Shown: positions 1 through 64,000 of the stretch, in pieces
Position numbering within the stretch: position 1 is the first letter of the stretch
Layout of the letters: the number at the start of each line of letters is the position of its first letter
Source of the DNA: Crocinitomicaceae bacterium
GTDB taxonomy: Bacteria; Bacteroidota; Bacteroidia; Flavobacteriales_D; Crocinitomicaceae
DNA length: 64,000 nt
Assembly (NCBI GenBank): GCA_037189645.1
Contig: JBBCIY010000002.1
Location: 460,922 to 524,921, forward strand
Direction of reading: 5' to 3'
The notes under the pieces: generated by a model
Told to the model about the DNA's origin: nothing
The model's database searches: none
Seen by the model: only the letters and a program-made list of their open reading frames with translations
Made by a program: the position numbers and the translations under genes

Positions 1-45
1 AGCAGGACTGTTATCATCCACGTTTTGAGATTGATCTTACTCATG
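1..45 (-). CDS. Partial CDS (N-terminal 15 aa only; gene continues leftward out of window), hypothetical membrane/secreted protein
   Basis: Reverse complement of 1-45 reads ATG-MSKINLKTWMITVLL..., hydrophobic like a signal/TM start. It lies just downstream (on - strand) of the terminator hairpin at 104-144. Confidence 0.25.
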
Positions 46-103
46 TTGATTTGGTTTAATGAAACAATTAAAAAATAAAGAGCAGGTTTTCACAGTGGCA
101 GCA

Positions 104-144
104 TAAAAAACGCAACACCAAGTTTTGATGCCCGGTGTTGCGTT
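104..144 (-). terminator. Rho-independent terminator of the 933-aa T9SS cargo gene
   Basis: Perfect 11-bp inverted repeat AACGCAACACC (109-119) / GGTGTTGCGTT (134-144). On the minus strand the hairpin is followed by a TTTTTTAT run (plus-strand A-run 104-110). It sits immediately 3' of the stop at 166. Confidence 0.6.
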
Positions 145-165
145 AGTTTTCAGAATGGTTTTTAT

Positions 166-2967
166 TTATTTTTTAAGGATCTTGTCGGTGATCGTAAACG
201 TATCGGTTTGAACGTTCAGCTGGTAGATTCCCGCTGAAAAACCGGAGAAATCAATGCTGACAGATGCTGTATTTGAATAGTTGCCGGAAAAGACCTGCTT
301 CCCGATCTGGTCAATCACCTGCACGGTTGCTGAAGCTGCGTTCTGTCCGAATGAAACCGTTACAAGATCGGTCGCAGGGTTGGGATAAACAAGGATATTG
401 TTTTCCAGTGTTTCCAACCCTACAGACGAAATGTTCACTGTAATTTCGATCTCATCGTATTTGGTGTTGTCCTCAACGGAAGTTGCCCTTACGATCGCAG
501 TTCCGTTTGCCAGGGCAGATACCAGCCCGTTCGCATCAACGGAAACGACGGTGCTTCCGCTTTCAACACTCCAGGTCACATCCTGGCTTACAGTGGAAGG
601 ATTCACGGTTGCGATCAATTGTAAAGTCCCGTTCGCAGTAGTGATTACCGGCGCTGCGTCATTCAGTACAGATACAATGACCTCGTCTACTTCAACAACA
701 ACGGGGAAGCTGACTGTGATTTCAATTTCATCGGATTTGTTATAATCTTCCACGGATGTAGCCCGTACAACCGCAGTTCCGTTTGCCAAAGCCGTTACCA
801 GTCCGTTCGCGTCAACAGAAACAACAGCTCCTCCGCTCTGAACGGTCCAGATCACATCCTGGCTTGAAATTTCGTTGGTCACTGTCGCAACTAGCTGCAA
901 GGTTCCGTTCGCAGTAGTAATCTCTGCCGGTACGTTGTTTTCGGTAGTGACAACTACAGTCAGCTCTTCTGGTTCTCCTGTTCCCGGGATGGTCAGTGAG
1001 AAATTGTCGATCGCAGCAGGTAAGCCGTTTGATCCGTTGATGTTTCTCCATGTGAAGATTACGCGGATGGTTTGCCCGGCAAATGAAGAAATGTCAAAAT
1101 TGGTATTCGTATAAGTAATGAACGCATTCTGGTTGAGGAAATCACCATTCTGATCATTCCCCGCGATCTTGACTCCGCCTGAAACAAAGTTTCCTCCTGT
1201 CGGTGTGTAGTTGGCAGGAGTGATATGTACCTGCATATAGTTGTATGCATCGTATCCCCATCCGCCATCGTAAAAATCACCTTGCGACCTCCAGTCAAAG
1301 GACAATTCTGCGATTGTTGCTCCCTGTGGAATAATGATATCGCGGTATGCGTGTACTGTTTGTACAATGCTCAGGTCTGCGGATAAGGTTGCTCCGTCAT
1401 CATTTGAAACATACAGGGACTGAGTGCCGCCATTGCTGACTGCATTCCCGATCACCCATTTTGTTGTTCTGTTTTCCTGGTTCACGAACGTCCAGTCTGA
1501 ATTTGTTTCGAAGTCATCTGTAAAAGGAACCGTGGCAGGTGTTTGAGGGATGTTTACTGTAACGACAATTTCGTCGTATTTGGTATTGTCCTCGTCAGAT
1601 GTCGCTCTTACGGTCACACTTCCGTTTGCGATGGCAGTAACCAACCCGTTCTGGTCTACAGAAGCGGCTGTTCCGCTTTCAATGCTCCATGTTACATCCT
1701 GTGGCGCTGTTGCAACAGGTAAAACTGTAGCGATCAACTGCAGCGTGCCGTTTGCAGTTGTGATTGTTGCAGGAACATTGTTTTCCGTAGTGACTTCAAC
1801 TTCGTGAACAGAACTTGATTCGGTGATGTTCAGTGTATAATCCTCTACCTGTCCCCGTGGAAAGAAAGGATTGGTACACGGAGAGTTGGAAGGCGCGTTT
1901 ATGTTTTTTACAATACGCATCCCGATAGGGCCGACAAAGGCATCTGTGGGAATGGTCACCGTGTGGATCATTTGCTGCTCATCCGCACCATCACTGTTGA
2001 TAATTGCAGTTGTATGCTGGTGTTTTTCCGGCTGATTGGTCAGCTGTTGCTGTGCCGCCGCATCTGCGGGAGTTGCATTGGAAAAGGTTCCGTCTCCGTT
2101 CCAGTCAAAATAGACCGTAATGTAGTTGGTGTTGTTACCGTTTGTGTTCGCCTTTACCAGCAGTGTGTACGATTCTCCCCTTACAACATCCATTGAAATG
2201 CTGGAAAAGTCTTCATGTCTCGGCGTTGTTGTTGAAACTTCATTTACGGAAGAATTGTTGATTGCTCCGGGAGCACCTTCCGCTACTCCAAGCTGAACCA
2301 GTGTGATTGGCTCTGCAGGTTCGTTGATGGCCCAGCCGGTATAGCTCGGTGTGCAGTAAACAGGGGCGGTTGGCGTTGATGACGAGATGGTCACTGTGTA
2401 GTCTTCTGTCTGTCCGGAACGGTATGAACCGCACGCGCCTGTAATGGAGCTGGCAGCATTCGGGTCACTGTATGCGGCGATGTTTGTGTTTTTCAATACC
2501 CGCATTCTTGTTGCCCCGCTCACTGCGTTTGCCGGAATAACGATGTCTCCTGTAATGGTATGCGCATTGGCAGGGTTGGCACTTGCAAGCCTCCCGATGT
2601 AGAAACTTTCTCCCGCGTCATCAAACGACCCGTTCTGGTTGAAGTCAATGAACACCACCACATCACTCGGAAAGGTGCTTGATGGCCCTTTTACAGAGAT
2701 CGGGTAGGTATTCCCGGTTTCCACAGTGGTAGACTGAGCGGTAAAATCTTCATAATCAGGTGTGGTTCCTGAGGTAAATGGAGATGTTTGGTTGATGTCG
2801 CCAAAAATAACCTGTGTGATCATGTTGCCGTCAGCGTTGTACTCCCATGACGGTGAACAGTAAGTTTGTCCCTTTGCACTGATAAAAGGAGCAATTACTG
2901 TCAGAACAAATACGGCAATACGTGCGGTTATTTGTTTTGACAGGATGGTTGTGTACGTTTTCATCAT
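166..2967 (-). CDS. Large secreted cell-surface protein, T9SS type-A cargo
   Basis: 933-aa ORF with an N-terminal signal peptide. Two GEVED-like motifs (GQTEDYTVTI, RGQVEDYTLNI). Three Big_2-like Ig repeats (NGLVTAxANGTxxVRATS). A MAM/CBM-like beta-sandwich segment. C-terminal Por_Secre_tail (LVYPNPATDLVTVSF...GIYQLNVQTDTFTITDKILKK). Confidence 0.85.
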   Translation of the reverse strand: MMKTYTTILSKQITARIAVFVLTVIAPFISAKGQTYCSPSWEYNADGNMITQVIFGDINQTSPFTSGTTPDYEDFTAQSTTVETGNTYPISVKGPSSTFPSDVVVFIDFNQNGSFDDAGESFYIGRLASANPANAHTITGDIVIPANAVSGATRMRVLKNTNIAAYSDPNAASSITGACGSYRSGQTEDYTVTISSSTPTAPVYCTPSYTGWAINEPAEPITLVQLGVAEGAPGAINNSSVNEVSTTTPRHEDFSSISMDVVRGESYTLLVKANTNGNNTNYITVYFDWNGDGTFSNATPADAAAQQQLTNQPEKHQHTTAIINSDGADEQQMIHTVTIPTDAFVGPIGMRIVKNINAPSNSPCTNPFFPRGQVEDYTLNITESSSVHEVEVTTENNVPATITTANGTLQLIATVLPVATAPQDVTWSIESGTAASVDQNGLVTAIANGSVTVRATSDEDNTKYDEIVVTVNIPQTPATVPFTDDFETNSDWTFVNQENRTTKWVIGNAVSNGGTQSLYVSNDDGATLSADLSIVQTVHAYRDIIIPQGATIAELSFDWRSQGDFYDGGWGYDAYNYMQVHITPANYTPTGGNFVSGGVKIAGNDQNGDFLNQNAFITYTNTNFDISSFAGQTIRVIFTWRNINGSNGLPAAIDNFSLTIPGTGEPEELTVVVTTENNVPAEITTANGTLQLVATVTNEISSQDVIWTVQSGGAVVSVDANGLVTALANGTAVVRATSVEDYNKSDEIEITVSFPVVVEVDEVIVSVLNDAAPVITTANGTLQLIATVNPSTVSQDVTWSVESGSTVVSVDANGLVSALANGTAIVRATSVEDNTKYDEIEITVNISSVGLETLENNILVYPNPATDLVTVSFGQNAASATVQVIDQIGKQVFSGNYSNTASVSIDFSGFSAGIYQLNVQTDTFTITDKILKK

Positions 2968-3119
2968 ACTGATTGGATTAAATAATTAAAAAATACGCGT
3001 CTGTTAATTTATATTAAGTCTAAATAAATTAAATTTGTGCAAAATTATTGCTGTTGATTCTTTATCGGATGGTTTAAAACGGATGCATAGTTAGCATTTG
3101 CGGATTATTCTGCTGAGGT

Positions 3120-4061
3120 GTGGTTAGGTTTTTGGAAATGAGACGAGAAGATATTGAAGGAAAGGGATTGGGTGTCCGGTCGCTCCTTGGTGCGGGTTTT
3201 GAAGAGAAGAAAAACACTTTTTTTGAATCGGAGCGTTTTAGTTTTTGTGAGTTGAAACCGGGGAAAGGCGTGCTTGTTGTTCCCGGAATTCATTCTCCTG
3301 TTGTTCATTCGGTGTTTTCTCTTTCTGAAGAAAGCCGGGTGGAGGTCAAATGCGGATCCGGACGTTTATCGGTTGGTGGTGGAGCTCATACGATTGTTGT
3401 ATTGAATGATGTGGGTTGCCTGAAAATGAATGCGGCCGGTTTTTCCGACAGGTCGTTTTATCTTTCGTTTTCCCCGGAATTCTTCAGCCGGTTCATGGAG
3501 GGTGATTTTTCCGGTTTTAACCAGGGGGAAAATGCTGGTAAGCACATGAGGGTCCTGGTAAAGGAAGGGATGCGGGTTACTCCGGAAATGCGTTCTGTTA
3601 TTGAAGAGCTGATCACCTGTAAAAGGACCGGAGTTTTGAAGAAGATGTTTTTGGAGGCGAAAGTATTGAAATTGCTGATGCTGCAATTGGAGCAATACGA
3701 ATTGCTGAGCAGGAAGGAAGACCTGAAATATGTCAGGGAATATGATGTGGATAAGATCCATCTGGCAAAAACGATCCTCGATAATAGTATTTCTGCCTCA
3801 ATTTCTGTTATTGAGCTGGCGCACAGAGTCGGGTTAAATGACTTCAAGCTGAAAAGAGGATTTAAGGAGATTTTCAAAACTACGGTATACAACTATCTCT
3901 ATGAGCTGCGTATGCAGGAGGCAAAACGGTTGCTTCTGAATACCGATCAGTCGGTGAATGAAATCGCGGCTTACTGCAGTTATGAATTTGTGCAGAGTTT
4001 TATAAAGGCGTTCAAGCGGAAATACGGCATTCCTCCTGAAAAATTCAGGCATTCCGGCTGA
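3120..4061 (+). CDS. AraC/XylS-family transcriptional regulator
   Basis: C-terminal double HTH typical of AraC (ELAHRVGLNDFKLKRGFKEIFKTTVYNYLYELRMQEAKRLL...SVNEIAAYCSYEFVQSFIKAFKRKYGIPP). The true start may be an internal Met (e.g. 3138). Confidence 0.8.
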   Translation: MVRFLEMRREDIEGKGLGVRSLLGAGFEEKKNTFFESERFSFCELKPGKGVLVVPGIHSPVVHSVFSLSEESRVEVKCGSGRLSVGGGAHTIVVLNDVGCLKMNAAGFSDRSFYLSFSPEFFSRFMEGDFSGFNQGENAGKHMRVLVKEGMRVTPEMRSVIEELITCKRTGVLKKMFLEAKVLKLLMLQLEQYELLSRKEDLKYVREYDVDKIHLAKTILDNSISASISVIELAHRVGLNDFKLKRGFKEIFKTTVYNYLYELRMQEAKRLLLNTDQSVNEIAAYCSYEFVQSFIKAFKRKYGIPPEKFRHSG

Positions 4062-4098
4062 ACGGGATCATCCTGTTGATTTCTTTTTTTGTAAGGTA

Positions 4099-4126
4099 GA
4101 GGTGGCTTTCGGGCCGCCTTTTTTAT
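4099..4126 (+). terminator. Putative intrinsic terminator after the AraC gene
   Basis: GAGGTGGC (4099-4106) pairs with GCCGCCTT (4113-4120) allowing two G-U wobbles, loop TTTCGG, followed by TTTTTTATT. Confidence 0.45.
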
Positions 4127-4200
4127 TGCCTGTCAATAAAAACGGACTGGATATAAATTCCGGATAAGCCATCCATATTGGAAATGATTTTTCAACAATT

Positions 4201-4339
4201 ACCACTTTTTACCACTATTATAAAAATCGTTAAAATGCTTTATTTTTCAGTATTTTTTGATAATTTAATGAAACTTTTATTCCTTTGTTGCGTTAATAGT
4301 TATCAACAATTACTATTTTGGTGGTAAAAAGTGGTAAAT
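4201..4339. promoter_or_regulatory. mraZ promoter region with two inverted arrays of GTGGT-N5-GTGGT (MraZ-box-like direct repeats)
   Basis: ACCACTTTTTACCAC at 4201-4215 and its exact reverse complement GTGGTAAAAAGTGGT at 4322-4336, 32 bp upstream of the mraZ ATG. Each is two GTGGT pentamers separated by a 5-nt spacer, resembling the MraZ DRs (GTGGG-N5 repeats) of E. coli. Both copies are preceded by TCAACAATTAC. Confidence 0.45.
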
Positions 4340-4367
4340 AGTCTTTATTTTTACCCATTATTACATC

Positions 4368-4829
4368 ATGGCAGGCTTAGTAGGAGAATATGAAGTAAAG
4401 TTGGACGCGAAAGGGCGTTTCTTGTTTCCGGCAGGTTTACGGAAGCAGCTTCCTCCTGTATCCCAGAATGATTTCATGCTGAACAAGGGATTTGAAGACT
4501 GTCTCACGCTGTACCCGCTTGTAGAGTGGGAAAAGATCAGCGAGAGGTTGTCAAAGATGAATTTGTTCAAGCCGAAGAACCGAATGTTTTACCGGTTGTT
4601 CCACCAGGGAGCGAAACAGGTTTCACTGGATAACGCGGGCAGGATTCTGATCCCGTCAACCCATGTGGAACGTGTCGGTATCAAACAGGATGTTATGCTC
4701 ATTGCTTACAATGACCGCATTGAAATCTGGGATAAAGCCAAATACTTCGCATTGATCGAAGAGAACATGGTGGATTTCGCTGATCTGGCGGATGAAGTAA
4801 TGGGAGATCTAAATGACGGAGACGAATAA
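4368..4829 (+). CDS. mraZ: Transcriptional regulator MraZ
   Basis: 153 aa. N-terminus MAGLVGEYEVKLDAKGRFLFPAGLRKQL is the canonical MraZ start. Duplicated MraZ/SpoVT-AbrB fold. First gene of the dcw cluster. Confidence 0.95.
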   Translation: MAGLVGEYEVKLDAKGRFLFPAGLRKQLPPVSQNDFMLNKGFEDCLTLYPLVEWEKISERLSKMNLFKPKNRMFYRLFHQGAKQVSLDNAGRILIPSTHVERVGIKQDVMLIAYNDRIEIWDKAKYFALIEENMVDFADLADEVMGDLNDGDE

Positions 4830-5739
4830 AACATATCATGTTCCGGTAATGCTTCAGGAATGCCTGGAAGGATTGAATATCAATCCTGATGGCGTTTATG
4901 TGGATGTAACCTTTGGTGGAGGCGGGCATTCCCGTGCGATTTTCGAACGGTTGAGCCCCAAGGGACAGCTGATTGTTTTTGATCAGGATCCGGACGCTAA
5001 GCGCAATGCGTGGGACGCACCTAATTTTCACTTTGTAGCGGCCAATTTCTCTTTTTTACAGAATCATTTGCGATTGCTCGGGATTAAGGAAGTGGACGGC
5101 ATCCTTGCTGACCTGGGAGTTTCTTCTCACCAGTTCGACGAAGAGCAGCGTGGGTTTTCCATTCGTGGGAACGCTCCGCTGGATATGCGGATGAATCAGA
5201 ACGGTGAGCTCACAGCTGAAAAGCTTGTGAACGAGTACGAAGAAACCGAATTGATCCGCATTTTCCGCAATTACGGAGAACTGAAAAATGCACGCAACAT
5301 TGCGCAGACCATCGTTTCCAGGAGGGAATCCGGCAGGATAAAGACAACGCAGGAACTGATGGACGCACTTCTGAAATGTGCTCCGAAATTCAAAGACCAT
5401 AAGTTTTTTGCCCAGGTATTCCAGGCGATCCGTATCGAAGTGAATCAGGAAATGGATGTGCTGGAACGCTTTTTATTGCAGACCGGGAATGTCATTAAGA
5501 CAGGAGGGAGATTGGTGGTGATGTCCTATCATTCCCTGGAAGACCGTTTAGTGAAAAACTATATGAAACGCGGTAACCTGGATGGAGCGATCGAAAAAGA
5601 TTTCTTCGGAAATGTACTGAAGCCTTTTGATGAGGTGGTGCGCCACCCTGTTGTTCCATCAGAGGAAGAATGCCGGCGGAACTCAAGAGCGCGGAGTGCG
5701 AAGTTGAGGATAGCAGAGAGAAGGAAGTTAAAAGATTAA
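4813..5739 (+). CDS. rsmH: 16S rRNA (cytosine1402-N4)-methyltransferase RsmH (MraW)
   Basis: 308 aa with the HVPVMLQE...YVDVTFGGGGHS...DLGVSSHQ motifs. Overlaps the mraZ stop. Conserved dcw position. Confidence 0.95.
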   Translation: MTETNKTYHVPVMLQECLEGLNINPDGVYVDVTFGGGGHSRAIFERLSPKGQLIVFDQDPDAKRNAWDAPNFHFVAANFSFLQNHLRLLGIKEVDGILADLGVSSHQFDEEQRGFSIRGNAPLDMRMNQNGELTAEKLVNEYEETELIRIFRNYGELKNARNIAQTIVSRRESGRIKTTQELMDALLKCAPKFKDHKFFAQVFQAIRIEVNQEMDVLERFLLQTGNVIKTGGRLVVMSYHSLEDRLVKNYMKRGNLDGAIEKDFFGNVLKPFDEVVRHPVVPSEEECRRNSRARSAKLRIAERRKLKD

Positions 5740-5756
5740 AAAGGGAAGATTTATCT

Positions 5757-5774
5757 CCCCTCCTTGAGGAGGGG
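5757..5774. repeat. Palindromic intergenic element, copy A (CCCCTCC-TTGA-GGAGGGG)
   Basis: Perfect 7-bp stem with loop TTGA, followed by CGGGGGAGG. Near-identical copy at 12972-12989. No T-run on either side, so not a canonical terminator. Confidence 0.5.
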
Positions 5775-5813
5775 CGGGGGAGGTGACTTTCACTATAAAT
5801 AAAAACAAAAGAG

Positions 5814-6143
5814 ATGAAAAAATTAAAATTATTAACTCTCACAATCATTGCTCTGACAGCAATAATCTTTACTGATGTGAAAGCACAGGAAACGGTTGTT
5901 ATTCGTACGCTGGAAACCCAAGTGAAGCTTATAGGGGATGCTGAGATTGTTACAGTAACTCCTGACGGAAGGGTGGAGCAGACTCTATTGGTAAAAGGAC
6001 CGATGCCAAAAGTTATCGAAGACAATAGTATTCTGATTCGGAATGAGATTGTTAAATGGAGAAATCAGGGATTCAGGATGGTGAGCTCGACAGCGGCAGC
6101 ACACGATAATTTTTTGGTAACAACCTACATCCTTGAAAAATAA
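5814..6143 (+). CDS. Small secreted hypothetical protein inserted between rsmH and ftsL
   Basis: 109 aa with a clear signal peptide (MKKLKLLTLTIIALTAIIFTDVKAQ). Coding-like composition. No recognisable family. Confidence 0.4.
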   Translation: MKKLKLLTLTIIALTAIIFTDVKAQETVVIRTLETQVKLIGDAEIVTVTPDGRVEQTLLVKGPMPKVIEDNSILIRNEIVKWRNQGFRMVSSTAAAHDNFLVTTYILEK

Positions 6144-6176
6144 CACTCTGCGCCCTTTGCACCTTTGCATTAAAAA

Positions 6177-6593
6177 ATGGATAACGAATTTGTAAAAAAG
6201 CCCGAACCGGAAGTGGTGAAAGAAAAGCCACGGAAGTCTGCGAAAAAAAAGGCATCGGCCGATCGTGGAAAAACATCGCGTGCTTTGACGCAGATCCTGA
6301 ACGGAGATTTTTTGACAAAGGAGTTTGTGCTGAACAACCTCAATTTCATCTTCTTTATCATTTTCCTGCTGTTGGTTACCGTAGGGAAAGGATATTACGG
6401 AAAACAGCTCTCCAAAGATGTGGAACGTACGCAAAAGGAGCTGGATGAGGTAACGGCAGAGTACATTGAAGTAAAAGCGAAGCTGGAAGAAGATACACGC
6501 CGGCAGGTGCTGGTAGAGAAGCTGGAAAGCAGAGGGTTGAAGGAAACGGTAAACCCGACCAAAGTGATACGAATTAAAGAAAAGAAAGATTGA
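6177..6593 (+). CDS. ftsL: FtsL-like cell-division protein
   Basis: 138 aa. Lys-rich cytoplasmic N-terminus, single TM (LNNLNFIFFIIFLLLVTVG), then coiled-coil (KELDEVTAEYIEVKAKLEEDTRRQVLVEKLE). Located immediately upstream of ftsI as in dcw clusters. Confidence 0.6.
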   Translation: MDNEFVKKPEPEVVKEKPRKSAKKKASADRGKTSRALTQILNGDFLTKEFVLNNLNFIFFIIFLLLVTVGKGYYGKQLSKDVERTQKELDEVTAEYIEVKAKLEEDTRRQVLVEKLESRGLKETVNPTKVIRIKEKKD

Positions 6594-6618
6594 GATCCTT
6601 CGGGACGATTAACGTGAA

Positions 6619-8727
6619 ATGAAAGAGAACAAGTCCATATACCTGCGTGCCTACCTGATTTACTTCGGGTTTGTTATCATTATGGCGGTCGTGGTGGTTA
6701 AAACCGTCATGCTTCAGTTCGAGGGGCGTACGGAAGTGTTCACTACGAATGACGGAGTACAGGAAAAAATGCCGACCCGGACTGTGAAACGCATTCCCCG
6801 GAGAGGAGAGATCCTGGATGCCAATTACAACCCGATGGTCACCTCTGTTTCCTTTTATGACATTCACATGGATCCGACAGTGGTAGATAAGAAGCTGTTT
6901 GATGAAGGAATCAATGAGCTGGCGCAGGGATTGTCGGAAATGTACCCGACCCGTTCGGCAAGTGAGTGGGAGCGCTACATTCGCTCGGCACGGTCTCAGA
7001 AAAAACGCTACCTGCTGATCAGACGCAAAGCAACCATTGAAGAAAAGAAACAATTGGCTTCGCTTCCGATTTTCAATAAAGGAAGGCTGAAAGGAGGACT
7101 GATCGACTCGGAAGAAACCATTGTCCGGAAACGTCCGCATGGAGAATTGCTGAAAAGAACACTGGGGTATTACCGCCCGAAAGAGGGAAGGGTAGGAGAA
7201 TTGAGAGTAGGGATTGAAGGAGCTTTCAATGATTACCTGGCAGGCGAATACGGAGAGGAAATTGAGCAGAAGTACGGAAACGGATGGAAAAAGACAGGGC
7301 AGATCATCCGTGAATCGGTGGAAGGGGCAAATGTGGTCACTTCGATCGACCTGGAGATCCAGGAAGTGGCACATACGGAACTGGAACGCCAGTTGCGCAA
7401 CCAGGAAGCGAAGCATGGCTCTGTGATCGTAATGGACGTGAAGACGGGGTTTGTGAAGGCAATGGTATCGCTGACAAAGGCGAATGACGGAAATTACTAC
7501 GAAATTTTCAACCATGCGATCGGGACAAAAGAAGTGCCGGGCTCAACGTTCAAGCTGGCTTCTCTGATGGCATTGCTGGAAGATGGAAAAGTGAAGATTA
7601 CCGATGAGGTCAATGCTTCCGGTGAATACCATTTCTTTGACAGGGTGATGAAAGACCACGACGGCGGGTATGGAAAGATCACCATCCAGCAGGCATTTGA
7701 GAAATCATCAAACGTGTTTACAAAGATCGTTTACAACGCGTACAAAGGAAACAGCGAAGCGTTTGTGAACCGCCTGAGAAGCTTCGGGCTGGCGGATTCG
7801 CTCGGATTGGATATTAAAGGAGAGGTAAAGCCGACCATGTATTATCCGAAACATCCGAACTGGTCGGGAGTTTCCCTGCCGTGGATGTCCGTAGGATACG
7901 AAGTTCAGCAGACCCCGATGCAAACGCTGGCATTCTACAATGCTGTTGCGAACAATGGCAAGTATGTGAAGCCCCAGTTTGTTACAGAAGTAAGAAGAGG
8001 ACAGGAAGTCGTTAAGAAATTCGAACCGGTCGTGTTGCGTGAGCAGATCTGCAAGGAATCCACACTGCGCATCCTGAAGATGTGCCTGGAAGGTGTGATG
8101 ACGAACGGAACAGGAAGGGCGTTGAAGTCGTCCTATTTTACCACTGCCGGGAAAACGGGAACAGCACGTATCCTGAATGCGGATAACACGTATGGCGACA
8201 AGGGCAGCTACAAATACCAGGCTTCTTTTGTCGGGTATTTCCCTGCCGACGAGCCGATGTACTCCTGCATTGTGGTGATCTCCGAGCCGAAATCTGAAAT
8301 ATACGGTGCGCGTGTATCGGGAACGGTATTCGCGGCGATCGCTAACAAGGTATATGCTTCCTCACTGAAATACCATGAAGCGATCAACGAAAAGAAAAGA
8401 AGACTGGAAGAAGCTCCTGTTTCAAGGGACGGGAACAGTGTGGATCTGGAAAAAGTGCTGCGCTCGTTCCGCATTCCGCATACCATTCACAACGACGGGG
8501 AATGGCTGAGCACGACCAGGCAGGAGAAAAGCATTGACCTGGAGCCACGATACATTGGAGAAAAAACAGTGCCGAATGTAGTAGGCATGACAGCGAAAGA
8601 CGCTGTATTCCTGATCGAAAAAACAGGAATGAAGGTAAAGCTGAACGGTTACGGGGCGGTTGTTTCCCAATCCATTCCGGCAGGAACGAAAGTAAGTGAT
8701 AACACAGTGGTTTTAACCTTGAGATGA
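6619..8727 (+). CDS. ftsI: Peptidoglycan D,D-transpeptidase FtsI (PBP3) with C-terminal PASTA domain
   Basis: 702 aa. N-terminal TM, PBP dimerisation domain, transpeptidase motifs STFK (GSTFKLASL), SSN (EKSSNVF) and KTGT (GKTGTARI). C-terminal PASTA-like segment (VPNVVGMTAKDAV...). Confidence 0.9.
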   Translation: MKENKSIYLRAYLIYFGFVIIMAVVVVKTVMLQFEGRTEVFTTNDGVQEKMPTRTVKRIPRRGEILDANYNPMVTSVSFYDIHMDPTVVDKKLFDEGINELAQGLSEMYPTRSASEWERYIRSARSQKKRYLLIRRKATIEEKKQLASLPIFNKGRLKGGLIDSEETIVRKRPHGELLKRTLGYYRPKEGRVGELRVGIEGAFNDYLAGEYGEEIEQKYGNGWKKTGQIIRESVEGANVVTSIDLEIQEVAHTELERQLRNQEAKHGSVIVMDVKTGFVKAMVSLTKANDGNYYEIFNHAIGTKEVPGSTFKLASLMALLEDGKVKITDEVNASGEYHFFDRVMKDHDGGYGKITIQQAFEKSSNVFTKIVYNAYKGNSEAFVNRLRSFGLADSLGLDIKGEVKPTMYYPKHPNWSGVSLPWMSVGYEVQQTPMQTLAFYNAVANNGKYVKPQFVTEVRRGQEVVKKFEPVVLREQICKESTLRILKMCLEGVMTNGTGRALKSSYFTTAGKTGTARILNADNTYGDKGSYKYQASFVGYFPADEPMYSCIVVISEPKSEIYGARVSGTVFAAIANKVYASSLKYHEAINEKKRRLEEAPVSRDGNSVDLEKVLRSFRIPHTIHNDGEWLSTTRQEKSIDLEPRYIGEKTVPNVVGMTAKDAVFLIEKTGMKVKLNGYGAVVSQSIPAGTKVSDNTVVLTLR

Positions 8728-10190
8728 TGGAAAAAGTAGTGAGAGATATAATTTACGGCATTTCCCTGAAGCAGGTGATTGGCTCTGCAGAGGTTTCTGT
8801 CCGCTCATTGACGCTTGACTCCCGGAATGCAGGCGAGGGAAGCCTGTTCTTTGCTGTCAGCGGAACCCGTTTCGACGGCCATGATTTCATCCCGCAAGTG
8901 ATCAAGCAGGGCTGTACGGTCATTATTGCAGAAAAAGAAGTTGCCGTTCCGGAAGGAGTAACGCTGATTATTACCCCCAATTCTCACAAGGCGGCAGGAA
9001 TCGTTGCGGGAAATTTTTACGGAGAGCCTTCCAGACAGCTTAAATTAGTGGGAATCACGGGAACGAACGGGAAAACCACCACCACTACGTTATTGTACAA
9101 TTTATTTTCCAGGCTGGGATACAAAACAGGTTTGTTGTCAACGGTGGTGAACAAGATCGGGGAAATGGAGGTTCCGTCCACGCACACCACTCCGGACCCT
9201 GTCGCATTGAATGCGCTGCTGGCAGAGATGGTGGAATCGAACTGTGAATTCTGCTTCATGGAAGTGAGTTCTCATGCCATTCACCAGTACCGCATCGCCG
9301 GGCTGGAATTTGCCGGAGGCGTATTTACCAATATTACACACGATCACCTGGATTATCACAAAACATTCAAAGAATACCTGGATGTCAAAAAACGCTTCTT
9401 TGATGAATTGCCGGCTGCTGCTTTTGCGCTGACAAACATTGATGATAAGAACGGCCGGGTGATGGTGCAGAACACACGTGCGGAGATCGTTACCTATGCA
9501 ATGAAAACACCTGCGGATTACAAAGTAAAGGTGCTGGAAAACCAGTTTTCAGGATTGGTGCTGAACATCAACGGAAAGGAGGTGTGGTCAAGGCTGGTTG
9601 GTGATTTCAATGCGTATAATCTTCTGACGGCTTACGCAGTAAGTATTCTGCTGGGAGAGGACGAAGACGAAGTATTGCGGGTACTGAGCGCTTTGGAGTC
9701 TGTTGAAGGCCGGTTCCAGTATTTCGTATCTGAAAGCGGAGTGGTGGCGATCATCGACTACGCGCATACACCGGACGCGTTGGAAAACGTGTTGAAAACG
9801 ATCGCGAATATCCGTACAAAAAACGAAACACTTTACACCATTGTAGGATGTGGCGGGGACAGGGATAAGGCGAAACGTCCTGAAATGGCACGGATCGCCT
9901 GTGAATGGAGCGACAAAGTGATCCTTACTTCCGATAATCCGCGTTCGGAAGACCCGAACCAGATCATTGAAGAAATGAATGCCGGAGTTCCTGGGTATCA
10001 CTTTAAAAAAACATTGTCAGTAGTGGACAGGAAGCAGGCGATCAAAACAGCGATTTCCATGGCAGAAAAAGGGGACATCATCCTGATTGCGGGGAAAGGG
10101 CACGAAAAATACCAGGAGATCAATGGCGTGAAGCACGACTTTGACGACCGGCAGATAGCGTTTGAATTGTTTGAACAAATGAAAAATTAA
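8724..10190 (+). CDS. murE: UDP-N-acetylmuramoyl-L-alanyl-D-glutamate--2,6-diaminopimelate ligase MurE
   Basis: 488 aa. Mur ligase P-loop GITGTNGKTTTT. DNPR motif (TSDNPRSEDP) indicating meso-DAP specificity. Overlaps the ftsI stop. Confidence 0.95.
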   Translation: MMEKVVRDIIYGISLKQVIGSAEVSVRSLTLDSRNAGEGSLFFAVSGTRFDGHDFIPQVIKQGCTVIIAEKEVAVPEGVTLIITPNSHKAAGIVAGNFYGEPSRQLKLVGITGTNGKTTTTTLLYNLFSRLGYKTGLLSTVVNKIGEMEVPSTHTTPDPVALNALLAEMVESNCEFCFMEVSSHAIHQYRIAGLEFAGGVFTNITHDHLDYHKTFKEYLDVKKRFFDELPAAAFALTNIDDKNGRVMVQNTRAEIVTYAMKTPADYKVKVLENQFSGLVLNINGKEVWSRLVGDFNAYNLLTAYAVSILLGEDEDEVLRVLSALESVEGRFQYFVSESGVVAIIDYAHTPDALENVLKTIANIRTKNETLYTIVGCGGDRDKAKRPEMARIACEWSDKVILTSDNPRSEDPNQIIEEMNAGVPGYHFKKTLSVVDRKQAIKTAISMAEKGDIILIAGKGHEKYQEINGVKHDFDDRQIAFELFEQMKN

Positions 10191-10257
10191 TACTGAATGA
10201 TGAATATTGAATGGGGCATTCTGTATTCAATATTCATCATTCAAAATTAAAAAAGTT

Positions 10258-11502
10258 ATGTTGTACTATTTATTTAATTACTTAGACGAGCTGAACTTCC
10301 CGGGAGCAGGACTGTTCGATTACATTTCTTTCAGAGCTGCGATGGCGTTGATTACATCGCTGATCATTTCCATCATCTTCGGAAAACGCATCATCAATTT
10401 ATTGCGCAAGCAGCAGATCGGTGAAACGGTTCGTGACCTGGGCCTGCAGGGACAGCTTGAAAAGTCAGGAACCCCGACAATGGGCGGGATCATCATTCTG
10501 AGCGCGATCTTTGTCCCGACATTATTGTTCGCAAAGCTCGATAACATCTACGTGATTACGATGCTGATCGCAACGATCTGGCTGGGAACGATCGGTTTTC
10601 TGGACGACTACATCAAAGTATTCAGGAAGAACAAGGAAGGGCTTGCCGGCAGATTCAAGATTGTAGGCCAGGTTGGAGTCGGGTTGATCGTCGGGTGCAT
10701 GTTGTATTTCTCCGATGATGTAAAAGTGCATAAGAAAGTTTCTGCGGATTACGAGATCCAGACCGATGAGCGGGTTGTTACGCACATGCATGCAGACGCA
10801 GGCGACGGTATGATGTGGATAGAAGCGGATCACATGACCACGACCATTCCGTTCATCAAAGGAAATGAATTCAATTACAACTGGCTGCTGGGAGAAAACG
10901 GGAGCACACCTTATGGCTGGCTGATCTTCATCCCGATCGTGATCTTTATTGTGACGGCCGTTTCCAATGGAGCGAACATGACGGATGGACTGGACGGACT
11001 GGCAACGGGAACGTCAGCGATCATCGGTATTGCCCTGGCGGTCCTGGCGTACGTGAGCTCACACGTAAAATTCGCGGACTACCTGAATGTAATGTACATC
11101 CCGCACGCGGAAGAAATGGTAATTTTCATTTCGGCATTTGTCGGAGCATGCGTCGGTTTCCTCTGGTACAATTCTTACCCTGCCCAGGTTTTTATGGGAG
11201 ATACCGGGAGTCTCGCATTGGGAGGGATCATTGCCGTTTTCGCGATCGCTATCCGCAAAGAGTTATTGATTCCGGTATTGTGCGGTGTGTTCCTGATTGA
11301 GAATTTATCTGTGATGATGCAGGTCGGCTATTTCAAATACACCAAAAAGAAATTCGGGGAAGGAAGGCGGATCTTCAGGATGGCTCCACTGCATCACCAT
11401 TACCAGAAACTGGGGATGCATGAAGCCAAGATCGTTGCCCGCTTCTGGATCGTTGCGGTCTTGCTGGCAGTGATCTCCATTGTAACCCTGAAAGTGAGAT
11501 AA
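10258..11502 (+). CDS. mraY: Phospho-N-acetylmuramoyl-pentapeptide transferase MraY
   Basis: Canonical MraY start MLYYLFNYL; the six-frame ORF starts further upstream at 10207. Multiple TMs, DD and HHH(YQ) motifs ([11 protein letters not shown]). Contains the long periplasmic insertion typical of Bacteroidota MraY. Confidence 0.9.
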
Positions 11503-11503
11503 G

Positions 11504-12853
11504 ATGAAGCCGTACGGAACGAAATACATTGTTGTCCTGGGCGCCGGTGAATCCGGTGTGGGAGCAGCCATTCTTGCGAAGAAAGAAGGGTGGGATGTGT
11601 TCGTATCTGATTACGGGACTATCAAGAATTCGTTCCGGCAGGAACTGGATGAAAGAGGGATTGAATGGGAAGAAGGAAAACACACCGAAGAACGTGTTTT
11701 AAATGCTGAGATCGTGGTGAAATCCCCGGGAATACCGGATAAATCACCGATCATAAAAAAACTGAAGGAAAAAAAGATCCCGGTGATCTCCGAAATTGAG
11801 TTTGCAGGGTACTACAATACGGCAAAAACGATTTGTATCACGGGAAGCAACGGCAAAACGACTACAACCATGCTTACTTACCACATCCTGAAAAAAGCAG
11901 GGATCAGGGTAGGGTTGGCCGGAAACGTGGGGCAGAGCTTTGCCAAGCAGGTAGCGGAAGAATCAGTTGACTGGTATGTGATCGAGCTGAGCTCTTTCCA
12001 GCTGGACGGGATGTTTGACTTCAAAGCCGATATCGCGATTTTGACGAACATCACACCGGATCACCTGGACCGCTATGAATACCAGCTGCAAAACTATGTG
12101 GACAGCAAGTTCCGCATTTTGCAGAACATGACTCAGTACGATTGGTTCATTTACAATGCAGATGACAAGATCATCGAAGAGGAGATGGCCCGGCGTACGG
12201 TTGCGGCGCAACTTGCGCCATTCTCACTGAACAGGGAACTGGAGCAGGGAGGATACTTAAAAGACGAACAAATAACAATAACAACTAATAAAGAACAATT
12301 CACTATGTCAATTCATGAATTAGCCTTAAAAGGGAAGCACAACGCACAAAATTCGTTAGCTTCCGGAATCGCATCCCGTTTACTGGAGATCCGAAAAGAA
12401 ACTGTACGCGAAAGTCTTTCCGACTTCGTGAACGTTGAACACCGTTTGGAATTCGTTGCCAAAGTGCACGGAATAGAGTTCATCAACGACTCAAAAGCGA
12501 CAAACGTGAACTCAACCTGGTTTGCTTTGGAAAGCATGGAGAAGCCGACTGTATGGATCGTTGGCGGTGTGGACAAAGGAAACGACTACTCTGAACTAAC
12601 CGGATTGGTGCGGGACCGTGTAAAAGCAATCATCTGCCTGGGGGTGGACAATTCCAAGATCATTGAAGCATTTACGGGAGTGGTGGACACGATCGTTGAA
12701 GCGAGATCGGCAATGGAAGCTGTGGCTTATGGTTACCGCCTGGCAAAAAAGGATGAAACAGTATTGCTCTCACCGGCTTGCGCATCCTTCGACCTGTTTG
12801 AAAACTACGAAGAAAGAGGAAACTTATTCAAAGAAGCGGTAAGAGCGCTTTGA
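11504..12853 (+). CDS. murD: UDP-N-acetylmuramoylalanine--D-glutamate ligase MurD
   Basis: 449 aa. Mur ligase P-loop ITGSNGKTTTT and Rossmann N-domain. Follows mraY with a 1-bp gap. Confidence 0.95.
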   Translation: MKPYGTKYIVVLGAGESGVGAAILAKKEGWDVFVSDYGTIKNSFRQELDERGIEWEEGKHTEERVLNAEIVVKSPGIPDKSPIIKKLKEKKIPVISEIEFAGYYNTAKTICITGSNGKTTTTMLTYHILKKAGIRVGLAGNVGQSFAKQVAEESVDWYVIELSSFQLDGMFDFKADIAILTNITPDHLDRYEYQLQNYVDSKFRILQNMTQYDWFIYNADDKIIEEEMARRTVAAQLAPFSLNRELEQGGYLKDEQITITTNKEQFTMSIHELALKGKHNAQNSLASGIASRLLEIRKETVRESLSDFVNVEHRLEFVAKVHGIEFINDSKATNVNSTWFALESMEKPTVWIVGGVDKGNDYSELTGLVRDRVKAIICLGVDNSKIIEAFTGVVDTIVEARSAMEAVAYGYRLAKKDETVLLSPACASFDLFENYEERGNLFKEAVRAL

Positions 12854-12971
12854 CCAGCTACTTTCTGAATTGATACAGTTTTTTAGATAAATGCATGTGT
12901 GGAACATTCATTCCACGCGGATTGTTTCGGCCGTTTCTGTTGCGCTGCTGCATCTTGCAGGAACGGCTGTT

Positions 12972-12989
12972 CCTCTCCTTGAGGAGAGG
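12972..12989. repeat. Palindromic intergenic element, copy B (CCTCTCC-TTGA-GGAGAGG)
   Basis: Perfect 7-bp stem with loop TTGA, followed by CCGGGAG. Shares the core CTCCTTGAGGAG with copy A at 5757-5774. No flanking T-run. Confidence 0.5.
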
Positions 12990-13028
12990 CCGGGAGAAAA
13001 AACATAGCCCGATAAAATGTTTGTCAGA

Positions 13029-13060
13029 TAAAAAAATCCTCCGTCGTTCAACAGAGGATC
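13029..13060 (-). terminator. Rho-independent terminator of the YoaK-like gene
   Basis: On the minus strand GATCCTC-N12-GAGGAT is followed by TTTTTTT (plus-strand A-run 13030-13036), 46 bp past the stop of the 13107-13892 gene. Confidence 0.5.
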
Positions 13061-13106
13061 ACTTATCATTAACACATGTTTAGTTAAAAAGAATGAAAGG
13101 CTGGTT

Positions 13107-13892
13107 TTAGTTATGCTCTGCCAGCTGCGGCTCTTTCCGCGCCATTCGCTTCAGTTCCCGTTCCTGCCGGTGCCTTTTCAAAATGAATTTGAAGTAACGG
13201 ATCTTTGAGAAATCATACAGCAGCACGATAACAAGAACAAAGCAGACAATGTAAAAGATCTTGAATTTTATGATGTTGAAGTAATAGCTTGCTACGATTG
13301 CTCCGACAACATATGATATGAAGATCGAAAAGATCAGTTTCGCCTTGTCTTTGATCACCTGGTTGTTTCGGAAACGTTTTTTGGTGAACATCGAAAAGAA
13401 GATCCCCAGGTCAGTGGTTGCACCTGTAAGGTGTGTTGTCTTTACCGAGAAATTCGAGATGCTTGCAGTGAGCCCGTTCTGGAGTCCCATCGCAAAGAGC
13501 ATGACGGACACCAGGACTTCTGTTTCCCGGAGTGTTTCCTGGTAAAAGAAATCGCCGTAGATCCCGATGAACATCAGGCACAGGATTTCCAGGACGATGG
13601 GCAGTGAATGTGCCAGGTACGTGTTTCTGTTATTGAGAGAAATCACGATCAGGTTGGAAACGAATCCGCCGAAGAAAAACAGGAAGATCCACGACAGAAC
13701 GATCAGTACCTGGTATATGTTCCCTTTTACGATCTCGGAAGCCAGGATGGCATAATATCCCGTCACATTCGAAGTGAATGAGAAAAAGATGATAAGTGAG
13801 GAGACATTTACCATTCCCGCTACGAACGCCGTGAGGATTCCCAGCTTGAGGTTGTCGTTCAAAGATCTGTGTTGACTATATTTTCTAAGCAT
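13107..13892 (-). CDS. YoaK/DUF1275-family inner-membrane protein
   Basis: 261 aa, polytopic. DUF1275 hallmarks (TGNxxxxA, HLTGATTDLG). First gene of the insert that splits the dcw cluster. Confidence 0.7.
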   Translation of the reverse strand: MLRKYSQHRSLNDNLKLGILTAFVAGMVNVSSLIIFFSFTSNVTGYYAILASEIVKGNIYQVLIVLSWIFLFFFGGFVSNLIVISLNNRNTYLAHSLPIVLEILCLMFIGIYGDFFYQETLRETEVLVSVMLFAMGLQNGLTASISNFSVKTTHLTGATTDLGIFFSMFTKKRFRNNQVIKDKAKLIFSIFISYVVGAIVASYYFNIIKFKIFYIVCFVLVIVLLYDFSKIRYFKFILKRHRQERELKRMARKEPQLAEHN

Positions 13893-13926
13893 TTTGAATG
13901 ATTAATATAAATGAGCAAAGTGATTG

Positions 13927-14397
13927 TTAATGATTGCATCTTTTGAAGGTCATGCTCGCCAGCCCCTTTACCTGGATGTCCAGCTCAAAGCTCAGGGACA
14001 GGGAGTCTTTGCTGATGTGTGTAATTTTGTAATGTTCCAATGGTCTGTTATTCTCATCTTTTATCACCAGCATATCGCCTTTTCCTTTCAATCGCCAGTG
14101 CAAGACCTGAGGCTCTTTATTCGCGGAAGAGATGTGCAATTTCCCGCTCGGGAGAAAAGACCACGTTTCATGTTCATGCAATACCAATCCTTTTCCGAGG
14201 TATCCTTTCAGTGTGCTGGAAAGTGAATCCTTGCAGACGTTTTTCTTTTGTTCGGGTGAAGCTGCCCGCTCATACTTCCACGAAGATTCATTCCAGTCTC
14301 CTGTGATCAGATCCTCAGGACTGTTCATATTGATCCTCATAAATGAGTACCCGATAATGCAGATTGTCAGGAAAATGAAAATATAACTCAATCTCAT
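13927..14397 (-). CDS. Hypothetical exported/lipoprotein-like protein
   Basis: 156 aa with an N-terminal hydrophobic signal (MRLSYIFIFLTICIIGYS). No family recognised. Confidence 0.45.
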   Translation of the reverse strand: MRLSYIFIFLTICIIGYSFMRINMNSPEDLITGDWNESSWKYERAASPEQKKNVCKDSLSSTLKGYLGKGLVLHEHETWSFLPSGKLHISSANKEPQVLHWRLKGKGDMLVIKDENNRPLEHYKITHISKDSLSLSFELDIQVKGLASMTFKRCNH

Positions 14398-14400
14398 GAT

Positions 14401-14898
14401 TTACGATAGTTTAACTGTATTCAGGAACAATTCCGAAAAACTTTCCGTATTTTCTTCCTGCTTTTCGGTGAACTGGACGAGTGAAACGTTTTCGCAGCAC
14501 TTGTGGATGTAAGGTGCCAGGTCGAAGCTGCGTTTTGTGGCTTTCCTGTTGTTCAATCCCACCGGGATGTACACATTGTCAATCCGGTTGCTGGAAATAT
14601 AGGATTTAAAAGCCCTCTTGTTCAATCCATGGAACAGGTCGATCTTTACCTGGCTGAGCTGTGAAGCGTACTTGTTTTTTAATAAGTCACAACCTTCATA
14701 GAACGAGGGGGGAACGATCTGGTTCAGGATGTCTTTCTTGGAGTGAAAGAGCAGGTCGGAAATGCTGTCGGTCAGGTAATAACCGTGCAGCAGTGTGATT
14801 GTTGCGGTTTCTCCGTCTTTCAGATCGTGGACCACTTTTTTGATGATGTTCAGTGAATCCATTTGAAAATCCGTAGGTATTAAAACATTTTTATGCAT
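14401..14898 (-). CDS. Universal stress protein (UspA)-like protein
   Basis: 165 aa. N-terminus MHKNVLIPTDFQMDSLNIIKKVV matches the USP start pattern (MKKILVPTDFS...). Size and alpha/beta profile are consistent, but the ATP-binding motif is degenerate. Confidence 0.4.
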   Translation of the reverse strand: MHKNVLIPTDFQMDSLNIIKKVVHDLKDGETATITLLHGYYLTDSISDLLFHSKKDILNQIVPPSFYEGCDLLKNKYASQLSQVKIDLFHGLNKRAFKSYISSNRIDNVYIPVGLNNRKATKRSFDLAPYIHKCCENVSLVQFTEKQEENTESFSELFLNTVKLS

Positions 14899-15008
14899 CG
14901 CGTATAAGTTTATTTTGTTTACGATGCAAAAATGAATCAGCCAGATTAGAGAGAAATAAGAACGGGATTAGAATTCACTTAAAATTACATTAGAATGAGA
15001 TTAGAAAA

Positions 15009-16361
15009 TCAGTGCTGAGGACAAATCGGAAGATTGATTCTTACGATGGTTCCCTGGTTTACAGCAGATTGAACGAAGATCTCGCCTTTGTGCAGGTCGA
15101 TGATGTTCCTGGTGAGCGGCAGCCCGATTCCGAAACCTTCGTATGTTTTTGTATTGGACGCCCGGAAGAACGGATCGTAGATGAATTTCAGCTCTTCTGT
15201 CGGGATCCCGATGCCCGAATCGTTGATAAGGATATAAACCGCCTTGTCGGAAGCTCCGATTGATACGATGACTTCCTGGTAATTGGAGTATTTGCTGGCG
15301 TTGGTGATGATGTTGGAAAGTGCCAGCTGCAACAACTGATAGTTTCCTTTTACTTTCAGCTTTTTCGGGTTTTCGGGCAATAAAGAGACATTGATGGTAA
15401 TCGAATGGCGCTTGTCCAGCTTTTCAACCAGTTCTTTCGTGTCCCACACCAACTGGTCTATCCTGAGAACATCCTCTTTCTGAACCGTTCCGTTAAATCC
15501 CGTCTGGGCCAGGGCCAGCAAAGCCCGGGTTTTCCCGTCGAGGTTTTCCGCCTCTTCCAGGATAACAGCGATCGTTTCCTTGTATTCTTCCGTGGTCCGT
15601 TCTTTTGCCAGCGCGAGGTCTGCTTCACCGATAATGGTCGTGAGCGGGGTTCTCAGCTCGTGAGAAGCATTGCTCACAAAATTGTTCTGGATCTCAAAGG
15701 CCGTTTCGATCCGGTTCAGCATCTGGTTGAATGTGTCGGCCAGCTCGTTGACTTCATCATTGACAATTTTGGTCGGAAGCCGCAAATGAAGGTTTTCGGA
15801 GCTGATCTGCTTAACCCGTTCCGTAATCTTTACGATAGGGCTGAAAAGATACCTGGATAAAACGAATGAAAAGAACAATGCCAGGAGCAGCGAGATGATG
15901 AATGTATAGATCAGCAGCTGAAACAGGAAAAGATTCAGGTTTCCTTCCAGGTAATTTTCCGCACCGGCAACGATAACATAGTTCTGGGCATCTTTCTGGG
16001 ACTTATGCAGGATTCCGATGTATTTGATCCCGTTTTTTGAAAAATAAGCGGTCTTGTTCTTGATTATTTCGTTTAAAAACCGGGTATCTACCCCGATGGA
16101 ATCCGCCACCGTTTTTAAGTTCTGATCGACGGGAAAATAAAAGTCCTGCTCGTGGAACAGCTTGTCGGATGCCTCTGTTCCGATCGATTCCTGCTGGTCT
16201 ATTGTCCAGCTGGCAATGGATTTTGCCCTTAATTCCAGCAAGGTGTTAAAATCTTTCTCCAGCTGGCGGGAAACGGAAAAATACACGATCATTGAAATCA
16301 GCAGGATCAGTAAAACAAAGACACTCATTAACAGCAGGATGGTTTTACTTTTATTCTTCAT
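15009..16361 (-). CDS. Two-component sensor histidine kinase
   Basis: 450 aa. Two TMs flanking a periplasmic domain. H-box NASHELRTPLTTI. HATPase_c N/G1/G2 boxes (LSNIITNASKYS, DSGIGIP, GFGIGLPL). Confidence 0.85.
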   Translation of the reverse strand: MKNKSKTILLLMSVFVLLILLISMIVYFSVSRQLEKDFNTLLELRAKSIASWTIDQQESIGTEASDKLFHEQDFYFPVDQNLKTVADSIGVDTRFLNEIIKNKTAYFSKNGIKYIGILHKSQKDAQNYVIVAGAENYLEGNLNLFLFQLLIYTFIISLLLALFFSFVLSRYLFSPIVKITERVKQISSENLHLRLPTKIVNDEVNELADTFNQMLNRIETAFEIQNNFVSNASHELRTPLTTIIGEADLALAKERTTEEYKETIAVILEEAENLDGKTRALLALAQTGFNGTVQKEDVLRIDQLVWDTKELVEKLDKRHSITINVSLLPENPKKLKVKGNYQLLQLALSNIITNASKYSNYQEVIVSIGASDKAVYILINDSGIGIPTEELKFIYDPFFRASNTKTYEGFGIGLPLTRNIIDLHKGEIFVQSAVNQGTIVRINLPICPQH

Positions 16362-16364
16362 GTC

Positions 16365-17063
16365 TTATTTCTCCTTCATAATATACCCCATTCCGATCAC
16401 GGTATGAATCAGCTTAGGCTCAAAATTCTGATCGATCTTTTTTCTCAGGTAGTTCACATAGACATCTACCACGTTTGTCCCGAGGTTGAAATTCAGTCCC
16501 CACACATTTTCCAGGATATCCATCCGGGATAAAACAATGTTTTTATTTTCCAGGAAATACATCAGCAAGCGGTATTCCGTACTGGTAAGATTGATCTCCG
16601 TATCGTCCCGCATGACTTTCTTGGCATTGTCATCCACAGTAAGGTTCAGGAACTGGTGCGTATGCGAGTTGGTGGTTGCCGGCTGCTCTCCGCTGAACAG
16701 TTCCGTTCTGCGCAAAAGTGTTTTTATCCTCGCCAGGAACTCAATGAACTTAAAGGGTTTGACAATATAGTCATCCGCGCCGGTGTTCAATCCCAGTACG
16801 ATGTTTTCCGAAGTCCCCAATGCGGTCAGGAACAGAACGGGGATGGTTGTATTCACTTCCCGGATCAGCTTGCACAGTTCGATTCCGTTCTTCCCCGGGA
16901 GCATGATGTCCAGGATGATCAGGTCGAACTGGTTCTGCCTGAACATGTCCCAGCCAATATCGCCGTCAAAGGCGACAGAAACATCATATCCTTCTTCTGC
17001 CAGGCCTTTTTTGATAAAAGACGCAACATGTGCTTCATCTTCTACTAGCAATATTTTTTTCAT
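16365..17063 (-). CDS. OmpR/PhoB-family response regulator
   Basis: 232 aa. Receiver domain (LLVEDEAHV...DLIILDIMLPGKNG). C-terminal winged-helix Trans_reg_C (LTSTEYRLLMYFLENKNIVLSRMDILENVWG). 3-bp gap to the kinase gene, consistent with an operon. Confidence 0.85.
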   Translation of the reverse strand: MKKILLVEDEAHVASFIKKGLAEEGYDVSVAFDGDIGWDMFRQNQFDLIILDIMLPGKNGIELCKLIREVNTTIPVLFLTALGTSENIVLGLNTGADDYIVKPFKFIEFLARIKTLLRRTELFSGEQPATTNSHTHQFLNLTVDDNAKKVMRDDTEINLTSTEYRLLMYFLENKNIVLSRMDILENVWGLNFNLGTNVVDVYVNYLRKKIDQNFEPKLIHTVIGMGYIMKEK

Positions 17064-17327
17064 CGAACGCTATACATGGATATCTGCAAAAATAGGAAAA
17101 ATGAAATAAAGTAGCGAAACACCTTTCAGATGAACGATACAGCCCCGGCCATTTTTACATACCCGGTTTCCAGTCAGTGTTTTAATTTCTTGTTAAGCGA
17201 TTTAATTTGCTTATAATCAATTGTTTGATTTGGTTCTGGTTAATGGGTCTTTAAATCTATTTTAAGAATGCAGTTAACATACAGTTTGGAATTACAAACC
17301 ATCTACATTTGTGTCGTTCAATAAAGT

Positions 17328-19172
17328 TTGAATCGTAATAATCAATTGTATATGAGTAGAATGCAATTAGTTCAGACCAGGGATATCTACCGGGCTGCCA
17401 GGCTGAACAAGCTGGGGTTGCTGGGGATGCCGGTCGCGTGGAGTGTAAAGAACATAAGCGGATTGGCGAAGGCAAATAAAATCTATGCCCGGGGGTTTGA
17501 GAAGAATACGACTGAGTTCCTGCAATTTGTCATTGACGATCTGAATATCGATTTTGAGCTGTACGAAGAGGATCTGAAGCGGATTCCCAAAGAAGGCCCG
17601 TTTGTCATTGTATCCAATCACCCGCTTGGCGCACTGGATGGCATCCTGATGATGCATGTTATCTCAAAGATCCGCCCGGATTTTAAAATAATGGGAAACT
17701 TCTTACTACATAAGATCAAACCGCTCGAACCGATGGTAATCGCTGTGAACCCGTTTGAGACAAGAAAAGAAAAGTTCAGCAGCAGCAAAGGGATCCGGGA
17801 AGCGATCGCGCACATCAAAGATGGCGGTTGTCTTGGAATGTTTCCCGCGGGTGAGGTTTCCGGGAAAGACAAAGATGGTGTGATCAACGACCGGGAATGG
17901 CAGAAGTCGGCCATAAAGCTGGTGCGAAAGCTCAATGTTCCGGTAGTTCCGATGTATTTTCATTCAAGAAACAGCGAATTTTTCTACAGGATGGCAAAAT
18001 TGCATCCGAACCTGCAGACAGCATTGCTGCCAAAAGAAGCTGTCCGTACACGTATGAAACCGGTCTGCATCCGCATCGGGAAGCCTGTTTCATGCAAACA
18101 GCAGGAGGAATTTGAAGATGTACAATCGTTGTCGGCTTTCCTGAGGAAGAAAACCTATTCACTTTCCAACTATTATTCCGGGAAGAAAAAACGGCTGATG
18201 AAGAAGCTCAACATTCCGAAACAGATCCACATCAACAGCAGGTCCCGGAAACCGAAACCGGTCGTTGAGGAGACACCTCATAATTTATTAATTGCCGAAT
18301 TGAATGAACTGCGTTCAAGGGACAAAAAACGGATGTTTGTCAGTAATAATTTTGAGTGCTATTTCGCCAAAGCGAAGGAAATTCCTGGCATCCTGAGGGA
18401 AATAGGGCGTTTGCGGGAGCTGACCTACCGTGAGGTGGGAGAAGGTACGAACCGGGAGATTGACCTCGACCGTTACGACGTGCATTACAACCATTTGTTC
18501 CTGTGGGACACTGATACCGAACGAATTGTAGGCGCTTACCGGATGGCACTGGGCAAAAAAGTATACGAACGATACGGAACAGAAGGATTTTACATGAACG
18601 AGCTGTTTCATTTTGAACCCGAATTCAGGCCGTTCTTTTCTCAATGCATTGAAATGGGGCGTGCGTTTGTCGTTTCCGACTACCAGCAGAAACCCATGCC
18701 TTTGTTTTTATTGTGGCGGGGAGTTGTCCATGTTACATTGCGGAATCCTTCGCATAAATACATTATCGGGAGTGTAAGCATCAGTAACCGGTTTTCCGAT
18801 TTTTCAAAGTCGCTGATGGTGGAATTTATGAAATCGCACTACTACGATCCATACGTGGCACAGTTCGTCCGGGCGAAGAACGAATTCAAGATCCGGCTCA
18901 GGGATGAAGACAAGGATTTCTTTCTTGGAGACAATGATGCGGACCTGAACAAATTTGACAAGCTGATCGACGAGCTGGAACCTGCTTTGCGGCTGCCGGT
19001 ACTTGCAAAAAAATACATCAAGCAGAATGCCCGGGTGATAGGCTTCAACGTCGATCCGAAATTCAACGATGCCGTCGATGGACTGATGTATATCCGGATC
19101 AGCAACCTGCCCGAAAGTACTGTCAAACCTGTATTTGACGAACTACAGGCCGAGATCTGCCGCCAGTTGTGA
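17328..19172 (+). CDS. olsF: OlsF-like bifunctional lipoamino-acid (ornithine/glycine lipid) acyltransferase
   Basis: 614 aa. N-terminal PlsC-type O-acyltransferase (VSNHPLGALDG H-x5-D variant; FPAGEVS). C-terminal hemolysin/OlsB-like N-acyltransferase (Acetyltransf_5-like: LRELTYREVGEGTNREIDLDRYD...FYMNELF). Same domain order as OlsF described in Serratia and Flavobacterium. Confidence 0.7.
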   Translation: MNRNNQLYMSRMQLVQTRDIYRAARLNKLGLLGMPVAWSVKNISGLAKANKIYARGFEKNTTEFLQFVIDDLNIDFELYEEDLKRIPKEGPFVIVSNHPLGALDGILMMHVISKIRPDFKIMGNFLLHKIKPLEPMVIAVNPFETRKEKFSSSKGIREAIAHIKDGGCLGMFPAGEVSGKDKDGVINDREWQKSAIKLVRKLNVPVVPMYFHSRNSEFFYRMAKLHPNLQTALLPKEAVRTRMKPVCIRIGKPVSCKQQEEFEDVQSLSAFLRKKTYSLSNYYSGKKKRLMKKLNIPKQIHINSRSRKPKPVVEETPHNLLIAELNELRSRDKKRMFVSNNFECYFAKAKEIPGILREIGRLRELTYREVGEGTNREIDLDRYDVHYNHLFLWDTDTERIVGAYRMALGKKVYERYGTEGFYMNELFHFEPEFRPFFSQCIEMGRAFVVSDYQQKPMPLFLLWRGVVHVTLRNPSHKYIIGSVSISNRFSDFSKSLMVEFMKSHYYDPYVAQFVRAKNEFKIRLRDEDKDFFLGDNDADLNKFDKLIDELEPALRLPVLAKKYIKQNARVIGFNVDPKFNDAVDGLMYIRISNLPESTVKPVFDELQAEICRQL

Positions 19173-19349
19173 TCCGGAGGAGCGAAGCGACTTTTTAGCA
19201 GGAAGACAGGGAAAAAATACATTCGTTCAGCCCTCCGGGTACGGATCATGCATTTCGGCTGTAAGGAGCCTCAACCGGTTATTATCACTGCATTGTTCAT
19301 AACCAAATTTCATTGCTTTCCATCAAAAAACCTAAAACCTTAATTTTGT

Positions 19350-19841
19350 TTGTCTTTCTATGTAAAAGCACAAAGAGAAACTATGAAACAGGTACAAACA
19401 AATCATAATTTACTGGAGGCCAGAAAAAAGGCGCTGGAAAATGTGGTTAACGGCTCCATACGCCCGCATGGGAAACTCTGGGGAATGGACGTGTTTTCCT
19501 GGGGAAATCCGCATACAGAGCTGATTGCCTCTACCATTCATTCATTTCCTTTCCCGGTCATCTGGCTTGCATCTTCTGAGCTGCTGGCAGCGGTCGTATC
19601 GTTTGATGCGGCTGTATTGAGGAATGCCCACGCGGTCATTTCGTATGCCGGTGGAGCATTGGATGAAGATAAATTCCGTGATGTACCTCATGTTGTTACA
19701 ACAAACGATGTAGAAACAGCGTTTCAGAAGATGAACGAATTGCGTTTGAAAAGAGGTGTTATTTTGTTTTGTCATGCGGGAACGGATGCCGAGCATTATG
19801 AAAATGCATTCAAAGCATACCTTGAACTTCACCAAATATAA
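19350..19841 (+). CDS. Hypothetical protein immediately upstream of ftsW
   Basis: 163-aa ORF (alternative start at 19383, MKQVQ...). Its stop overlaps the ftsW start. No recognisable domain. Confidence 0.4.
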   Translation: MSFYVKAQRETMKQVQTNHNLLEARKKALENVVNGSIRPHGKLWGMDVFSWGNPHTELIASTIHSFPFPVIWLASSELLAAVVSFDAAVLRNAHAVISYAGGALDEDKFRDVPHVVTTNDVETAFQKMNELRLKRGVILFCHAGTDAEHYENAFKAYLELHQI

Positions 19842-21079
19842 TGGACATGGCCGATAATGCAGCAATCATAACATCTAATCCCATATCGGTAAGGCGATTT
19901 TTAAATTACCTCAAAGGTGACCGGGTGATATGGATCATTACATTGCTGATGATGGCATTTTCCCTTGTTACGGTCTTCAGCTTTGTTCCTGTGCTTGTTA
20001 AAGTGGAGGGAGGGACACCGTTTAAGTACCTGTTCAAGCATTTCATCTATATCCTGATCAGCTTTACGGCAATGTTCTGGGTGCACCGGCAGGATCCCAG
20101 GTATTTTTCCCAGGTGTCGAAATTCGCCTTTATACTGGGGATCGGGTTGCTGCTGCTGACGCTTGTTCTTCCCAATGAAGTAAACAACGCAAAACGGTGG
20201 ATCCGCGTTCCGTTCATCGGCTTGACCTTCCAGGCATCTGATTTTGCAAAGCTCGCATTGATCATGTATCTGTCCCGTCAGCTGGTAAAACGCAAGGCGC
20301 AGTTCCTCGACTGGAAAGAAGGTTTTTTGCCGATCGTTGCTCCGATCGTGCTGGTTTGCGGACTGATCGTGAAGGACAATTTTTCAACCGCGGGAATCGT
20401 CTTTATGCTTTCCGTAGCGCTGCTTTTTCTGGGAAAATTTCCTTTTTCACGTCTCCTTGCCATATTCGGAGCGGCCATCGGGGGATTGCTGCTCATTGTG
20501 CTCATTCACAAAGCGCTTCCCGATTTAAACATCCTGCCCCGTTATACAACCTGGGAAAACCGTATCCTGAACCGGATGGATACAGAGAGCAATGTCGTTG
20601 ACAATGCGCAGGCGGTCAATGCCAAACTGGCGATTTACAATGGAAAATTATTCGGGCAGGGAGTAGGAGACGGGAAGCTGAAAGAATTTTTGCCCGAGGC
20701 CTATGCCGATTTTTATTATTCATCGTTTGTCGAGGAATTTGGTTCCATTGCGGCGCTCATATTGGCACTGGCCTACCTGATCCTGCTGTTCAGGGTCATA
20801 CGGATAGGATTGAAATCCGAACATTTATTTGAAACGTATCTATGCATCGGGATCGGGATGCTGATCCTCACCCAGGCGTCTGTCAATATGCTGGTATGCA
20901 CGGGAGTTTTTCCTGTCACCGGGCAGAACATGCCGCTGCTGGCAATGGGAGGGTCTGCGATGATCATGACCTGTGTTTCACTCGGAATGATCCAGTCCAT
21001 TGCGGCAAAACAGGACAAAGGCAGAAAAGCTGCCACGAAAGAAGGTAATGACAACGAATTGATAAACGAAGCAGAATGA
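19841..21079 (+). CDS. ftsW: Peptidoglycan glycosyltransferase FtsW (SEDS family)
   Basis: 412 aa. About 10 TMs and SEDS motifs (RWIRVPFIGLTFQASDFAKLALIMYLS; GGSAMIMTCVSLGM). Confidence 0.9.
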   Translation: MDMADNAAIITSNPISVRRFLNYLKGDRVIWIITLLMMAFSLVTVFSFVPVLVKVEGGTPFKYLFKHFIYILISFTAMFWVHRQDPRYFSQVSKFAFILGIGLLLLTLVLPNEVNNAKRWIRVPFIGLTFQASDFAKLALIMYLSRQLVKRKAQFLDWKEGFLPIVAPIVLVCGLIVKDNFSTAGIVFMLSVALLFLGKFPFSRLLAIFGAAIGGLLLIVLIHKALPDLNILPRYTTWENRILNRMDTESNVVDNAQAVNAKLAIYNGKLFGQGVGDGKLKEFLPEAYADFYYSSFVEEFGSIAALILALAYLILLFRVIRIGLKSEHLFETYLCIGIGMLILTQASVNMLVCTGVFPVTGQNMPLLAMGGSAMIMTCVSLGMIQSIAAKQDKGRKAATKEGNDNELINEAE

Positions 21080-22170
21080 AACGAGTAATCATTTCCGGCG
21101 GAGGGACCGGGGGGCATATTTTTCCCGCTGTCGCGATAGCAGACGAGCTGAAAAGGCAATTTCCCCAGGTTGACATTCTGTTCATTGGTGCGGAAGGTAA
21201 AATGGAAATGGAAAAAGTTCCGCAGGCCGGGTACAGGATCATCGGGTTGCCGATCGTAGGTTTGCAACGAAAGCTGACATTGAAAAACCTTGCTTTACCG
21301 TTTAAGATCATTAAAAGCATGGTGATGGCAAGAAAGACGATCAGGGAATTCGGCCCTGAGGTGGTGATCGGAGTCGGAGGATATGCTTCCGGGCCAACGC
21401 TGAAAACTGCTTCCATGCTCGGAATCCCGACGTTGGTGCAGGAGCAGAATTCCTTTGCCGGAAAGACAAACATGCTGCTTGCAAAGAAAGCGGATCGGTT
21501 ATGTGTTGCTTATGACGGGATGGAAAAATTCTTTCCGGAAGAGAAAATAGTTTTAACAGGAAATCCCGTTCGGCTGGAAGTGACCCGGATTGAAGGAAAA
21601 CGGAGCGAAGCGTTTGAATTTTACGGGTTGGATGCGTCAAAGCCGGCTATCCTGGTGATCGGAGGTTCACTTGGTGCGAGAACACTGAATGAATCCCTGG
21701 CCGGGGGAATTGAAAAATTACAGCAGCAGGGGATTCAGGTGCTGTGGCAGTGCGGTAAATTATACTATGATGAATTGACCAACCGTTTGAAAGGAAAAGA
21801 CTTGAAAGGAATTCACCTGACGCAATTCATTTCCCGGATGGACCTGGCGTATGCGCTGGCAGATGTGATCGTATCCCGTGCAGGTGCGATTTCCGTATCT
21901 GAGTTGTGTCTTGTCCGAAAACCCGCGATCCTGGTTCCTTCTCCCAACGTGGCGGAAGATCACCAGACGCACAACGCGATGGCATTGGTCAGCAGACAGG
22001 CGGCAATTTTGGTGAAAGATATTGACGCAAAAAGTACATTGATTGACGAAGCGATTAAATTAATTAATGATAAAGAATTACAATCGAAATTATCACAGAA
22101 CATTGCACAATTAGGAAAGCCAAACGCGACAAAGGATATTGTAGGGGAAATCTTGAAAATACGAAAATAG
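21076..22170 (+). CDS. murG: UDP-GlcNAc:undecaprenyl-PP-MurNAc-pentapeptide GlcNAc transferase MurG
   Basis: 364 aa. GT28 N- and C-domains. GGTGGHIFPA G-loop and DHQTHNA motif. Overlaps the ftsW stop. Confidence 0.95.
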   Translation: MKRVIISGGGTGGHIFPAVAIADELKRQFPQVDILFIGAEGKMEMEKVPQAGYRIIGLPIVGLQRKLTLKNLALPFKIIKSMVMARKTIREFGPEVVIGVGGYASGPTLKTASMLGIPTLVQEQNSFAGKTNMLLAKKADRLCVAYDGMEKFFPEEKIVLTGNPVRLEVTRIEGKRSEAFEFYGLDASKPAILVIGGSLGARTLNESLAGGIEKLQQQGIQVLWQCGKLYYDELTNRLKGKDLKGIHLTQFISRMDLAYALADVIVSRAGAISVSELCLVRKPAILVPSPNVAEDHQTHNAMALVSRQAAILVKDIDAKSTLIDEAIKLINDKELQSKLSQNIAQLGKPNATKDIVGEILKIRK

Positions 22171-22217
22171 GAGCGTGGTTAAGCTGGAGATACAATAGGA
22201 ATGATCGATTAAACGAT

Positions 22218-22655
22218 ATGCCGAAACGAATCAATATAATACGAATCATTGCTGTCACCGCATTTGTGATATATGTGGTCAGCTTGTTGTTCCCGTATCA
22301 ATATTACAGGGATTACGGTTATTATGAAGAAGGGATTCGTTATTATCCTTCGGGAAAGGGGTATTATTCCGACTATGTTCTTTTTTTGGTCTTCTTTATT
22401 CCTGTACTCGTGTTTTTGCTGGTACGGCATACATTGGCCATGAAAGCCTTTTCATTGATCGCCTGTTCACTATTGTTCGTTTTTGCATGCCTGGCATGGA
22501 GCGAGGATTTTTCAGGAGAATATTCCAAACCCGGAATAGGATTCTATTTATTCTTGCTCAGTGTAGTCACACTGTTGATCCTCTCGGTTATAAAACTTCG
22601 GATACCTGTTCCGAGAAGAATGAGAAAGAACAACGAATTATTGGATGATTTTTGA
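22218..22655 (+). CDS. Hypothetical small membrane protein between murG and murC
   Basis: 145 aa with 4 predicted TMs. No family recognised. Coding-like codon usage. Confidence 0.45.
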   Translation: MPKRINIIRIIAVTAFVIYVVSLLFPYQYYRDYGYYEEGIRYYPSGKGYYSDYVLFLVFFIPVLVFLLVRHTLAMKAFSLIACSLLFVFACLAWSEDFSGEYSKPGIGFYLFLLSVVTLLILSVIKLRIPVPRRMRKNNELLDDF

Positions 22656-22681
22656 TCAGACAGCTAAAAGATTGAAATTGA

Positions 22682-24067
22682 ATGGACATCAGGAAAATAA
22701 ATATCAGTTTAAGTGCTTTTGAAAACATCTATTTCTTGGGAATAGGTGGTATCGGGATGTCCGCGCTTGCCCGTTATTTCAAATCCCTCGGGTGGAATGT
22801 GGCGGGCTATGACAAAACACCTTCTCCTCTGACTGCATCCCTGCAAAGCGAAGGAATTGATGTGCATTACGAAGACCGTAATTCAAGTATCATATCGCCA
22901 TATTGCGATAAGGCGAAAACATTGGTGGTAATAACACCCGCCATTCCGAAAAATATGGGGGAATTACTTCATTTTCAATTCAATGAATTTGAAATTGTAA
23001 AACGCTCCGAAGTGTTGGGGTTGATCACGCAAACGTCGAAAGGGCTTGGAGTTGCAGGTACACACGGAAAAACAACGACAAGCACCATGCTGGCGCACAT
23101 CCTGGACCAGTCGGAAGTCAAGTGTACCGCTTTTTTAGGAGGGATTTCTGCCAATTTCAATTCAAATTTAGTTTTGAATCCGGGGGCTGAATATACCGTG
23201 ATCGAAGCAGACGAATTTGACCGTTCTTTTCTTCGTTTGTCTCCGTTTGCAAGCATTATTACATCTGCCGATCCGGATCACCTGGATATTTACGGCGATG
23301 CGGCTCATTTCAGGGAAGGGTTTGAGTTGTACGCAGGCCTGCATCCTGAAAATGGTATTGTTATTCAGCGTTATGGGTTGAATCTTCCAACTCCGGCAGC
23401 AACATACACGTATGCGGTCGGAAATGCGGAAGCAGATTTTAACGGATATGATCTCAGGTACGAAAATGAGCGTTTTTTAATGAACGTTACGCTGCCCTAT
23501 GAAGGAATGACAGATGTTGAACTGGGAATCCCCGGCTGGCACAATGCGGAAAATGCAGTTGGTTGTATTGCTTTGTGCTATGAGTTGGGACTGGATTTAG
23601 ACACAATCAGAGAAGGTTTACGAACTTTCAGAGGAGTAAAGCGCCGTTTTGAATACATTGTAAAATCGCAGGATTTAATATATATCGACGATTATGCACA
23701 TCATCCGACCGAGATAAAAGCCTTGATCGGTTCCATCCGCCTGATGTACCCGGGCAGAAACGTAACGGGTGTTTTTCAGCCTCATCTGTTTACACGCACC
23801 CGTGATTTTTTCGATGGATTTGCAGAGCAGCTTTCGCGCCTGGATGAAGTGATACTGATGCCGGTATATCCTGCCAGGGAAGAGCCGATTGCAGGTGTTA
23901 CAAGCGATGCGCTGCTCGAAAAGATAACTGCCGGGAAAAAGCAGGTATTATCCCCCGATGAGGTTGTTTCGTACCTATCCGGGAAGAAAGAAGGGGTATT
24001 CCTGACGATCGGGGCGGGAGACATCGACCGGATTGTTGATCGGCTAAAAACAGGATGGAGTGAATAA
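22682..24067 (+). CDS. murC: UDP-N-acetylmuramate--L-alanine ligase MurC
   Basis: 461 aa. YFLGIGGIGMSALA N-domain. P-loop VAGTHGKTTTSTM. Confidence 0.95.
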   Translation: MDIRKINISLSAFENIYFLGIGGIGMSALARYFKSLGWNVAGYDKTPSPLTASLQSEGIDVHYEDRNSSIISPYCDKAKTLVVITPAIPKNMGELLHFQFNEFEIVKRSEVLGLITQTSKGLGVAGTHGKTTTSTMLAHILDQSEVKCTAFLGGISANFNSNLVLNPGAEYTVIEADEFDRSFLRLSPFASIITSADPDHLDIYGDAAHFREGFELYAGLHPENGIVIQRYGLNLPTPAATYTYAVGNAEADFNGYDLRYENERFLMNVTLPYEGMTDVELGIPGWHNAENAVGCIALCYELGLDLDTIREGLRTFRGVKRRFEYIVKSQDLIYIDDYAHHPTEIKALIGSIRLMYPGRNVTGVFQPHLFTRTRDFFDGFAEQLSRLDEVILMPVYPAREEPIAGVTSDALLEKITAGKKQVLSPDEVVSYLSGKKEGVFLTIGAGDIDRIVDRLKTGWSE

Positions 24068-24857
24068 ATGGATAAAAATAGTACTTTGGGTAACTTTCAG
24101 CATCGCTGTTGTTGTGTTGCTTTTCATCACACAGGATGCCCTGAAGAACCTTCCTTTGAAGCCACCGTCCGTGAAGATCAGCGTACATGGAGAAAATTCG
24201 TTTCTGACGGAACAAGAGCTGAAATCACGTCTGGAGCGTAAGAACCTGATCTTTGTCAACCAACGGGTGAAAGACCTGGATCCGGAAAAGGTGGAGCATT
24301 TTATCCGGAGCATGGAAGAAGTAAAAAACGTGGCGGTTTACAACTACCTGGATGGAAGCTGGGACATTGAAATTGAATTGAGAAAGCCCATTGCCCGGAT
24401 TTTCAATACATCCGGACAAAGCTATTTTCTTGATGCCGATGGACATACGATCAGCAGCTCTTCGGAGCACACCGCACGCGTACTCGTTGTGACCGGAATG
24501 ATTCCCGACGGTCCGGGGCAGGAAAGTGTAAACGAAATTATTAACAATGACTCTTTGAAAACTATTCGGAAACTCGATGATGTGTATCGAATTTCGAATT
24601 ATGTTTGCAATGATCCACTAATGCAATCATTAATAGGGCAGATCCACCGGGAAAACAATGGTGATTTTGTTCTGATTCCTTTGGTAGGAGGGCAGAAGAT
24701 TATTTTCGGTTCGGCGTTTTCGGACCAGGAGGTAGCTGAAAAATTTGAAAAATTAAAGATCTTTTACAAAGAAGCGATACCGTACGAGGGATGGAACAAA
24801 TACAGTGAAATTTCTTTAAAGTATGATAAACAGATTGTTTGTAAGAAAAAAGAATAA
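24060..24857 (+). CDS. ftsQ: Cell-division protein FtsQ/DivIB
   Basis: 265 aa. Short cytoplasmic tail, single TM (IVLWVTFSIAVVVLLFI), POTRA-like and beta domains. Dcw position between murC and ftsA. Confidence 0.75.
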   Translation: MNKWIKIVLWVTFSIAVVVLLFITQDALKNLPLKPPSVKISVHGENSFLTEQELKSRLERKNLIFVNQRVKDLDPEKVEHFIRSMEEVKNVAVYNYLDGSWDIEIELRKPIARIFNTSGQSYFLDADGHTISSSSEHTARVLVVTGMIPDGPGQESVNEIINNDSLKTIRKLDDVYRISNYVCNDPLMQSLIGQIHRENNGDFVLIPLVGGQKIIFGSAFSDQEVAEKFEKLKIFYKEAIPYEGWNKYSEISLKYDKQIVCKKKE

Positions 24858-24860
24858 TAT

Positions 24861-26153
24861 ATGTCAAAAGTAGTTGTTGGACTTGATATCGGTACTACGA
24901 AAATAGCTTGTTTCGTAGGAACTCGGAATGAGCACGGGAAGATTGAGATTCTTGCCATGGGACAAGCGGAGTCTCTTGGTGTGGCGCGTGGTATTGTTGA
25001 AAATATCGAAAAAACGATCCAATCCATCAAAACTGCTGTTGAACAGACTCAGGCCAGTATCAGCGGAGAATACGAACTGCAGATCCGGAACGCGTACGTT
25101 GGCGTTGCCGGGCAGCATATCAAGAGCATGCAGCACCGCGGAATGCTGACCAGAAGCAATATTGAGAACGAAATTTCCCAGTTCGACCTGGATGCTTTGG
25201 AAGATGACATGTACAAGATGCTGATGCCTCCCGGGGAGCAGATCATCAAAGTTATCCCAAAGCAATACATCATTGACAACCAGCAGGGCATCAAGGAGCC
25301 GATCGGACACGCGGGTGTAAGGCTGGAAGCCAATTTCCATATCATTACCGGAAACGTGGGGGCATGTACGAATATCATGCGCTGCGCTTCCCGTGCGGGA
25401 CTGGAAGTAAAAGACCTGATCCTGGAGCCGATGGCGTCTGCCGAAGCAGTCCTTTCTGCTGAGGAGAAAGAAGCCGGCGTGGTGCTGGTGGATATCGGAG
25501 GTGGTACGACGGATGTTGCCATTTTTCACGATGGAATTATCCAGCATACAGCGATTATCCCGTTTGGTGGTAACTCCATTACGGAAGACATCAAGGAAGG
25601 GTGTATGATCATGCGCAACCAGGCAGAGCGCCTGAAAGTGAAATTCGGTTCCGCATTGCCGAGCGAAAGCCAGGAAAATGAGATTGTCTGTATTCCGGGG
25701 CTTCGCGGACGTGAGCCGAAAGAGATTTCCGTAAGGAACCTTTCGGGAATCATCAGCGCACGCATGACGGAGATCATTGAGCTGGTAGATTACGAGATCA
25801 TCAATTCAGGATTGAAGAAAAAGCTGATCGGAGGAATTGTGGTAACCGGAGGAGGTGCTCAGCTGAAGCACGTAAAACAGTTATTTGAATACGTTACCGG
25901 AATGGATACCCGCATCGGGTTACCGACAGAGCACCTGGCAAATACGAATGAGCTGGAAAAATTGGCCAGCCCGATGTATTCTACGGGGATCGGACTGGTA
26001 TTGACAGGCTTCAATGATTTAGACCGGAAAAGTCTTGTCAAAGAAGCAAAATCCGACACGGACAGGGTTGCAAGCCAATCTGCGAAACGACGTGGAGGAT
26101 TCTTTGAATCGTTGGTGGAAAAAGGAAAAAGCTGGTTCATGGAAGAAGATTGA
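24861..26153 (+). CDS. ftsA: Cell-division protein FtsA
   Basis: 430 aa, actin-like ATPase (VVGLDIGTTKIACFVG; DIGGGTTDVAIF). C-terminal amphipathic membrane-targeting helix. Confidence 0.95.
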   Translation: MSKVVVGLDIGTTKIACFVGTRNEHGKIEILAMGQAESLGVARGIVENIEKTIQSIKTAVEQTQASISGEYELQIRNAYVGVAGQHIKSMQHRGMLTRSNIENEISQFDLDALEDDMYKMLMPPGEQIIKVIPKQYIIDNQQGIKEPIGHAGVRLEANFHIITGNVGACTNIMRCASRAGLEVKDLILEPMASAEAVLSAEEKEAGVVLVDIGGGTTDVAIFHDGIIQHTAIIPFGGNSITEDIKEGCMIMRNQAERLKVKFGSALPSESQENEIVCIPGLRGREPKEISVRNLSGIISARMTEIIELVDYEIINSGLKKKLIGGIVVTGGGAQLKHVKQLFEYVTGMDTRIGLPTEHLANTNELEKLASPMYSTGIGLVLTGFNDLDRKSLVKEAKSDTDRVASQSAKRRGGFFESLVEKGKSWFMEED

Positions 26154-26214
26154 TTTCTTTTGAAGCCAAAACTATGAGAGACAATTTAACAACAGACAAC
26201 TAAAAGAAAAGAAT

Positions 26215-27870
26215 ATGGAATTTGATTTGCCAAAAGAAAACTCGTCAATCATCAAAGTAATTGGTGTAGGAGGAGGAGGTAGCAATGCCGTAAATCACAT
26301 GTATAATCAGGGGATTATCGGGGTAGACTTTATCGTATGCAATACGGATAAGCAGGCATTGGACATTTCACCGGTACCTTATAAAATCCAGCTGGGACCA
26401 TCCCTTACGGACGGTAGAGGGGCAGGTTCTATTCCTGAGATCGGTAAAAATGCTGCTGTTGAAAACATTGAGGAAATCCGCGAATTGCTGGCCAACAATA
26501 CAAAAATGGTATTTGTTACTGCGGGTATGGGAGGTGGAACCGGAACAGGGGCCGCTCCGGTAATTGCAGGCGTTGCCAAAGAACTTGGAATCCTTACAGT
26601 AGGTATTGTTACTGTACCGTTCAATTTTGAAGGACGTCGCCGCCGTCAGCAGGCAGAGGAAGGACTGGACGCGATGCGCCAGAATGTCGATGCGTTGCTG
26701 ATCATCAACAACGAACGTCTGCGTGAAGTCACAGGAAACCTGACGATCGGAAACGCATTCGCACAGGCCGATGATGTATTGACTGTCGCGGCAAAAGGAA
26801 TTGCGGAGGTGATTTCCGTAACAGGTATCATCAACACGGATTTGAACGACGTGAATACCGTAATGCGTAATTCAGGTGTTGCGATTATGGGTAGCGCGAG
26901 CGCTGAAGGAGAAAACAGATCGCTGCTTGCTGTTCAGCAGGCCTTGTCTTCTCCGTTGTTGAATGACAATGACATCAGGGGCGCGAATTATGTATTGCTG
27001 AACATCACTTACGGTGATGCTGAAATTACAATGGATGAAATGGCAGAAATCACAGACTATATCCAGGATGAAGCAGGTTCAACGGCCGAGATTATTTTCG
27101 GACACGGTTACGATGCTTCTCTGGGCAACAGGTTGAGTGTAACGGTCATTGCGACAGGTTTTGTTTCTTCGCCGATCACGGGTTTTGAAAAAGCCCCGGA
27201 AAAACAACGCACTGTTCTGGAAGATGAGCCAAAGGCAGAAATAAAAGCACCTTTGACTTCTCCGACAGAATCGAATGTTTGGGGCGGAGCAAAAGAAATC
27301 ACGGCAGAGCAGGAAGAGCCTTTTATCAAAAAAGCGGAAGAGCCGGTTGTCCCTAAGACATCGTTCCCGTCGAATCCTTCATCTTCATCAGCTCCGGCTG
27401 ATACCGTGAAGAAAGTCAACCTGGATGACGAGGTTGTGGAACAGAGCTCAATGAATTTTGACTGGGAAATTGCGAATGAAACTGCTCCGGCAGCTCCTGA
27501 AAATAAAGTAGAAGAAGTTGAAACACCTGTTGTAAGCGAAGTAAAACGCTATACACTGGAAGATGATGAAGTGGAGCAGAAAATAGAAGCAGCTGAGGAA
27601 ACAAAGCAGGTGCTTTCACCGGAAGAGCAGCAGAGAAAGCAGCAGGAGCGAATGAACCGCATTCATGAGTTCACTTCCCGCCTGAAAAAAGCGGATGGAA
27701 TCATCCAGTTTGAAAAAGAGCCTGCATACACCCGTCGTAACATCAATGTGGAGAACGGAGGTAACTACAGCTCGGATTCCAATTCTTCCAGGTTCTCTGT
27801 CGATAAGGACGAAAACGGTGAAACACGCCTGAGAGGAGGAAATTCGTTCTTACACGATAATGTTGACTGA
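26215..27870 (+). CDS. ftsZ: Cell-division GTPase FtsZ with long disordered C-terminal linker
   Basis: 551 aa. Tubulin signature GGGTGTG (AGMGGGTGTGAAPVIA). T7 loop NxDFAD-like region. About 230-aa E/P/S/K-rich linker ending in a conserved C-terminal peptide. Confidence 0.95.
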   Translation: MEFDLPKENSSIIKVIGVGGGGSNAVNHMYNQGIIGVDFIVCNTDKQALDISPVPYKIQLGPSLTDGRGAGSIPEIGKNAAVENIEEIRELLANNTKMVFVTAGMGGGTGTGAAPVIAGVAKELGILTVGIVTVPFNFEGRRRRQQAEEGLDAMRQNVDALLIINNERLREVTGNLTIGNAFAQADDVLTVAAKGIAEVISVTGIINTDLNDVNTVMRNSGVAIMGSASAEGENRSLLAVQQALSSPLLNDNDIRGANYVLLNITYGDAEITMDEMAEITDYIQDEAGSTAEIIFGHGYDASLGNRLSVTVIATGFVSSPITGFEKAPEKQRTVLEDEPKAEIKAPLTSPTESNVWGGAKEITAEQEEPFIKKAEEPVVPKTSFPSNPSSSSAPADTVKKVNLDDEVVEQSSMNFDWEIANETAPAAPENKVEEVETPVVSEVKRYTLEDDEVEQKIEAAEETKQVLSPEEQQRKQQERMNRIHEFTSRLKKADGIIQFEKEPAYTRRNINVENGGNYSSDSNSSRFSVDKDENGETRLRGGNSFLHDNVD

Positions 27871-27922
27871 TTTCCTTTTGCTTAACATTCCCTTCAAAGG
27901 GAAAGAAATTTATAGATAGAAC

Positions 27923-28372
27923 ATGAGTTTTACAGATAAAATTAACGCAGATATCAAAGCAGCAATGCTGGCCAAAGAAAAGGAACGCCTGGCTGCGCTG
28001 CGCGACATCAAATCAAAGCTGCTGCTGGAAGCGACCTCGGGAGGTTCCGGTGAGGTAACGGAAGAAGCGGCTGCGAAAATCGTTTTGAAATTGTACAAAC
28101 AACGGATTGATACATACAATCTGTATGTAGAGCAGGGGAGACAGGACCTGGCAGACGAAGAGCTGTTCCAGGCAAAAGTGATCGAAGAGTACATGCCAAA
28201 ACAGCTGACCGAAGATGAAATCAGGGCTGAAGTAAAGTCCGCAATTGCATCTGTCGGCGCATCTGCCCCATCTGATATGGGGAAAGTAATGGGGGTTCTT
28301 ACAGGTAAACTGGCAGGGAAAGCAGACGGAAAAGTCATCTCTGCTATTGTTAAGGAAGAACTTTCCAGGTAA
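27923..28372 (+). CDS. GatB/YqeY-domain protein
   Basis: 149 aa. N-terminus MSFTDKINADIKAAMLAKEKERLAALRDIKS and the rest match the YqeY/GatB_Yqey family. Confidence 0.85.
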   Translation: MSFTDKINADIKAAMLAKEKERLAALRDIKSKLLLEATSGGSGEVTEEAAAKIVLKLYKQRIDTYNLYVEQGRQDLADEELFQAKVIEEYMPKQLTEDEIRAEVKSAIASVGASAPSDMGKVMGVLTGKLAGKADGKVISAIVKEELSR

Positions 28373-28411
28373 TTTGCATTCTACAAAAAACAACGTATAA
28401 TTTTTTCGTTG

Positions 28412-28448
28412 AAAAGTCGTTCCAACTACAGGGGAGCGACTTTTTTGT
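28412..28448 (+). terminator. Intrinsic terminator after the gatB/yqeY gene
   Basis: AAGTCG (28414-28419) pairs with CGACTT (28437-28442) around a 17-nt loop, followed by TTTTTTGTT. Confidence 0.45.
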
Positions 28449-28465
28449 TATAAAAAAAACAGGCC

Positions 28466-28885
28466 ATGAATAAAGAAACGGAAGGCAAATTAATGGATAA
28501 AAATACCAGGCCGACCAGCATGCGGATCCTGGTGTACGATTTCCTGAATACACAGGAGATTGCGTTGTCTTTATCTGAAATAGAGCACCATTTTGACTCC
28601 GCCGACCGGATCACCATTTACCGGACGCTTAAAACATTTGAAGAAAAAGGGATCGTTCACGGTATCCAGGAAGGAAATACGACCAAATACAGGCTTTGTC
28701 ACGACGATTGTGATGAAAATACCCATAAGGACTGGCACCTGCATTTTTATTGCAAAATATGCAAGCAAACGACCTGTAAGGAAGATGTGGTCATCCCGGC
28801 TGATGTGAGGGGAAAATTCAGAATAGATGAGATCCGCTTTTTCGCGAAGGGAATTTGTGAGAATTGCATAGAGGAAGCGGGCTGA
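28466..28885 (+). CDS. Fur-family metal-uptake/efflux regulator (Zur-like)
   Basis: 139 aa. Winged-helix N-domain (MRILVYDFLNT...ITIYRTLKTFEEKGIV). C-terminal metal sites HDDCDENTHKDWHLHFYCKICKQTTC and CENC. An alternative start lies at 28493. Confidence 0.85.
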   Translation: MNKETEGKLMDKNTRPTSMRILVYDFLNTQEIALSLSEIEHHFDSADRITIYRTLKTFEEKGIVHGIQEGNTTKYRLCHDDCDENTHKDWHLHFYCKICKQTTCKEDVVIPADVRGKFRIDEIRFFAKGICENCIEEAG

Positions 28886-28964
28886 AAATTCGTTTATTGA
28901 TTGGCAATGCTGCTTTCCCGGGAATGATATTCTCATAGCGGAAACAGTGATTAATTCCATACTT

Positions 28965-28979
28965 TGCAATAGTATTGCA
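28965..28979. promoter_or_regulatory. Perfect 7-1-7 palindrome TGCAATA-G-TATTGCA, candidate Fur/Zur-family operator of the P-type ATPase gene
   Basis: Seen directly in sequence, 21 bp upstream of the ATPase ATG and 80 bp downstream of the Fur-family gene. AT-rich dyad of the size expected for Fur-family boxes. Confidence 0.5.
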
Positions 28980-28999
28980 CCTTTCTTCTTCCTACTTTT

Positions 29000-31045
29000 G
29001 TGTCATCAGAATCAGATTCATGGAATAAATTAAACAGATTCATCATGGCACACGAGCACATTTACGACGAAAACGGGCAACAACTATGCTGTACACAATC
29101 AGAAAAGATATACGCAAAGGCAGAAGAACATTCCCATCATCATGACGGGCACGATCATGATCACAGCCATGACCATAGCGAAGCAGGTACGTTCAGTTTG
29201 TTTTTGCCTGCGGTTATTTCTTTTGTATTGCTGATGATTGCCATTGCATTTGACAATTGGCTTCCGCAAAGCTGGTTTTCGGGATGGGTACGTATTTTAT
29301 GGTACGTTGTGGCCTATATCCCGGTTGGATTCCCGGTCATAAAAGATGCCGTAACAAGTATCGGGAAAGGTGATGTGTTCTCCGAATTTTTCCTGATGAC
29401 CATTGCAACAGTCGGAGCTTTTGCGATCGGGGAATACCCGGAGGGAGTTGCGGTGATGCTGTTTTACGCAGTGGGTGAGGTGTTTCAGACACTCGCTGTT
29501 TCCCGTGCAAAAGGGAACATCAAATCGCTGCTGGATCAGCGTCCGGATGAAGTGACAATCCTCGAAAATGACGAGGCGAAGACCGTAAAAGCGGAAGAAG
29601 CCCGGATCGGTGACATCATCCAGCTGAGACCAGGAGAAAAGCTGGGACTGGACGGAGAGCTTATTTCTGCCTCTGCTTCGTTCAATACAGCAGCTTTAAC
29701 AGGAGAAAGTAAGCCCGATACGAAGAACCAGGGCGATGTAGTACTGGCCGGGATGATCAACCTGAATACAGTGAGCCGGGTCAGGGTTACGACAGCATAT
29801 ACGGACAGCAAATTGAGCAAGATACTGGAGCTCGTACAAAACGCCACTTCCCAGAAAGCACCTACAGAGCTGTTCATCCGCAAATTTGCCAAGATCTATA
29901 CCCCGATCGTGGTGTTTCTGGCAATCGGGATTTGTTTCCTGCCTTATTTCTTTGTGGATGATTACCAGTTCAATGATTGGTTATACCGGGCGTTGATCTT
30001 CCTCGTGATCTCCTGTCCGTGCGCACTCGTCATTTCCATCCCGCTGGGTTATTTCGGAGGGATCGGTGCTGCCAGCCGGAACGGAATACTGGTAAAAGGA
30101 AGCAATTTCTTGGATGTGCTCGCCTCTGTTCAAAACGTGGTGATGGACAAGACGGGAACCATGACTGAAGGTGTGTTTAAGGTGCAGGAGGTGGTATTTG
30201 CTCCTGAGTTTGACCGGGATGAGATCCTGCGGATGGTCAACGTGCTGGAAAGCCAGAGTACACACCCGATCGCAACGGCTGTCCGTGAGTATGTCGGTGA
30301 GCTGGATAAAACCGTTCAGCTGGAAAATACGGAAGAGATCGCAGGACATGGACTGAAAACAACCATCAACGGGAAAGAATTGCTTGCCGGGAATTTCAAA
30401 TTGATGAATAAATTCAATATCCGGTATGGTATCAATCCTTCGGATATTGTGTACACAACGATCGCAATTGCTTACGACAGTCAGTTTGTCGGATACATTA
30501 CCATTGCCGACAGCATCAAAGAAGATTCACAGAAAACCATTGACCTGCTGCACCAGATGAATGTGAAAGCAACGATGTTGAGTGGTGACAAAAGTACGGT
30601 TGTTAAATACGTTGCCGGACAATTGGGAATCGATAATTCGCATGGAGATTTATTGCCGGAAGATAAGGTAAACAAGGTAAAAGAAATAAAAGCCCGAAAT
30701 GAAAGCGTTGCGTTTGTCGGTGATGGTGTAAACGATGCCCCGGTAATTGCCTTGAGTGATGTAGGGATCGCGATGGGAGGGCTGGGCAGCGATGCAACCA
30801 TTGAAACAGCGGATATTGTTATCCAGGACGATAAACCTTCCAGGATCCCGGTGGCGATCAACATTGGAAAGCAGACAAAAAAGATCGTCTGGCAGAACAT
30901 TATTCTTGCCTTTGGCGTCAAAGCAATTGTGCTGATCCTGGGAGCAGGGGGCCTGGCAACGATGTGGGAAGCCGTTTTTGCAGATGTGGGAGTGGCATTA
31001 CTGGCAATCCTGAATGCAGTGAGGATCCAGCGGATGCAGTTTTGA
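29000..31045 (+). CDS. Heavy-metal (Zn/Cd/Pb-type) translocating P1B-ATPase with His-rich N-terminus
   Basis: 681 aa. TM CPC motif (SCPCALVIS). DKTGT phosphorylation site. GDGVNDAP hinge. HP motif (STHPIA). N-terminal His-rich metal-binding stretch HSHHHDGHDHDHSHDHSE instead of a CxxC HMA domain. Confidence 0.9.
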   Translation: MSSESDSWNKLNRFIMAHEHIYDENGQQLCCTQSEKIYAKAEEHSHHHDGHDHDHSHDHSEAGTFSLFLPAVISFVLLMIAIAFDNWLPQSWFSGWVRILWYVVAYIPVGFPVIKDAVTSIGKGDVFSEFFLMTIATVGAFAIGEYPEGVAVMLFYAVGEVFQTLAVSRAKGNIKSLLDQRPDEVTILENDEAKTVKAEEARIGDIIQLRPGEKLGLDGELISASASFNTAALTGESKPDTKNQGDVVLAGMINLNTVSRVRVTTAYTDSKLSKILELVQNATSQKAPTELFIRKFAKIYTPIVVFLAIGICFLPYFFVDDYQFNDWLYRALIFLVISCPCALVISIPLGYFGGIGAASRNGILVKGSNFLDVLASVQNVVMDKTGTMTEGVFKVQEVVFAPEFDRDEILRMVNVLESQSTHPIATAVREYVGELDKTVQLENTEEIAGHGLKTTINGKELLAGNFKLMNKFNIRYGINPSDIVYTTIAIAYDSQFVGYITIADSIKEDSQKTIDLLHQMNVKATMLSGDKSTVVKYVAGQLGIDNSHGDLLPEDKVNKVKEIKARNESVAFVGDGVNDAPVIALSDVGIAMGGLGSDATIETADIVIQDDKPSRIPVAINIGKQTKKIVWQNIILAFGVKAIVLILGAGGLATMWEAVFADVGVALLAILNAVRIQRMQF

Positions 31046-31057
31046 AAAATGATATAT

Positions 31058-31597
31058 TTACTGATTTACATTACATGAACTGTAACATTTGATTTTATTA
31101 TTGTCCTTTACTTCTTCGTTCCAAGGGCCACTTGATATAACTATCAGTAAATATACGATAGCAAACACAATTATTAAAATAGGAATTGAAATTTTATTTC
31201 TTAAAATTCTTCCCCAGTAGCTGATTTTGTATGTTTTTCCATCTACTACTACTTTTCCTCCATCCGCGAATTTTTGTCCTGTATTAGAGATTAATTTCCA
31301 ATTTTTAGGTTCTGACTCTCTTGATTGTGCCATCCTTACCTGATAAAAGTCAGAATTTCTTTTGTATGTACCGTACCAAGGTAATATAAGAGAAAACCCG
31401 ATAAGCCCAGATATGAAACAAGGTAGATTATAGTTGAACAATAAGTTCTCTTTAAAAGCATTTTGAACAAGGAAACCTAAAAAGATAGTGTGTACCAATA
31501 GGAACGTCGAAAAAATAGTCCACAAAAACTGAGCCTCAAAGATTAAAAGATCGAGAGTCGATTTGTATTTTTCTAAATTCAATTGTTTTTTATTCAT
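31058..31597 (-). CDS. Hypothetical membrane protein (AT-rich orphan)
   Basis: 179 aa with 3-4 TMs. Lies in a markedly AT-rich segment (31050-32900). No family recognised. Confidence 0.4.
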   Translation of the reverse strand: MNKKQLNLEKYKSTLDLLIFEAQFLWTIFSTFLLVHTIFLGFLVQNAFKENLLFNYNLPCFISGLIGFSLILPWYGTYKRNSDFYQVRMAQSRESEPKNWKLISNTGQKFADGGKVVVDGKTYKISYWGRILRNKISIPILIIVFAIVYLLIVISSGPWNEEVKDNNKIKCYSSCNVNQ

Positions 31598-31926
31598 ATG
31601 TCTGCAGAAATAGATTTGTTGCGTAAATTGGGAGCAGTGATTACCTTGTAGAAATTAGTTATTACTTTGATTATCTGATGATAAATTACTAATTTTTTAC
31701 TATAGGTAACAAAACTGTATTCGGTCTCTGGTTATGAGAACGAATAAATACAATCATAATAAAGTTACCTAAATTATAGGATATTACAAAATAATAAACG
31801 CATATTCACAGTAGATGTTGAGTTTCGAATCAAGGCCGCTCATATATGAAGATTATATGAACAGCCTTGCTGATTCATCAATGATTTAACTACATTATAC
31901 TTATATCGTACAGATGTACTATGGTG

Positions 31927-32571
31927 TTATTTTATATTAATTTTTATTTGTCTACCTGCTCCTGCTGCTCCTAAATTGATTACAGAGGGCCGTTCGATCT
32001 GAATATCAGGAGTGTCGATGTCAAATCTTAATTGAGCTGGTCGAATTGCTTTACAAGGGTCGTAATCGCTTAAATCCACTAAATTAAAATTGTATTGAGG
32101 AGGAAAACTTTTAATGAGGTGTCCATCCCATTCTAATGAGAATAAATGTGGGAAACAACCACCACTGTAATTGACATCAACAATCAATTGATTAGCTTTT
32201 TGATTAAATGCTGCCCCTCTTAAATTGGTAAAATTAGCTTGTTTTGTAGTGAAGCTATTAACTTTTTTAACTTTTAGTTGAATAGTTTCATAATCAGATT
32301 CCTTTGGATCCAAGGTGGGTTGGGTGATCTTTACTCCATTAGCATTTTCATTTCCTGTCCATGGTGCTTCTACTGAAAATGGAACCATCATATCAGCACC
32401 AAATACTGAGGTGGGAACTATTTCAAGTGTATATTCCCATATACCATCCTCTGGCTCTTTTACATAAATATGTTCACTAAGTTGAACACTTAAATTAGTT
32501 CTCGAAAGTTGTCCTGATACAACTACTCTTCCATCAGCCGTAATGTCAATTTGTTGAATATAAGCTCTCAT
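31927..32571 (-). CDS. Hypothetical protein (AT-rich orphan)
   Basis: 214-aa ORF with coding-like composition but no recognisable motifs. Preceded by a long AT-rich leader. Confidence 0.4.
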   Translation of the reverse strand: MRAYIQQIDITADGRVVVSGQLSRTNLSVQLSEHIYVKEPEDGIWEYTLEIVPTSVFGADMMVPFSVEAPWTGNENANGVKITQPTLDPKESDYETIQLKVKKVNSFTTKQANFTNLRGAAFNQKANQLIVDVNYSGGCFPHLFSLEWDGHLIKSFPPQYNFNLVDLSDYDPCKAIRPAQLRFDIDTPDIQIERPSVINLGAAGAGRQIKINIK

Positions 32572-32924
32572 TGTTATTATAGATTAATTGTTACAATTTG
32601 TTGCGGACTTACTTATCAGTTATTTGTAAAATAAAACTCTTATAATAGCTTTACATAAGAAATATGAAAGCCAGTTTTTAAATTATTTAGTAAAACAAAT
32701 AACAAGCAATATTCATAAGTATCCTTATTCGTGAGTTCGCTTTTGCCAAAGGTAAATTCTTTTTTTCTTTTTGTTTCAGGTATAAATGACTGGTTTTTAG
32801 AATGGTATAAATGCCTGTTTAATGATTTGGAACCGGAAGGCGTAAATTCCCATACGCATAATGGTCTGCTCTTAATGTGTGATTAAAAGTCAGTTTCAAG
32901 AAGAGTTGATTCTGGTTTTATATA

Positions 32925-33836
32925 TCAGCGAATGTATTCTGAACGGTAATGAAGCCGATACAAATACTCCTGTTCTGCCTGCCCCGGGGTCGGAACCAGG
33001 TTGCCTGTACATTTTAACCGCTTCAGGTCCATCAGCGTAGAGTAACCGCAATAGCTGTGAATGACCTTCGCTTTGTAAAACAGTTCGTCCGTTTCCTGCC
33101 AGTTCTCAGGGGAAATTACACGCCTGTCTTCATGGGGGATTTCAGATAGGATGAAATCCAGATCAGTATTTTGAATGAGTTTTTCCAGTAATTGACGATT
33201 GTATGGATGAGGGCCGTTGCAGACACCCAGTTCAATTGTTTTTTCTACCGTAGAATTGCTTTCAAACCGGCTGAAATGGCCGATGCAGGAGGCATTTTCC
33301 AGGTTTCCTTTCCGGCTTAGCTTTCCAGCCAGCGGGTGTTGCTCATCATCCATGATCCAGATGAAATTGAATTTTTTCATCCACTTTTTATGAAGGAACT
33401 GAGCAGGGAATTGCCACCATTTCAAAGCCAGCTGAACCTGGTGAGTGATGAAAACAGAGGGCATTTTTTTACTGTAAAAACCGTAGCGATGATCAGAAAC
33501 AACCAATGAAACCTGGTGACTGGCAACAAGTTTTTCCACTTCTTGCTGCTCCCACGCAACAAAATCAGTTAATGATTTTCGGCTTTTCAGCAGGTCCGAT
33601 GTAAAATCTCCCGTTCCTGAAAAATGAAACGGGTAGTTTTGAAAAGAAATGTGCTCAACGCCTGGAACATACGCTTTAAGAATTAAAAAATCATCAATGG
33701 AACAAGCGACCAGCAACGTATTGTTCTGACCGGCTAATCTGCGGCAGACATCAATGGAACGTGACAAATGACCCTTCCCCCAATTGAGAAAGGAAAGTAA
33801 GATCCGTTGGTTGTTTATGGATTCAAAGTCGTACAT
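32925..33836 (-). CDS. Putative MurG/GT28-like (GT-B) glycosyltransferase
   Basis: 303 aa. N-terminal G-rich loop (NWGKGHLSRSIDVCRRL). C-terminal nucleotide-sugar binding region ending GQAEQEYLYRL, loosely resembling the MurG/MGT C-domain. Weak assignment. Confidence 0.45.
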   Translation of the reverse strand: MYDFESINNQRILLSFLNWGKGHLSRSIDVCRRLAGQNNTLLVACSIDDFLILKAYVPGVEHISFQNYPFHFSGTGDFTSDLLKSRKSLTDFVAWEQQEVEKLVASHQVSLVVSDHRYGFYSKKMPSVFITHQVQLALKWWQFPAQFLHKKWMKKFNFIWIMDDEQHPLAGKLSRKGNLENASCIGHFSRFESNSTVEKTIELGVCNGPHPYNRQLLEKLIQNTDLDFILSEIPHEDRRVISPENWQETDELFYKAKVIHSYCGYSTLMDLKRLKCTGNLVPTPGQAEQEYLYRLHYRSEYIR

Positions 33837-33906
33837 CTTTTACCGGAAATCCGTGTAGTTAGCTGGGTATGTGCTGAAAGGAACCTTTATGTTCTTTAAC
33901 GGCTTT

Positions 33907-34821
33907 TTAATGTGTTTTTGTCATGTTCGGATTCACGCAAATAATGAATTTAGCCCTCCCGATGTGATCTTTGTCCAGCTGTTTGAAATCTTCCTGTTCG
34001 ATTGTTGTGATCGTTGTGTAGGTCACATGCGGGCGCAGGCGTTTCAGGTACCAGATGATCCCCTGGTCGAAATCGGTATGAAATGCACCATTGAAGTGGA
34101 TGAATTGTGTTCCGGGAGTCCAGTATTGATCAATGAATTTCGCCATTGTGGCATCTTTGATCGCCTGTGCGTGGATGAAATTCAGCCCCTTTGCGTGGTC
34201 GGTTGACATCTGGAGCATCAGCCTGTACTGCGAAAGTGTGGTATCAACCGGAAAATCTTTTTCACACATAAAGGCATATTCGCTCTGTTTTATCGTGTCC
34301 AATGCAGCTCTCCCGTTCCTGAATGTCGTGCTGGCGATCCTCCTGGGGATATTGGAGGCCACACAGAAGATCCCTTTTTCTTTCGCGAATCGTACCAGTG
34401 GACGGTAATCCGTTTTGTAATTCGACCACAGCCGCATGCTGTCCTCAAATGACTTTTCCTCCCGTTTTCCCTGCAGGAAATCCGTCATCAGCGATTGCTG
34501 GTCAGCTTCGAACATTTCAAACCCCAGTGTCAGCTTGTTCCCGTTTTGTGCCGCTAAATCCTTTGTCAGCTCGTATTGCAGCCAGTGAGCGACCGGGTTG
34601 TTGTGGTATTCTCCGAAAAATGTGATCTCTGATTCAGAGGCCGCCTTTAATAATTGCTTATAGCTGATTTTTTTTCCCTTTTCGTTGAAGATAACGTAGG
34701 CTTGCTTGTCCTGTGAAAAAGCGGATGCCATCCAGGCAAAAGCAAACACGAGTGTAACTAATTTATTCATTACTGATTTTTTTCCAAAAATACATGCTAT
34801 TCGGGAGATGAGCAATACCAT
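33907..34821 (-). CDS. ChaN-like (haem-binding uptake/Tiki superfamily, PF04187-like) lipoprotein
   Basis: 304 aa with a signal peptide. FFGEYHNNPVAHWLQYEL matches the GE-H-DNP-HH core of the ChaN/Tiki/TraB fold. Confidence 0.5.
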   Translation of the reverse strand: MVLLISRIACIFGKKSVMNKLVTLVFAFAWMASAFSQDKQAYVIFNEKGKKISYKQLLKAASESEITFFGEYHNNPVAHWLQYELTKDLAAQNGNKLTLGFEMFEADQQSLMTDFLQGKREEKSFEDSMRLWSNYKTDYRPLVRFAKEKGIFCVASNIPRRIASTTFRNGRAALDTIKQSEYAFMCEKDFPVDTTLSQYRLMLQMSTDHAKGLNFIHAQAIKDATMAKFIDQYWTPGTQFIHFNGAFHTDFDQGIIWYLKRLRPHVTYTTITTIEQEDFKQLDKDHIGRAKFIICVNPNMTKTH

Positions 34822-34886
34822 TATTGCGTCACTTTCATTTTAGAACATGTGAACAACGGAAATGTGCAGATATTAACGGGGGCCCT

Positions 34887-35132
34887 TTACGGTCCGTTTT
34901 CTGCAAATAATTCGGAAACATTGATTCCAAGCGCCTTTGTTATCTTCAGCATCGTGCTTACTTTCATCTCTTGTCTCCCCTTGATGTATTTCCTTAAATT
35001 CTCCACATCCATATCTGCATCGTGAGCAACTTCCCTGGTCTTCAGACCTTTCTCCTTTATCAGGAATTCAATTCGCTTTCCAAGCCTGATAATTTCCTCC
35101 GGCATCTCCGTTTTCCGTGCACGTTTTTCCAT
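34887..35132 (-). CDS. XRE-family HTH transcriptional regulator
   Basis: 81 aa with a Cro/C1-type HTH (LGKRIEFLIKEKGLKTREVAHDADMDVENLRKYIKGRQEMKVSTMLKITKALGINVSELF). Confidence 0.7.
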   Translation of the reverse strand: MEKRARKTEMPEEIIRLGKRIEFLIKEKGLKTREVAHDADMDVENLRKYIKGRQEMKVSTMLKITKALGINVSELFAENGP

Positions 35133-35401
35133 GACCGAAAGTTATTTTCAATCAGTTTATTTTATGTGATTTTATACAATCGGTTACTTACAACTGAAAT
35201 TTTGTTAATTTTGTGAAGGAAACATTATTCAATAGGAAGATAGTTGAATAATTTTTGCTATACTTGAATTTTATTGATACTAGTTTACTGAGAAACAGGT
35301 AAGATGCTCACTTATCACCTAAAGCTACTCACTTATGAATTTTAGTTGTTCAATTGGACTTCGACTGACTAACTTCGCGCGCTCAAGTCCTGTAACCAGA
35401 T

Positions 35402-37042
35402 TTGCTATATATGAAAATACGAATTTACTTTAATTTCTGTTCAGTGGAAAAGTCGGCCGCCTCAATGCTGCTTATTCTTTTTATTTTGCTGACAGGGACT
35501 TCAAACGCTCAGAAAAGTGCGGAAGAGCAGCGATTTGACAGCATCTATTTTGAAACGGCAGTGAATGTTTCCGCGAAAGATATAAACAGGGCGATTAATA
35601 TTGCAGATTCCCTGTACCGGCATTCATCACTGGAAATTCACCAGCTGAAAGCACTGATGCTCTCTTCTTCGTTGTTCCAGCAAAAGGGAGATCTAAAGAC
35701 TTCCATTCAATATGCGAAAAAAGCGGATAAGCTTGCCGTGAAGTATAAGTTTTACGACTGGGAAGCAAGGATAGCCGGATTTTTGTCTACCCAATACCGG
35801 TTGATGGGATTGTATGAAGAAGGAGAAGAATACCTTGAGAAAGGGAAACAGGTAAGCCGTAAGGTGGATAACGAACACATAAAGACGCTGTACCTGGGGT
35901 TGATCTATCAGGAAACAGCCTATTATGAAGTGGAATACGAGGATTACAAGGCTGCTTACAAAGCCGCGAAGAGTGCAGATGTATATTTTGGCCAGATCCA
36001 GGATGAGCTGAATAAGAATTATTTCCTGGCGACGAACCAGGAGCTTTTCGGAAGGATCTGCATCGGATTGAAAGAATGGGATGAAGCGCTCGCTCATTTA
36101 AATGAAGCACTGGACAAACTCACACGGGTGACACAGAAAAGTGCGATGCTCAGCGGGTTTATATACAGTGGATTAGGGCGGGTCTATCTTGAGAAGAAAG
36201 ACCTGGCTGCCGCATTTGAAAATCTCCGTAAGGCTGAAGAGCTGGTAGAGCAAGCCGATTACCTGGGACTGAAAATTGAAGTTTACAAAACACTCGCAGA
36301 TTATTACCAGTCGACTGAAGATTACGCCCAATCTTCGCTATACAATACCAAGTATGTTGAAGCATTGGAGTTAAACGAAAAGAAAAAGAAGGAGTCAATT
36401 ACTGACTTTGTCAATTCCACGAAGTCTCAGGGAAAAGTGCTGGCATACAATAGGAATGTGCTGCTGATCGTGTCAATAGTGCTGTGCATTGTAATTATTT
36501 TAACGCTCATCCTGCACAGAAGAAGCCGGAAACGTGATTTTGAACGTTTCAAGGCCGTAATGAACAAAATGAGACAAAACCAGTACCTGAAAGAACAGCT
36601 GCCTGAGAAAGAAATAAATGACAAGAAAGAGCCGGAAAAGAAAAAGCTGATGTCGGATGCGGTTGAATCAAAGATCCTGAATGATCTGGAAGAGTTTGAA
36701 AAGGGAACCAGGTATACGGATAAGCATATTTCACTTACGCTTCTTGCGGGAATGTTGAACACCAATACCAAATATCTTTCTTATGTGCTGAACACACACA
36801 AGAATAAAGATTTTAATACCTATATAAATGAACTCCGCATCAACTATATCATTGAAAAAGTCGAAAAGAACAATGCGTTCAGGAATTATAAGTTAAGCGC
36901 CCTTGCGGATGAATGCGGTTTTTCATCCCACAGTAAATTTTCAGCTGTTTTTAAATCTGTAACGGGCTTTTCCCCGTCCATCTTTTTAGAATACCTGGAA
37001 AAAAGCAGGCTGGGGCAACAGGATGTTTCTGCTGTCAGCTGA
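35402..37042 (+). CDS. TPR-repeat/AraC-family HTH transcriptional regulator (membrane-anchored)
   Basis: 546 aa. Signal/TM, TPR-like repeats, internal TM (VLLIVSIVLCIVIILTLIL). C-terminal AraC HTH (YIIEKVEKNNAFRNYKLSALADECGFSSHSKFSAVFKSVTGFSPSIF). Common Bacteroidota architecture. Confidence 0.8.
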   Translation: MLYMKIRIYFNFCSVEKSAASMLLILFILLTGTSNAQKSAEEQRFDSIYFETAVNVSAKDINRAINIADSLYRHSSLEIHQLKALMLSSSLFQQKGDLKTSIQYAKKADKLAVKYKFYDWEARIAGFLSTQYRLMGLYEEGEEYLEKGKQVSRKVDNEHIKTLYLGLIYQETAYYEVEYEDYKAAYKAAKSADVYFGQIQDELNKNYFLATNQELFGRICIGLKEWDEALAHLNEALDKLTRVTQKSAMLSGFIYSGLGRVYLEKKDLAAAFENLRKAEELVEQADYLGLKIEVYKTLADYYQSTEDYAQSSLYNTKYVEALELNEKKKKESITDFVNSTKSQGKVLAYNRNVLLIVSIVLCIVIILTLILHRRSRKRDFERFKAVMNKMRQNQYLKEQLPEKEINDKKEPEKKKLMSDAVESKILNDLEEFEKGTRYTDKHISLTLLAGMLNTNTKYLSYVLNTHKNKDFNTYINELRINYIIEKVEKNNAFRNYKLSALADECGFSSHSKFSAVFKSVTGFSPSIFLEYLEKSRLGQQDVSAVS

Positions 37043-37362
37043 TGTTTTTTGAAGCGAAGATCAAACCTCAGAAAGATTCAATAAAACAGAGAGGTAGAAT
37101 ACGGATGGAAGAAGTGTTAAATGATTTCAACGCAGCTGACCGGACCGGTTTTCTACGATAAAATAAAAAATGAAGGAAGTTATGAAGAGCTGTTCACTGT
37201 TTGTAATATATGTATTAACGTGTTATTTGTTAGCTTTTTAAATGGTATTTTGTGCTGTCTGAATTCGGTAAAACGGATACAGTTATTTTTTTAGGGCAGG
37301 TTATTTCGTACTACATTTGCGCCTCCATTTCCAAACTGATCACTGAATATGAAAATTAAAAA

Positions 37363-38748
37363 ATGAAAAAGAAAGCAATACTGTTAACTTCTTGTAGCTT
37401 ATGCTTATTTACCACTGTCTTTTTTGGAATGCTGGTATTTACATGTCCTGCGCAAACGAGCGTGACACGTATTTATACTGATCATCAAGGATTTTTTACC
37501 AGCGCTAGCTCCAGTCCTCACAGTGTGGATGTGGCTACGCATCATCTTCTGGCATTCCAGACCGGCTCAACGGTATGGTCAACCGGAGTGAACGATGATG
37601 TGCTGTCTGCAAATACCGTGAATTTTGTACCGCTGGAATTCCAGGCAATGCCCGCAACGGTGCATGGATACCAGACAAATGGCGCGTTTATCGGGATCGG
37701 CCGGCAATATGGCGGTTTCTGGGGTGACAACGGGTGCTCTCCGGCGGTAAGTCCTCCTTTTGGGAATGACATTTCAGCTTATCTTACAGATGGGATCCAG
37801 GGACTTGATTTATCTACGGCAATTTTTAATATAGGAGGAAATATCGCTTATACAGTTAACAATATCTATGAGTTTATGATAGGGGACGGCATCCCCGACA
37901 TCATTGTCACTCAAACAGGTGATGCCGGTGGATCGCAGGACTATTTTCGTTTCCGGGATTCCTATGGTAATATTGTAGGAACACAGAAAGCGATTAATTT
38001 CACCTCCGTTGATGCGGTCGCTTATCCTTTCTGGAAATTCTACAATATGGGAAATCTTGGCTGTGGCGGTTCTGCTGCAGGTACAAGGCCGCTTCGTATT
38101 TTAGCATTCGATCTGGCTGATCTCGGAATTACGGCATCCAATTACATGAACATCGCGACATTCGAGCACCAGCTGAGCCCGACAAGCGATGTGGCTTTTG
38201 TCGCCTACAATACGCTTTCTATTGATATACTCCCGGTTACGCTTGTCAATTTCAATGCGGAAATGCGCGGAAGACAGGTGTTGCTCACCTGGGAAACGGC
38301 GTCCGAAATAAACAATGATCTTTTTACTGTTGAAAGAAGCTCAGACGGTTTTGTCTGGGAAAAGGTATTGACCAGGAAAGGGGCCGGTACATCAAATGAA
38401 CTTTTGTTTTATGAGGAAACAGATCCGTTCCCGTTGCAGGGAACAGCCTATTACCGTCTGAAACAAACAGATTTCAGTGGAAATTATACGTATTCGGATA
38501 TCGTGGCGGTCAACGTAAACAGGGAACTGGAGATCTACCCGAATCCCGTTTCCGGGATACTTTCCATAAGAGGCGGTAATAATGGAGATATCAAAATCGT
38601 GAATGCGTTGGGGGCAGATGTTACGGGGCAGGTTGTATTTGTAAACAAGAGCCCGGGTTTTATACAGGTAAATTTTTCAAACCTTAGGAGAGGATATTAT
38701 TTTATTCATTACGAAGCAGAAGTATATCCTGTTATTGTGATGGATTGA
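37363..38748 (+). CDS. Secreted hypothetical protein, T9SS type-A cargo
   Basis: 461 aa with a signal peptide. C-terminal Por_Secre_tail (LEIYPNPVSGILSIRGG...GYYFIHYEAEVYPVIVMD). Confidence 0.7.
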   Translation: MKKKAILLTSCSLCLFTTVFFGMLVFTCPAQTSVTRIYTDHQGFFTSASSSPHSVDVATHHLLAFQTGSTVWSTGVNDDVLSANTVNFVPLEFQAMPATVHGYQTNGAFIGIGRQYGGFWGDNGCSPAVSPPFGNDISAYLTDGIQGLDLSTAIFNIGGNIAYTVNNIYEFMIGDGIPDIIVTQTGDAGGSQDYFRFRDSYGNIVGTQKAINFTSVDAVAYPFWKFYNMGNLGCGGSAAGTRPLRILAFDLADLGITASNYMNIATFEHQLSPTSDVAFVAYNTLSIDILPVTLVNFNAEMRGRQVLLTWETASEINNDLFTVERSSDGFVWEKVLTRKGAGTSNELLFYEETDPFPLQGTAYYRLKQTDFSGNYTYSDIVAVNVNRELEIYPNPVSGILSIRGGNNGDIKIVNALGADVTGQVVFVNKSPGFIQVNFSNLRRGYYFIHYEAEVYPVIVMD

Positions 38749-38879
38749 CGTTATTGAATGTTATAGTAGTTTCTATTGTTAGCACAGGTTAGGTAAACTT
38801 CAGGGGAGCAGAAATGTTCCCCCGGAGTCTTTTATAAGTAGTGGATGGTTAGTTAAGTAGTAGATTGTGATTTCTACGG

Positions 38880-38912
38880 AAAGGCTGTTTCTTTTTGAAG
38901 CAGCCTTTTTTA
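38880..38912 (+). terminator. Intrinsic terminator downstream of the 37363-38748 gene
   Basis: AAGGCTG (38880-38886) pairs with CAGCCTT (38900-38906), followed by TTTTTTAAT. Sequence is related to the terminator at 49778-49812. Confidence 0.5.
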
Positions 38913-39247
38913 ATGGGTATAGGAAAGTGAAATAATTACAGGATAAAAGAATTACTCCGGGGTGTGGAATACAGAATTTAAAAGAAGGTTTTTTCCATGC
39001 TTTTGAGCTTTTTTTCGCCGGTTTCTATGCCGCGGTATTTTTCCCGGTGATCTGAATAGAGGTAAATAAGCAGAAATAGATTTGTAAAGAAGTAATTGTC
39101 TTGTTTTCAAATGGTAACAGTTGTGTCTGAAAAGGTGAAATGCTGTTTAAATTCATGAATACGGATATACATTCTTAAAAATAAGGACCCATAGCGGTCT
39201 ATCTTCGCACCGAATTTTTTAACAAATCTTAAATAACTATTTTCATT

Positions 39248-39910
39248 ATGAAGAGACTATTAACAACACTTTGTCTTTCATGTATGTATTTATTGGTACA
39301 TGGAAGTCCGGTACATGTTTCATGTGGCGATGATGTTAGTGTCATACAAGACCACTACTCAATTAGTTTTGGTGACGCCATAGAGGCAGGTATCTCAACA
39401 GACCTTTCTTTATCTATTTCATGGAGAGTCGCTCCTCAGGCAGGAGTGAGCAAAACTTCCGGTTTAGGAAAAACCACAGGTAATCTGGTATTTTCCCAGC
39501 CTGGAAAATACCAGATTACTTTCCAGATTCCTGCTCACGGAGATCATCCGGCGAAAACGGAAACGGTTACTGTAGAGGTAAGCAATGTAAAAATGATGTT
39601 TGATACAAAGAACATCGGCTTTTCAAAAGAGCTTACGACAGGAGATGTTTCCGGGATTGTGATGACGGTTCCGGTAACCGTAGAAACGTATGACGGGCAG
39701 GCTTATGGTTATACCGCACGGGAAATTCAGACAACCGGTGTGGCGAAAGTATCCTCACGTCTGAAAGACGGAAGAGTGGTGCTGAAAGACGGGCTTAACG
39801 AGCTGGCCTTTGAATTGTCGGGAGCTGTTTCTCAGCAGGGAAACATCCAGTTCCGTGTTTATGATGACAAAGGAGAAGCTGTATTTTTTAATTATTCAAT
39901 TACTAACTAA
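39248..39910 (+). CDS. Hypothetical secreted protein, co-oriented 5 bp upstream of the giant adhesin
   Basis: 220 aa with a signal peptide (MKRLLTTLCLSCMYLLVHG). Beta-rich. 5-bp gap to the next gene suggests co-transcription. Confidence 0.5.
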   Translation: MKRLLTTLCLSCMYLLVHGSPVHVSCGDDVSVIQDHYSISFGDAIEAGISTDLSLSISWRVAPQAGVSKTSGLGKTTGNLVFSQPGKYQITFQIPAHGDHPAKTETVTVEVSNVKMMFDTKNIGFSKELTTGDVSGIVMTVPVTVETYDGQAYGYTAREIQTTGVAKVSSRLKDGRVVLKDGLNELAFELSGAVSQQGNIQFRVYDDKGEAVFFNYSITN

Positions 39911-39915
39911 CACAC

Positions 39916-42900
39916 ATGAAGAAGAAATTACTTTTCAATAAAGCAAAGTATCTATCCGCGCTCATCGGAGCCGGGTTTATGGCTTTGTTTGCTTCAGAAG
40001 TTCATGCACAGCAGACGGGGTGTAATCCTCTTCAGCCGTATGACCAGATCCAGTCAGGGTTCCATACCACGATCGCGACACGTCCGGATGGTACGTTCCT
40101 GATCTGGGGAGAAGGTGCAAGGGCAGACGGGCCCGGTACGAATGCTGCGGCTAACAATCATTTGTCACCAGTACAGATAGCTCCTAATCCGGGAGTTCCT
40201 GCGGAAGACTATGCTTACACAGGAACACCTTTGTTTGCTACACTGGCGACTCAGGTTAACAATGCTTTCCAGGGGTTTGTATTGTCCACAGACGGCTTAT
40301 GGTCGTGGGGAGCAAACAACGTAGCGGTAGGAACAGATCTGGATAATATTGCCGGGTTTGCCCAGATTAATATGCCGGTTGGAGTAGCACCTGCAGATGT
40401 AAAGAATATGTCCGCTACATGGGGGGCATTGGTGCTGTTGACACATTCGGGAGATATATGGGTAAGCGCACGCCACACTTCCTTTAACGGGATCGGGGGA
40501 ACTGCTCCGGGAGCTGCAGACAATTATTGGTCAAGAGTAACCAGAAGCATAGCGGGAAATCCGCCGTTGACCGGGGTAACTGAGTTCAGGATAACACCGG
40601 CAGGTGTTTTTGCAGTAACTACCACAGGACAGTGGTATACATGGGGACCTGCTACTTATCTCGGAGACGGGTCGGCTGTAGCTGAGCGCAACCGTGCTAC
40701 TCCTATGACGAAGCCGTTTACAGGCAACCCGGTGATGATTGCGATGACACGTGACTGTTCAACTACTAGTATTTCTACTATTACAACTGCTACCAGATCG
40801 AGCTATTATGCCATCGATCCGGTAGACGGTAAGCTGTATGCGCTTGGTGGTAACGCCAGCGGACAGTTGGGACAAAATAACACGACGCATTCTACAGGTT
40901 GGGTGCCTGTTCAGAATCCGACGAATACAGGAGATCTTGATAACGTAATGTTCGTGGCGGGAAATGACCACGATGCGTGGACAACTCAATCCGGAGCTGT
41001 GGCATGTATCCTTACTACCGGAGAATTGTACTCATGGGGGAGCAACAGTAACGGAATGGTCGGTGGACCAGTAGGAACTACAAGATACATGCTTCCGAGA
41101 GTTCCGGGTGGATTTAACCCTGGAGACGTTGCAACGTATGTGGAAGTAGGTGGGCACACAACGGCGACGATGAAACAATGTGCTGAAAGATACTGCTATG
41201 TAGGCCACAAGATTGGTGGTTCGATGGGAGATGGTGTAGCGACAGATCAGAGTATAACATCATTCGACTGTGCCAACACTCCTGAAGGATTCATTTGCGG
41301 ATCAAGTACGTATGATGCAGGAGACGTGCCGCTTTCTTACGAGAACGGAAATCCTGCGACACACTATTATATATGTGGAGATGAAATCTATCTGGGGGCA
41401 ACGCCTCCCGATCCGGATAACGGAATGAACAACAACGTTGCGTCAGGAGCAAACAATATGGGAACAAACGGGGACAATGCGAACGGTGTAGACGAAGACG
41501 GTCTGGATGAATTGACATTGGTTCATTCCGCAGTTAACCCGAATTTCTCGACTACCCTTACATATGTAAATAATTCCACAGATCCTGCTAATATCTATGC
41601 ATGGGTGGACTGGAACGACGATGGTGTCTTCAGCGAAGACGAAAGTTTTATCGCTACAGGACTGGCACCGGATGTGGATCCACAAAACATTAACCTTGTC
41701 TGGAACGGAGTGAATACTTCGTGCGGGTACAAATACATGCGTGTCAGAATTTCAACAAACGCTCTGGCAGATGATCCGGCAACTGTAAACATTGATGAAA
41801 GAAGTTGCCAGCCATTGATCCACGGTGAGGTGGAAGATTACTTCGTAGATGTGGATATCGCATCAAACCCGAATGGAGACTGTGACGGTGACGGAGTATC
41901 AAACGGAGTGGAAATCGCAAACGGAACAAATCCGAACGATCCGTGTAACTTGATTGTAGCAAATCAGGACGTAGCACCAAGTGCAGCTTGGTTGGCAGAT
42001 GATTGTGACGGTGACGGCGTAACGAACGGTCAGGAGGTTACTGACAATACAGATCCGTTTGATCCTTGTGATTTGAATTCAGTACATATTACACTTCCAC
42101 AGGGAGGAGCATGGTTAAACGGAGATTGCGACGGTGACGGCGTAACGAACGGACAGGAAGTTATAGACGGTACAGATCCGACAGACCCTTGTAATTTAAT
42201 TGTCGCAAGTCAAAGCATTCCGCCAAGTGCAGCCTGGAACAACGGAGACTGTGACGGTGACGGAGTAACAAACGGAACAGAAGTTACGAACGGAACAGAT
42301 CTGTTGAACCCATGTGAATACAATCCTGCAAATCAAGTAATCGCAAATGTTACAGCAGCATGGAACAACCTTGACTGTGATGGCGATGGAGTAACGAACG
42401 GACAGGAAATTACGGATGGAACGCAACCATTGAATCCTTGTAATTATCTTGTGGCAAGCCAGGTTATTGCCAATGTTACAGCAGCATGGAACGCGTTAGA
42501 TTGTGACGAAGACGGCGTAACGAACGGTCAGGAAGTTACAGACAATACAGATGTAAACGACCCGTGCGATTACAATGTCGCAAGTCAGAACATTGCGAAC
42601 GTGGGAACACTTTGGAACAATGCGGATTGTGACGGTGATGGTGTAACAAACGGTCAGGAGGTTACAGACAATACAGACGTAAATGATCCGTGCGATTACA
42701 ATGCAGCAAGCCAGGTTATTGCCAATGTTACAGCAGCATGGAACGCATTAGACTGTGACGGCGACGGCGTAACGAACGGTCAGGAAGTTACAGATGGTAC
42801 GAATCCGAACGATCCATGTGATTACAATGCAGCAAACCAGGTTATTGCCAATGTTACAGCAGCATGGAACGCGTTAGACTGTGACGGCGACGGAGTAACA

Positions 42901-45900
42901 AACGGACAAGAGGTTACTGACAATACAGATGTAAATGATCCGTGTGATTACGATGTGGCAAGTCAGGTGATTGCAAACGTTACAGCAACTTGGAACAATG
43001 CAGACTGTGACGGTGATGGTGTAACGAACGGTCAGGAAGTTACAGATAATACAGATGTAAACGATCCGTGTGATTACGATGTGGCGCACCAGAACATTGC
43101 AAATGTAGGAGCACAATGGAATGCGGCAGACTGTGATGGTGATGGTGTAACAAACAGTCAGGAAGTGACGGATAATACAGATCCGAACGACCCGTGTGAT
43201 TACGATGTGGCAAGCCAGGTTATTGCCAATGTTACAGCGGCATGGAACGCATTAGACTGTGACGGCGACGGCGTAACGAATGGTCAGGAAGTTACTGACA
43301 ATACAGACATAAATGATCCGTGTGATTACAATGTAGCAAGTGTTACGCTTCCACAAGGCGGAGCATGGAATGCGGCAGACTGTGACGGCGACGGAGTAAC
43401 GAACGGTGATGAGGTAAATCCTACAGATCCGGGAGACACTCCTACAAATCCATTCGACCCTTGTGATTTGAATTCGGCAGACATTACTCTTGCACAAGGA
43501 GGAGCATGGTTAAACGGCGACTGTGACGGCGATGGTGTAACAAATGGCCAGGAGGTTACAGATAATACAGATGTAAACGACCCGTGTGATTACAATGCAG
43601 CAAGCCAGGTTATTGCCAATGTTACAGCAGCATGGAACGCATTAGACTGTGACGGCGATGGTGTAACAAACGGACAAGAGGTTACAGACGGAACGAATCC
43701 AAATGATCCTTGTAGCTATGATCTTGCAAGCTTTAATCTTGCAAATGTTGGTGCAGGATGGAACGCAGCAGACTGCGACGGCGACGGCGTAACGAATGGT
43801 CAGGAAGTTACAGACAATACAGACTTCAACGATCCGTGTGATCTTGTGGTTGCAAATCAAACACCAGGACTGGCAAGTACAGCTTGGAATAACGGCGACT
43901 GTGACGGTGACGGAGTAACGAATGAGGATGAGGTGAATGACAATACAGATCCATTAGATCCATGTGACCTTGTTGTAGCAAGTCAAACACCAGGACTGGC
44001 AAGTGCAGCTTGGAACAACGGCGACTGTGACGGCGACGGAGTAACGAATGAGGACGAGGTTACTGATAATACAGACATCAACGATCCGTGTGATTTTGTT
44101 ACCGGACACCAGACATTGACTCCTGATCCGGTGGCGTGGGATAACGCAGACTGTGATGGTGACGGAGTAACAAACGGACAAGAAATCGCAGACGGAACAG
44201 ATCCAAACGATCCTTGTAATTACAATGTAGCAAGTCAGGTTCTTGCAAATGTTGGTGCAGGATGGAACAACGCAGACTGTGACGGCGATGGTGTAACAAA
44301 CGGTCAGGAAGTTACTGACAATACAGATCCATTAGATCCATGTGACCTTGTAGTTGCAAATCAAACACCAGGACTGGCAAGCACAGCATGGAATAACGGC
44401 GACTGTGATGGTGACGGAGTAACGAATGAGGACGAGTTGTCTGACAATACAGATCCATTAGATCCATGTGACCTTGTTGTAGCAAGTCAAACACCAGGGC
44501 TGGCAAGTGCAGCATGGAACGCGGCAGACTGTGACGGTGACGGAATAACGAACGGTGATGAGGTTACTGATAATACAGATGTAAATGATCCGTGTGATTA
44601 CAATCCTGCAAACTTTGACATTGTAAATGTTGGTGCAGCATGGAACGCGGCAGACTGCGACGGTGACGGAGTAACAAACGGACAAGAGGTTACTGACAAT
44701 ACAGACTTCAACGATCCGTGTGATCTTGTGGTTGCAAATCAAACACCAGGACTGGCAAGTACAGCTTGGAATAACGGCGACTGCGATGGTGATGGTGTAA
44801 CAAATGAAGACGAGTTGTCTGATAATACAGACATTCACGATCCATGTGACCTTGTTGTAGCAAGTCAAACACCAGGGCTGGCAAGTGCAGCATGGAACGC
44901 GGCAGACTGTGACGGTGACGGAGTAACGAACGAAGACGAGGTTACTGATAATACAGATGTAAATGATCCGTGTGATTACAATCCTGCAAACTTTGACATT
45001 GTAAATGTTGGTGCAGCATGGAACGCAGCAGACTGTGACGGTGACGGAGTAACCAACGGTGACGAAGTTGCGGACGGTACAGACTTCAACGATCCATGTA
45101 GCCTTGTTGTAACACATCAGACAGTAGCGCCAAGCACAGCTTGGAACAACGGTGACTGCGATGGTGACGGAGTAACAAACGAAGACGAGCTGGATGATGA
45201 CACAGACATTCACGATCCGTGTGACCTTGTTGTAGCACATCAAACAGTAGCACCAAGTGCAGCATGGAACACGGCAGACTGTGATGGCGATGGAGTAACC
45301 AACGGTGACGAGCTGAATGACAATACAGATGTAAATGATCCGTGTGACCTTGTTGTAACACATCAAACAGTAGCACCAAGTGCAGCATGGAACGCGGCCG
45401 ACTGTGATGGCGATGGAGTAACCAACGGTGACGAGCTGAATGATGACACAGACATCAACGATCCATGTGATTACTTGTTTACAAGCGTAACAGCAACGCC
45501 AAGTGCAGCATGGAACGCAGCAGATTGTGACGGCGATGGAGTAACCAACGGTGACGAAGTAGCTGACGGAACAGATCCGAACGATCCATGTGATTTTGTA
45601 ACGTTAAGCCAGACAGTAACACCAGGCGCAGCATGGAACGACCTTGACTGTGACGGTGATGGAGTAACCAATGGTGATGAATTAACGAACGGCAATGATC
45701 CGAACGATCCATGTGACTTCACACTGGCAAGCCAGACTGTAACGCCAAGCACAGCATGGAATAACGGAGACTGTGATGGTGACGGTGTAACCAATGGTAA
45801 CGAAGTTACAGACGGTACGAATCCGAACGATCCGTGTGATTACCTGTCAGGAAGCGTAACAGTAACACCAACTACGGTTTGGAACGATGCAGACTGCGAC

Positions 45901-46506
45901 GGTGACGGTGTTACAAATGGCCAGGAGGTTACAGACGGTACAAATCCGAATGATCCATGTGATTACCTGATTGCGAACGTAACGCTTACACAGGGAGGTG
46001 CCTGGAGCGCAGCGGATTGTGACGGTGACGGTGTAACGAATGGAAATGAAGCTACAGACGGTACGAATCCGTTTGACGGATGTGACTTCTTAGTGACAAG
46101 CCAGACTGTTACGCCAAGTGATGAGTGGAACAACGGAGACTGTGACGGCGATGGAATCACGAACGGTGAAGAAACTGGAGGAGGTTCAAACCCACTTGAT
46201 CCATGCGATCCGAAAACATGCGGTATTGATATACCGAATGCGTTTACACCGGATGGTGACGGCATCAACGACGTATGGGTAATTGAAGGAATCGAAAATT
46301 ATCCGGACAACCAGCTGACAGTTTACAACCGATGGGGTAATGTGGTTTACACTGCGGACGGATACCTGAACACATGGGACGGTACGTCAAACAGTAACCT
46401 GAATATTGGCGGCGGAGAGCTTCCTACAGGAACATATTACTATGTCATCGAGACAAATGACGAGACTGTCGGTGTATTGAAAGGATATGTATATATCCAG
46501 CGTTAA
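39916..46506 (+). CDS. Giant cell-surface adhesin: RCC1-like beta-propeller + ~34 tandem TSP3-like Ca-binding repeats + T9SS type-B C-terminal domain
   Basis: 2196 aa. Signal peptide. RCC1-type repeats (GGNASGQLGQNNTTHSTGW; GSNSNGMVGGPVG). About 34 repeats of a 42-aa unit WNxxDCDGDGVTNGQEVTDNTDxNDPCDYxVASQxIANVTAA (DxDxDG Ca-binding, 2 Cys per unit). C-terminal gliding-motility/type-B CTD (CGIDIPNAFTPDGDGINDVWVIEGI...GTYYYVIETNDETVGVLKGYVYIQR). Confidence 0.9.
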   Translation: MKKKLLFNKAKYLSALIGAGFMALFASEVHAQQTGCNPLQPYDQIQSGFHTTIATRPDGTFLIWGEGARADGPGTNAAANNHLSPVQIAPNPGVPAEDYAYTGTPLFATLATQVNNAFQGFVLSTDGLWSWGANNVAVGTDLDNIAGFAQINMPVGVAPADVKNMSATWGALVLLTHSGDIWVSARHTSFNGIGGTAPGAADNYWSRVTRSIAGNPPLTGVTEFRITPAGVFAVTTTGQWYTWGPATYLGDGSAVAERNRATPMTKPFTGNPVMIAMTRDCSTTSISTITTATRSSYYAIDPVDGKLYALGGNASGQLGQNNTTHSTGWVPVQNPTNTGDLDNVMFVAGNDHDAWTTQSGAVACILTTGELYSWGSNSNGMVGGPVGTTRYMLPRVPGGFNPGDVATYVEVGGHTTATMKQCAERYCYVGHKIGGSMGDGVATDQSITSFDCANTPEGFICGSSTYDAGDVPLSYENGNPATHYYICGDEIYLGATPPDPDNGMNNNVASGANNMGTNGDNANGVDEDGLDELTLVHSAVNPNFSTTLTYVNNSTDPANIYAWVDWNDDGVFSEDESFIATGLAPDVDPQNINLVWNGVNTSCGYKYMRVRISTNALADDPATVNIDERSCQPLIHGEVEDYFVDVDIASNPNGDCDGDGVSNGVEIANGTNPNDPCNLIVANQDVAPSAAWLADDCDGDGVTNGQEVTDNTDPFDPCDLNSVHITLPQGGAWLNGDCDGDGVTNGQEVIDGTDPTDPCNLIVASQSIPPSAAWNNGDCDGDGVTNGTEVTNGTDLLNPCEYNPANQVIANVTAAWNNLDCDGDGVTNGQEITDGTQPLNPCNYLVASQVIANVTAAWNALDCDEDGVTNGQEVTDNTDVNDPCDYNVASQNIANVGTLWNNADCDGDGVTNGQEVTDNTDVNDPCDYNAASQVIANVTAAWNALDCDGDGVTNGQEVTDGTNPNDPCDYNAANQVIANVTAAWNALDCDGDGVTNGQEVTDNTDVNDPCDYDVASQVIANVTATWNNADCDGDGVTNGQEVTDNTDVNDPCDYDVAHQNIANVGAQWNAADCDGDGVTNSQEVTDNTDPNDPCDYDVASQVIANVTAAWNALDCDGDGVTNGQEVTDNTDINDPCDYNVASVTLPQGGAWNAADCDGDGVTNGDEVNPTDPGDTPTNPFDPCDLNSADITLAQGGAWLNGDCDGDGVTNGQEVTDNTDVNDPCDYNAASQVIANVTAAWNALDCDGDGVTNGQEVTDGTNPNDPCSYDLASFNLANVGAGWNAADCDGDGVTNGQEVTDNTDFNDPCDLVVANQTPGLASTAWNNGDCDGDGVTNEDEVNDNTDPLDPCDLVVASQTPGLASAAWNNGDCDGDGVTNEDEVTDNTDINDPCDFVTGHQTLTPDPVAWDNADCDGDGVTNGQEIADGTDPNDPCNYNVASQVLANVGAGWNNADCDGDGVTNGQEVTDNTDPLDPCDLVVANQTPGLASTAWNNGDCDGDGVTNEDELSDNTDPLDPCDLVVASQTPGLASAAWNAADCDGDGITNGDEVTDNTDVNDPCDYNPANFDIVNVGAAWNAADCDGDGVTNGQEVTDNTDFNDPCDLVVANQTPGLASTAWNNGDCDGDGVTNEDELSDNTDIHDPCDLVVASQTPGLASAAWNAADCDGDGVTNEDEVTDNTDVNDPCDYNPANFDIVNVGAAWNAADCDGDGVTNGDEVADGTDFNDPCSLVVTHQTVAPSTAWNNGDCDGDGVTNEDELDDDTDIHDPCDLVVAHQTVAPSAAWNTADCDGDGVTNGDELNDNTDVNDPCDLVVTHQTVAPSAAWNAADCDGDGVTNGDELNDDTDINDPCDYLFTSVTATPSAAWNAADCDGDGVTNGDEVADGTDPNDPCDFVTLSQTVTPGAAWNDLDCDGDGVTNGDELTNGNDPNDPCDFTLASQTVTPSTAWNNGDCDGDGVTNGNEVTDGTNPNDPCDYLSGSVTVTPTTVWNDADCDGDGVTNGQEVTDGTNPNDPCDYLIANVTLTQGGAWSAADCDGDGVTNGNEATDGTNPFDGCDFLVTSQTVTPSDEWNNGDCDGDGITNGEETGGGSNPLDPCDPKTCGIDIPNAFTPDGDGINDVWVIEGIENYPDNQLTVYNRWGNVVYTADGYLNTWDGTSNSNLNIGGGELPTGTYYYVIETNDETVGVLKGYVYIQR
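41860..46215 (+). repeat. In-frame tandem DNA repeat array, period 126 bp (about 34 copies, many near-identical)
   Basis: Recurrent blocks such as gcagcatggaacgc(a/g)ttagactgtgacggcgacgg(c/a)gtaac(g/a)aacggtcaggaagttac(a/t)ga(c/t)aatacagatgtaaa(c/t)gatccgtgtgattac recur at 126-bp spacing (e.g. 42487, 42613, 42739). Coding: the period is a multiple of 3 and there are no non-repeat spacers. Copy-number variation and assembly collapse are possible. Confidence 0.85.
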
Positions 46507-46541
46507 GAGTGAAATTTTTCAAAAATTGAAAAAAAATAAAA

Positions 46542-47465
46542 ATGAAAACAATTAAGTTTTTAGCAGGTTGTTTTACACTGGTGCTTCTTGGAAGCACCAG
46601 TGCAACCGCGCAGCAAGACCCTCATTATACACAGTATTTTGACAACATGCTGTTTATCAACCCGGCTTATGCAGGAAGCCGCGGGATGTTGAACATGACC
46701 GGGATACACCGTGAGCAGTGGGTAGGATTTGACGGACGTCCGCGTTCATCCACATTCAGCATTCATTCACCTTTATCCTACGAATCAGTAGGGCTGGGGC
46801 TGACAGCAGTGAACGACAACATCGGGCCGATGAACCAGACAATGTTTTACGCGGATGCGTCCTATACCGTAAAATTTAAGAACCATAAAGGGAAGCTGGC
46901 ATTTGGTGTAAAAGGAGGGATCAACCTGATCAACATCGGGAGAGACGGACTGAACACAGATAATCCGAATGATCCTAAATTGTTGCAGAACATCCGTAAC
47001 AATATCAATCCGAACTTCGGATTCGGGATCTATTACCATACTCCAGGATTCTTTATCGGAGTAAGTACACCGAAGATTCTGGAACAAAGCTATGACGAGC
47101 TGAGTACAACCAACCTGGAACGCCGTCACTACTTTGGAACAATCGGAGGGGTTATTCCCGTATCGGACAAATGGAAGCTGAGACCAACTTCATTGATAAA
47201 AATAACAGAAGGAGCTCCATTGAGCCTGGACCTGACAATGGCTGCGATCTATAACGAAAAACTGTGGTTGGGAGCAAATTACCGTTTGCTGGCAGCTTTT
47301 GGAGCGTTTGTACAGGTACAGATTTCTCCTCAGTTCAAGATCGGGGTAGCAAGTGATTTCGGTACACAGAAATTGAGAAACTATAACCACGGATCTTTTG
47401 AGATCATGTTGTCTTACGACTTCACGTTCAAAAAAGAAGGTATTCGTTCACCTCGTTATTTCTAA
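46542..47465 (+). CDS. porP: T9SS membrane protein PorP/SprF family
   Basis: 307 aa. Signal peptide then the family-defining start QQDPHYTQYFDNMLFINPAYAG. Beta-barrel profile. Immediately downstream of the type-B CTD adhesin, as for SprB/SprF. Confidence 0.85.
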   Translation: MKTIKFLAGCFTLVLLGSTSATAQQDPHYTQYFDNMLFINPAYAGSRGMLNMTGIHREQWVGFDGRPRSSTFSIHSPLSYESVGLGLTAVNDNIGPMNQTMFYADASYTVKFKNHKGKLAFGVKGGINLINIGRDGLNTDNPNDPKLLQNIRNNINPNFGFGIYYHTPGFFIGVSTPKILEQSYDELSTTNLERRHYFGTIGGVIPVSDKWKLRPTSLIKITEGAPLSLDLTMAAIYNEKLWLGANYRLLAAFGAFVQVQISPQFKIGVASDFGTQKLRNYNHGSFEIMLSYDFTFKKEGIRSPRYF

Positions 47466-47483
47466 CCAAACAGACAAAAGAAA

Positions 47484-49742
47484 ATGAAAGCAATATTATT
47501 AGTAGTAGCATGTAGTTTATCGTTGTCCTTGTTTGGGCAAGCCGGAAAATTGAAGAAGGCGGATAATTATTTCAACCGCCTGTCCTATGCGTATGCGGCA
47601 GAATTGTATGAAGAGCTGATCGGTTCGGAAGTCGACAGCCCTGAATTGAAAAGCAAGCTGGCGTACAGTTACCTGAAAATGGATAACTATACGAAATCTG
47701 TTGAGTATTACGGAAAGATGATCGAATCTTCGGAAGCAAAGCCGGAAGATTATTACCATTATTCCTATGTGCTGAAGCAGACCGGGAATTATTCTGAAAG
47801 TGACAAGTGGATGAACAAATTCAGCCAGTCTGTTACAGCAGATACCAGGAGCCAGTTGTTTTTGTCCAATACGGCATACAAGTCGAAGATAGAAAAGAAC
47901 CAGCCGTTCTTTTCACTGGAGAACCTTTCCCTGAACACTTCTTCCGCTGATTTCGGAGGATATTACAACCCGGCACAGGATCGCATGTATTTCATTACGG
48001 CGCGAAGAAAACGGGCATTTGTTAAAAATGAATGGTCATGGGATGCGAGAAGATTCCTCGATTTGTACCAGGTTTCCGTCAGCCAGGAAAATAAACTGGG
48101 CGATCCGAAACGGGTTTCCAAGGTAAATACCAAATTCCACGAGGGACCGGTTGCGTTTGCACCGGACGGGAAAAAGGTTTATTTCACTAGAAACAATATT
48201 TCGTCCGGAAGCAAGCGACGTGACGGGCAGAAAATTCAGAACCTGAAATTATATATTGCCGACGTTGATGAAAAGGGAAATTGGATAAATGAACAGGAAT
48301 TCCCGTACAATTCGAAGGATTATTCAGTAGGGCATCCGACCATTACCCAGGACGGAAAAACAATATACCTGGTATCCGACAAGCCGGGAGGAATCGGTGG
48401 AGCGGATATTTACAAAGTAGCAATCCAGGAAGACGGGACATTCGGAGAAATGATTAACCTCGGAAACAAGATCAACACGGAAGGACAGGAAATGTTCCCG
48501 TTCATTGATTCCGAAGGAAGACTGTTCTTCTCAACGGATGGCCACCCGGGACTGGGAGGACTGGATGTGTTCGTTGCTTTCTTTGAAAACGGAAACGCCG
48601 GGAAGATCCACAACGTTGGGTTGCCGATCAACAGCCAGTACGATGATTTTGCATTCAACATGTCAAAAGACTTCAAAACAGGCTTTCTTTCTTCCAACCG
48701 TGAAGGCGGAAAGGGAGGAGATGACATCTATTCGGTGCAGTTGATTCGTCCGTTTGTATTTGGCGTAACCATCAAAGGAACGGCAAAAGACAAGAAAGGT
48801 GAAATCGTTCCGTTCGCAAAAATCGACCTGAAAGATGACAAAGGAAACATCATCGAAACGGTTACGGCTGACGAAAACGGAGCCTATACATTTGAAGCGG
48901 AATACGAGAAGAATTACGGTCTGGGAGGTTCAAAAGCAGACTACTTCGACGGGAAGAATACAGCAAGCACATTCACGGATGAGCAAGTTGTGATCGCAGA
49001 TGTTGTATTGGAAAAAGACCCTGGTTTGTCTTTGTACGCATTGATCACCGACAAGAAAACAGGACAGCCTCTGGAAGGAGTACAGGTTTACCTGGTTGAC
49101 AACATGACAGACAAGTCGAAGAAAATCGTAACACCTGTAACGGGAGATTTCAGAGAAGCACTGTTTGGCAAGAAACTGAACGACAGAGGAAGCTATAACC
49201 TCATTCTTCAGAAAGAAGGGTATTTTTCCAAGACAGTGACTTACAATACACTGTTTGAAAGACCTGGACAGTACGACATTCACGCGATTCTTGATCTGGG
49301 ACTGGATCCGGAGGTAAAGGATTTGTCTGAAATGGTACAGATCAACCCGATCAACTTCGACCTGAACAAGTATAACATTCGCCCTGACGCTGCGAAAGAG
49401 CTGGATAAGATCGTAGAAGTGATGAACAAATACCCGCACATGGTAGTGGAATTAGGTTCACACACCGACTGTCGCGCCTCAAAGGCATATAACATGAAAT
49501 TGTCTGATAACCGTGCAAAATCATCGGCTGAGTATATCAAGAAAAGGATTACCAACCCGGAGCGCATCTACGGTAAAGGATACGGGGAATCCCGTTTGCT
49601 GAACGGATGCGAATGTGAAGGGAACGTGAAATCCGATTGCCCGGAAGAAGAGCATGAAAAGAACAGACGTACAGAATTTAAAGTAATCTCTACAGGTGAT
49701 GATAAGCTAAAAGTGAACAACACCAGTACAGACAGTTTTTAG
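47484..49742 (+). CDS. OmpA-family protein with TPR, PD40/WD40-like beta-propeller and C-terminal OmpA peptidoglycan-binding domain
   Basis: 752 aa. Signal peptide. TPR-like N-terminus. Tol-Pal-type PD40 repeats (GGADIY, GGLDVF, GGDDIY). CarboxypepD_reg-like Ig domains. OmpA_C (NFDLNKYNIRPDAAKELDKIVEVMNKYPHMVVELGSHTDCRASKAYNMKLSDNRAKSSAEYI). Third member of the usual CTD-B / PorP / OmpA triad. Confidence 0.85.
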   Translation: MKAILLVVACSLSLSLFGQAGKLKKADNYFNRLSYAYAAELYEELIGSEVDSPELKSKLAYSYLKMDNYTKSVEYYGKMIESSEAKPEDYYHYSYVLKQTGNYSESDKWMNKFSQSVTADTRSQLFLSNTAYKSKIEKNQPFFSLENLSLNTSSADFGGYYNPAQDRMYFITARRKRAFVKNEWSWDARRFLDLYQVSVSQENKLGDPKRVSKVNTKFHEGPVAFAPDGKKVYFTRNNISSGSKRRDGQKIQNLKLYIADVDEKGNWINEQEFPYNSKDYSVGHPTITQDGKTIYLVSDKPGGIGGADIYKVAIQEDGTFGEMINLGNKINTEGQEMFPFIDSEGRLFFSTDGHPGLGGLDVFVAFFENGNAGKIHNVGLPINSQYDDFAFNMSKDFKTGFLSSNREGGKGGDDIYSVQLIRPFVFGVTIKGTAKDKKGEIVPFAKIDLKDDKGNIIETVTADENGAYTFEAEYEKNYGLGGSKADYFDGKNTASTFTDEQVVIADVVLEKDPGLSLYALITDKKTGQPLEGVQVYLVDNMTDKSKKIVTPVTGDFREALFGKKLNDRGSYNLILQKEGYFSKTVTYNTLFERPGQYDIHAILDLGLDPEVKDLSEMVQINPINFDLNKYNIRPDAAKELDKIVEVMNKYPHMVVELGSHTDCRASKAYNMKLSDNRAKSSAEYIKKRITNPERIYGKGYGESRLLNGCECEGNVKSDCPEEEHEKNRRTEFKVISTGDDKLKVNNTSTDSF

Positions 49743-49777
49743 GTGGTTAGGTGAAGTAGTAAGTAGTAGTAGATGGG

Positions 49778-49812
49778 AAAGGCTGCCTTTATAGGCAGCC
49801 TTTCTTTCATTT
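49778..49812 (+). terminator. Rho-independent terminator after the OmpA-family gene
   Basis: Perfect 10-bp inverted repeat AAAGGCTGCC (49778-49787) / GGCAGCCTTT (49794-49803), loop TTTATA, followed by CTTTCATTT. Confidence 0.6.
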
Positions 49813-49879
49813 AACTGTTTAATGTTTCACCGTAAATTATAATTATCTGATTGATTTTTTAGGACACGATCAAGCAGGA

Positions 49880-50119
49880 TCATTTTTTAGGTTGGGCGAT
49901 GTTTCCTTTATTGTTATCATATTCCCTGGTTTCGTTTTTGAAGAAAAAAGATAAAATGATCAGTAAGAAAAAAGAAACACCCAAGATGATCACGAGTGTA
50001 ATTAACGTCTTTTTTATGTTTTCCGAACTCATTATATCTATTCCCCAGATGCCCAGAATAAAATAGGTGGCAATAAAAAGAATAACAGAGGTAACAATAA
50101 TTCCAATAATATATTTCAT
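49880..50119 (-). CDS. Small two-TM membrane protein (last gene of the minus-strand module)
   Basis: 79 aa, two hydrophobic helices separated by a short loop. 20 bp downstream of the SPFH gene on the same strand. Confidence 0.35.
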   Translation of the reverse strand: MKYIIGIIVTSVILFIATYFILGIWGIDIMSSENIKKTLITLVIILGVSFFLLIILSFFFKNETREYDNNKGNIAQPKK

Positions 50120-50139
50120 TTTGACGAGTATTTATCTGG

Positions 50140-51141
50140 TTAAAGATTGTTTAACAGTTCTTTCTTCTTTTCCTCATAATCAGCAAGTGTAATAATGTTT
50201 TCGTCCAGAAGAATTTTTAGTTTTCTTAATTTTTCAGCCACACCATCAGAGTTTTTTGAGATCAGTTCATCGGTCTGATCACTGAATTTCTTGCCTAATT
50301 CCATTCCAACACCGAGTTGAATTCCGGCGCCGGCCACACCTCCTTCATTTTTTGCTGCATCGCGTAAGGCTCTCAGTTTTTCCAGTTCACTATAACTCAA
50401 ACCTGCCTCCTGCGCAGCCTGAACATCGGTAGTAATGTCGGCTATTCTGGCGATGCGTTTTTGGGTTTCGCTGTCAAATTGACTTCCATTTATTCGGAAA
50501 TCGGTTAATTCCAACCCCAGCGATGAGAAATCCTTTTTAAGGATTGAGAACAGCTTTTGGGAAATAGTATTTAACTGCGAATCTATTTCCTGAAAAGAAT
50601 ATTTTTCACTAGCAATTAAAGAAGTGATCTGCTGTGGAAAACGTTCGGAAAGAACAGTTCTCAAATCATCTGCTGTATAGTGGTTTTTGCTTCCTATTAC
50701 ATTGATAAATAAATCGTTGATGGAGATTATTTGATAGGAGAAATTGCCGTTTAACCCCAGTTCAACAGGGATGTTATAAATAGCATCAATGTATTTCAAA
50801 GGGCTTGGAGTACCCCATCCTTGATTAAGTATTTGAGCCTTCCTAAAGAAATAAATATGTAATTTATGTTCACTTTCAAAACTTTTTCTCAGATTAACTA
50901 GTGTTGTGATGAACGGATGATTATCAGTTTTGAGATTGTAAATTCCATCCTTATCAAGGATCTCTGATATTTTCCCTTCATAGACCAATACACATCCCTG
51001 ACCGGGAGCAATGATCAGCTTACTCGAATTTTTTATTTCGTCTTCTTCTGACGGAAATTTATACCAGAGTAGTTCCGGATTTTGATCTTTCCATTGAATA
51101 ACAGATGAAAGTTGTCTGCGAAATAGATTAAATAGTTTCAT
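50140..51141 (-). CDS. SPFH/Band-7 (PF13421-like, YdjI-type) protein with C-terminal SHOCT domain
   Basis: 333 aa. N-terminus MKLFNLFRRQLSSVIQWKDQNPELLWYKFP matches the Band_7_1/YdjI-type SPFH start pattern. C-terminal LADYEEKKKELLNNL is a SHOCT-like oligomerisation tail. Confidence 0.65.
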   Translation of the reverse strand: MKLFNLFRRQLSSVIQWKDQNPELLWYKFPSEEDEIKNSSKLIIAPGQGCVLVYEGKISEILDKDGIYNLKTDNHPFITTLVNLRKSFESEHKLHIYFFRKAQILNQGWGTPSPLKYIDAIYNIPVELGLNGNFSYQIISINDLFINVIGSKNHYTADDLRTVLSERFPQQITSLIASEKYSFQEIDSQLNTISQKLFSILKKDFSSLGLELTDFRINGSQFDSETQKRIARIADITTDVQAAQEAGLSYSELEKLRALRDAAKNEGGVAGAGIQLGVGMELGKKFSDQTDELISKNSDGVAEKLRKLKILLDENIITLADYEEKKKELLNNL

Positions 51142-51198
51142 AAGGTTGAATGTTTATGCGGTTTAATTTTAAACTTAAAAATGGCAGATTGGTTTTCT

Positions 51199-52557
51199 TT
51201 ATTCATACATTAAGTTATATATAGGATTGTGAAATGTATCCATCAGGTTAATTGTTTGTCCATCTGTTTCATTAACGAGCCAAACCTTTCCGTTTTGTGC
51301 TGTTAGCAGATACCCGCCTTCTACGATGGTAGCTGACGCATTACTGAACCCCTTTTCCAAAGGAACGGTCCATTTGATTTCTCCGTTTTGTGCATTTATC
51401 AGTTGAAGGTTGTAGCCGGATTCTGATGAAAGTGTAGGCTTAAAAGATATAAGTACACTTTTTTCATTATAGGCGAGTAGATTTGGAGAAAAATAGAATC
51501 GTCCGGGAGTAAAATTCGAATAAGAAATAAGCCTTGCGTTTTTAGAAGTAAAAAAATCACTGAATGAAGGATTGTCTGAGCTTTCGTTTCGGACAGTAAA
51601 TATGGCTTTTTTTGTAGGATATCCAACCTGTTGGAATTGGTTATATTTAATTAAGAAAACCCTTTCTTTGGCGTGAGGGGCTACTAATCCTGTAAATGTA
51701 TAAGCAGTTCTTTTTTGTGCTTTAGGTAATTTTTCGTTCCCTGTACTTCCGGGATATACCTTTCCAATAATCGGATAGTAATAAGGTTGCTTTCCTGTTT
51801 CGGTCAGCAGATAAAAACCATCTCCGTCGTATTCAGGAACAAAACGGATTTCTATAAATCCTGATTCCATACCCGGAAGATGATTATAGGTTTCCGGAGA
51901 AACTTCCGAGATATCATACGACTGCTGGTTGAATTTGTATAGTTTGTTCCCATTGAAAATACAGTATATATCTCCATTTTCAAATTGACGGATATCTATA
52001 TAATTGGAACTGGCGGATGAGAAGTTAATCCCTTCTATTGGCTTAGAGAAGACCTGTTTACCGTTTGAAACATCATAAATACTTATTATGGATTCCATGG
52101 ATTCTTTATAAGGGGAGACCTTTATTTTCCTTTCTTTATTTCCAAAAACACATGCGAAGGGTCTGTTGTCTGAGTTTACAAATCCAAAGACTTTTATGAC
52201 ATTTGTATCGATCTCTTCCTTTTCAGTGTCAATCGTACGACTAGGTGCCGTTTTGTTTGAAAATGATTTATCTGAAGTCGGTAAAACTGTTATATAGCTG
52301 GAAAATATCCCTATTATAACAGACCCGATTATACCTATGTATATCCATTTCTTCTGTGTATTTGCAGAAGCGGCCTGAGAAGTATTTTCAGTTGTGTGCT
52401 CATCTCCGTTGTGATGATAGTGATTGATGTTTACATCTCCGCTGTCCAGAATAAAGTGAGCTCCACAATTATTGCAGCTGTAACGGTCTCTCCTGAGTTT
52501 TGTATTCTTGACGCTCCCGCACTGAGGACATTTAATTACCTTAAATTTATCTGCCAT
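51199..52557 (-). CDS. Zinc-ribbon / TM / beta-propeller-like membrane protein (paralog 2)
   Basis: 452 aa. N-terminal CPxCG...CxxCG zinc ribbon (KCPQCGSVKNT...YSCNNCGAHF), His-rich segment, one TM (WIYIGIIGSVIIGIFSSYITVL). About 350-aa extracytoplasmic beta-rich domain with PQQ/BamB-like C-terminal repeats. Confidence 0.6.
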   Translation of the reverse strand: MADKFKVIKCPQCGSVKNTKLRRDRYSCNNCGAHFILDSGDVNINHYHHNGDEHTTENTSQAASANTQKKWIYIGIIGSVIIGIFSSYITVLPTSDKSFSNKTAPSRTIDTEKEEIDTNVIKVFGFVNSDNRPFACVFGNKERKIKVSPYKESMESIISIYDVSNGKQVFSKPIEGINFSSASSNYIDIRQFENGDIYCIFNGNKLYKFNQQSYDISEVSPETYNHLPGMESGFIEIRFVPEYDGDGFYLLTETGKQPYYYPIIGKVYPGSTGNEKLPKAQKRTAYTFTGLVAPHAKERVFLIKYNQFQQVGYPTKKAIFTVRNESSDNPSFSDFFTSKNARLISYSNFTPGRFYFSPNLLAYNEKSVLISFKPTLSSESGYNLQLINAQNGEIKWTVPLEKGFSNASATIVEGGYLLTAQNGKVWLVNETDGQTINLMDTFHNPIYNLMYE

Positions 52558-52722
52558 AGTTGTTGTATAGGTCTATTGTAAACAAATATATAAGAAACTG
52601 TTTTATTTCAATCTTTTGGAAGCAATAAAAATCATTCAGTCGCAATTTATGCAAACTTCTTTCACATTTTGCCGGTTGATGTCGTAGTAATGTGATTTCC
52701 GGCGTATCATTGTGATGGGGGA

Positions 52723-54057
52723 TTACAGTTGATTAAAGTCTGTTGAATGAACCGTTTCACCAGTACTTTTATTGATCAGCCAGGAATGTTTGTGTCCGAT
52801 AATTAAATAACCGTTTTCAGCTACTACAGCTTTTACAGTATTTACATTTTCTTCCCAAGGAATGGTCCATTTGATTTCGGCATTTTCAGCATTTATTAAT
52901 TGGAGTTGGGGAAGAGCATCAGGGGCCATTGAGGGTTTAAAGTATATCAGTACATTGTTTTTATCAAAGGTTAATACACTTGCGGAGAAGTAAAGTCGTC
53001 CAGGTGTGAAGTCAGAGAAAGAGATTACTCTTGCACGTTCTTTGGACCATGGGCGCAGAAGTACTTTTTTATAAGGAGAACGGTCCGTGAATATTCCTGA
53101 GCCGCCATAATCTTTTACCCATTCAAATCTGGGAGTATCTCTTGGAAATCCTGATAGGAAGAAGTAATTATATTTTATCAGCTGGATTTTTTCTTCAGAA
53201 AAATCCAATGACCTGGCAGAAAATCTGTAAGCGGTTCTTGTTTCCACCTGAGATGTTGTTTCTGTTATTGCTGAATCAAACTGATCTTTGTTATAGATTT
53301 TTCGGATCAGGGGATAGTAGTAGCGTTCTTTTCCACTGTTTGTCATTAATTTAAAGCCATCTCCATAATTGTCATATACGAATTCAATGAATGCAAATCC
53401 TGATTCCATATCAGGTAAATCCTTGTATGTTTCGGGAGACACTTCGGAGAAGGAGAACGATTGGGGATTGATGCTGAATAATTTTGTTTTATTGATAATG
53501 AAATACATATCTCCGTTTTCAAATTGACGGATACTGACATCGGATAATTTCGGGGCAGCTTCAATGGGTTTCATTGAAAGTTGTTTCCCGTCAACCGGGT
53601 CATAAATACCGATATGCGGAATTTTATTTCCGACTGAAGAGGAGTCGGAAATCTGATTTCCGATAACACATATAAATGATTTTTTATCCTTATTCACAAA
53701 TCCGCAGATTTTTTGAATATCCCATTTGATGACTTCTTTTTTGACCTCTTCTCTTTTGTAGGTTGAATAGGTCGTCTTGCTGGAAGGAGGGGAAGTGAAT
53801 AACGAGCTGATAATCGAATATACGATCGATACAACTATAAAGCTGAGAGTTGTATACCCGATAATTTTAAGAGTCAGAAGTTGATTTAACGGGGAACTCT
53901 GGCGGTCATTATGGTAATAATGATTGATGTTAATGTCATCATTGTCAATAAAAAAATCAGTTCCACAACTTCTGCATTGATAAAGATCAGCTTTGATTTC
54001 CGTGTTTTTGACACTTCCGCATTGTGGACATTTGATTGCTTTTATCTGTTTAGCCAT
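52723..54057 (-). CDS. Zinc-ribbon / TM / beta-propeller-like membrane protein (paralog 1)
   Basis: 444 aa with the same architecture as 51199-52557 (KCPQCGSVKNTEIKADLYQCRSCGTDF; TM LSFIVVSIVYSIISSLF). About 40-55% identical by eye across the full length, including conserved blocks IRQFENGD, SEVSPETY, DGFxL and YYYP. Confidence 0.6.
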   Translation of the reverse strand: MAKQIKAIKCPQCGSVKNTEIKADLYQCRSCGTDFFIDNDDININHYYHNDRQSSPLNQLLTLKIIGYTTLSFIVVSIVYSIISSLFTSPPSSKTTYSTYKREEVKKEVIKWDIQKICGFVNKDKKSFICVIGNQISDSSSVGNKIPHIGIYDPVDGKQLSMKPIEAAPKLSDVSIRQFENGDMYFIINKTKLFSINPQSFSFSEVSPETYKDLPDMESGFAFIEFVYDNYGDGFKLMTNSGKERYYYPLIRKIYNKDQFDSAITETTSQVETRTAYRFSARSLDFSEEKIQLIKYNYFFLSGFPRDTPRFEWVKDYGGSGIFTDRSPYKKVLLRPWSKERARVISFSDFTPGRLYFSASVLTFDKNNVLIYFKPSMAPDALPQLQLINAENAEIKWTIPWEENVNTVKAVVAENGYLIIGHKHSWLINKSTGETVHSTDFNQL

Positions 54058-54211
54058 AAAAATATAAGTCGTTATTTGTTACCAAATTTAGTAAGAAATC
54101 CACTATGGCTTATTTTGTTTTAAACGGGAATACGTTTTTTAGACGTTCTGACAAGTTATTTTTACGCTGGATTTCAGGTTAAATTCTATACTTGTATTAA
54201 TTTTACATCTG

Positions 54212-55396
54212 ATGAGTGATCTGAAGCAATACATTGTCCAACGTTCGGAAGAATTGTTTGAGAAAGTACGGGGGTATCGTGAGCACCTGCACCGTTACCC
54301 GGAATTGTCGTACCAGGAATTTGAAACGATGAAATTTGTTTCCGGTCGGCTGGCAGAACTGGGGATCGAGCACCAGGCCGGGATCGGAGGGACAGGAGTT
54401 GTCGGGATGATCCACGCATCACATCATACAGATGATATGGATGCTGTTGGGTTGCGGGCAGACATGGACGCGCTGCCGATCAAAGAAGAGAACGAAGTCC
54501 CGTACAGGTCCACGGTGGAAGGGGTGATGCACGCCTGCGGGCACGATGTGCATACGTCTGTTTTGCTGGGAGCTGCTGAAATTCTCAATGAATTGAAAGA
54601 ACAGCTGCCACATCCCGTAAAGTTGATCTTTCAGCCAGGAGAGGAAAAAAATCCGGGAGGAGCTTCACTGATGATCCGGGATAAAGTGCTGGAAAACCCG
54701 GCGGTGAGATCCATTTATGCATTGCATGTTTTTCCCGATCTTCCCGTTGGAAAGACAGGATTTAAAGGAGGACTGTACATGGCGAGCTGTGACGAAATCT
54801 ACATCACCATCCACGGAAAAGGAGGGCATGGAGCTACACCACATCAGTGTATTGACCCGATCGTGATCGGCGCGGAACTGGTTCTGAATTTGCAGACGAT
54901 CGTAAGCAGAAAGTGCGACCCGAAGATTCCGTGTGTGCTGACATTCGGCCATTTTGAAGCATTGGGAGCAACCAATGTCATTCCCCCGAAAGCGGTTTTG
55001 AAAGGAACTTTCCGCACGATGAACGAAGCATGGAGGGCAGAAGCATTGCAGCTGATCGAAAAACATGCGCGGGCGATCGTTGAAGGAAACGGCGGACGAT
55101 TGGAAATAGAGATCAGCAAAGGGTATCCGTTCCTGGAAAACGATGAGGAGCTGACCGAAGAGCTCAGGCAAAAAGCTATTGACCTGCTGGGCGCGGACCA
55201 GGTAGAGGACTTACCCATCCGGTTGACTGCAGAGGATTTCTCGTTCTATGCACAGGAAATCCCCGCTTGTTTCTTCCGCATTGGAGTGAGAAATGAAGAA
55301 AAGGGAATAACAGCCGGAGTGCATCACCCACGTTTTGACATTGATGCGAACGCGTTGAAAACAGGAATGCAGATGATGTGCCTGGCGGCTTTTTGA
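54212..55396 (+). CDS. M20D-family amidohydrolase (N-acyl-L-amino-acid amidohydrolase / hippurate hydrolase-like)
   Basis: 394 aa. Metal-binding motifs HACGHDVHTS and ...E.. of M20 peptidases. Dimerisation lid domain. Confidence 0.85.
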   Translation: MSDLKQYIVQRSEELFEKVRGYREHLHRYPELSYQEFETMKFVSGRLAELGIEHQAGIGGTGVVGMIHASHHTDDMDAVGLRADMDALPIKEENEVPYRSTVEGVMHACGHDVHTSVLLGAAEILNELKEQLPHPVKLIFQPGEEKNPGGASLMIRDKVLENPAVRSIYALHVFPDLPVGKTGFKGGLYMASCDEIYITIHGKGGHGATPHQCIDPIVIGAELVLNLQTIVSRKCDPKIPCVLTFGHFEALGATNVIPPKAVLKGTFRTMNEAWRAEALQLIEKHARAIVEGNGGRLEIEISKGYPFLENDEELTEELRQKAIDLLGADQVEDLPIRLTAEDFSFYAQEIPACFFRIGVRNEEKGITAGVHHPRFDIDANALKTGMQMMCLAAF

Positions 55397-55443
55397 ATGG
55401 CGAAACACGTAGCGATGGAAGTAAGAAGTATTTAATTGAAGAG

Positions 55444-56019
55444 ATGAATAAATTAGTGATCATATTGACTTGCCTGATCTGGTTTTCCTGCGGAAAGAAA
55501 GCCGGGGAAGAGCTTCCCGTAACGGATATTCACCACATCCAGGACTTGGGGACGCTGGCAACGACCGAATATACATTTGGAAAGATCGTTCACCTGAACG
55601 ATGATAAGGACTGGTACCGGTTCGGGGACAGGAAGATACTGATCAGGGTGAAGGCAAAAGCGAAAGCGGGTATTGACCTGACCAAAATGAATGACAAGGA
55701 CGTGGAAGTGACCGATGAAGGAAAAACAGTTAAATTGCTGCTTCCCGCTCCTGAAATCATCTCGTTTGAGATGAATCCAAATGACATCCGCACTGAAATG
55801 ACAGATGTGAACGGGTTCCGGTTTGAATTTTCCCAGGAAGAGAAAATGAAAGTGCTGCAATTGGGAGAAAAGAGCATTCGGGAAGAAATGAAAGAGAGTA
55901 ATATTTTAACGGACGCAAAAAGGAACGCACGTGTTTTTCTCAAAGATTTTTACCAGGACATGGGTTATGAACATGTAATTATTGACTTTAAACCTTCAGA
56001 AGAAAGTGGCAGGAAATAA
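55444..56019 (+). CDS. DUF4230-like lipoprotein
   Basis: Lipoprotein signal (LTCLIWFSCGKK). The KAKAGIDLTKM block is typical of DUF4230. Start chosen at the internal Met (55444) of the 55378 ORF. Confidence 0.5.
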   Translation: MNKLVIILTCLIWFSCGKKAGEELPVTDIHHIQDLGTLATTEYTFGKIVHLNDDKDWYRFGDRKILIRVKAKAKAGIDLTKMNDKDVEVTDEGKTVKLLLPAPEIISFEMNPNDIRTEMTDVNGFRFEFSQEEKMKVLQLGEKSIREEMKESNILTDAKRNARVFLKDFYQDMGYEHVIIDFKPSEESGRK

Positions 56020-56659
56020 AAGAGCAGAAATTATCCGGCTGATTATCAATGGTACGGTCATCGCTGCAATAATTGTTGGAGTCGTATTTCTTGTGCGAAA
56101 ATGCAACGCGGGGGAAAATTCGGAATGGGAACTGGAAAATCATCCGCTGAAAATTGAGAACATCCGTAAAATCGCTGAATTGAGCACGGTCAGCTACCTG
56201 GATGAAGTGGTGGTCGATACCATTGAATACTACGACGGGCTGGGCGAGCAGATTACGGGTAACGTAAAAAAGCTGTCGGACATTGAGAACTGGAAATATT
56301 CCATTCGCGGATCAGCAATTAAACGCCGCCTGACGCTGATCGTTGGCGGAGAGGTCCGTTACGGTTTCGACTTAAAAGACACCACTTTCCATACACGTTT
56401 CTCGGGAGATTCTGTTTTTGTTACGGTTGCCCAACCGAAAATCCTGGATATTCTTGTTCCTCCATCGAAAACAACCGTGTTCCAGGAGCACGGTAAATGG
56501 CACGACAGTGCACGGAGAAAGCTGCAGCAGAAAGCTGTCAACACACTGTCGCATCGTTCTAAGCAGCTGGGACTGGAGGAAAAATCAAAGAAACAGCTGG
56601 AATCCCTGCTTCAAAAGCTGATAACCGAAAAACGAACTTTAATTATGACGTACCAATGA
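55982..56659 (+). CDS. DUF4230-like membrane-anchored protein (tandem paralog)
   Basis: 225 aa. N-terminal TM (IINGTVIAAIIVGVVFLV). The RYGFDLKD block parallels the upstream gene. Overlaps the previous gene by 38 bp. Confidence 0.5.
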   Translation: MTLNLQKKVAGNKRAEIIRLIINGTVIAAIIVGVVFLVRKCNAGENSEWELENHPLKIENIRKIAELSTVSYLDEVVVDTIEYYDGLGEQITGNVKKLSDIENWKYSIRGSAIKRRLTLIVGGEVRYGFDLKDTTFHTRFSGDSVFVTVAQPKILDILVPPSKTTVFQEHGKWHDSARRKLQQKAVNTLSHRSKQLGLEEKSKKQLESLLQKLITEKRTLIMTYQ

Positions 56660-57066
56660 AAAGACTGGCTATCCTGTTGATGTTGACGTTTGCAGCCGGT
56701 TGCTCGAAAGAGATACAGAACAACCGTGCACTGGACGGAGACTGGAAATCGGTAGATTTGTCAGTGTTTGACTACAGCGGATTAAAGACCAAACCGGAAT
56801 GTACAGGCAATATGCAGTTTAAAAGCGATGGTAAGAGATCCAGCACAGGAACGTATCGTTTCAGTCTTTACTTCGAGTACAACCAGTCGCCATTGAATTT
56901 TATTGAGCAGGGAACTTATTATATTGAGAATAAAAATAACATCAAGCTGCTTTCATCTGACGGAGAGGAAAAGATCGTAACTTTGGTCTACCATACGAAA
57001 GAAGACCTGGTGCTGGATTTTCCGAATGTTCACTACCTGGCATATTATATTGTATTAAAAAAATGA
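56656..57066 (+). CDS. Hypothetical lipoprotein (lipocalin-like size)
   Basis: 136 aa. Lipobox LTFAAGCSK. No family recognised. Confidence 0.45.
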   Translation: MKRLAILLMLTFAAGCSKEIQNNRALDGDWKSVDLSVFDYSGLKTKPECTGNMQFKSDGKRSSTGTYRFSLYFEYNQSPLNFIEQGTYYIENKNNIKLLSSDGEEKIVTLVYHTKEDLVLDFPNVHYLAYYIVLKK

Positions 57067-57080
57067 ACAGATAAATACTT

Positions 57081-57506
57081 ATGAATAGACTACTACTGAT
57101 TGTGAGCTGCCTGCTCATTTGTGCATGCCCTGCCTTGTCCCAGGAAAAAACCACAGACCGGGCTTTCAGCGAAGATTCCATATTCGGAATTACCGATGAG
57201 ATCGCTTCTTACCCGGGAGGATACAAGGAACTGATGCACTTCCTTTCTCAGAATATCAAGTATCCGGAAACTGCTCTTGAAAATGGCATTGAAGGAAGAG
57301 TTGATTTAAGATTCATCATTGAAAAAGACGGGAGTGTCGGAGAAGTTCAGGTACTGAGGGGAGTTCCGGGCTGCCCTGAGTGTGACCGGGAAGCTGTCCG
57401 GGTAGTCAGGCTGATGCCTGAGTGGAACCCTGCAAAAGTAGATGAGAATCCTGTCCGGAGTTATTTTCTCCTGCCGGTCAATTATAAAATGGTAACATTT
57501 AAATGA
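57081..57506 (+). CDS. TonB C-terminal-domain (energy transducer TonB-like) protein
   Basis: 141 aa. Signal peptide then TonB_C signature (ASYPGGYKELMHFLSQNIKYPETALENGIEGRVDLRFIIEKDGSVGEVQVLRG...). Confidence 0.7.
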   Translation: MNRLLLIVSCLLICACPALSQEKTTDRAFSEDSIFGITDEIASYPGGYKELMHFLSQNIKYPETALENGIEGRVDLRFIIEKDGSVGEVQVLRGVPGCPECDREAVRVVRLMPEWNPAKVDENPVRSYFLLPVNYKMVTFK

Positions 57507-58777
57507 TAACTGCTACTTTACTTATGAAACTCACTTTTGTTATACTACTTCTTTCTTTTTCTCCACTCCGCGCCCAGGTGGCGGGTTGTACGGATCCATT
57601 GGCCAGTAACTACAATGAATTTGCCAGTATCAATAACGGAACGTGCGCTTATTCCACCGTTGAGCTTGTTCCCGATATAAGTATGGTGCTGCCTGCTGAA
57701 ATGAATGAAACATCCGGATTACTGCTCCTTAACGACCGGCTTTTCACCCATAATGACGATACGGATACGAACCTGTATTCATTCGATCCCTACAATCCGT
57801 CCGATTTTACCATTTTTCCCATTCCTTTCGTGACAAACAAAGATTGGGAGGATATAGCAGAAGATGAAACGTACATTTACATCGGTGATTTCGGGAACAA
57901 TGGAACTGGAAACAGGACAGACCTGAGGATTTTCCGGATCGCTAAGTCAGATCTGGAGCAGAATCCGGTTGCAGACACGATCCTGTTCAGTTATGAAGAC
58001 CAGACAGATTTTGCTTCGCATGACCCCAACACTACTGATTTTGATTGTGAAGCGTTTATCGTTACAGAAAATAAGATTTACCTTTTTACGAAGGAGTGGA
58101 TCAGTAAAAAAACGACCGTTTATGAACTGGAGAAAACTCCCGGTACACACATTGCATACATGAAAAGCACGTTTAATGTACAGGGACTGATTACGGGGGC
58201 AACTCACCTGGAAGACCGGCAGCTGGTCGTGCTTTCGGGGTATTCTATAGTTTTACAGCCATTTGTTTACTTGTTATATGACTTCCCGGACAATGATTTT
58301 TTTGGTGGCAATAAAAGAAAGATTCCGATCAGTCTGCCTTTTCACCAGGTGGAAGGAATCACTACCTCAGACGGGCTTCATTATTTCCTTTCGAATGAGC
58401 AATTCAACCAGGGAAGCATTGCGATTGATCCAAAGATCCTGCATCTTGACCTCGAATCTTATCTTTCGGCTTATTTATCGGCTGATCCCTTATCTGTACC
58501 GGAGCTCCATGGAAAAGAGCTTTCTTCCATTCTGGTTTATCCCAATCCTGCAAGTGATTTTATTGTCGTCAGTATCCCGGAAACAAGCATGAAGAACGAT
58601 GAATTATCAATGGATATTGTTGATCCGGCCGGGAAAAAAATAATGACTCAGCAGGTTAGTTGCCCACTGACTGTTATCGACCTAGGTAATCTCTCGCATT
58701 CGCCCGGAATATTCCATGTGCTGATCCGGAATAAACCGGACATGGTTGTTTCAAGGTTGCCCGTTTACATTCATTAA
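57503..58777 (+). CDS. Secreted hypothetical protein, T9SS type-A cargo
   Basis: 424 aa with a signal peptide and beta-propeller-like body. C-terminal Por_Secre_tail (SILVYPNPASDFIVVSIPE...GIFHVLIRNKPDMVVSRLPVYIH). Confidence 0.7.
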   Translation: MITATLLMKLTFVILLLSFSPLRAQVAGCTDPLASNYNEFASINNGTCAYSTVELVPDISMVLPAEMNETSGLLLLNDRLFTHNDDTDTNLYSFDPYNPSDFTIFPIPFVTNKDWEDIAEDETYIYIGDFGNNGTGNRTDLRIFRIAKSDLEQNPVADTILFSYEDQTDFASHDPNTTDFDCEAFIVTENKIYLFTKEWISKKTTVYELEKTPGTHIAYMKSTFNVQGLITGATHLEDRQLVVLSGYSIVLQPFVYLLYDFPDNDFFGGNKRKIPISLPFHQVEGITTSDGLHYFLSNEQFNQGSIAIDPKILHLDLESYLSAYLSADPLSVPELHGKELSSILVYPNPASDFIVVSIPETSMKNDELSMDIVDPAGKKIMTQQVSCPLTVIDLGNLSHSPGIFHVLIRNKPDMVVSRLPVYIH

Positions 58778-58873
58778 GAGAGGTATGGAAGAATAAATCA
58801 GTGTTTGCTGAACAGGCAAGAATTTATTTTTTCTATATTTATTCTTCATTGTAATCGACGTAACTGCTACTTT

Positions 58874-59927
58874 ATGAAAACGATCACTGGTTCGCCCCTG
58901 GTTTTTTGGTTATGTTGCTACATCAGCGGTATTCTTGTTTCATTGACAGGAGAATGGCTGTTACTTTCCGTGATTTCCATAGCTGTCTTTTTAGCTGGTG
59001 TACTTCTTCCGTATCTGTCCGCTACTCTGAGAGCGTACATTGTTTTCGCTCCCTTGTTCTTCATTACAGGCTCGTTGTCGATGGAACGCGTGTTCCCGAA
59101 GCAGAATGACGCATTGACCAACGGAGAAAACTATTACGTCGGAACGATCGAACAGCAGCTCACCTCAGGAAAAATATGGAGCACCAACCTTATTCGGCTT
59201 CAATCAGGGATGCGGAAGAATGGAAAATGGGAACAGACCAATGAACGGGTGTTGCTGCTGACAGAAAACGGCGAAATCTTATTGAACCAGAATGATGTGA
59301 TCCTTTTTAAGACCGGGTTCAAAGAAATTACGACAGCGAACAATCCTGGCGAGTTCAATGCAAAAATGTACTGGTATTCCAAAGGAATAAGATACCAGGG
59401 ATTCGGGGCATCAGAGCAGATCAAGCTCATAGAACCCGTCCCTTTGGGATGGTTTGACCAGTTGCTGGAATCGGTGAGAAACTATTCAACAGCAGTGCTG
59501 GACAGGTGGGTAGGTCAGAAAGATGCTCCGCTGATAAAAGCGATTCTGCTGGGCGATAAGAGTGACCTGGATACGGAAACAAAGCGTGTCTTTACAAATA
59601 CAGGCGCGATGCACATGCTGGCTGTTTCCGGAATGCACATCGGGCTGATTGTCGTGCTCCTCGGAGGGATCTTCAAAGTGCTGTTCTTTTACAGGGGAAG
59701 GACCATTGCCTTGTGGCTGATGATAGTCCTCTTGTGGTTTTATGCCTTTTTAACCGGTTTTTCAGCTTCTGTTACCCGTGCGGTTGTGATGTTTACCATA
59801 CTTAATCTGGGCCGGGTTTATGCGAAGAGGGTACCAGCCGGTCAATGCGTTGTCTGCTGCTGCATTTTTCATCCTGGTATGGGACCCCAAAGAGGAGAGA
59901 TTTCAAACCTTTTGTAGGGAAATTTAG
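58874..59927 (+). pseudogene. comEC: comEC/rec2 (DNA internalisation competence channel), 5' portion only: frameshifted near 59830 and truncated at the island junction
   Basis: N-terminal TMs and the Competence domain hallmark (TGAMHMLAVSGMHIGLIVVLLGG...FSASVTRAVVMFTIL). After ...RVYAKR the conserved continuation (Y)QPVNALSAAAFFILVWDPKE is readable only in the +1 frame from about 59832. Both frames stop by 59927. The expected ~300-aa C-terminal half with the MBL domain is absent. Confidence 0.7.
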
Positions 59928-60004
59928 AGGATATTTTGAAAAATGAAAAGGAATTAAATCATTATTTTTTATAATAATTTTATATTGCAAACAACAAATA
60001 GATT

Positions 60005-61000
60005 TTAGTGTACAGAGAAATCTAAAAAATAATTCTCATCATCTATTTTATAAAATGTAATATCTGTACGTCCATACTTTAGAAGATCTTCTTTTCGGAC
60101 AAATGCTCCATTACTTAGCCCAAGACGGAATCTAAAATATTCTCCGATTAAAGAATTGTTAAGTGTGGAGTGAATGGCCTTACCGCCATCTTGAGCTCGC
60201 ACACAAATAATTTGTTTGTCATCGTCTGTAATAACTGTGAATGTTTCATAACGCTCAGGAAAGAATCCAGAGCGCCCTATGGCAGCTGGGATGTTGATAT
60301 AAGCCTGATTGGGATTTCTTCCCTCTCTTTGTCCCCAGTTCAAGCCTGATCTAGTTGGAACCTCACCATATTTATCTACCAGTGGCAATATAACTTTAGG
60401 TAAATTAAGTATATCTGTACTAATAGCAGTTTTTGCTTCTCCTGCTTCAGAACTTAATCTTTCAGTTTCCTGAACTGGTTTGCGATCAAATATATCAATC
60501 AGTTCATGTACATTCTCAGCATTACAGTTAATGGACTCATCTTCCAAACTCTTATAATAATCATAACACTTTAATGAATCTTGAAGTGTTAAAACTTCTC
60601 TCATTGAAGGGCTGAATGCGTTTTGAGTATAATTTGCAGACCCTACAAATCCTAAAATGGGGTCATCATCTTTATACCAAGAATATACCTTTGAATGGAC
60701 TGGTGGACGTCCAAAAATATAGTTGCATTTAAAATTAACGTCAAATTTTGATGTTTGTAATTCCTTAAAGGCTGTGTGATTTTTTTGTTCAATACCATCA
60801 AAAGGACACATTCCGACAATTAATTCTATAGACAAATCCTTTTTCAGCCTTTTAGAAAATTCAATGTGACGCATTGCCATCAAGGCTGTAGCATACCCCG
60901 AAACGATATAGAGTTTATTGGCATTGTGCTGAACTAGTGGTTCAATCAACGCTTTGTCAAACAGTTCACTGGTTATCATTGTACTCATACTTTCAAACAC
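60005..61000 (-). CDS. PLD-family (NgoFVII/BfiI-like) restriction endonuclease candidate
   Basis: 331 aa. N-terminal PLD/Nuc-like HKD-type motif HSKVYSWYKDDDPILGFVGSANYTQNAF (H-x-K...GSxN). C-terminal half consistent with a B3-like DNA-binding domain. Overlaps the upstream C5-MTase gene by 16 bp on the same strand. Confidence 0.6.
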   Translation of the reverse strand: MFESMSTMITSELFDKALIEPLVQHNANKLYIVSGYATALMAMRHIEFSKRLKKDLSIELIVGMCPFDGIEQKNHTAFKELQTSKFDVNFKCNYIFGRPPVHSKVYSWYKDDDPILGFVGSANYTQNAFSPSMREVLTLQDSLKCYDYYKSLEDESINCNAENVHELIDIFDRKPVQETERLSSEAGEAKTAISTDILNLPKVILPLVDKYGEVPTRSGLNWGQREGRNPNQAYINIPAAIGRSGFFPERYETFTVITDDDKQIICVRAQDGGKAIHSTLNNSLIGEYFRFRLGLSNGAFVRKEDLLKYGRTDITFYKIDDENYFLDFSVH

Positions 61001-62073
61001 TCTTCAACTGGATGCAAATGGTTGAGTTCAATATTTGGTTCAGTACTGTCATACGTGATGCCTGCAAATGTCTTTAAAATTGCTTCAAATATAATTTTGG
61101 CGCCTTTTACGGGAACAGCCATGCCAATTTGTTTTCTAACACTTTCCTTAGAGCCATGAAAAACAAAATTATCAGGAAAAGTTTGAAGTCTTGCTCTTTC
61201 TCTGTTTGTTAATGCTCTGTTTTCTTCCCAATGGTAAACATGTGTCCCTCCGCCACCGCTTCCTGTGACTGTATATGCGGGTTTATTAGGATCAAGTCTT
61301 TTATATATTTGACTTATCTGAGCACCTTTAATATTGAGTTGTAAATGTGCTGGCAACTGAGCTGTAAAAGCATTTTCACCAGGTTTAATAAACTTTAATC
61401 TTTCTACAACAATTTCAGATTGCTTTGTTAGCTCATTATTAGGAGAATTAGTTTCAATTGGCGGATTTTCAATTGCTTGTTTGGCAGTAATTATTTTGGG
61501 ATTTTTAATAACAGGAACATTGAACTTAAGTCCTAAATCTTTACGAATACCAACAATTATAATACGGTGTCGCGCTTGAGGAACTTCATAATTTTCAAAT
61601 TTATACAAATGTGCCGTAACATTGTACCCTGTATTAATTAAATCTTTTAAAATCATCTGAAAGGACTTGCCGTCATTGGAATTTTTTAGTCCTCCAACAT
61701 TTTCTGCCAAAAAGAAAGCTGGCTGAAATTTTTTCAAAACCTTAACACCATATGAATATAAAGGTCCAAAAACACCATTCATTCCTTTTTGCTCACCAAC
61801 TATTGAAAAATCATTACAGGGGAAACCAAAAGCAAGGCCATCTATTTCTGTAAGCTTATCAATATCTAATTTCCTTACATCTTTACAAATAACCGATTTG
61901 ATATTATCGGGGCAAATATTTTTTCCATAAGTTTCACAAGTGTCCTTGTCAAAATCATTAGCCCATTCATGTTTTATAGAATACTCTTCATTATCATGTA
62001 TGAACCCTGCTGACATCGCTCCTAAAGCAATTCCACCTGGTCCGCAAAATAATTCACCCAATCGAAAATTCAT
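60985..62073 (-). CDS. DNA (cytosine-5)-methyltransferase
   Basis: 362 aa. Motif I FCGPGG. Motif IV GFPCNDFS (PC dipeptide). Motif VI ENV (FLAENVGGL). Motif VIII QARHRIIIVG. Motif X-like GMAVPV. Confidence 0.9.
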   Translation of the reverse strand: MNFRLGELFCGPGGIALGAMSAGFIHDNEEYSIKHEWANDFDKDTCETYGKNICPDNIKSVICKDVRKLDIDKLTEIDGLAFGFPCNDFSIVGEQKGMNGVFGPLYSYGVKVLKKFQPAFFLAENVGGLKNSNDGKSFQMILKDLINTGYNVTAHLYKFENYEVPQARHRIIIVGIRKDLGLKFNVPVIKNPKIITAKQAIENPPIETNSPNNELTKQSEIVVERLKFIKPGENAFTAQLPAHLQLNIKGAQISQIYKRLDPNKPAYTVTGSGGGGTHVYHWEENRALTNRERARLQTFPDNFVFHGSKESVRKQIGMAVPVKGAKIIFEAILKTFAGITYDSTEPNIELNHLHPVEECLKV

Positions 62074-62358
62074 ATCTATTTTTTTAAATTAAACAAATAA
62101 CTGGTAAAACAGTGCTTTTTTATTTAAACATTTTTGAAAAAAATTTTCGCACAATACAAAAGTATAATTAATATCTGTTGTATTTCCAAAGCATGTATAA
62201 ACGTTTTCAACCAATAATGTTAATATCATTATTACCAATTATCACTGTGACTGAATACAAAATTATTTTAGCTCTACGTAATCTATTTACGGTTTTAGTA
62301 ATTTTTTTAGTATATTTCTTAAATTTTAAAGTAATTTATTCTTATATGAATTTATATC

Positions 62359-63135
62359 ATGCCTCAAATTCAAATTACACTCAGTCCTGAACAATGTGAG
62401 AAAGCAATTCAGTTTGGTGAAGAAATAATAATGAAAAATGCTCAAAGCCCTAAAGACTTTGGAAGCAGGCATATCAGAGATTATTCTGATAATGTTGCAG
62501 ATATAATTGAAGGGAAAATCGCAGAGATTGGGTTTGCTCAGTTTTATGAACTTAAAACAAATAATAGGATAATTTTAGATTTTAATGTATATCCTGGCTC
62601 ATTAACAATAGATTATGGGCAAGACTTCGATAAGCTTGTCATCAACTCAAAAGTATACTTTGTAAAGAATCGTATTGATATAAAAGCTACTAAAATATAT
62701 TCTAAATGGCTTTTAGTCGAAAGTCATAAGTTTTGGTCTGATGCCTACATATTAGTAAAAGTAGACATCCCCAATGATAGCGAATCCAATCGTAATAAAT
62801 TATATAGCTGGATCAAAAATCACGGTGTGAGAATTACTATATCTGGATTTGCATACTATTTTGATTTAATTGACAACATTACCAAGAAACCTTTTATAGA
62901 GTTCAGCCAAAATGAACGATTATTCAAACCAGACAAGTTAAGTAATATTGCTCATTGGTCTCCAGATTCAATAAAGGAGTTTATAAGTGAAAACCCTCAT
63001 GATTTTCCACCGATAGGACCAATTTTGAAAGCCCCAAAAAATTTTGGTATACCAATCTCCAAACTTAGAAACTCGGATAAAGACTGGGCTATTTTTTTTA
63101 GTTGGGTTCATGCTTCCTTAGAAGAGGAAATTTAA
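62359..63135 (+). CDS. Hypothetical protein in R-M island (possible PD-(D/E)xK-like nuclease or accessory factor)
   Basis: 258-aa ORF divergent from the MTase gene and convergent with vsr, overlapping it by 4 bp. Contains D...IDIK (QDFDKLVINSKVYFVKNRIDIKATK), compatible with but not proof of a PD-(D/E)xK core. No confident family. Confidence 0.45.
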   Translation: MPQIQITLSPEQCEKAIQFGEEIIMKNAQSPKDFGSRHIRDYSDNVADIIEGKIAEIGFAQFYELKTNNRIILDFNVYPGSLTIDYGQDFDKLVINSKVYFVKNRIDIKATKIYSKWLLVESHKFWSDAYILVKVDIPNDSESNRNKLYSWIKNHGVRITISGFAYYFDLIDNITKKPFIEFSQNERLFKPDKLSNIAHWSPDSIKEFISENPHDFPPIGPILKAPKNFGIPISKLRNSDKDWAIFFSWVHASLEEEI

Positions 63136-63539
63136 TTCTTTATCATATCCAAAATAAAATCAGAAAAGCTACCGTTTTTAATTTGGCATTCCCATATTAC
63201 TATAACCTTATATTTCATTTCTTTTAATTTACTGTGGGCAACAGAATCTTTTTTTATGTTTTTTTCTATTTTATCGGACCAGTATTCAACATTGGATTTG
63301 GGCAAACGATAATATTTGCATTGTTCATGTCCGTGCCAAAAACATCCATTTACAAAAATTGCTGTATTATATTTTTTTAGTATAATGTCTGGTTTTCCAG
63401 GAAGTTTTTTATCATGTAGCCTAAAACGCAGACCATGGGAAAATAGAAATTTACGCACAATAATTTCAGGTATCGTATTTTTTGATCTGATACGGCTCAT
63501 ATTGTAGCTTCTTTGCTCGTTAGTTTTGTTATCGGCCAT
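63132..63539 (-). CDS. vsr: Very-short-patch-repair DNA mismatch endonuclease Vsr
   Basis: 135 aa. RSYNMSRIRSKNTIPE and FVNGCFWHGHE motifs are diagnostic of Vsr. Confidence 0.85.
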   Translation of the reverse strand: MADNKTNEQRSYNMSRIRSKNTIPEIIVRKFLFSHGLRFRLHDKKLPGKPDIILKKYNTAIFVNGCFWHGHEQCKYYRLPKSNVEYWSDKIEKNIKKDSVAHSKLKEMKYKVIVIWECQIKNGSFSDFILDMIKN

Positions 63540-63923
63540 GTGTAAATTTAATTTTTCTTATAGACAGAGAAAGGTAACAAGTTGTTTAATTATCATTATT
63601 TTAGAAAGAAGAATGATAAATGATTCATTTTTAACTTTATCATACTATTTTCCGTGGCGATGGAGTCCGTTAATATGACCTCTACTGTGCTCTCATAAGC
63701 TAATTTTGCGGATTTGCTTATCAAGCAACAGTATTATCTTAAAAATACTTCTTTCTGGAGCCAAATAATCTAAATTCGTATTCCAAATTTAGTATTTTAT
63801 TAACAATGGATATAAGTTTTGAAGAAATCTGCTCTCTGGAATGTAGAGTGTTATTAAGTGGCTGCCAGGATAGTACCAGCTATCGCCAGCACCATCCATC
63901 TGCCTATGCATTTCATATTAGGT

Positions 63924-64000
63924 TTATCTTTTGATTAATTTTTTTACAATATACGTATTATTGGCAAAGATACGGACAAAATAAGTTCCTGCCGCATAAG
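63924..64000 (-). CDS. 3' end (C-terminal 24 aa + stop) of a T9SS type-A cargo gene continuing beyond the window
   Basis: Minus-strand reading from 63998 gives YAAGTYFVRIFANNTYIVKKLIKR* (stop at 63924-63926). This is a classic Por_Secre_tail terminus (GxYFVRI...KKLIK). Confidence 0.5.
   Translation of the reverse strand, partial: YAAGTYFVRIFANNTYIVKKLIKR

Follow-up and report, generated by a model that had tools for sequence, protein, structure and literature searches.

A lineage-specific composite insertion separates murD from ftsW in the dcw cluster of a Crocinitomicaceae clade

In a 64,000-nt stretch of DNA from a Crocinitomicaceae bacterium (GCA_037189645.1 JBBCIY010000002.1:460922-524921; hereafter the window), the dcw core mraZ-rsmH-ftsL-ftsI-murE-mraY-murD-ftsW-murG-murC-ftsQ-ftsA-ftsZ was complete, in conserved order and on one strand according to the ORF map, Pfam, NCBIfam and tblastn, while its contiguity was broken by a 6.4-kb stretch carrying five minus-strand genes plus an olsF gene, separating murD from a small gene and ftsW. 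The preferred reading, given a probability of about 0.75, is a lineage-specific, composite and non-mobile insertion at a dcw junction which was already breakable. The cargo genes are most likely passengers doing ordinary jobs (envelope/stress signalling, aminolipid synthesis) and not new division regulators. The split is a real but modest genome rearrangement and represents no new kind of system.

The upstream half of the cluster ran from mraZ (4368) to murD as its last gene, and the downstream half consisted of ftsW-murG-(145-aa ORF)-murC-ftsQ-ftsA-ftsZ, ending at 27870. The gap was bordered by the murD end at 12853 and the ftsW start at 19841, with the inserted DNA proper occupying approximately 12854-19278 (~6.4 kb). 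Colinearity was assessed by tblastn against 80 loci, and Pfam/NCBIfam were used for murD, ftsW and FtsL_2. Both halves were as tightly packed as the first-pass annotation had described, with overlapping reading frames in four gene pairs (mraZ/rsmH, ftsI/murE, ftsW/murG and murC/ftsQ). Compared to the canonical Bacteroidota dcw cluster, the genes, their order, the strand and the overlapping or near-abutting frames within the halves were the same, in contrast to the murD/ftsW contact, broken by 6.4 kb including an opposite-strand operon, and to three extra small genes: one resembling the MurD C-terminal domain before ftsW, a membrane ORF of 145 aa that separates murG from murC, and an ORF of 109 aa that separates rsmH from ftsL. 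The features in and around the gap were as follows:

11504-12853, plus strand: murD, full-length match to TIGR01087 (406.6 bits, cut-off 212), with Pfam MurD_N, Mur_ligase_M and Mur_ligase_C
12896-12919, plus strand: hairpin ~45 nt past the murD stop, 9-bp stem, without a T-tract
13035-13060, minus strand: intrinsic terminator of the five-gene operon, 11-bp stem and T7 run, dG -21.2 kcal/mol
13107-13892, minus strand: membrane protein of the DUF1275 (YoaK) type, closing the operon (PF06912, E 3.2e-29)
13927-14397, minus strand: 156-aa protein bearing a hydrophobic segment at its N-terminus and weakly resembling lipocalins (Lipocalin_4, E 0.19 only)
14401-14898, minus strand: 165-aa protein with a putative universal stress protein (USP) fold (AF2 model with pLDDT 85.6; Foldseek PDB)
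14945-15006, minus strand: phased array of six TTCTAAT-like heptamers in 11-nt phase between the histidine kinase and USP-fold genes, candidate response regulator binding site
15009-16361, minus strand: sensor histidine kinase with two TM segments, HAMP, HisKA and HATPase_c (Pfam)
16365-17063, minus strand: response regulator of the OmpR/PhoB family (Response_reg and Trans_reg_C), first gene of the operon
17087-17094, minus strand: TATTTTTG box, 24 nt ahead of the response regulator start, candidate for the -7 element of the operon's promoter
17304-17311, plus strand: TACATTTG box, 41 nt before ATG 17352, candidate for the promoter of olsF
17352-19172, plus strand: OlsF-family gene, with ATG 17352 as the likely start
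19279-19358, plus strand: conserved non-coding block containing TAATTTTG, candidate promoter of the small gene and ftsW to ftsZ
19383-19841, plus strand: native small dcw gene (152 aa), with ATG 19383 as the probable start
19841-21079, plus strand: ftsW (PF01098, E 2.4e-63), first canonical gene of the downstream half

The olsF ORF opens with TTG 17328 and the ORF of the small gene (163 aa, 19350-19841) is longer as well, but these starts were replaced by the likely ATG codons listed above.

The 163-aa ORF had initially been counted with a single ~7-kb insert, its stop overlapping the ftsW start. The overlap is real (1 nt, TAATG, between the TAA of the small gene and the ATG of ftsW), but the placement within the insert is not: the gene is a resident of the cluster, conserved between murD and ftsW throughout the Crocinitomicaceae, and not cargo. 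Its product has the Rossmann-like domain-3 fold of the Mur ligase C-terminal domain (PF02875). Compared to the C-terminal (D-Glu-binding) domain of MurD, it is a stand-alone protein of ~150 aa, lacking the ATP-binding and UDP-binding domains. The 152-aa protein gave no Pfam match to PF02875 even at E = 10, while the equivalent ORF of locus L057 passed this model with 31.1 bits against 28.4. The substrate-binding motif NDSKATN of MurD is not present in the small protein, where the aligned site reads GMDVFSWxNP; (G)MDVFSW(x)NP is invariant in the family, and less diverged paralogues read NDSIAIN or NHSASTD. In the Crocinitomicaceae the small gene, which originated from the 3' third of murD, is packed tightly against both murD and ftsW. 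All its homologues bear the database name 'hypothetical protein', and this murD-derived gene is a more novel product of the analysis than the split of the cluster.

The interruption itself had been called unusual, which was borne out by comparison: in 74 species-representative loci holding both genes the gap between murD and ftsW was at most 658 nt, and among the 80 fetched loci a multi-kb insert was shared only by L001. It is universal neither in the family nor in the order and was confined to one genus-level clade of the Crocinitomicaceae (Flavobacteriales), consisting of the window, L001, L124-L127 and L129, with source names including 'Crocinitomicaceae bacterium CZZ-1' and 'Fluviicola sp. 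SGL-29'. In ~25 other Crocinitomicaceae and ~45 other Bacteroidota loci murD and ftsW were adjacent or had one small ORF between them. In neighbour-joining trees of three proteins each, the genomes with the broken junction were monophyletic in 100 of 100 bootstraps, with both the left (MurE+MraY+MurD) and the right (FtsW+MurG+MurC) markers, while their sister group (L139/L140) had an intact junction, its spacer measuring 17-19 nt. That the arrangement is an artefact of assembly or binning, or that the interrupted order is ancestral to the family and was lost elsewhere, is highly improbable and largely refuted. Many of the comparison genomes are MAGs and the mraY-murD region of L001 is irregular, but contigs of 89-304 kb from independent assemblies (NCBI, ENA and Logan) showed the identical gene order, and proteins labelled from the isolates CZZ-1 and SGL-29 share the same protein clusters. 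Moreover, the clade with the insert is nested among many intact lineages and has an intact sister group, so that an ancestral insert would require many independent precise deletions.

Three states of one and the same site were found in the subclade: the 6.4-kb insert, a 1.5-kb insert and fission of the cluster onto separate contigs. The different 1.5-kb insert was located at the junction of murD with the small gene in L135, a sister lineage whose gain consisted of two genes for outer-membrane-protein-like products. In the split clade (L131, L133, L134 and L136-L138), xseA/xseB were located upstream of the small gene in the first three loci and clpB and prfB after murD in the last three, with L134 and L138 being separate contigs (477.6 kb, 68.8 kb) of one assembly. 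The window's own clade had variable extra cargo at the murD-proximal edge, i.e. a T9SS FG-GAP protein in L001 and an ASCH gene with a 497-aa gene in L125 and L127. The opening of the junction is older than the cargo of the window, being common to the sister lineage L135 and the split clade; that the promoter came first and the cargo later was deduced by parsimony from ~15 genomes. An alternative order is that the ancestor held the present cargo, which the sister lineages lost or exchanged.

Common to all three states of the broken junction was the ~80-nt block preceding the small gene, with its TAnnTTTG box of the Bacteroidetes type. This block was near-identical in the window, L001, L124, L126 and L129, with the TAATTTTG box at 19341-19348, 35 nt before ATG 19383, and was also present in L131 of the split clade (box TATTTTTG) and in L135 (box TAACTTTG). 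It was not present in the relatives with an intact junction, where the spacer was -1 to 15 nt in most cases, mostly without a TAnnTTTG box. No significant RNA structure (z -0.6) and no Rfam match were detected in 19279-19358. The TACATTTG box before olsF was likewise invariant across the window, L001, L124, L126 and L129. Thus, both regions proposed initially to hold promoters (17064-17327 and 19173-19349) do contain correctly oriented, clade-conserved boxes, which are putative promoters. In the whole window TAnnTTTG occurred 58 times against 51.6 expected, i.e. at about the chance rate, so that the promoters were proposed from the location and conservation of the boxes. Upstream of mraZ the strict motif was not found, and TAnnTTTG accordingly cannot serve as a full promoter model in this organism.

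Four transcripts are likely from these signals. The first would extend from mraZ to murD and end in the convergent region 12854-13106. The hairpin after murD, found by the terminator scan, folded no better than shuffled sequences (z -0.6), and a hairpin of different sequence was found at the same position in L124, L126 and L129; it may act as a weak terminator or may stabilise the 3' end of this transcript. The second would cover the minus-strand operon from ~17090 to the terminator at 13035, the third olsF, starting from the box at 17304, and the fourth the small gene and ftsW through ftsZ, with its start at the 19341 box. Neither the terminator scan nor folding revealed a clear terminator between olsF and the small gene, and read-through from olsF into the small gene-ftsZ unit is therefore possible.

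In the proposed history, the starting point is the murD-derived small gene packed between murD and ftsW in the Crocinitomicaceae. The distribution of the states indicates that the junction between murD and the small gene was opened in the ancestor of the subclade and that the ~80-nt block with its -7 box came to lie before the small gene, presumably making the small gene-ftsZ unit transcribable independently of read-through from mraZ-murD. With the two halves mutually independent, the gap would be free to be filled or widened, as apparently happened differently in the descendants: the window's clade gained the opposite-strand five-gene operon plus olsF on the dcw strand, another lineage gained the two outer-membrane-protein-like genes, a further one moved the halves to distant parts of the chromosome, and in some members cargo seems to be still accreting at the murD-proximal edge.

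The five minus-strand genes with their own terminator were found as described in the first-pass annotation; their order is response regulator, histidine kinase, USP-fold gene, lipocalin-like gene and DUF1275. The terminator (z = -5.4; none of 200 shuffles as good) was kept in the clade with compensatory changes. The first two genes, 3 nt apart, have the architecture of an OmpR/PhoB-type two-component system, with receiver and winged helix in one and HisKA and HATPase_c in the other. Their best NCBIfam matches were to the heavy-metal TIGR01386/TIGR01387 pair, but assignment to this CusRS/CzcRS subfamily was rejected, as both scored under the cut-offs (the regulator 225.3 bits to TIGR01387 against 279.2, the kinase 196.7 bits against 292.6), and neither reached the cut-off of any named NCBIfam equivalog. 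The best Foldseek PDB matches of the 165-aa protein were to the USP family (E 3.5e-6 to 1e-3) with a TM score of only ~0.5, and its match to Pfam Usp (PF00582) had an E of 0.21 (12.5 bits, cut-off 24). Identity of DUF1275 was 83-84% among clade members and fell to 65% for L132 and 55% for L128; in every case the two small genes preceded it, the 156-aa gene thus accompanying the USP-fold and DUF1275 genes in both of these loci too.

PhoB/OmpR-type regulons are characterised by phased direct repeats of 7+4 nt, the pho-box architecture. Similarly, the window combines a winged-helix regulator with heptamers at 11-nt spacing before a TAnnTTTG-like box and three genes, although the heptamer sequence is unrelated to that of the E. 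coli pho box. The array comprised five overlapping matches to TTCTAATN4TTCTAAT with 0-2 mismatches (14 in the whole window) and was kept in the clade and in the distant L132, whose operon sits at another locus. Judged from sequence, it is a candidate OmpR/PhoB-type regulator site driving the three downstream genes.

The olsF product, also recognised as OlsF-like in the first-pass annotation, contains Acyltransf_2/Acyltransferase at residues 34-282 and Acetyltransf_5 at 362-463 (Pfam), which according to PMC12971839 are an N-terminal O-acyltransferase and a C-terminal N-acyltransferase, respectively. This fused architecture is the same as in OlsF of Serratia proteamaculans and Flavobacterium johnsoniae (ornithine/lysine lipid synthase), and the OlsF model NF052615, its best NCBIfam match, was covered at 25-563 of 570 positions (E 2.5e-120). 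The score of 402.7 bits, however, falls short of the equivalog cut-off (620), so that the gene is placed at the level of the OlsF family as a putative bifunctional aminolipid synthase, with ornithine, lysine, glycine or serine-glycine as possible head groups. Its location inside the dcw cluster is peculiar to the clade: orthologues with 40-72% identity were found on 43 other metagenome contigs, and none of these 43 loci had dcw or two-component system neighbours beside olsF.

The insert is composite, with at least two unrelated modules, since the two-component operon and olsF each occur separately in other genomes. The operon was intact as a unit in L132, away from dcw and olsF, and L128 held its last three genes alone. 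These separate homes also speak against the whole 6.4-kb block being a horizontally acquired genomic island or a mobile element integrated in the cluster, which is improbable, even though the extra cargo at the murD-proximal edge varies and the USP-fold gene has very few homologues (18 in 5.8 billion proteins), only four of the 18 being outside the clade, at 39-43% identity. Pfam and NCBIfam detected no integrase, recombinase or transposase domain in any insert gene, there was no tRNA and there were no flanking direct or inverted repeats, and the composition was not deviant, the insert having a GC content of 44.6% compared to 46-47% for the two dcw halves and 43.6% for the window overall; classification as an integrative mobile element or genomic island was consequently rejected, with no recombinase, tRNA, att-type repeats or atypical composition on record. 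Furthermore, olsF was 64-72% identical to its nearest orthologues outside the clade, close to the 73-74% of the flanking dcw proteins (nearest outgroup loci, first tree), as expected for a native gene relocated within the genome. The five-gene operon alone may be of horizontal origin; of the only 18 USP-fold homologues, 14 were within the clade.

Still less probable than an island is an adaptive placement of the two-component system and/or olsF for co-regulation with division and wall synthesis, for instance with the response regulator controlling olsF or the small gene-ftsW...ftsZ unit, or with read-through from olsF coupling aminolipid synthesis to division. The arrangement has been stably retained in the clade while the flanking proteins diverged to ~88% identity, the interval between olsF and the small gene lacks a clear terminator, and PhoB-type regulation of olsF genes is described for other bacteria (PMC12971839). 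Aminolipid genes also adjoin dcw independently elsewhere in the Bacteroidota: glsA-glsB, both passing NCBIfam cut-offs, were divergent from mraZ in L041 and L044, and the same tblastn pattern was seen in L032, L039, L040, L051, L057 and L062. However, the sole array resembling a regulator site lies inside the operon, before the USP-fold gene, and accompanies the operon in L132 without olsF or dcw nearby; no comparable array was found before olsF or the small gene. Nothing indicates regulation of the division genes by the two-component system. Sister lineages, moreover, tolerate other cargo or complete fission at the site, which argues for its content being incidental, in agreement with the passenger role favoured here.

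Fragmented dcw clusters are known from other phyla, with sub-clusters in Chloroflexi and Planctomycetes and dispersal in Cyanobacteria, and the cluster has been described as evolving chiefly through loss or delocalisation of genes, probably without any gain (PMC8871954). As in those phyla, synteny in the window was kept inside the sub-clusters with the break at a junction, and the split sister clade has a true two-locus dcw. In contrast to that history, unrelated genes were recently gained inside the cluster in the window's clade. A single dcw junction can be traced within one family through intact, small-insert, large-insert and split states.

An ORF map and domain searches placed a dcw cluster of the Bacteroidota type on the plus strand of the window, with the following coordinates:

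4368-4829 (+), mraZ
4813-5739 (+), rsmH
5814-6143 (+), 109-aa ORF between rsmH and the FtsL_2 gene, with a signal-peptide-like N-terminus
6177-6593 (+), FtsL_2 gene
6619-8727 (+), ftsI
8724-10190 (+), murE
10207-11502 (+), mraY
11504-12853 (+), murD
19841-21079 (+), ftsW, 7 kb beyond murD
21076-22170 (+), murG
22218-22655 (+), 145-aa multi-TM membrane ORF between murG and murC
22682-24067 (+), murC
ending at 27870 (+), ftsQ, ftsA and ftsZ

The gene layout proposed between murD and ftsW in the first-pass annotation was correct according to the ORF map, the domain searches and the terminator of the DUF1275 gene. The five minus-strand genes make up one operon-like unit, in which the ORF map shows spacings of 3, 110, 3 and 34 nt, followed by two genes on the plus strand:

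13035-13060, strong intrinsic terminator 3' of the DUF1275 gene (dG -21.2 kcal/mol, z -5.4)
13107-13892 (-), DUF1275 gene
13927-14397 (-), 156-aa ORF, weakly lipocalin-like
14401-14898 (-), 165-aa ORF with a predicted universal-stress-protein (USP) fold
14945-15006 (-), six TTCTAAT-like heptamers in an 11-nt phase, in the 110-nt gap from the kinase to the USP-fold gene
15009-16361 (-), HAMP/HisKA/HATPase_c kinase
16365-17063 (-), OmpR-type regulator
17328-19172 (+), OlsF-family gene
19383-19841 (+), small gene before ftsW, 152 aa from ATG 19383 (the ORF opens at 19350)

The MurD scan, with one genome per species, yielded at least 80 loci with 10-kb flanks, onto which all window proteins were mapped; the nearest among the loci listed (designated L plus number) were Fluviicola-like Flavobacteriales/Crocinitomicaceae. 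In the 74 listed loci holding both genes, murD and ftsW were 0-145 nt or about 250-660 nt apart and in no case farther, and L001, whose MurD is 89% identical, was the only listed locus sharing the minus-strand genes and olsF. The interruption is thus real, rare and not family-wide, and its description as unusual withstood the universality check across the listed loci. The mraY-murD region of L001 (8600-10371) was irregular: the mraY match ended at 9547 and was followed by ~800 extra nt with a 153-aa minus-strand ORF, the murD start being at 10356, which could reflect an insertion or a MAG assembly problem.

The 163-aa ORF in front of ftsW, previously counted as insert cargo, proved to be native to the cluster: its homologues fill the murD-ftsW gap in ~25 Crocinitomicaceae loci among those listed, in most of them with a spacing of -1 to 15 nt between the murD stop and their ATG. 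The window gene likely starts at ATG 19383, and its stop overlaps the ftsW ATG (TAATG). The family included 90 clusters at 90% identity, every one of them named 'hypothetical' and free of Pfam domains, and 138 representatives at 50% identity, all of about 150-160 aa, with the invariant core GKLWGMDVFSW..P...PF in the alignment. In profile comparison it was colinear with MurD from residue about 288 on, the E-value being 0.07 with a single MurD sequence and 1.7e-4 with an alignment of MurD C-domains. The same-position ORF in three loci of other Bacteroidia was clearly a paralogue of the MurD C-domain, with 34-38% identity to the C-terminus of MurD and with NDSKATN changed to NDSIAIN or NHSASTD:

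L057, 11334-11813, MurD C-domain paralogue
L073, 11359-11928, MurD C-domain paralogue
L078, 2673-3161, MurD C-domain paralogue

The first of these passed Pfam Mur_ligase_C, and the shorter versions present in the murD-ftsW gaps of L064 and L065 still matched the MurD-C profile (E about 1e-7). A stand-alone MurD-C-like gene between murD and ftsW occurs in many Flavobacteriales and Bacteroidia; it is strongly diverged in the Crocinitomicaceae (no Pfam match, invariant GMDVFSW core) and recognisable elsewhere. Its position in relatives, the colinearity with MurD and the MurD-C paralogues elsewhere identify it as a native gene that derives from partial duplication of murD. None of the sources checked gave a functional name for the small gene, the PDB sequence search with its profile returned nothing useful, and Pfam and NCBIfam gave nothing above threshold for the three small ORFs of the insert and the dcw cluster.

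Exact-protein look-ups detected the same insert in L124-L127 and L129, which form the insert clade together with the window and L001. The clade includes cultured isolates, with 'Crocinitomicaceae bacterium CZZ-1' and 'Fluviicola sp. SGL-29' among its source names. The flanking dcw proteins shared about 88-89% identity within the clade and 73-74% with the nearest outgroup loci of the first tree. The insert has a continuing hot spot at its murD-proximal edge, with additional minus-strand genes between murD and DUF1275 in L001 (11844-14228, a 794-aa T9SS-sorted FG-GAP protein gene) and in L125 and L127 (11903-13745, an ASCH-like 123-aa gene and a 497-aa gene). CZZ-1, found among the source names of the clade proteins, is presumably the type strain of Taishania pollutisoli. 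Locus L028 (MAG T2.bin.118), titled 'Taishania pollutisoli', fell outside the insert clade (concatenated identity 67.6%) with the junction intact, and its MAG label may be wrong.

The same junction was occupied in L135 by two plus-strand OMP-like genes of about 1.5 kb. In L131, L133 and L134 the small gene was preceded by xseA/xseB and unrelated genes, and in L136-L138 mraZ-murD was followed by a 149-aa ORF, clpB and prfB. L134 (477.6 kb) and L138 (68.8 kb) belong to the same assembly as separate contigs, so the dcw cluster is truly split there. Neighbour-joining trees with 100 bootstraps, calculated from the left-hand and from the right-hand dcw proteins, both united the broken-junction genomes in one group (100/100), the sister of which, L139/L140, had the junction intact with a spacer of 17-19 nt. 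Other dcw positions in the same subclade also carried additional genes, namely a GH16 glycoside hydrolase gene between ftsA and ftsZ (L131 16321-17160, L133 11472-12347, L135 19578-20414) and a DUF1016/YhcG-type gene between murE and mraY (L136 and L137, 7708-8742).

The following non-coding features of the window are candidate promoter elements:

17087-17094, TAnnTTTG-like box, 24 nt before the regulator start
17304-17311, TAnnTTTG-like box, invariant in the insert clade, with the olsF ATG 41 nt downstream
19279-19358, conserved non-coding block of ~80 nt directly upstream of the small gene

The block was near-invariant in the insert clade, its conservation exceeding that of the small gene itself, and was also recognisable in the split clade (L131, L133, L134, L136-L138) and in L135. 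It carries TAATTTTG (window 19341-19348), 35 nt before the small-gene ATG, with the counterparts TATTTTTG in L131 and TAACTTTG in L135. The -7 element of Bacteroidetes promoters is TAnnTTTG. The TAATTTTG box matches it and, as with all promoter and regulatory assignments made here, we infer from sequence a candidate promoter, in this case of the half from the small gene to ftsZ. The intact relatives had no space for the block, and TAnnTTTG was mostly missing in them. Because the motif occurred in the window at chance rate (58 observed versus 51.6 expected), the promoter case rests on position and conservation. No plus-strand TAnnTTTG was present from 3038 to 14021, including the 306-nt spacer before mraZ, so the strict motif does not describe the promoter of the upstream dcw half. 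A sigma-70 promoter scan (16 matches versus 11.4 expected) was uninformative and the wrong model for Bacteroidota, and TAnnTTTG was used instead. The RNA folds of the block and of the olsF-small gene spacer were not better than those of shuffles, and a riboswitch or leader reading is therefore not supported; Rfam gave no match to the block. The sole Rfam match in 12000-20500 at E <= 1, whalefall-1 at 12969-13001, was sub-threshold (19.7 bits versus 37) and was discarded.

The most economical reading is a single opening of the junction, with the downstream half gaining its own promoter, after which the opened site would have tolerated varied cargo or chromosomal separation. The window cargo would then be two ordinary modules that landed at the opened junction. 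A single ~7-kb insert, as first proposed, did not stand up, the cargo being composite: in L132 all five operon genes recurred with their order kept, at a distance from olsF and from any dcw gene, L128 had the last three operon genes alone, and the olsF orthologues (40-72% identity) on 43 metagenome contigs had dcw or two-component system neighbours in none. A classical mobile island within dcw is unlikely, since integrase, transposase, tRNA, flanking repeats and compositional anomaly or shift were searched for and were missing. A horizontal origin of the five-gene operon is possible, its USP-fold gene being very rare; the PDB sequence search with a profile of this 165-aa protein gave nothing useful.

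The OlsF model scored 402.7 bits, below its equivalog cut-off of 620, and the gene was accordingly labelled as OlsF family without specifying the head group; the architecture and roles of OlsF are described in PMC12971839. The tblastx comparison of L131 with the olsF loci, made for the ancestral olsF neighbourhood, found nothing. An olsF orthologue in L100 (1254-5629, 54% identical) was directly followed by a P-type ATPase gene, 72% identical to that at 29000-31045 of the window, where yqeY and a Fur-family gene occupy the ~1.1 kb between ftsZ and the ATPase gene; the adjacency in L100 was judged insufficient for an ancestral olsF-P-type ATPase linkage.

The heptamer array accounted for 5 of the 14 pattern matches of the whole window and was kept in the insert clade and in L132, where the operon is located elsewhere. 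It is a likely binding array for the OmpR-type regulator, and because a phased array fits an OmpR/PhoB-type regulator site, the two-component system probably controls the three genes that follow it in the operon. The same pattern gave no comparable array close to olsF or the small gene, with 3-mismatch matches at best. A regulatory purpose of the arrangement, in which the two-component system or olsF would be coupled to division, has a low probability: the absence of a clear terminator separating olsF from the small gene speaks for it, as does the divergent glsA-glsB pair beside mraZ in several other Bacteroidia loci, whereas the repeat-site analysis gave it no support. The glsA and glsB genes, encoding the glycine-lipid O- and N-acyltransferases, were located just upstream of mraZ in L041 (1174-3054, minus strand) and L044 (913-2925, minus strand), in both above the NCBIfam equivalog cut-offs, and the same pattern was found in the Marinilabiliales/Bacteroidia loci L032, L039, L040, L051, L057 and L062. 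These loci represent an independent case of aminolipid genes associated with dcw.

PMC8871954 places the dcw cluster among the most stable ones, its history being one of loss or delocalisation, probably without gain, and documents sub-clusters in some phyla. Splitting or interruption of dcw is therefore an event of a known kind. New are the unrelated opposite-strand genes recently gained within a Bacteroidota dcw, the series of states resolved at a single junction and the murD-derived small gene marking this junction. The junction offers a natural series from intact, through opened with a promoter-like block, to a small insert, a large insert or full fission. It suggests that the dcw order is probably held by transcriptional dependence, with the junction free to rearrange once a downstream promoter exists. 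The mraZ promoter should not be presumed to set ftsW-ftsZ expression in these organisms.

The MurD-C-domain-only gene before ftsW is an unannotated candidate cell-wall factor and the most worthwhile lead. That it is a new divisome or peptidoglycan-precursor factor of functional importance is a tentative reading, with a probability of about 0.3. The small gene would then encode a catalytically dead, stand-alone MurD C-terminal domain, retained as a partial murD duplicate in several Bacteroidota lineages, with its translation coupled to that of the SEDS protein FtsW. The protein might connect or regulate the Mur-ligase steps in the cytoplasm and the wall-synthesis steps at the membrane. By acquiring a private promoter, the gene would have enabled the otherwise rigid dcw cluster of this subclade to take up insertions and to break apart.

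Two further ORFs of the cluster were compared among relatives. The 109-aa ORF at 5814-6143 had no Pfam match, and its position was taken in L124 and L126 by a 115-aa ORF with 32% identity. L124 and L129 carried a homologue of the 145-aa ORF in the corresponding place (51%) together with a second paralogue, 25% identical, and L135 likewise had a homologue there (41%); missing in the split clade and the outgroups, this ORF is a second clade-specific addition to the dcw cluster.

Follow-up and report, generated by a model that had tools for sequence, protein, structure and literature searches.

A 15-bp dyad in front of a P1B-type ATPase gene most likely represents the operator through which the adjoining Fur-like protein controls a zinc/cadmium export pump. 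Sequence comparison places this regulator in a large Bacteroidota subfamily of Fur proteins, which appears to be dedicated to metal efflux and not to metal uptake. The conservation of the dyad, its linkage to the regulator, its fixed geometry towards the promoter and the efflux identity of the target genes were observed directly in the loci described below. In the original prediction the arrangement had been read as a regulator-operator-efflux pump unit, and this reading is supported by the linkage between motif and regulator as well as by the exporter targets. Table 1 gives an overview of the features identified in the window, i.e. the whole stretch of DNA that was analysed (64 kb).

Table 1 Features of the regulator-operator-ATPase region (positions refer to the window)
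Feature	Position	Strand	Basis or remark
Gene for a 139-aa divergent Fur-family regulator, presumed binder of the dyad	28466..28885	+	Pfam FUR
Operator (putative) TGCAAT-AGT-ATTGCA	28965..28979	.	half-sites 28965-28970 and 28974-28979
13-nt spacer, conserved in length but not in sequence	28980..28992	+	0.30 bit per position
Bacteroidetes sigma-A −7 box TACTTTTG (consensus TAnnTTTG)	28993..29000	+	sequence and conservation across loci
Predicted transcription start (about 29005) and 5′ untranslated region (about 40 nt)	29005..29044	+	from position of the −7 box
P1B-2 (Zn/Cd/Pb-type) heavy-metal exporting ATPase, 666 aa, presumed regulated gene	29045..31045	+	TIGR01525, TIGR01512

Inspection of the sequence bore out that TGCAATAGTATTGCA at positions 28965–28979 is a perfect 15-bp inverted repeat of the 7-1-7 type, as originally described, and a single exact copy of it is present in the 64-kb window. 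A perfect 7-1-7 dyad alone is no more than expected by chance. The window contains six such dyads compared to 5.0 ± 2.3 in Markov-1 random sequences, 20 dyads of the 6-3-6 type compared to 19.0 in the same kind of sequences, and five matches to the dyad pattern with up to three mismatches, where 4.3 were expected. Thus, the case for a function must rest on context and conservation.

Comparison of many loci revealed that the conserved unit is TGCAAT-N3-ATTGCA (6-3-6) and that the perfect 7-1-7 repeat of the window is one variant of it. The window copy fits the classical 7-1-7 layout perfectly, but family-wide only the 6-3-6 layout is kept. Among the modules of the metagenome scan described below the central three positions vary (A/T, C/G and C/T), and positions 7 to 9 are not symmetric. 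Classical half-sites of Fur, Zur and PerR are of the TGATAAT, TCGTAAT and TTATAAT type, and the operators of B. subtilis Fur and PerR reportedly are classical 7-1-7 boxes (Baichoo and Helmann are said to have described this in 2002). The dyad was claimed to differ from the classical Fur/Zur boxes. Indeed, its half-site is TGCAAT, and it has two extra central base pairs in comparison to GTAAT-n-ATTAC, so that half-site and central spacing both differ.

The product of the downstream gene scored above the cut-offs of both heavy-metal ATPase models, with 545 bits for TIGR01525 and 487 bits for TIGR01512 (cut-off 313.5). It carries the motifs CPCALVISIP (CPCx4SxP), NIILAFGVK (Nx7K), DVG (DxG) and DKTGT, and its His-rich N-terminus comprises 11 histidine residues and a CC pair within the first 65 residues. 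The score for the ZntA 'exception' model was below the cut-off, and the protein is therefore not a strict ZntA ortholog. GTG 29000, the start of the open reading frame in a mechanical search, was rejected as start codon of the ATPase gene: it consists of the last base of the −7 box TACTTTTG and two further bases, and the homologous genes in L069 and L162 begin at the codon that corresponds to ATG 29045. From this ATG the N-terminus reads MAHEHIYDENGQQLCC in the window and MEHQHKYDAQGKQLCC in the related locus L069, and that of locus L162 is similar. With ATG 29045 as start codon the dyad is located 65 nt upstream of the ATPase gene, not 21 bp as first stated, and the intergenic spacer extends over 159 bp instead of 114 bp.

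The regulator is a weak match to Pfam FUR (PF01475; 26.6 bits, cut-off 23.1, E 7e-6) and thus a divergent member. Family models matched both genes flanking the dyad, which the original prediction had named as a Fur-family regulator gene and a Zn/Cd-type P1B ATPase gene. An AlphaFold2 model of the regulator (mean pLDDT 78) shows a winged-helix DNA-binding domain and an alpha/beta dimerisation domain. The top 50 Foldseek matches of this model in the PDB were all Fur, Zur, PerR, Nur or Mur proteins, and the best ones included the E. coli Zur-DNA complex 4mtd (TM 0.72), PerR and Xanthomonas Zur (TM about 0.7). E. coli Zur is also the nearest solved relative by sequence (E 2e-5), and H65, C78 and H87 of the regulator align with H77, C88 and H96 of E. 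coli Zur, which we take to be the regulatory metal ligands in 4mtd. A structural Zn(Cys)4 site is predicted from C96xxC99 and C131xxC134, which are kept in at least 98% of 115 cluster representatives. Pfam domain, fold and Cys4 site all assign the regulator to the Fur superfamily. None of the curated NCBIfam models for Zur, Fur and PerR was passed; all scores were far below the cut-offs, and the best one was obtained with the Zur equivalog NF008646 (31.9 bits, cut-off 167). Since the curated models did not recognize the protein, we place it outside the Zur, Fur and PerR orthologous groups as judged from these comparisons. The label 'Zur-like' given to the regulator earlier thus holds for the fold and the ligand positions but not for the Zur orthologous group.

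Conservation of single residues was followed in 115 full-length representatives of clusters at 50% identity. At least 97% of them have retained the residues H65, C78, H91, H93 and C104, whereas C82, H87 and D89 are present in 60–78%. The region of the recognition helix is strongly conserved (D47, R48, T50, R53, T54, L55, T57, F58), which fits a putative operator common to the subfamily. An exhaustive phmmer search over 1.84 billion cluster representatives returned 433 clusters at E ≤1e-10 and 1320 at E ≤1e-3. A further search with the regulator yielded 464 proteins at E ≤1e-5; the best 120 of these 464 are 70–100% identical and originate from Chryseobacterium, Sphingobacterium, Olivibacter, Salegentibacter, Pontibacter, Leadbetterella and others. 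Plasmid-borne homologs are present in Hymenobacter, Adhaeribacter, Pontibacter, Flavobacterium, Bacteroides and Parabacteroides, and are annotated merely as 'transcriptional repressor' or 'Fur family transcriptional regulator'.

Conservation of the dyad was analysed in 92 loci from five Bacteroidota classes, which were gathered via the regulator protein alone. Nearly all of them contain TGCAAT-N3-ATTGCA, followed by a −7 box 13 nt further on (12 nt in one locus) and by an efflux gene. The motif either lies no more than about 100 nt from the regulator gene or immediately precedes the adjoining efflux gene, and it adjoins regulator homologs of 35–80% identity. The original prediction had made its interpretation depend on conservation of the motif upstream of orthologous ATPase genes, and this conservation was thus found. 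The proposal that the dyad defines a lineage-specific operator gains support as well. A set of 80 genome loci, mostly from Chryseobacterium and relatives, had been fetched by a protein pattern; 79 of these contain TGCAATAG[C/T/G/A][A/G]TTGCA and differ from the window copy by no more than one mismatch. The exception is the Leadbetterella locus L027, where only half a site is present and the ATPase has been lost.

In most loci the left half-site coincides with the last two codons and the stop codon of the regulator gene (TTG CAA TAG = Leu-Gln-stop). The regulator ends differently in the window, in five Epilithonimonas loci and in L071, where the motif lies 50–2156 nt past the stop codon and its distance to the promoter box and to the gene is unchanged. 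In Pontibacter the motif precedes a CDF gene, which in turn precedes the regulator gene. Because the distance to the −7 box is kept where the end of the regulator moves, and because of the gene order in Pontibacter, the motif travels with the promoter of the regulated gene and not with the C-terminus of the regulator.

Four distant regulators were selected by protein similarity only, from Paludibacter, a member of the Dysgonamonadaceae, one metagenome lineage and Flavilitoribacter. They are 45–65% identical to the query, which itself is 40% identical to the window protein. All four loci contain the dyad with no or one mismatch immediately past the stop codon of the regulator; 13 nt further on, a box-like element begins. 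The genes after the dyad encode CDF proteins (two loci), a P1B ATPase and a PEMT/ICMT-like protein. A plasmid homolog from Bacteroides finegoldii (36% identity) has an altered recognition helix, and upstream of the ATPase-regulator gene pair a symmetric variant site, TGCAAC-N3-GTTGCA, is present with a spacing of 12 nt. Judged from these sequences, operator and protein co-vary in B. finegoldii.

The reverse approach, from motif to protein, used DNA only. A metagenome scan for TGCAAT-N3-ATTGCA-N13-TAnnTTTG resulted in at least 122 modules on at least 120 contigs. For 67 of the 122 modules among the matches listed a regulator homolog (37–79% identity) is encoded within 450 nt upstream on the same strand, and about half of these 67 homologs share only 37–54% identity with the window protein. 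Directly after the 122 modules listed, the first gene encodes a P1B ATPase in 28 cases, a DUF6660 protein (about 108 aa, Cys/His-rich, with signal peptide) in 20, a PEMT/ICMT-family membrane protein of about 200 aa in nine, a transglutaminase-like protein in eight, a CDF protein in seven, a CzcA-like RND pump in four and a His-rich protein in three cases. The remaining ones are assorted singletons, some of which may be chance matches. The PEMT/ICMT-like membrane proteins of about 200 aa represent the family of CzcN/NccN. Two modules per contig were found in L155 and L196. In L162 the regulator gene and the module are followed by genes for DUF6660, a 1437-aa CzcA-like RND pump, a 425-aa probable adaptor and a P1B ATPase with an N-terminus of the window type.

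Occurrence of the motif at other metal-homeostasis promoters had also been named as decisive in the original prediction; the motif indeed precedes genes for CDF, CzcA-type RND, DUF6660 and ICMT-like proteins. Zur typically controls znuABC, zinc-independent paralogs of ribosomal proteins and TonB receptors. No zinc-uptake gene (e.g. znuABC) was found downstream of a module among the identified genes of the 122 modules listed, some open reading frames being unclassified, and the identified targets in the sampled loci are exporters and their partners. According to gene content, the sampled regulon would comprise metal efflux only, or operon partners of exporters.

The geometry of the promoter module was derived from the protein-collected loci. 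In 31 dereplicated loci the two half-sites reach 1.96 and 1.91 bits per position, compared to 0.30 for the spacer. A −7-type box is located 13 nt past the operator in 82 of 83 sites and 12 nt past it in one (L069); at 13 nt it reads exactly TAnnTTTG in 73 of the 83 sites and corresponds to the variant TAATTTTA in nine more. A 12-nt spacing thus occurs in a close relative (L069) and also in a distant case (L212). The evidence for the spacing comes from these protein-collected loci alone, which are mostly from Chryseobacterium; the metagenome scan is not valid as a test of spacing, since its pattern fixed the gap at 13 nt. Only two core sites were found outside the full pattern in 810 kb; the first has a variant box at a distance of 13 nt, and the other is ambiguous.

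In the transcription start map of Flavobacterium psychrophilum the −7 box occupies positions −12 to −5 (PMC9723704). By this rule the start in the window would be near 29005, and the operator would span about −40 to −26 with its centre at −33 relative to the predicted start. A MerR-type operator has a different layout, namely a dyad between the −35 and −10 elements of a promoter with an over-long spacer. In the window the dyad ends 13 nt before the −7 box and is centred on −33, and the linked regulator shows the Fur fold. A −33 TTG in Bacteroidetes promoters is said to lie about 19–21 nt upstream of the −7 box, reportedly as described by Bayley in 2000 and Chen in 2007. No TTG is present at this spacing in the window promoter, where the position reads TAG (operator positions 6–8, −35 to −33), and the TTG triplets of the operator itself are 15 and 26 nt away from the −7 box. 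The left flank of the modules prefers AAnTT (T 0.59–0.66 compared to a background of 0.35), and no mirror preference is seen on the right.

We consider it an even chance that the dyad is the cognate operator of the Fur-like protein and that the metal-loaded dimer activates the ATPase promoter from this fixed site. That the protein physically binds the dyad, which metals it responds to and with which sign it regulates are inferred here. Zn(II) or Cd(II) would load an interdomain sensor site formed by H65, C78, H91, H93 and C104. Since the Zur-like interdomain ligand positions are kept (H65, C78, H87), metal should by homology promote DNA binding, and the metal-loaded dimer would bind DNA as other Fur proteins do. 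To our knowledge it is the metal-loaded form that binds DNA in all well-studied Fur, Zur, Nur, Mur and PerR proteins. One dimer would occupy TGCAAT-N3-ATTGCA, centred at about −33 of a sigma-A promoter that has a consensus −7 box but is without a −33 TTG at the usual spacing. The bound dimer would then activate RNA polymerase, its fixed position substituting for the missing −33 element, so that the P1B-2 ATPase is switched on by metal excess. An exporter must be induced by excess metal. The 13-nt spacing, which is held across classes (12 nt in two loci) despite drift of the spacer sequence, is typical of activators that must touch the polymerase.

Some features of the promoter argue against activation. 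With its centre at −33, the operator would as a rule get in the way of sigma region 4, and the near-perfect −7 box (73 of 83 sites) gives the impression of a promoter that is competent by itself and can be repressed. In the known cases of activation by Fur-family proteins the site is located before the −35 element and further upstream than the dyad; the box of Streptomyces coelicolor Zur (ScZur), for instance, is at −59 to −45 (PMC9371925). The same operator and the same Fur-like protein might act with the opposite sign, the protein with structural zinc only blocking −33 and excess Zn/Cd releasing it in the manner of an 'inverse Fur', a logic also found in ArsR/SmtB sensors. We regard this as possible but doubtful. 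An operator centred on −33 of a promoter with consensus −7 box is the classical geometry of occlusion, and the additional invariant residues C78 and C104 could form a thiolate-rich site with a different allostery. Inverse logic does occur in the family: apo-Fur represses in Helicobacter and Campylobacter, and Irr of alpha-proteobacteria represses the iron exporter gene mbfA, these proteins being bound to DNA at a low metal signal and the exporter or storage gene being released at a high one. Irr is devoid of the Cys4 site and is controlled by haem-dependent degradation, and no sequence relationship of the window regulator to Irr or apo-Fur closer than the superfamily was seen. Derepression is at odds with the interdomain ligand positions, which match those that close Zur onto DNA upon metal binding. 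Simple occlusion would furthermore leave unexplained why the 13-nt spacing is kept across classes despite spacer drift, and in most genomes a tightly bound repressor would cover the last codons of its own gene. With either sign, we think it rather probable that metal excess in Bacteroidota is sensed by a dedicated Fur branch acting from a single dyad in the place of the −33 element, be it as a position-locked activator replacing a sigma-DNA contact or as an 'inverse Fur' that is released by metal.

It is improbable that the dyad is a promoter-proximal element read by another metal sensor or by RNA polymerase, with the Fur-like gene merely co-inherited. About 45% of the 122 modules listed have no regulator homolog in the 450 nt upstream, but such modules are expected for a regulon with several targets, and L155 and L196 carry two modules each. 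The asymmetric AAnTT preference of the left flank gives a TTTG that resembles a −33 element; at 26 nt from the −7 box this TTTG is too far away to serve as one. A MerR-type zinc regulator does exist in the related Riemerella (PMC11960050). A different recogniser is nevertheless hard to combine with the linkage seen in both directions, over 35–80% protein identity, five classes and several unrelated targets, or with the co-variation of operator and protein in B. finegoldii, and the distance of 9 bp between the half-site centres of the 15-bp dyad suits a dimer of the Fur type. Least probable by far is a dyad lacking any regulatory function, be it a chance palindrome, a legacy of C-terminal codons or an RNA hairpin or terminator. 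Perfect 7-1-7 dyads do occur at chance rate in the window, and the left half-site corresponds to the LQ codons and the stop codon in most homologs. The right half-site, however, lies outside the open reading frame and is equally conserved (1.91 compared to 1.96 bits per position), and the motif persists in non-coding sequence (window, Epilithonimonas, L071, Pontibacter, L211) and in other reading frames. A hairpin or terminator was rejected, as the 6-bp stem with its 3-nt loop reaches −3.9 kcal/mol and no U-tract follows the stem. The 71-nt region folds with z = +1.06 relative to shuffled sequences, 175 of 200 shuffles folding at least as well; no intrinsic terminator was called at the dyad site, and no Rfam family scored above chance in 28300–29200. 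All readings other than activation or derepression together hold a small probability, if anything slightly more than that.

Several known systems share single features with the proposed one. At the CDF exporter gene zitB, ScZur acts on a 15-bp palindrome and transcription goes up at high zinc (PMC9371925; PMC11077047). The ScZur box ends 8 nt before the −35 element, and oligomers extending to −138 are required for full activation (PMC9371925). Both systems combine a Fur-family protein with a metal exporter gene that has a 15-bp palindrome close to its promoter. In contrast, ScZur is a general repressor of uptake with exporter activation as a second role, whereas the window protein appears as a dedicated paralog beside efflux genes, and the window site is a single 6-3-6 dyad of other sequence, centred on −33 of a Bacteroidetes −7 promoter. 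E. coli Zur, the closest solved relative by sequence and fold, has the Cys4 structural site in common with the window protein. It occupies its AT-rich box (about 30 bp) in the form of a dimer of dimers (PMC9371925) and represses uptake genes (znuABC), whereas operators of the window type have exporter targets. B. subtilis Fur is a metal-dependent activator of the P1B4 iron-efflux ATPase gene pfeT, which is also under control of PerR (PMC9993123). This system likewise represents Fur-family control of a P1B-type efflux ATPase, but it involves another metal and ATPase subgroup, and global Fur and PerR take the place of a linked dedicated paralog. ScZur at zitB and B. subtilis Fur at pfeT are thus precedents for the activation of exporters by Fur-family proteins.

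MerR-type ZntR at zntA of E. coli does the same job, turning zinc export on or limiting zinc at excess, and a MerR homolog named 'ZntR' is present in Riemerella anatipestifer, which belongs to the same family-level lineage as Chryseobacterium (PMC11960050). ZntR differs from the window protein in its unrelated fold, and its operator is located between −35 and −10, where it acts by DNA distortion. The geometry of the window module resembles that of PhoB and lambda cII, but these are unrelated proteins with direct-repeat sites. At pho boxes and at PRE, respectively, the activator site replaces or overlaps the −35 region of a promoter devoid of this element, at a fixed spacing to −10.

Textbook sensors of metal excess are the ArsR/SmtB, MerR, CsoR/RcnR, CopY and TetR families and two-component systems. 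The Fur family is usually viewed as comprising uptake and peroxide regulators that occasionally activate an exporter. What we consider novel, though not categorically new, is the combination of a Fur-family efflux regulator, an operator of its own and a position-locked promoter architecture, which is widespread in Bacteroidota. No description of the subfamily, the operator or DUF6660 was found in the literature covered; many papers in subscription journals fall outside this coverage, and an earlier description is possible. In the same literature the Riemerella MerR protein (PMC11960050) was the only zinc-excess regulator found for related flavobacteria. If the proposed control holds true, either sign would be a new operating mode for Fur proteins. 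The subfamily would fill the place of the missing Zn/Cd-excess sensor of Bacteroidota and would be the main Zn/Cd switch of the phylum, with at least 433 clusters at 50% identity, including members from gut Bacteroides and from Parabacteroides plasmids. It would come with a ready-made regulon of genes for P1B ATPases, CDF proteins, CzcCBA-like RND pumps, DUF6660 proteins and CzcN-like methyltransferases.

Owing to its small size, sharp definition and fixed geometry, the module may allow regulon prediction in any Bacteroidota genome and help to assign unknown proteins, e.g. DUF6660, a role related to metals. It would also offer a way to study how a Fur dimer contacts the unusual Bacteroidetes sigma-A polymerase and could serve as a compact metal-inducible expression part for Bacteroidota genetics.

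A core site with one mismatch at 28740–28754, inside the regulator open reading frame (codons HLHFYCK), was regarded as incidental, since codon usage in 88 homologs gave no sign of selection. With regard to autoregulation, no second operator within three mismatches was found upstream of the regulator gene of the window. A second module is present upstream of the regulator genes in two of the other loci, L074 and L048.

The operator was found together with the promoter of the efflux gene in every junction variant compared, while the DNA between it and the regulator gene differs. In the window, 79 nt separate the stop codon of the regulator gene from the operator, and the regulator ends in ...CIEEAG* instead of the usual ...CLESLQ* of its homologs. 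The Epilithonimonas regulators end in ...TFNN*, and in the Epilithonimonas loci and locus L071 the regulator-operator junction is interrupted by separate insertions, 50-2156 nt long (L004, L005, L019, L020, L079, L071). This junction thus appears to be prone to rearrangement. Furthermore, members of the regulator family are encoded on plasmids of Hymenobacter, Adhaeribacter, Pontibacter, Flammeovirga, Flavobacterium, Bacteroides and Parabacteroides (hits H1-H15; L213), which shows that the cassette is mobile. In Hymenobacter qilianensis the regulator gene is flanked by genes for an RND adaptor and a P1B ATPase, and the dyad overlaps the regulator stop codon.

Comparison of 83 dereplicated modules revealed a preference for AAnTT at positions -5 to -1 before the operator, which together with the dyad yields TTTGCAAT. 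No mirrored preference was present downstream of the dyad in these modules, so that the flank is asymmetric. The TTTG that arises where flank and dyad meet resembles a -33 element, yet its distance from the -7 box is 26 nt. A near-match to the 6-3-6 core with one mismatch (TGCATTTTTATTGCA) is located inside the regulator ORF (codons HLHFYCK). Because the codon usage of 88 homologs showed no preference for operator-forming codons at this position, this near-match is considered incidental and not a maintained site.

The GTG that opens the mechanically called ATPase ORF consists of the last G of the -7 box TACTTTTG and the two following bases. Most likely translation starts at a downstream ATG, and the automatic annotation may therefore extend the ATPase gene by 15 codons too many. 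Within the predicted 5' untranslated region a mini-ORF of two codons, ATGGAATAA, was noticed. It is similar to ATGGAAGAATG, with which the ATPases of Chryseobacterium begin, and is possibly left over from an earlier ATPase start.

On the other side of the regulator gene, the yqeY-like gene is followed by a hairpin and a T-run (AAAAGTCG...CGACTTTTTT), which probably form the end of the murC-ftsQ-ftsA-ftsZ-yqeY cluster located upstream. Accordingly, the regulator gene is predicted to have a promoter of its own. Two Chryseobacterium genomes (L074 and L048) carry another complete module (dyad, 13 nt, TATTTTTG) some 85-135 nt ahead of the regulator gene, an arrangement that points to autoregulation in certain lineages; no second module is present at this place in the window.

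Coordinates of features in the window and in comparison loci
Feature	Sequence	Positions
murC-ftsQ-ftsA-ftsZ-yqeY cluster	window	22682-28372
Hairpin and T-run	window	28405-28445
Near-match in regulator ORF	window	28740-28754
Regulator stop codon to operator	window	28886-28964
Left flank of operator	window	28960-28964
-7 box with GTG	window	28993-29002 (GTG 29000)
Mini-ORF	window	29020-29028
ATG, most likely ATPase start	window	29045
Variant module	L212	1966-2001
Second module	L074	3867-3881
Second module	L048	3918-3932
Left half-site	L027	~4405-4425
DUF6660-led operon	L162	3708-10921

On the Bacteroides finegoldii plasmid NZ_OY725905.1 (L212), where the ATPase gene precedes the regulator gene, the regulator homolog is 36% identical and its recognition helix is altered (STISRTIALF vs ITIYRTLKTF). 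The dyad is changed symmetrically to TGCAAC-TTT-GTTGCA and stands 12 nt from TACCTTTG; judged from these sequences, operator and protein may co-vary. In a Leadbetterella MAG (L027) only the left half-site remains (TTTGCAATAGCGGTG) with no ATPase downstream, which looks like a module decayed after loss of its target gene.

The most frequent non-transporter gene behind the module encodes DUF6660 (L162, L195 and 20 metagenome modules among the matches listed), a family comprising Cys/His-rich proteins of about 108 aa that carry a signal peptide. In L162 this gene comes first in an operon and is followed by genes for a CzcA-like RND pump (1437 aa), an adaptor and a P1B ATPase. Its position behind modules and this operon make a role of DUF6660 in metal efflux likely. 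Membrane proteins of the PEMT/ICMT family (about 200 aa), to which CzcN/NccN belong, and transglutaminase-like proteins of 234-239 aa (L065 among them) are also repeatedly encoded by the first gene; one or the other type is found in L110, L145, L107, L133, L204, L136, L095 and L210.

What the first reader, a model, noticed from the sequence alone, without database searches (positions are those of the whole stretch)
39916..46506. 2196-aa adhesin with ~34 near-identical 126-bp tandem repeats encoding TSP3-like Ca-binding units
The 42-aa unit (WNxxDCDGDGVTNGQEVTDNTDxNDPCDYxVASQxIANVTAA) carries a DxDxDG calcium-binding loop and two conserved Cys. Many units are identical at DNA level over more than 100 bp. 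That implies recent expansion or gene conversion and a high potential for strain-to-strain copy-number (phase/length) variation, as well as assembly collapse. The N-terminal RCC1-like propeller plus the type-B CTD makes this a SprB-like but architecturally distinct surface fibre.
Basis: seen in the sequence. Interest (0 to 1): 0.6.

Follow-up and report, generated by a model that had tools for sequence, protein, structure and literature searches.

The report
Calcium-repeat surface adhesin, type IX secreted
This is a real 2196-residue cell-surface fibre of a marine or freshwater Flavobacteriales bacterium, with a propeller-shaped head, a stalk of 35 probable calcium-binding repeats and a type IX secretion anchor; it is an ordinary member of a common but experimentally unstudied protein class, and its repeats are much less alike than first reported.

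Summary
The ORF (39916-46506, +, 2196 aa) and its repeat array are real. There are 35 in-frame units of 41-42 aa (one of 47). The core D-C-D-G-D-G-V-T-N-x-x-E ... D-P-C is almost invariant.

"Near-identical" is wrong:
- Mean pairwise DNA identity between units is 67%.
- The longest exact shared stretch is 89 bp, so none exceeds 100 bp.
- Only units 16-25 look recent; they form a 378-bp, three-unit higher-order duplication at 91-97% identity.

HMMs support the domain reading:
- Head: Sec signal, RCC1-like seven-blade propeller, GEVED domain.
- Stalk: TSP3_bac x35.
- Tail: T9SS type B CTD.

The gene sits in a tight four-gene unit: 220-aa unknown protein, adhesin, PorP/SprF-like shuttle, PorE-like OmpA protein. 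This matches the statically anchored Fjoh_3952-type cassette, not mobile SprB.

The cassette is conserved across Crocinitomicaceae with 14, 31, at least 32 and 35 units. Edge units are positional orthologues. Interior units are homogenised within each lineage.

Short-read (k=31) assemblies break exactly at the repeated core, and the Wandonia haliotis orthologue carries N-gaps there. The count of 35 is therefore plausible but unverified.

The most novel by-product is the conserved, unannotated 220-aa partner family.

The parts
35402..37042 (+). TPR + AraC-type HTH regulator. It is syntenic with the cassette in relatives and is a candidate regulator.
   Evidence: Pfam TPR_12 and HTH_18. A 523-549 aa TPR/HTH_18 gene precedes the cassette in W. 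haliotis, F. taffensis and MAG L011.
38880..38912 (+). Terminator-like hairpin plus T-run that ends the upstream gene (37363-38748). It marks the 5' limit of the transcription unit.
   Evidence: Read directly from the sequence: AAAGGCTGTTTC-TTTTT-GAAGCAGCCTTT followed by TTT. The consensus scan did not list it.
39248..39910 (+). 220-aa secreted protein of unknown function, the conserved upstream partner. Its stop is 5 nt before the adhesin start.
   Evidence: No Pfam family. It is 56-95% identical across Crocinitomicaceae with an invariant PAHGDHP motif. 355 clusters match at E<=1e-3. It holds the same position upstream of RCC1/GEVED-headed giants in L010, L011, L013, L014 and L017.
39916..46506 (+). 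Adhesin gene, 2196 aa.
39916..40008 (+). Sec signal peptide (aa 1-31, MKKKLLFNKAKYLSALIGAGFMALFASEVHA|QQ).
   Evidence: Read from the translation: a basic n-region, a hydrophobic core and a VHA|Q site. No predictor was run.
40048..41268 (+). RCC1-like seven-blade beta-propeller head (aa ~45-451).
   Evidence: Pfam RCC1 36.1 bits (cut-off 21.7). WD40_RLD scores 74 bits, below its cut-off of 150. AF2 pLDDT 78, pTM 0.75. Foldseek PDB top hits are UVR8/RCC1, E 2e-17, TM 0.78.
41590..41847 (+). GEVED domain (aa 559-644).
   Evidence: Pfam PF20009 45.3 bits, cut-off 24.4, E 1.6e-11 when the segment is scanned alone.
41863..46248 (+). Array of 35 units of 41-42 aa (one of 47 aa). Each has an EF-hand-like DxDxDGxxNxxE loop, a DxxDPC motif and a ~18-aa variable spacer ending in W.
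   Evidence: Composition is 299 acidic, 1 basic and 71 Cys residues.
43756..45015 (+). Units 16-25, the only recently duplicated block. It is a 378-bp (3-unit) higher-order repeat with 84-89 bp exact identities.
46225..46503 (+). T9SS type B C-terminal sorting domain (aa 2104-2196).
   Evidence: PF13585 CHU_C 100.9 bits (cut-off 27). TIGR04131 64.7 bits (cut-off 35).
46542..47465 (+). PorP/SprF-family outer-membrane protein, the presumed cognate shuttle and anchor.
   Evidence: PF11751 268 bits. TIGR03519 269.7 bits (cut-off 90.55).
47484..49742 (+). PorE-like protein (PD40 propeller, CarboxypepD_reg, OmpA_C peptidoglycan-binding domain).
   Evidence: Pfam domains. NCBIfam CHU_0125_OmpA 451 bits and T9SS_PorE 327 bits, both below their equivalog cut-offs.
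49777..49812 (+). Terminator-like hairpin (11-bp perfect stem, 6-nt loop, T-rich tail). It marks the 3' limit of the unit.
   Evidence: Read directly from the sequence.

Best explanation
The gene encodes a long, statically anchored surface adhesin of a Wandonia-related Crocinitomicaceae bacterium. It is exported and displayed by the type IX secretion system.

Proposed path:
1. The N-terminal signal peptide takes the protein through Sec.
2. The 93-aa type B C-terminal domain is recognised by the PorP/SprF-like protein encoded 35 nt downstream. That protein escorts it from the T9SS translocon and keeps it bound at the outer membrane.
3. The PorE-like protein encoded next ties this complex to peptidoglycan, so the fibre is fixed rather than driven along the gliding track.
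4. Because the anchor is C-terminal, the N-terminal RCC1-like propeller plus GEVED domain is the distal, ligand-binding head.
5. Between head and anchor lie 35 units of about 42 aa. Each carries an EF-hand-like DxDxDGxxNxxE loop, a second acidic DxxDPC motif and two invariant cysteines.
6. With a net charge of about -298 and a single basic residue, this segment can only be compact or rigid when loaded with Ca2+ (probably up to two ions per unit) and stapled by disulfides. It then serves as a stalk that sets how far the head projects.
7. The interior of the array evolves by unequal recombination or gene conversion in whole, in-frame units. This changes stalk length between lineages without destroying the protein.

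Shown here: the ORF, the domains, the operon order, synteny, the within-lineage homogenisation of units and the assembly behaviour.

Inferred: secretion route, static anchoring, Ca2+ binding, disulfides, adhesion and the ligand.
For: - Domain calls: TSP3_bac E 1e-140, CHU_C E 4e-29, TIGR04131, RCC1, GEVED.
- The head model is confident and matches RCC1/UVR8 propellers.
- The PorP/SprF and PorE-like genes follow with 35- and 18-nt gaps. The 220-aa gene precedes by 5 nt. Hairpin terminators bracket the four genes.
- Published work shows that type B CTD substrates need cognate PorP/SprF shuttles. It also shows that Fjoh_3952, whose operon includes the PorE homologue Fjoh_3950, forms static foci, while SprB-type mobile substrates lack a PorE-like neighbour (PMC12618676; PMC9143113).
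- D1, C2, D3, D5, G6, N9, E12 and C23 are invariant in 34 in-register units, with pN/pS 0.21.
- The array has 299 acidic residues against 1 basic residue.
- The same cassette occurs in W. haliotis, F. taffensis and MAGs with 14 to 35 units.
- First and last units are positional orthologues, while 33 of 35 units are closer to a unit in the same genome than to any W. haliotis unit.
Against: - No experiment exists on this protein or, in the searched literature, on any TSP3_bac/T9SS adhesin.
- The AF2 model of six units was unusable (pLDDT 43), so the stalk geometry is unknown.
- No solved structure resembles the unit by sequence.
- The eukaryotic TSP_3 family did not appear among the Pfam matches. 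'Ca-binding' therefore rests on motif logic.
- The PorE-like protein scores below NCBIfam equivalog cut-offs.
- F. taffensis, which carries the orthologous cassette, is a gliding bacterium (PMC3236050 title), so a motility role is not excluded.
- The ligand is unknown.
Confidence: 0.7

Rival explanations
1. It is a mobile gliding-motility adhesin. It would be loaded on the gliding track by its PorP/SprF partner and propelled along the cell, as SprB is.
For: - It has a type B CTD plus an adjacent PorP/SprF-family gene.
- Databases routinely name such proteins 'gliding motility-associated C-terminal domain-containing protein'.
- F. taffensis, which has the orthologous cassette, glides.
- Some non-SprB type B substrates do move (PMC12618676).
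Against: - A PorE-like gene is in the operon. In F. johnsoniae this goes with static foci, and mobile substrates lack it.
- No SprB repeat family appears among the Pfam matches.
- No sprC/sprD-like partners are seen upstream.
Confidence: 0.15
2. The array is mainly a polyanionic Ca2+ sink or matrix component (cation buffering, biofilm or mineral nucleation), not a spacer for an adhesive head.
For: - The charge is extreme: 299 acidic against 1 basic residue in 1454 aa.
- About 70 putative Ca sites follow from the motif count.
Against: - The conserved propeller + GEVED head and the anchoring genes point to a displayed binding module.
- In F. taffensis, cadherin/Big_9 repeats are inserted within the array of the orthologous stalk. 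Related cassettes (L013/L014) have stalks made of such repeats. Stalk chemistry is therefore interchangeable.
Confidence: 0.08
3. The gene is real, but the copy number (35) and the order of interior units are assembly artefacts (collapse or mis-join within units 6-28).
For: - Independent k=31 assemblies of two runs, identical to the window in the flanks, do not span 42480-45413.
- Contigs of relatives break in the array.
- W. haliotis has two N-gaps in its array, and a MAG homologue is fragmented.
- The exact 2196-aa product is absent from the protein collection although its three operon neighbours are present.
- Truly identical copies would be invisible after collapse.
Against: - As assembled, no 99-mer is repeated. 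Reads or k-mers of 99 nt or more can therefore resolve it.
- The frame is intact with no N.
- The length is in line with orthologues of 2020 and at least 2077 aa.
Confidence: 0.25

Closest known systems
Flavobacterium johnsoniae Fjoh_3952 / Fjoh_3951 / Fjoh_3950 cassette (type B CTD substrate, cognate PorP/SprF shuttle, PorE homologue; PMC12618676, PMC9143113)
   Same: Same gene order: substrate, PorP/SprF-like, PorE-like. Same type B CTD. The substrate is a putative adhesin that stays in static foci.
   Different: The passenger domains here are an RCC1-like propeller, GEVED and 35 TSP3_bac units. There is also an extra conserved 220-aa gene upstream. No sequence comparison with Fjoh_3952 was run here.
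SprB / SprF of F. johnsoniae (gliding adhesin)
   Same: A giant repetitive surface protein with a type B CTD and an adjacent PorP/SprF-family partner.
   Different: No SprB repeat family appears among the Pfam matches. It is about one third of SprB's size (from memory, SprB is about 6500 aa). A PorE-like gene is present, whereas the sprB operon lacks one (PMC9143113).
Orthologous cassette of Fluviicola taffensis DSM 16823 (CP002542, about 3852923-3858304; locus L010)
   Same: Same five-gene neighbourhood, head (65% identity), CTD (76%), and first and last repeat units.
   Different: 1793 aa. It has only 14 TSP3-type units, interrupted by five cadherin-like/Big_9 repeats.
Myxococcus xanthus CglD (COMP/TSP3-like DxDxDG repeats in a gliding-associated adhesin; bioRxiv 10.1101/2023.10.19.562135)
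   Same: A bacterial surface adhesin with a run of DxDxDG Ca-type motifs. AlphaFold also gives a poorly structured model there. Its function is Ca2+-dependent.
   Different: CglD is a lipoprotein with a VWA/integrin-like domain and 12 motifs, in a different phylum with a different secretion route. The NCBIfam CglD match here is negligible (18 bits against a cut-off of 400).
Ca2+-rigidified repeat stalks of RTX adhesins (e.g. Marinomonas MpIBP, Pseudomonas LapA); comparison from memory only
   Same: The design principle is shared: a cell-anchored end, a long array of acidic Ca-binding repeats as an extender, and ligand-binding domains at the distal end.
   Different: Those use BIg-type domains of about 100 aa, type I secretion and an N-terminal anchor. 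Here the units are about 42 aa EF-hand/TSP3-like, secretion is by T9SS and the anchor is C-terminal.

Membership tests
T9SS type B CTD substrate | C-terminal type B sorting domain (PF13585 / TIGR04131) at the extreme C-terminus | tested here: met
   PF13585 100.9 bits (cut-off 27) at aa 2104-2194. TIGR04131 64.7 bits (cut-off 35).
T9SS type B CTD substrate | N-terminal Sec signal peptide | tested here: met
   Read from the translation: MKKK..., a hydrophobic core and VHA|QQ. No predictor was available.
T9SS type B CTD substrate | Genetically linked cognate PorP/SprF-family gene | tested here: met
   46542-47465, TIGR03519 269.7 bits (cut-off 90.55), 35 nt downstream.
T9SS type B CTD substrate | Secretion depends on the T9SS and on the cognate shuttle | not testable with these tools
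   Needs genetics. The window does encode two type A CTD proteins (166-2967, 37363-38748), so the organism uses a T9SS.
PorE-linked, statically anchored type B cassette (Fjoh_3952 type) | PorE homologue encoded in the same operon | tested here: inconclusive
   The 752-aa protein has PD40, CarboxypepD_reg and OmpA domains, which is the PorE architecture. T9SS_PorE scores 327 bits (cut-off 600) and CHU_0125_OmpA scores 451 bits (cut-off 620), both below the curated thresholds.
PorE-linked, statically anchored type B cassette (Fjoh_3952 type) | Immobile surface foci | not testable with these tools
   Needs microscopy.
Bacterial TSP3 repeat (PF18884) | HMM match above the gathering score, repeated | tested here: met
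   457 bits (cut-off 25), 26 separate stretches. 35 motif copies.
Bacterial TSP3 repeat (PF18884) | Ca2+ binding by the DxDxDG loops | not testable with these tools
   Only motif conservation and charge are available.
Eukaryotic thrombospondin type 3 repeat (PF02412; TSP/COMP 'wire') | Match to PF02412 or to solved TSP/COMP chains | tested here: not met
   PF02412 is absent from the Pfam hits at E<=0.01. PDB sequence and profile searches find no TSP/COMP chain, only calmodulin loops at E 2.6.
RCC1-like beta-propeller | RCC1 repeats and a seven-blade fold | tested here: met
   PF00415 36.1 bits (cut-off 21.7). Foldseek top hits are UVR8/RCC1, E 2e-17, TM 0.78 on the target. The whole-domain model PF25390 scores 74 bits, below its cut-off of 150.
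GEVED domain (PF20009) | HMM match above the gathering score | tested here: met
   45.3 bits (cut-off 24.4) at aa 559-644.
SprB family | SprB repeats and a sprC-sprD-sprB-sprF operon without porE | tested here: not met
   No SprB repeat family appears among the Pfam matches at E<=0.01. The upstream genes are a 220-aa unknown and a type A CTD protein. A PorE-like gene is present.

The most novel reading that the evidence does not exclude
The unannotated 220-aa protein (39248-39910, invariant PAHGDHP motif) may be an obligate partner of RCC1/GEVED-headed giant surface proteins. It could be a second subunit, a tip cofactor or a periplasmic chaperone of the head.

Together with the head it would form a portable two-gene 'adhesive tip' module. 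Evolution would then graft this module onto interchangeable stalks (TSP3 units, cadherin/Big_9, DUF11).

A second open possibility is that the 42-aa unit (EF-hand-like loop + DPC motif + Trp spacer, two Cys) is a structurally new Ca/disulfide rod module. No solved relative was found for it.
Probability: 0.3. Interest if true: 0.5.

Novelty: new member of a known kind. Interest (0 to 1): 0.3.

Why it matters
T9SS type B adhesins with TSP3_bac stalks are abundant in Flavobacteriia. Hundreds of mostly 'partial' database entries exist. The open-access literature search found no paper combining thrombospondin type 3 repeats, type IX secretion and adhesins.

This locus offers three things:
- A clean, complete example with a defined operon.
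- A natural length series among orthologues (14, 31, at least 32 and 35 units) for testing whether stalk length matters.
- A candidate new accessory protein.

Practically, it documents that such genes break k=31 assemblies at predictable points, and that 'partial' annotations of this family are assembly products. None of this overturns current understanding.

Tried and rejected
- AlphaFold2 on six units with a nine-row self-alignment gave pLDDT 43 and pTM 0.20. The model is unusable, so no fold search was run on it.
- A PDB sequence search with six units, and a profile of 34 units, found nothing. The only match was calmodulin loops at E 2.6.
- The sigma-70 promoter and terminator scan gave counts equal to shuffles and missed the two hairpins visible by eye. 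Bacteroidota promoters are not covered.
- Rfam on 37000-50300 found no family.
- The exact-sequence look-up of the W. haliotis 'partial' protein found no contig. The locus was recovered through the genome scan instead.
- The literature search for TSP3 + T9SS + adhesin returned zero papers. TSP3 + gliding returned nothing relevant.
- Phase variation was considered and rejected. All units are in frame, and reading the upstream sequence by eye shows no long homopolymer tract.
- Horizontal acquisition was considered and not supported. The cassette is syntenic across the family, and the gene's GC (0.48) is only modestly above the window's (0.44).
- The 19-bp hairpin inside the 220-aa ORF was checked for covariation in relatives. 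None was found. It is perfect only in the window and in an 87%-identical relative.

Full report

The ORF list shows one open frame at 39916..46506 on the + strand, 2196 aa. Its translation has no internal stop.

Tandem Repeats Finder reports overlapping arrays of period 123 and 126 bp between 42123 and 46071. It also reports higher-order periods of 252 and 378 bp. Matches are only 65-82%.

Counting the motif DCD[G/E]DG gives 35 units from aa 650 to 2111 (nt 41863-46248). Spacing is 41 or 42 aa, apart from one unit of 47 aa. The 35th unit merges into the C-terminal domain.

In 34 in-register units D1, C2, D3, D5, G6, N9, E12 and C23 of the core are invariant, and the Trp four residues before the core is present in 33.

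What does not hold is 'near-identical' and 'identical over more than 100 bp':
- Mean pairwise DNA identity between units is 67%, with a maximum of 96.8%.
- The longest exact repeat is 89 bp.
- No 99-mer occurs twice in the gene.
- In the 24-codon core the proportion of synonymous differences is 0.69, against 0.15 for nonsynonymous ones.

Most units are therefore old and held by selection on the protein.

The exception is units 16-25 (43756-45015). A three-unit, 378-bp block has been duplicated there recently, with partner units 91-97% identical and exact runs of 84-89 bp.

**2. What the protein is**

Pfam gives four kinds of match:
- TSP3_bac: 457 bits, E 1e-140, 26 stretches.
- CHU_C: 100.9 bits, aa 2104-2194.
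- RCC1 repeats and the RCC1-like domain: aa 121-443.
- GEVED: aa 559-644, 45.3 bits, when the linker region is scanned alone.

NCBIfam adds the T9SS type B sorting domain TIGR04131 (64.7 bits, cut-off 35).

An AlphaFold2 model of aa 32-650, built on 19 homologues, is confident (pLDDT 78, pTM 0.75). Its best solved-structure matches are the seven-blade propellers UVR8 and RCC1 (E 2e-17, TM 0.78 on the target).

The N-terminus reads as a Sec signal peptide with a VHA|QQ site (by eye).

The array is extraordinarily acidic. It has 299 Asp+Glu, one Lys/Arg and 71 Cys in 1454 residues.

The first half of each unit, D-C-D-G-D-G-V-T-N-x-x-E, has the spacing of an EF-hand loop. The only PDB sequence echo, insignificant at E 2.6, is calmodulin's loops. 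The second half, D-x-T-D-x-x-D-P-C-D, is a further acidic cluster closed by the second Cys.

The eukaryotic TSP_3 family did not appear among the Pfam matches, and no TSP/COMP chain was found in the PDB searches. 'TSP3-like' should therefore be read as membership of the bacterial family PF18884, not as demonstrated homology to thrombospondin.

A model of six units failed (pLDDT 43). The CglD authors report the same for their TSP3/COMP-like region.

**3. Context**

The gene is the second of four tightly spaced, co-oriented genes:
- 39248-39910: 220 aa, no Pfam family. Its stop is 5 nt before the adhesin start.
- 39916-46506: the adhesin.
- 46542-47465: PorP/SprF family. TIGR03519 scores 269.7 bits against a cut-off of 90.55.
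- 47484-49742: a 752-aa protein with PD40 propeller, CarboxypepD_reg and OmpA_C domains. Its best NCBIfam matches are CHU_0125_OmpA and T9SS_PorE, both below equivalog cut-offs.

Hairpin-plus-T-run terminators can be read at 38880-38912 and 49777-49812. These four genes therefore look like one transcription unit.

A TPR/AraC regulator (35402-37042) lies upstream. It is syntenic in relatives.

**4. Relatives**

The head (aa 1-650) finds only 28 proteins at E<=1e-5. The best is a Wandonia haliotis 'GEVED domain-containing protein, partial' at 82% identity.

The W. haliotis JCM 16083 locus (L002) has the same neighbourhood and a 2077-codon frame with 32 recognisable units. Two N-runs lie inside the array, which is why NCBI's protein stops at residue 1104.

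The same cassette occurs elsewhere:
- The complete genome of Fluviicola taffensis: 1793 aa, 4 + 10 TSP3-type units, interrupted by five cadherin-like/Big_9 repeats.
- A 909-kb MAG contig: 2020 aa, 31 units.
- Another Crocinitomicaceae MAG, in fragmented form.

The window is therefore from a Wandonia-related member of Crocinitomicaceae. Its exact species was not identified.

The first four units and the last unit are recognisably positional orthologues across genomes. Examples are the NPCEY unit 4 and the terminal DPCDPKxCG unit. Interior units match promiscuously.

At the DNA level, 33 of 35 window units are closer to another window unit than to any W. haliotis unit. The non-repeat head is 74% identical between the two species. 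This is the signature of unequal crossing-over or gene conversion acting on the interior of an old array.

The CTD is better conserved (76-90%) than the head (65-82%). This is consistent with co-evolution with the PorP-like partner.

A profile of six units retrieves 453 proteins at E<=1e-10. Most carry CHU_C. Most are named 'gliding motility-associated C-terminal domain-containing protein' and are flagged 'partial'. The TSP3_bac + type B CTD architecture is thus common.

**5. Assembly question**

The exact 2196-aa product is not in the 15-billion-protein collection, although its three operon neighbours (and FtsZ) are. Those sit on an NCBI contig of 524,921 bp and on Logan contigs.

Two Logan contigs are 100% identical to the window. 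One ends at 42479 and the other begins at 45414. The first and last repeated 31-mers of the gene start at 42450 and 45413. The breaks are therefore exactly what a k=31 graph must do and say nothing about sequence differences.

Contigs from an 87%-identical and a 95%-identical relative break at unit 1 and unit 34 respectively.

As assembled, the array has no repeated 99-mer, so it could be resolved from ordinary 150-nt reads. Perfectly identical extra copies would be invisible, however. The count of 35 is plausible but unverified.

**6. Mechanism**

Published work on F. johnsoniae and P. gingivalis shows three things:
- Type B CTD substrates need a cognate PorP/SprF-family shuttle, usually encoded next door.
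- The CTD dictates the final location.
- Fjoh_3952, whose operon also encodes the PorE homologue Fjoh_3950, forms only static foci. The mobile substrates (SprB, Fjoh_4750, Fjoh_1123) have no PorE-like neighbour.

A PG1035-PorP-PorE complex anchored to peptidoglycan has also been proposed (PMC12618676; PMC9143113).

By gene order and domain content, the present cassette is of the Fjoh_3952 type. I therefore commit (confidence about 0.7) to the following model:
1. Sec export.
2. T9SS translocation guided by the CTD and the PorP-like pair.
3. Static anchoring through the PorE-like OmpA domain.
4. A Ca2+-loaded, disulfide-stapled stalk of 35 units.
5. A distal propeller + GEVED binding head.

The steps after the domain calls are inference.

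Three rivals are kept at lower weight: a mobile gliding adhesin, a Ca2+ sink or matrix role, and an artefactual copy number.

**7. By-product**

The 220-aa upstream protein is more conserved (56-95% identity) than the adhesin head. It has an invariant PAHGDHP motif and no Pfam family.

A profile search finds 355 clusters at E<=1e-3. Most are 210-260 aa. A few are giant proteins in which its first sub-domain is repeated and overlaps Ig/PKD-like families.

In every context that could be read, the gene lies 2-8 nt upstream of a giant surface protein with an RCC1-like and/or GEVED head. Those contexts are L002, L010, L011, L013/L014 and L017. The last two are remote members, at E 1e-30 and 3e-13.

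This association is, as far as I could find, undescribed. It is the most novel lead here, but only six contexts were examined.

**8. Verdict**

The feature is real and the domain interpretation is essentially right. The claim of near-identity, and the 'recent expansion' and 'phase variation' built on it, are wrong except for one three-unit block.

It is a new member of a known kind: a PorP/PorE-linked T9SS type B adhesin with a TSP3_bac stalk. Interest is moderate to low (0.3).

Noticed in passing
window 39248-39910; L010, L011, L013, L014, L017: A 220-aa secreted protein without any Pfam family and with an invariant PAHGDHP motif. It belongs to a family of 355 clusters. In every readable context it is encoded 2-8 nt upstream of an RCC1/GEVED-headed giant surface protein.
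   Followed up: partly
window 39478-39521: A perfect 19-bp hairpin (17-bp exact inverted repeat, 6-nt loop; -26.6 kcal/mol, z -7.7) inside the 220-aa ORF, about 400 nt upstream of the adhesin start. It is kept in an 87%-identical relative and degenerate in other genera. There is no covariation, and its purpose is unknown.
   Followed up: partly
window 11504-21079: The cell-division/cell-wall (dcw) cluster mraW...ftsZ (4813-27870) is interrupted between murD and ftsW by about 7 kb. The insert carries a DUF1275 protein, a histidine kinase/response regulator pair (15009-17063) and an acyltransferase/GNAT fusion (17328-19172).
   Followed up: no
window 58805-62073: The comEC-like gene matches only residues 1-338 of the 648-aa orthologue in relative L009, with a frameshift near 59802. 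It is followed by a NgoFVII-type restriction endonuclease and a C5 cytosine methylase on the opposite strand. This looks like a competence gene truncated next to an R-M cassette.
   Followed up: partly
window 49812-54187: A 4.4-kb segment with three minus-strand genes (an SPFH/Band 7 protein with a SHOCT tail and two unknown ORFs of 452 and 444 aa) is absent from the 95%-identical relative L009. There the PorE-like gene is followed directly by the M20 peptidase.
   Followed up: partly
window 166-2967 (-) and 37363-38748 (+): Two further T9SS substrates with type A CTDs. One has two GEVED domains plus Big_2 repeats. The second sits between the AraC/TPR regulator and the adhesin operon and is absent at that position in W. 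haliotis.
   Followed up: no
L010 (Fluviicola taffensis CP002542, about 3852923-3858304): The orthologous adhesin has five cadherin-like/Big_9 repeats inserted after the fourth TSP3-type unit. This is a natural stalk chimera showing that the spacer modules are exchangeable.
   Followed up: partly
one search hit list (P0006, P0014, P0017): The RCC1 + GEVED head module also occurs with a T9SS type A CTD. In Comamonas (Betaproteobacteria) it occurs with an IPTL-CTERM sorting signal. The head has therefore moved between anchoring systems and phyla.
   Followed up: no
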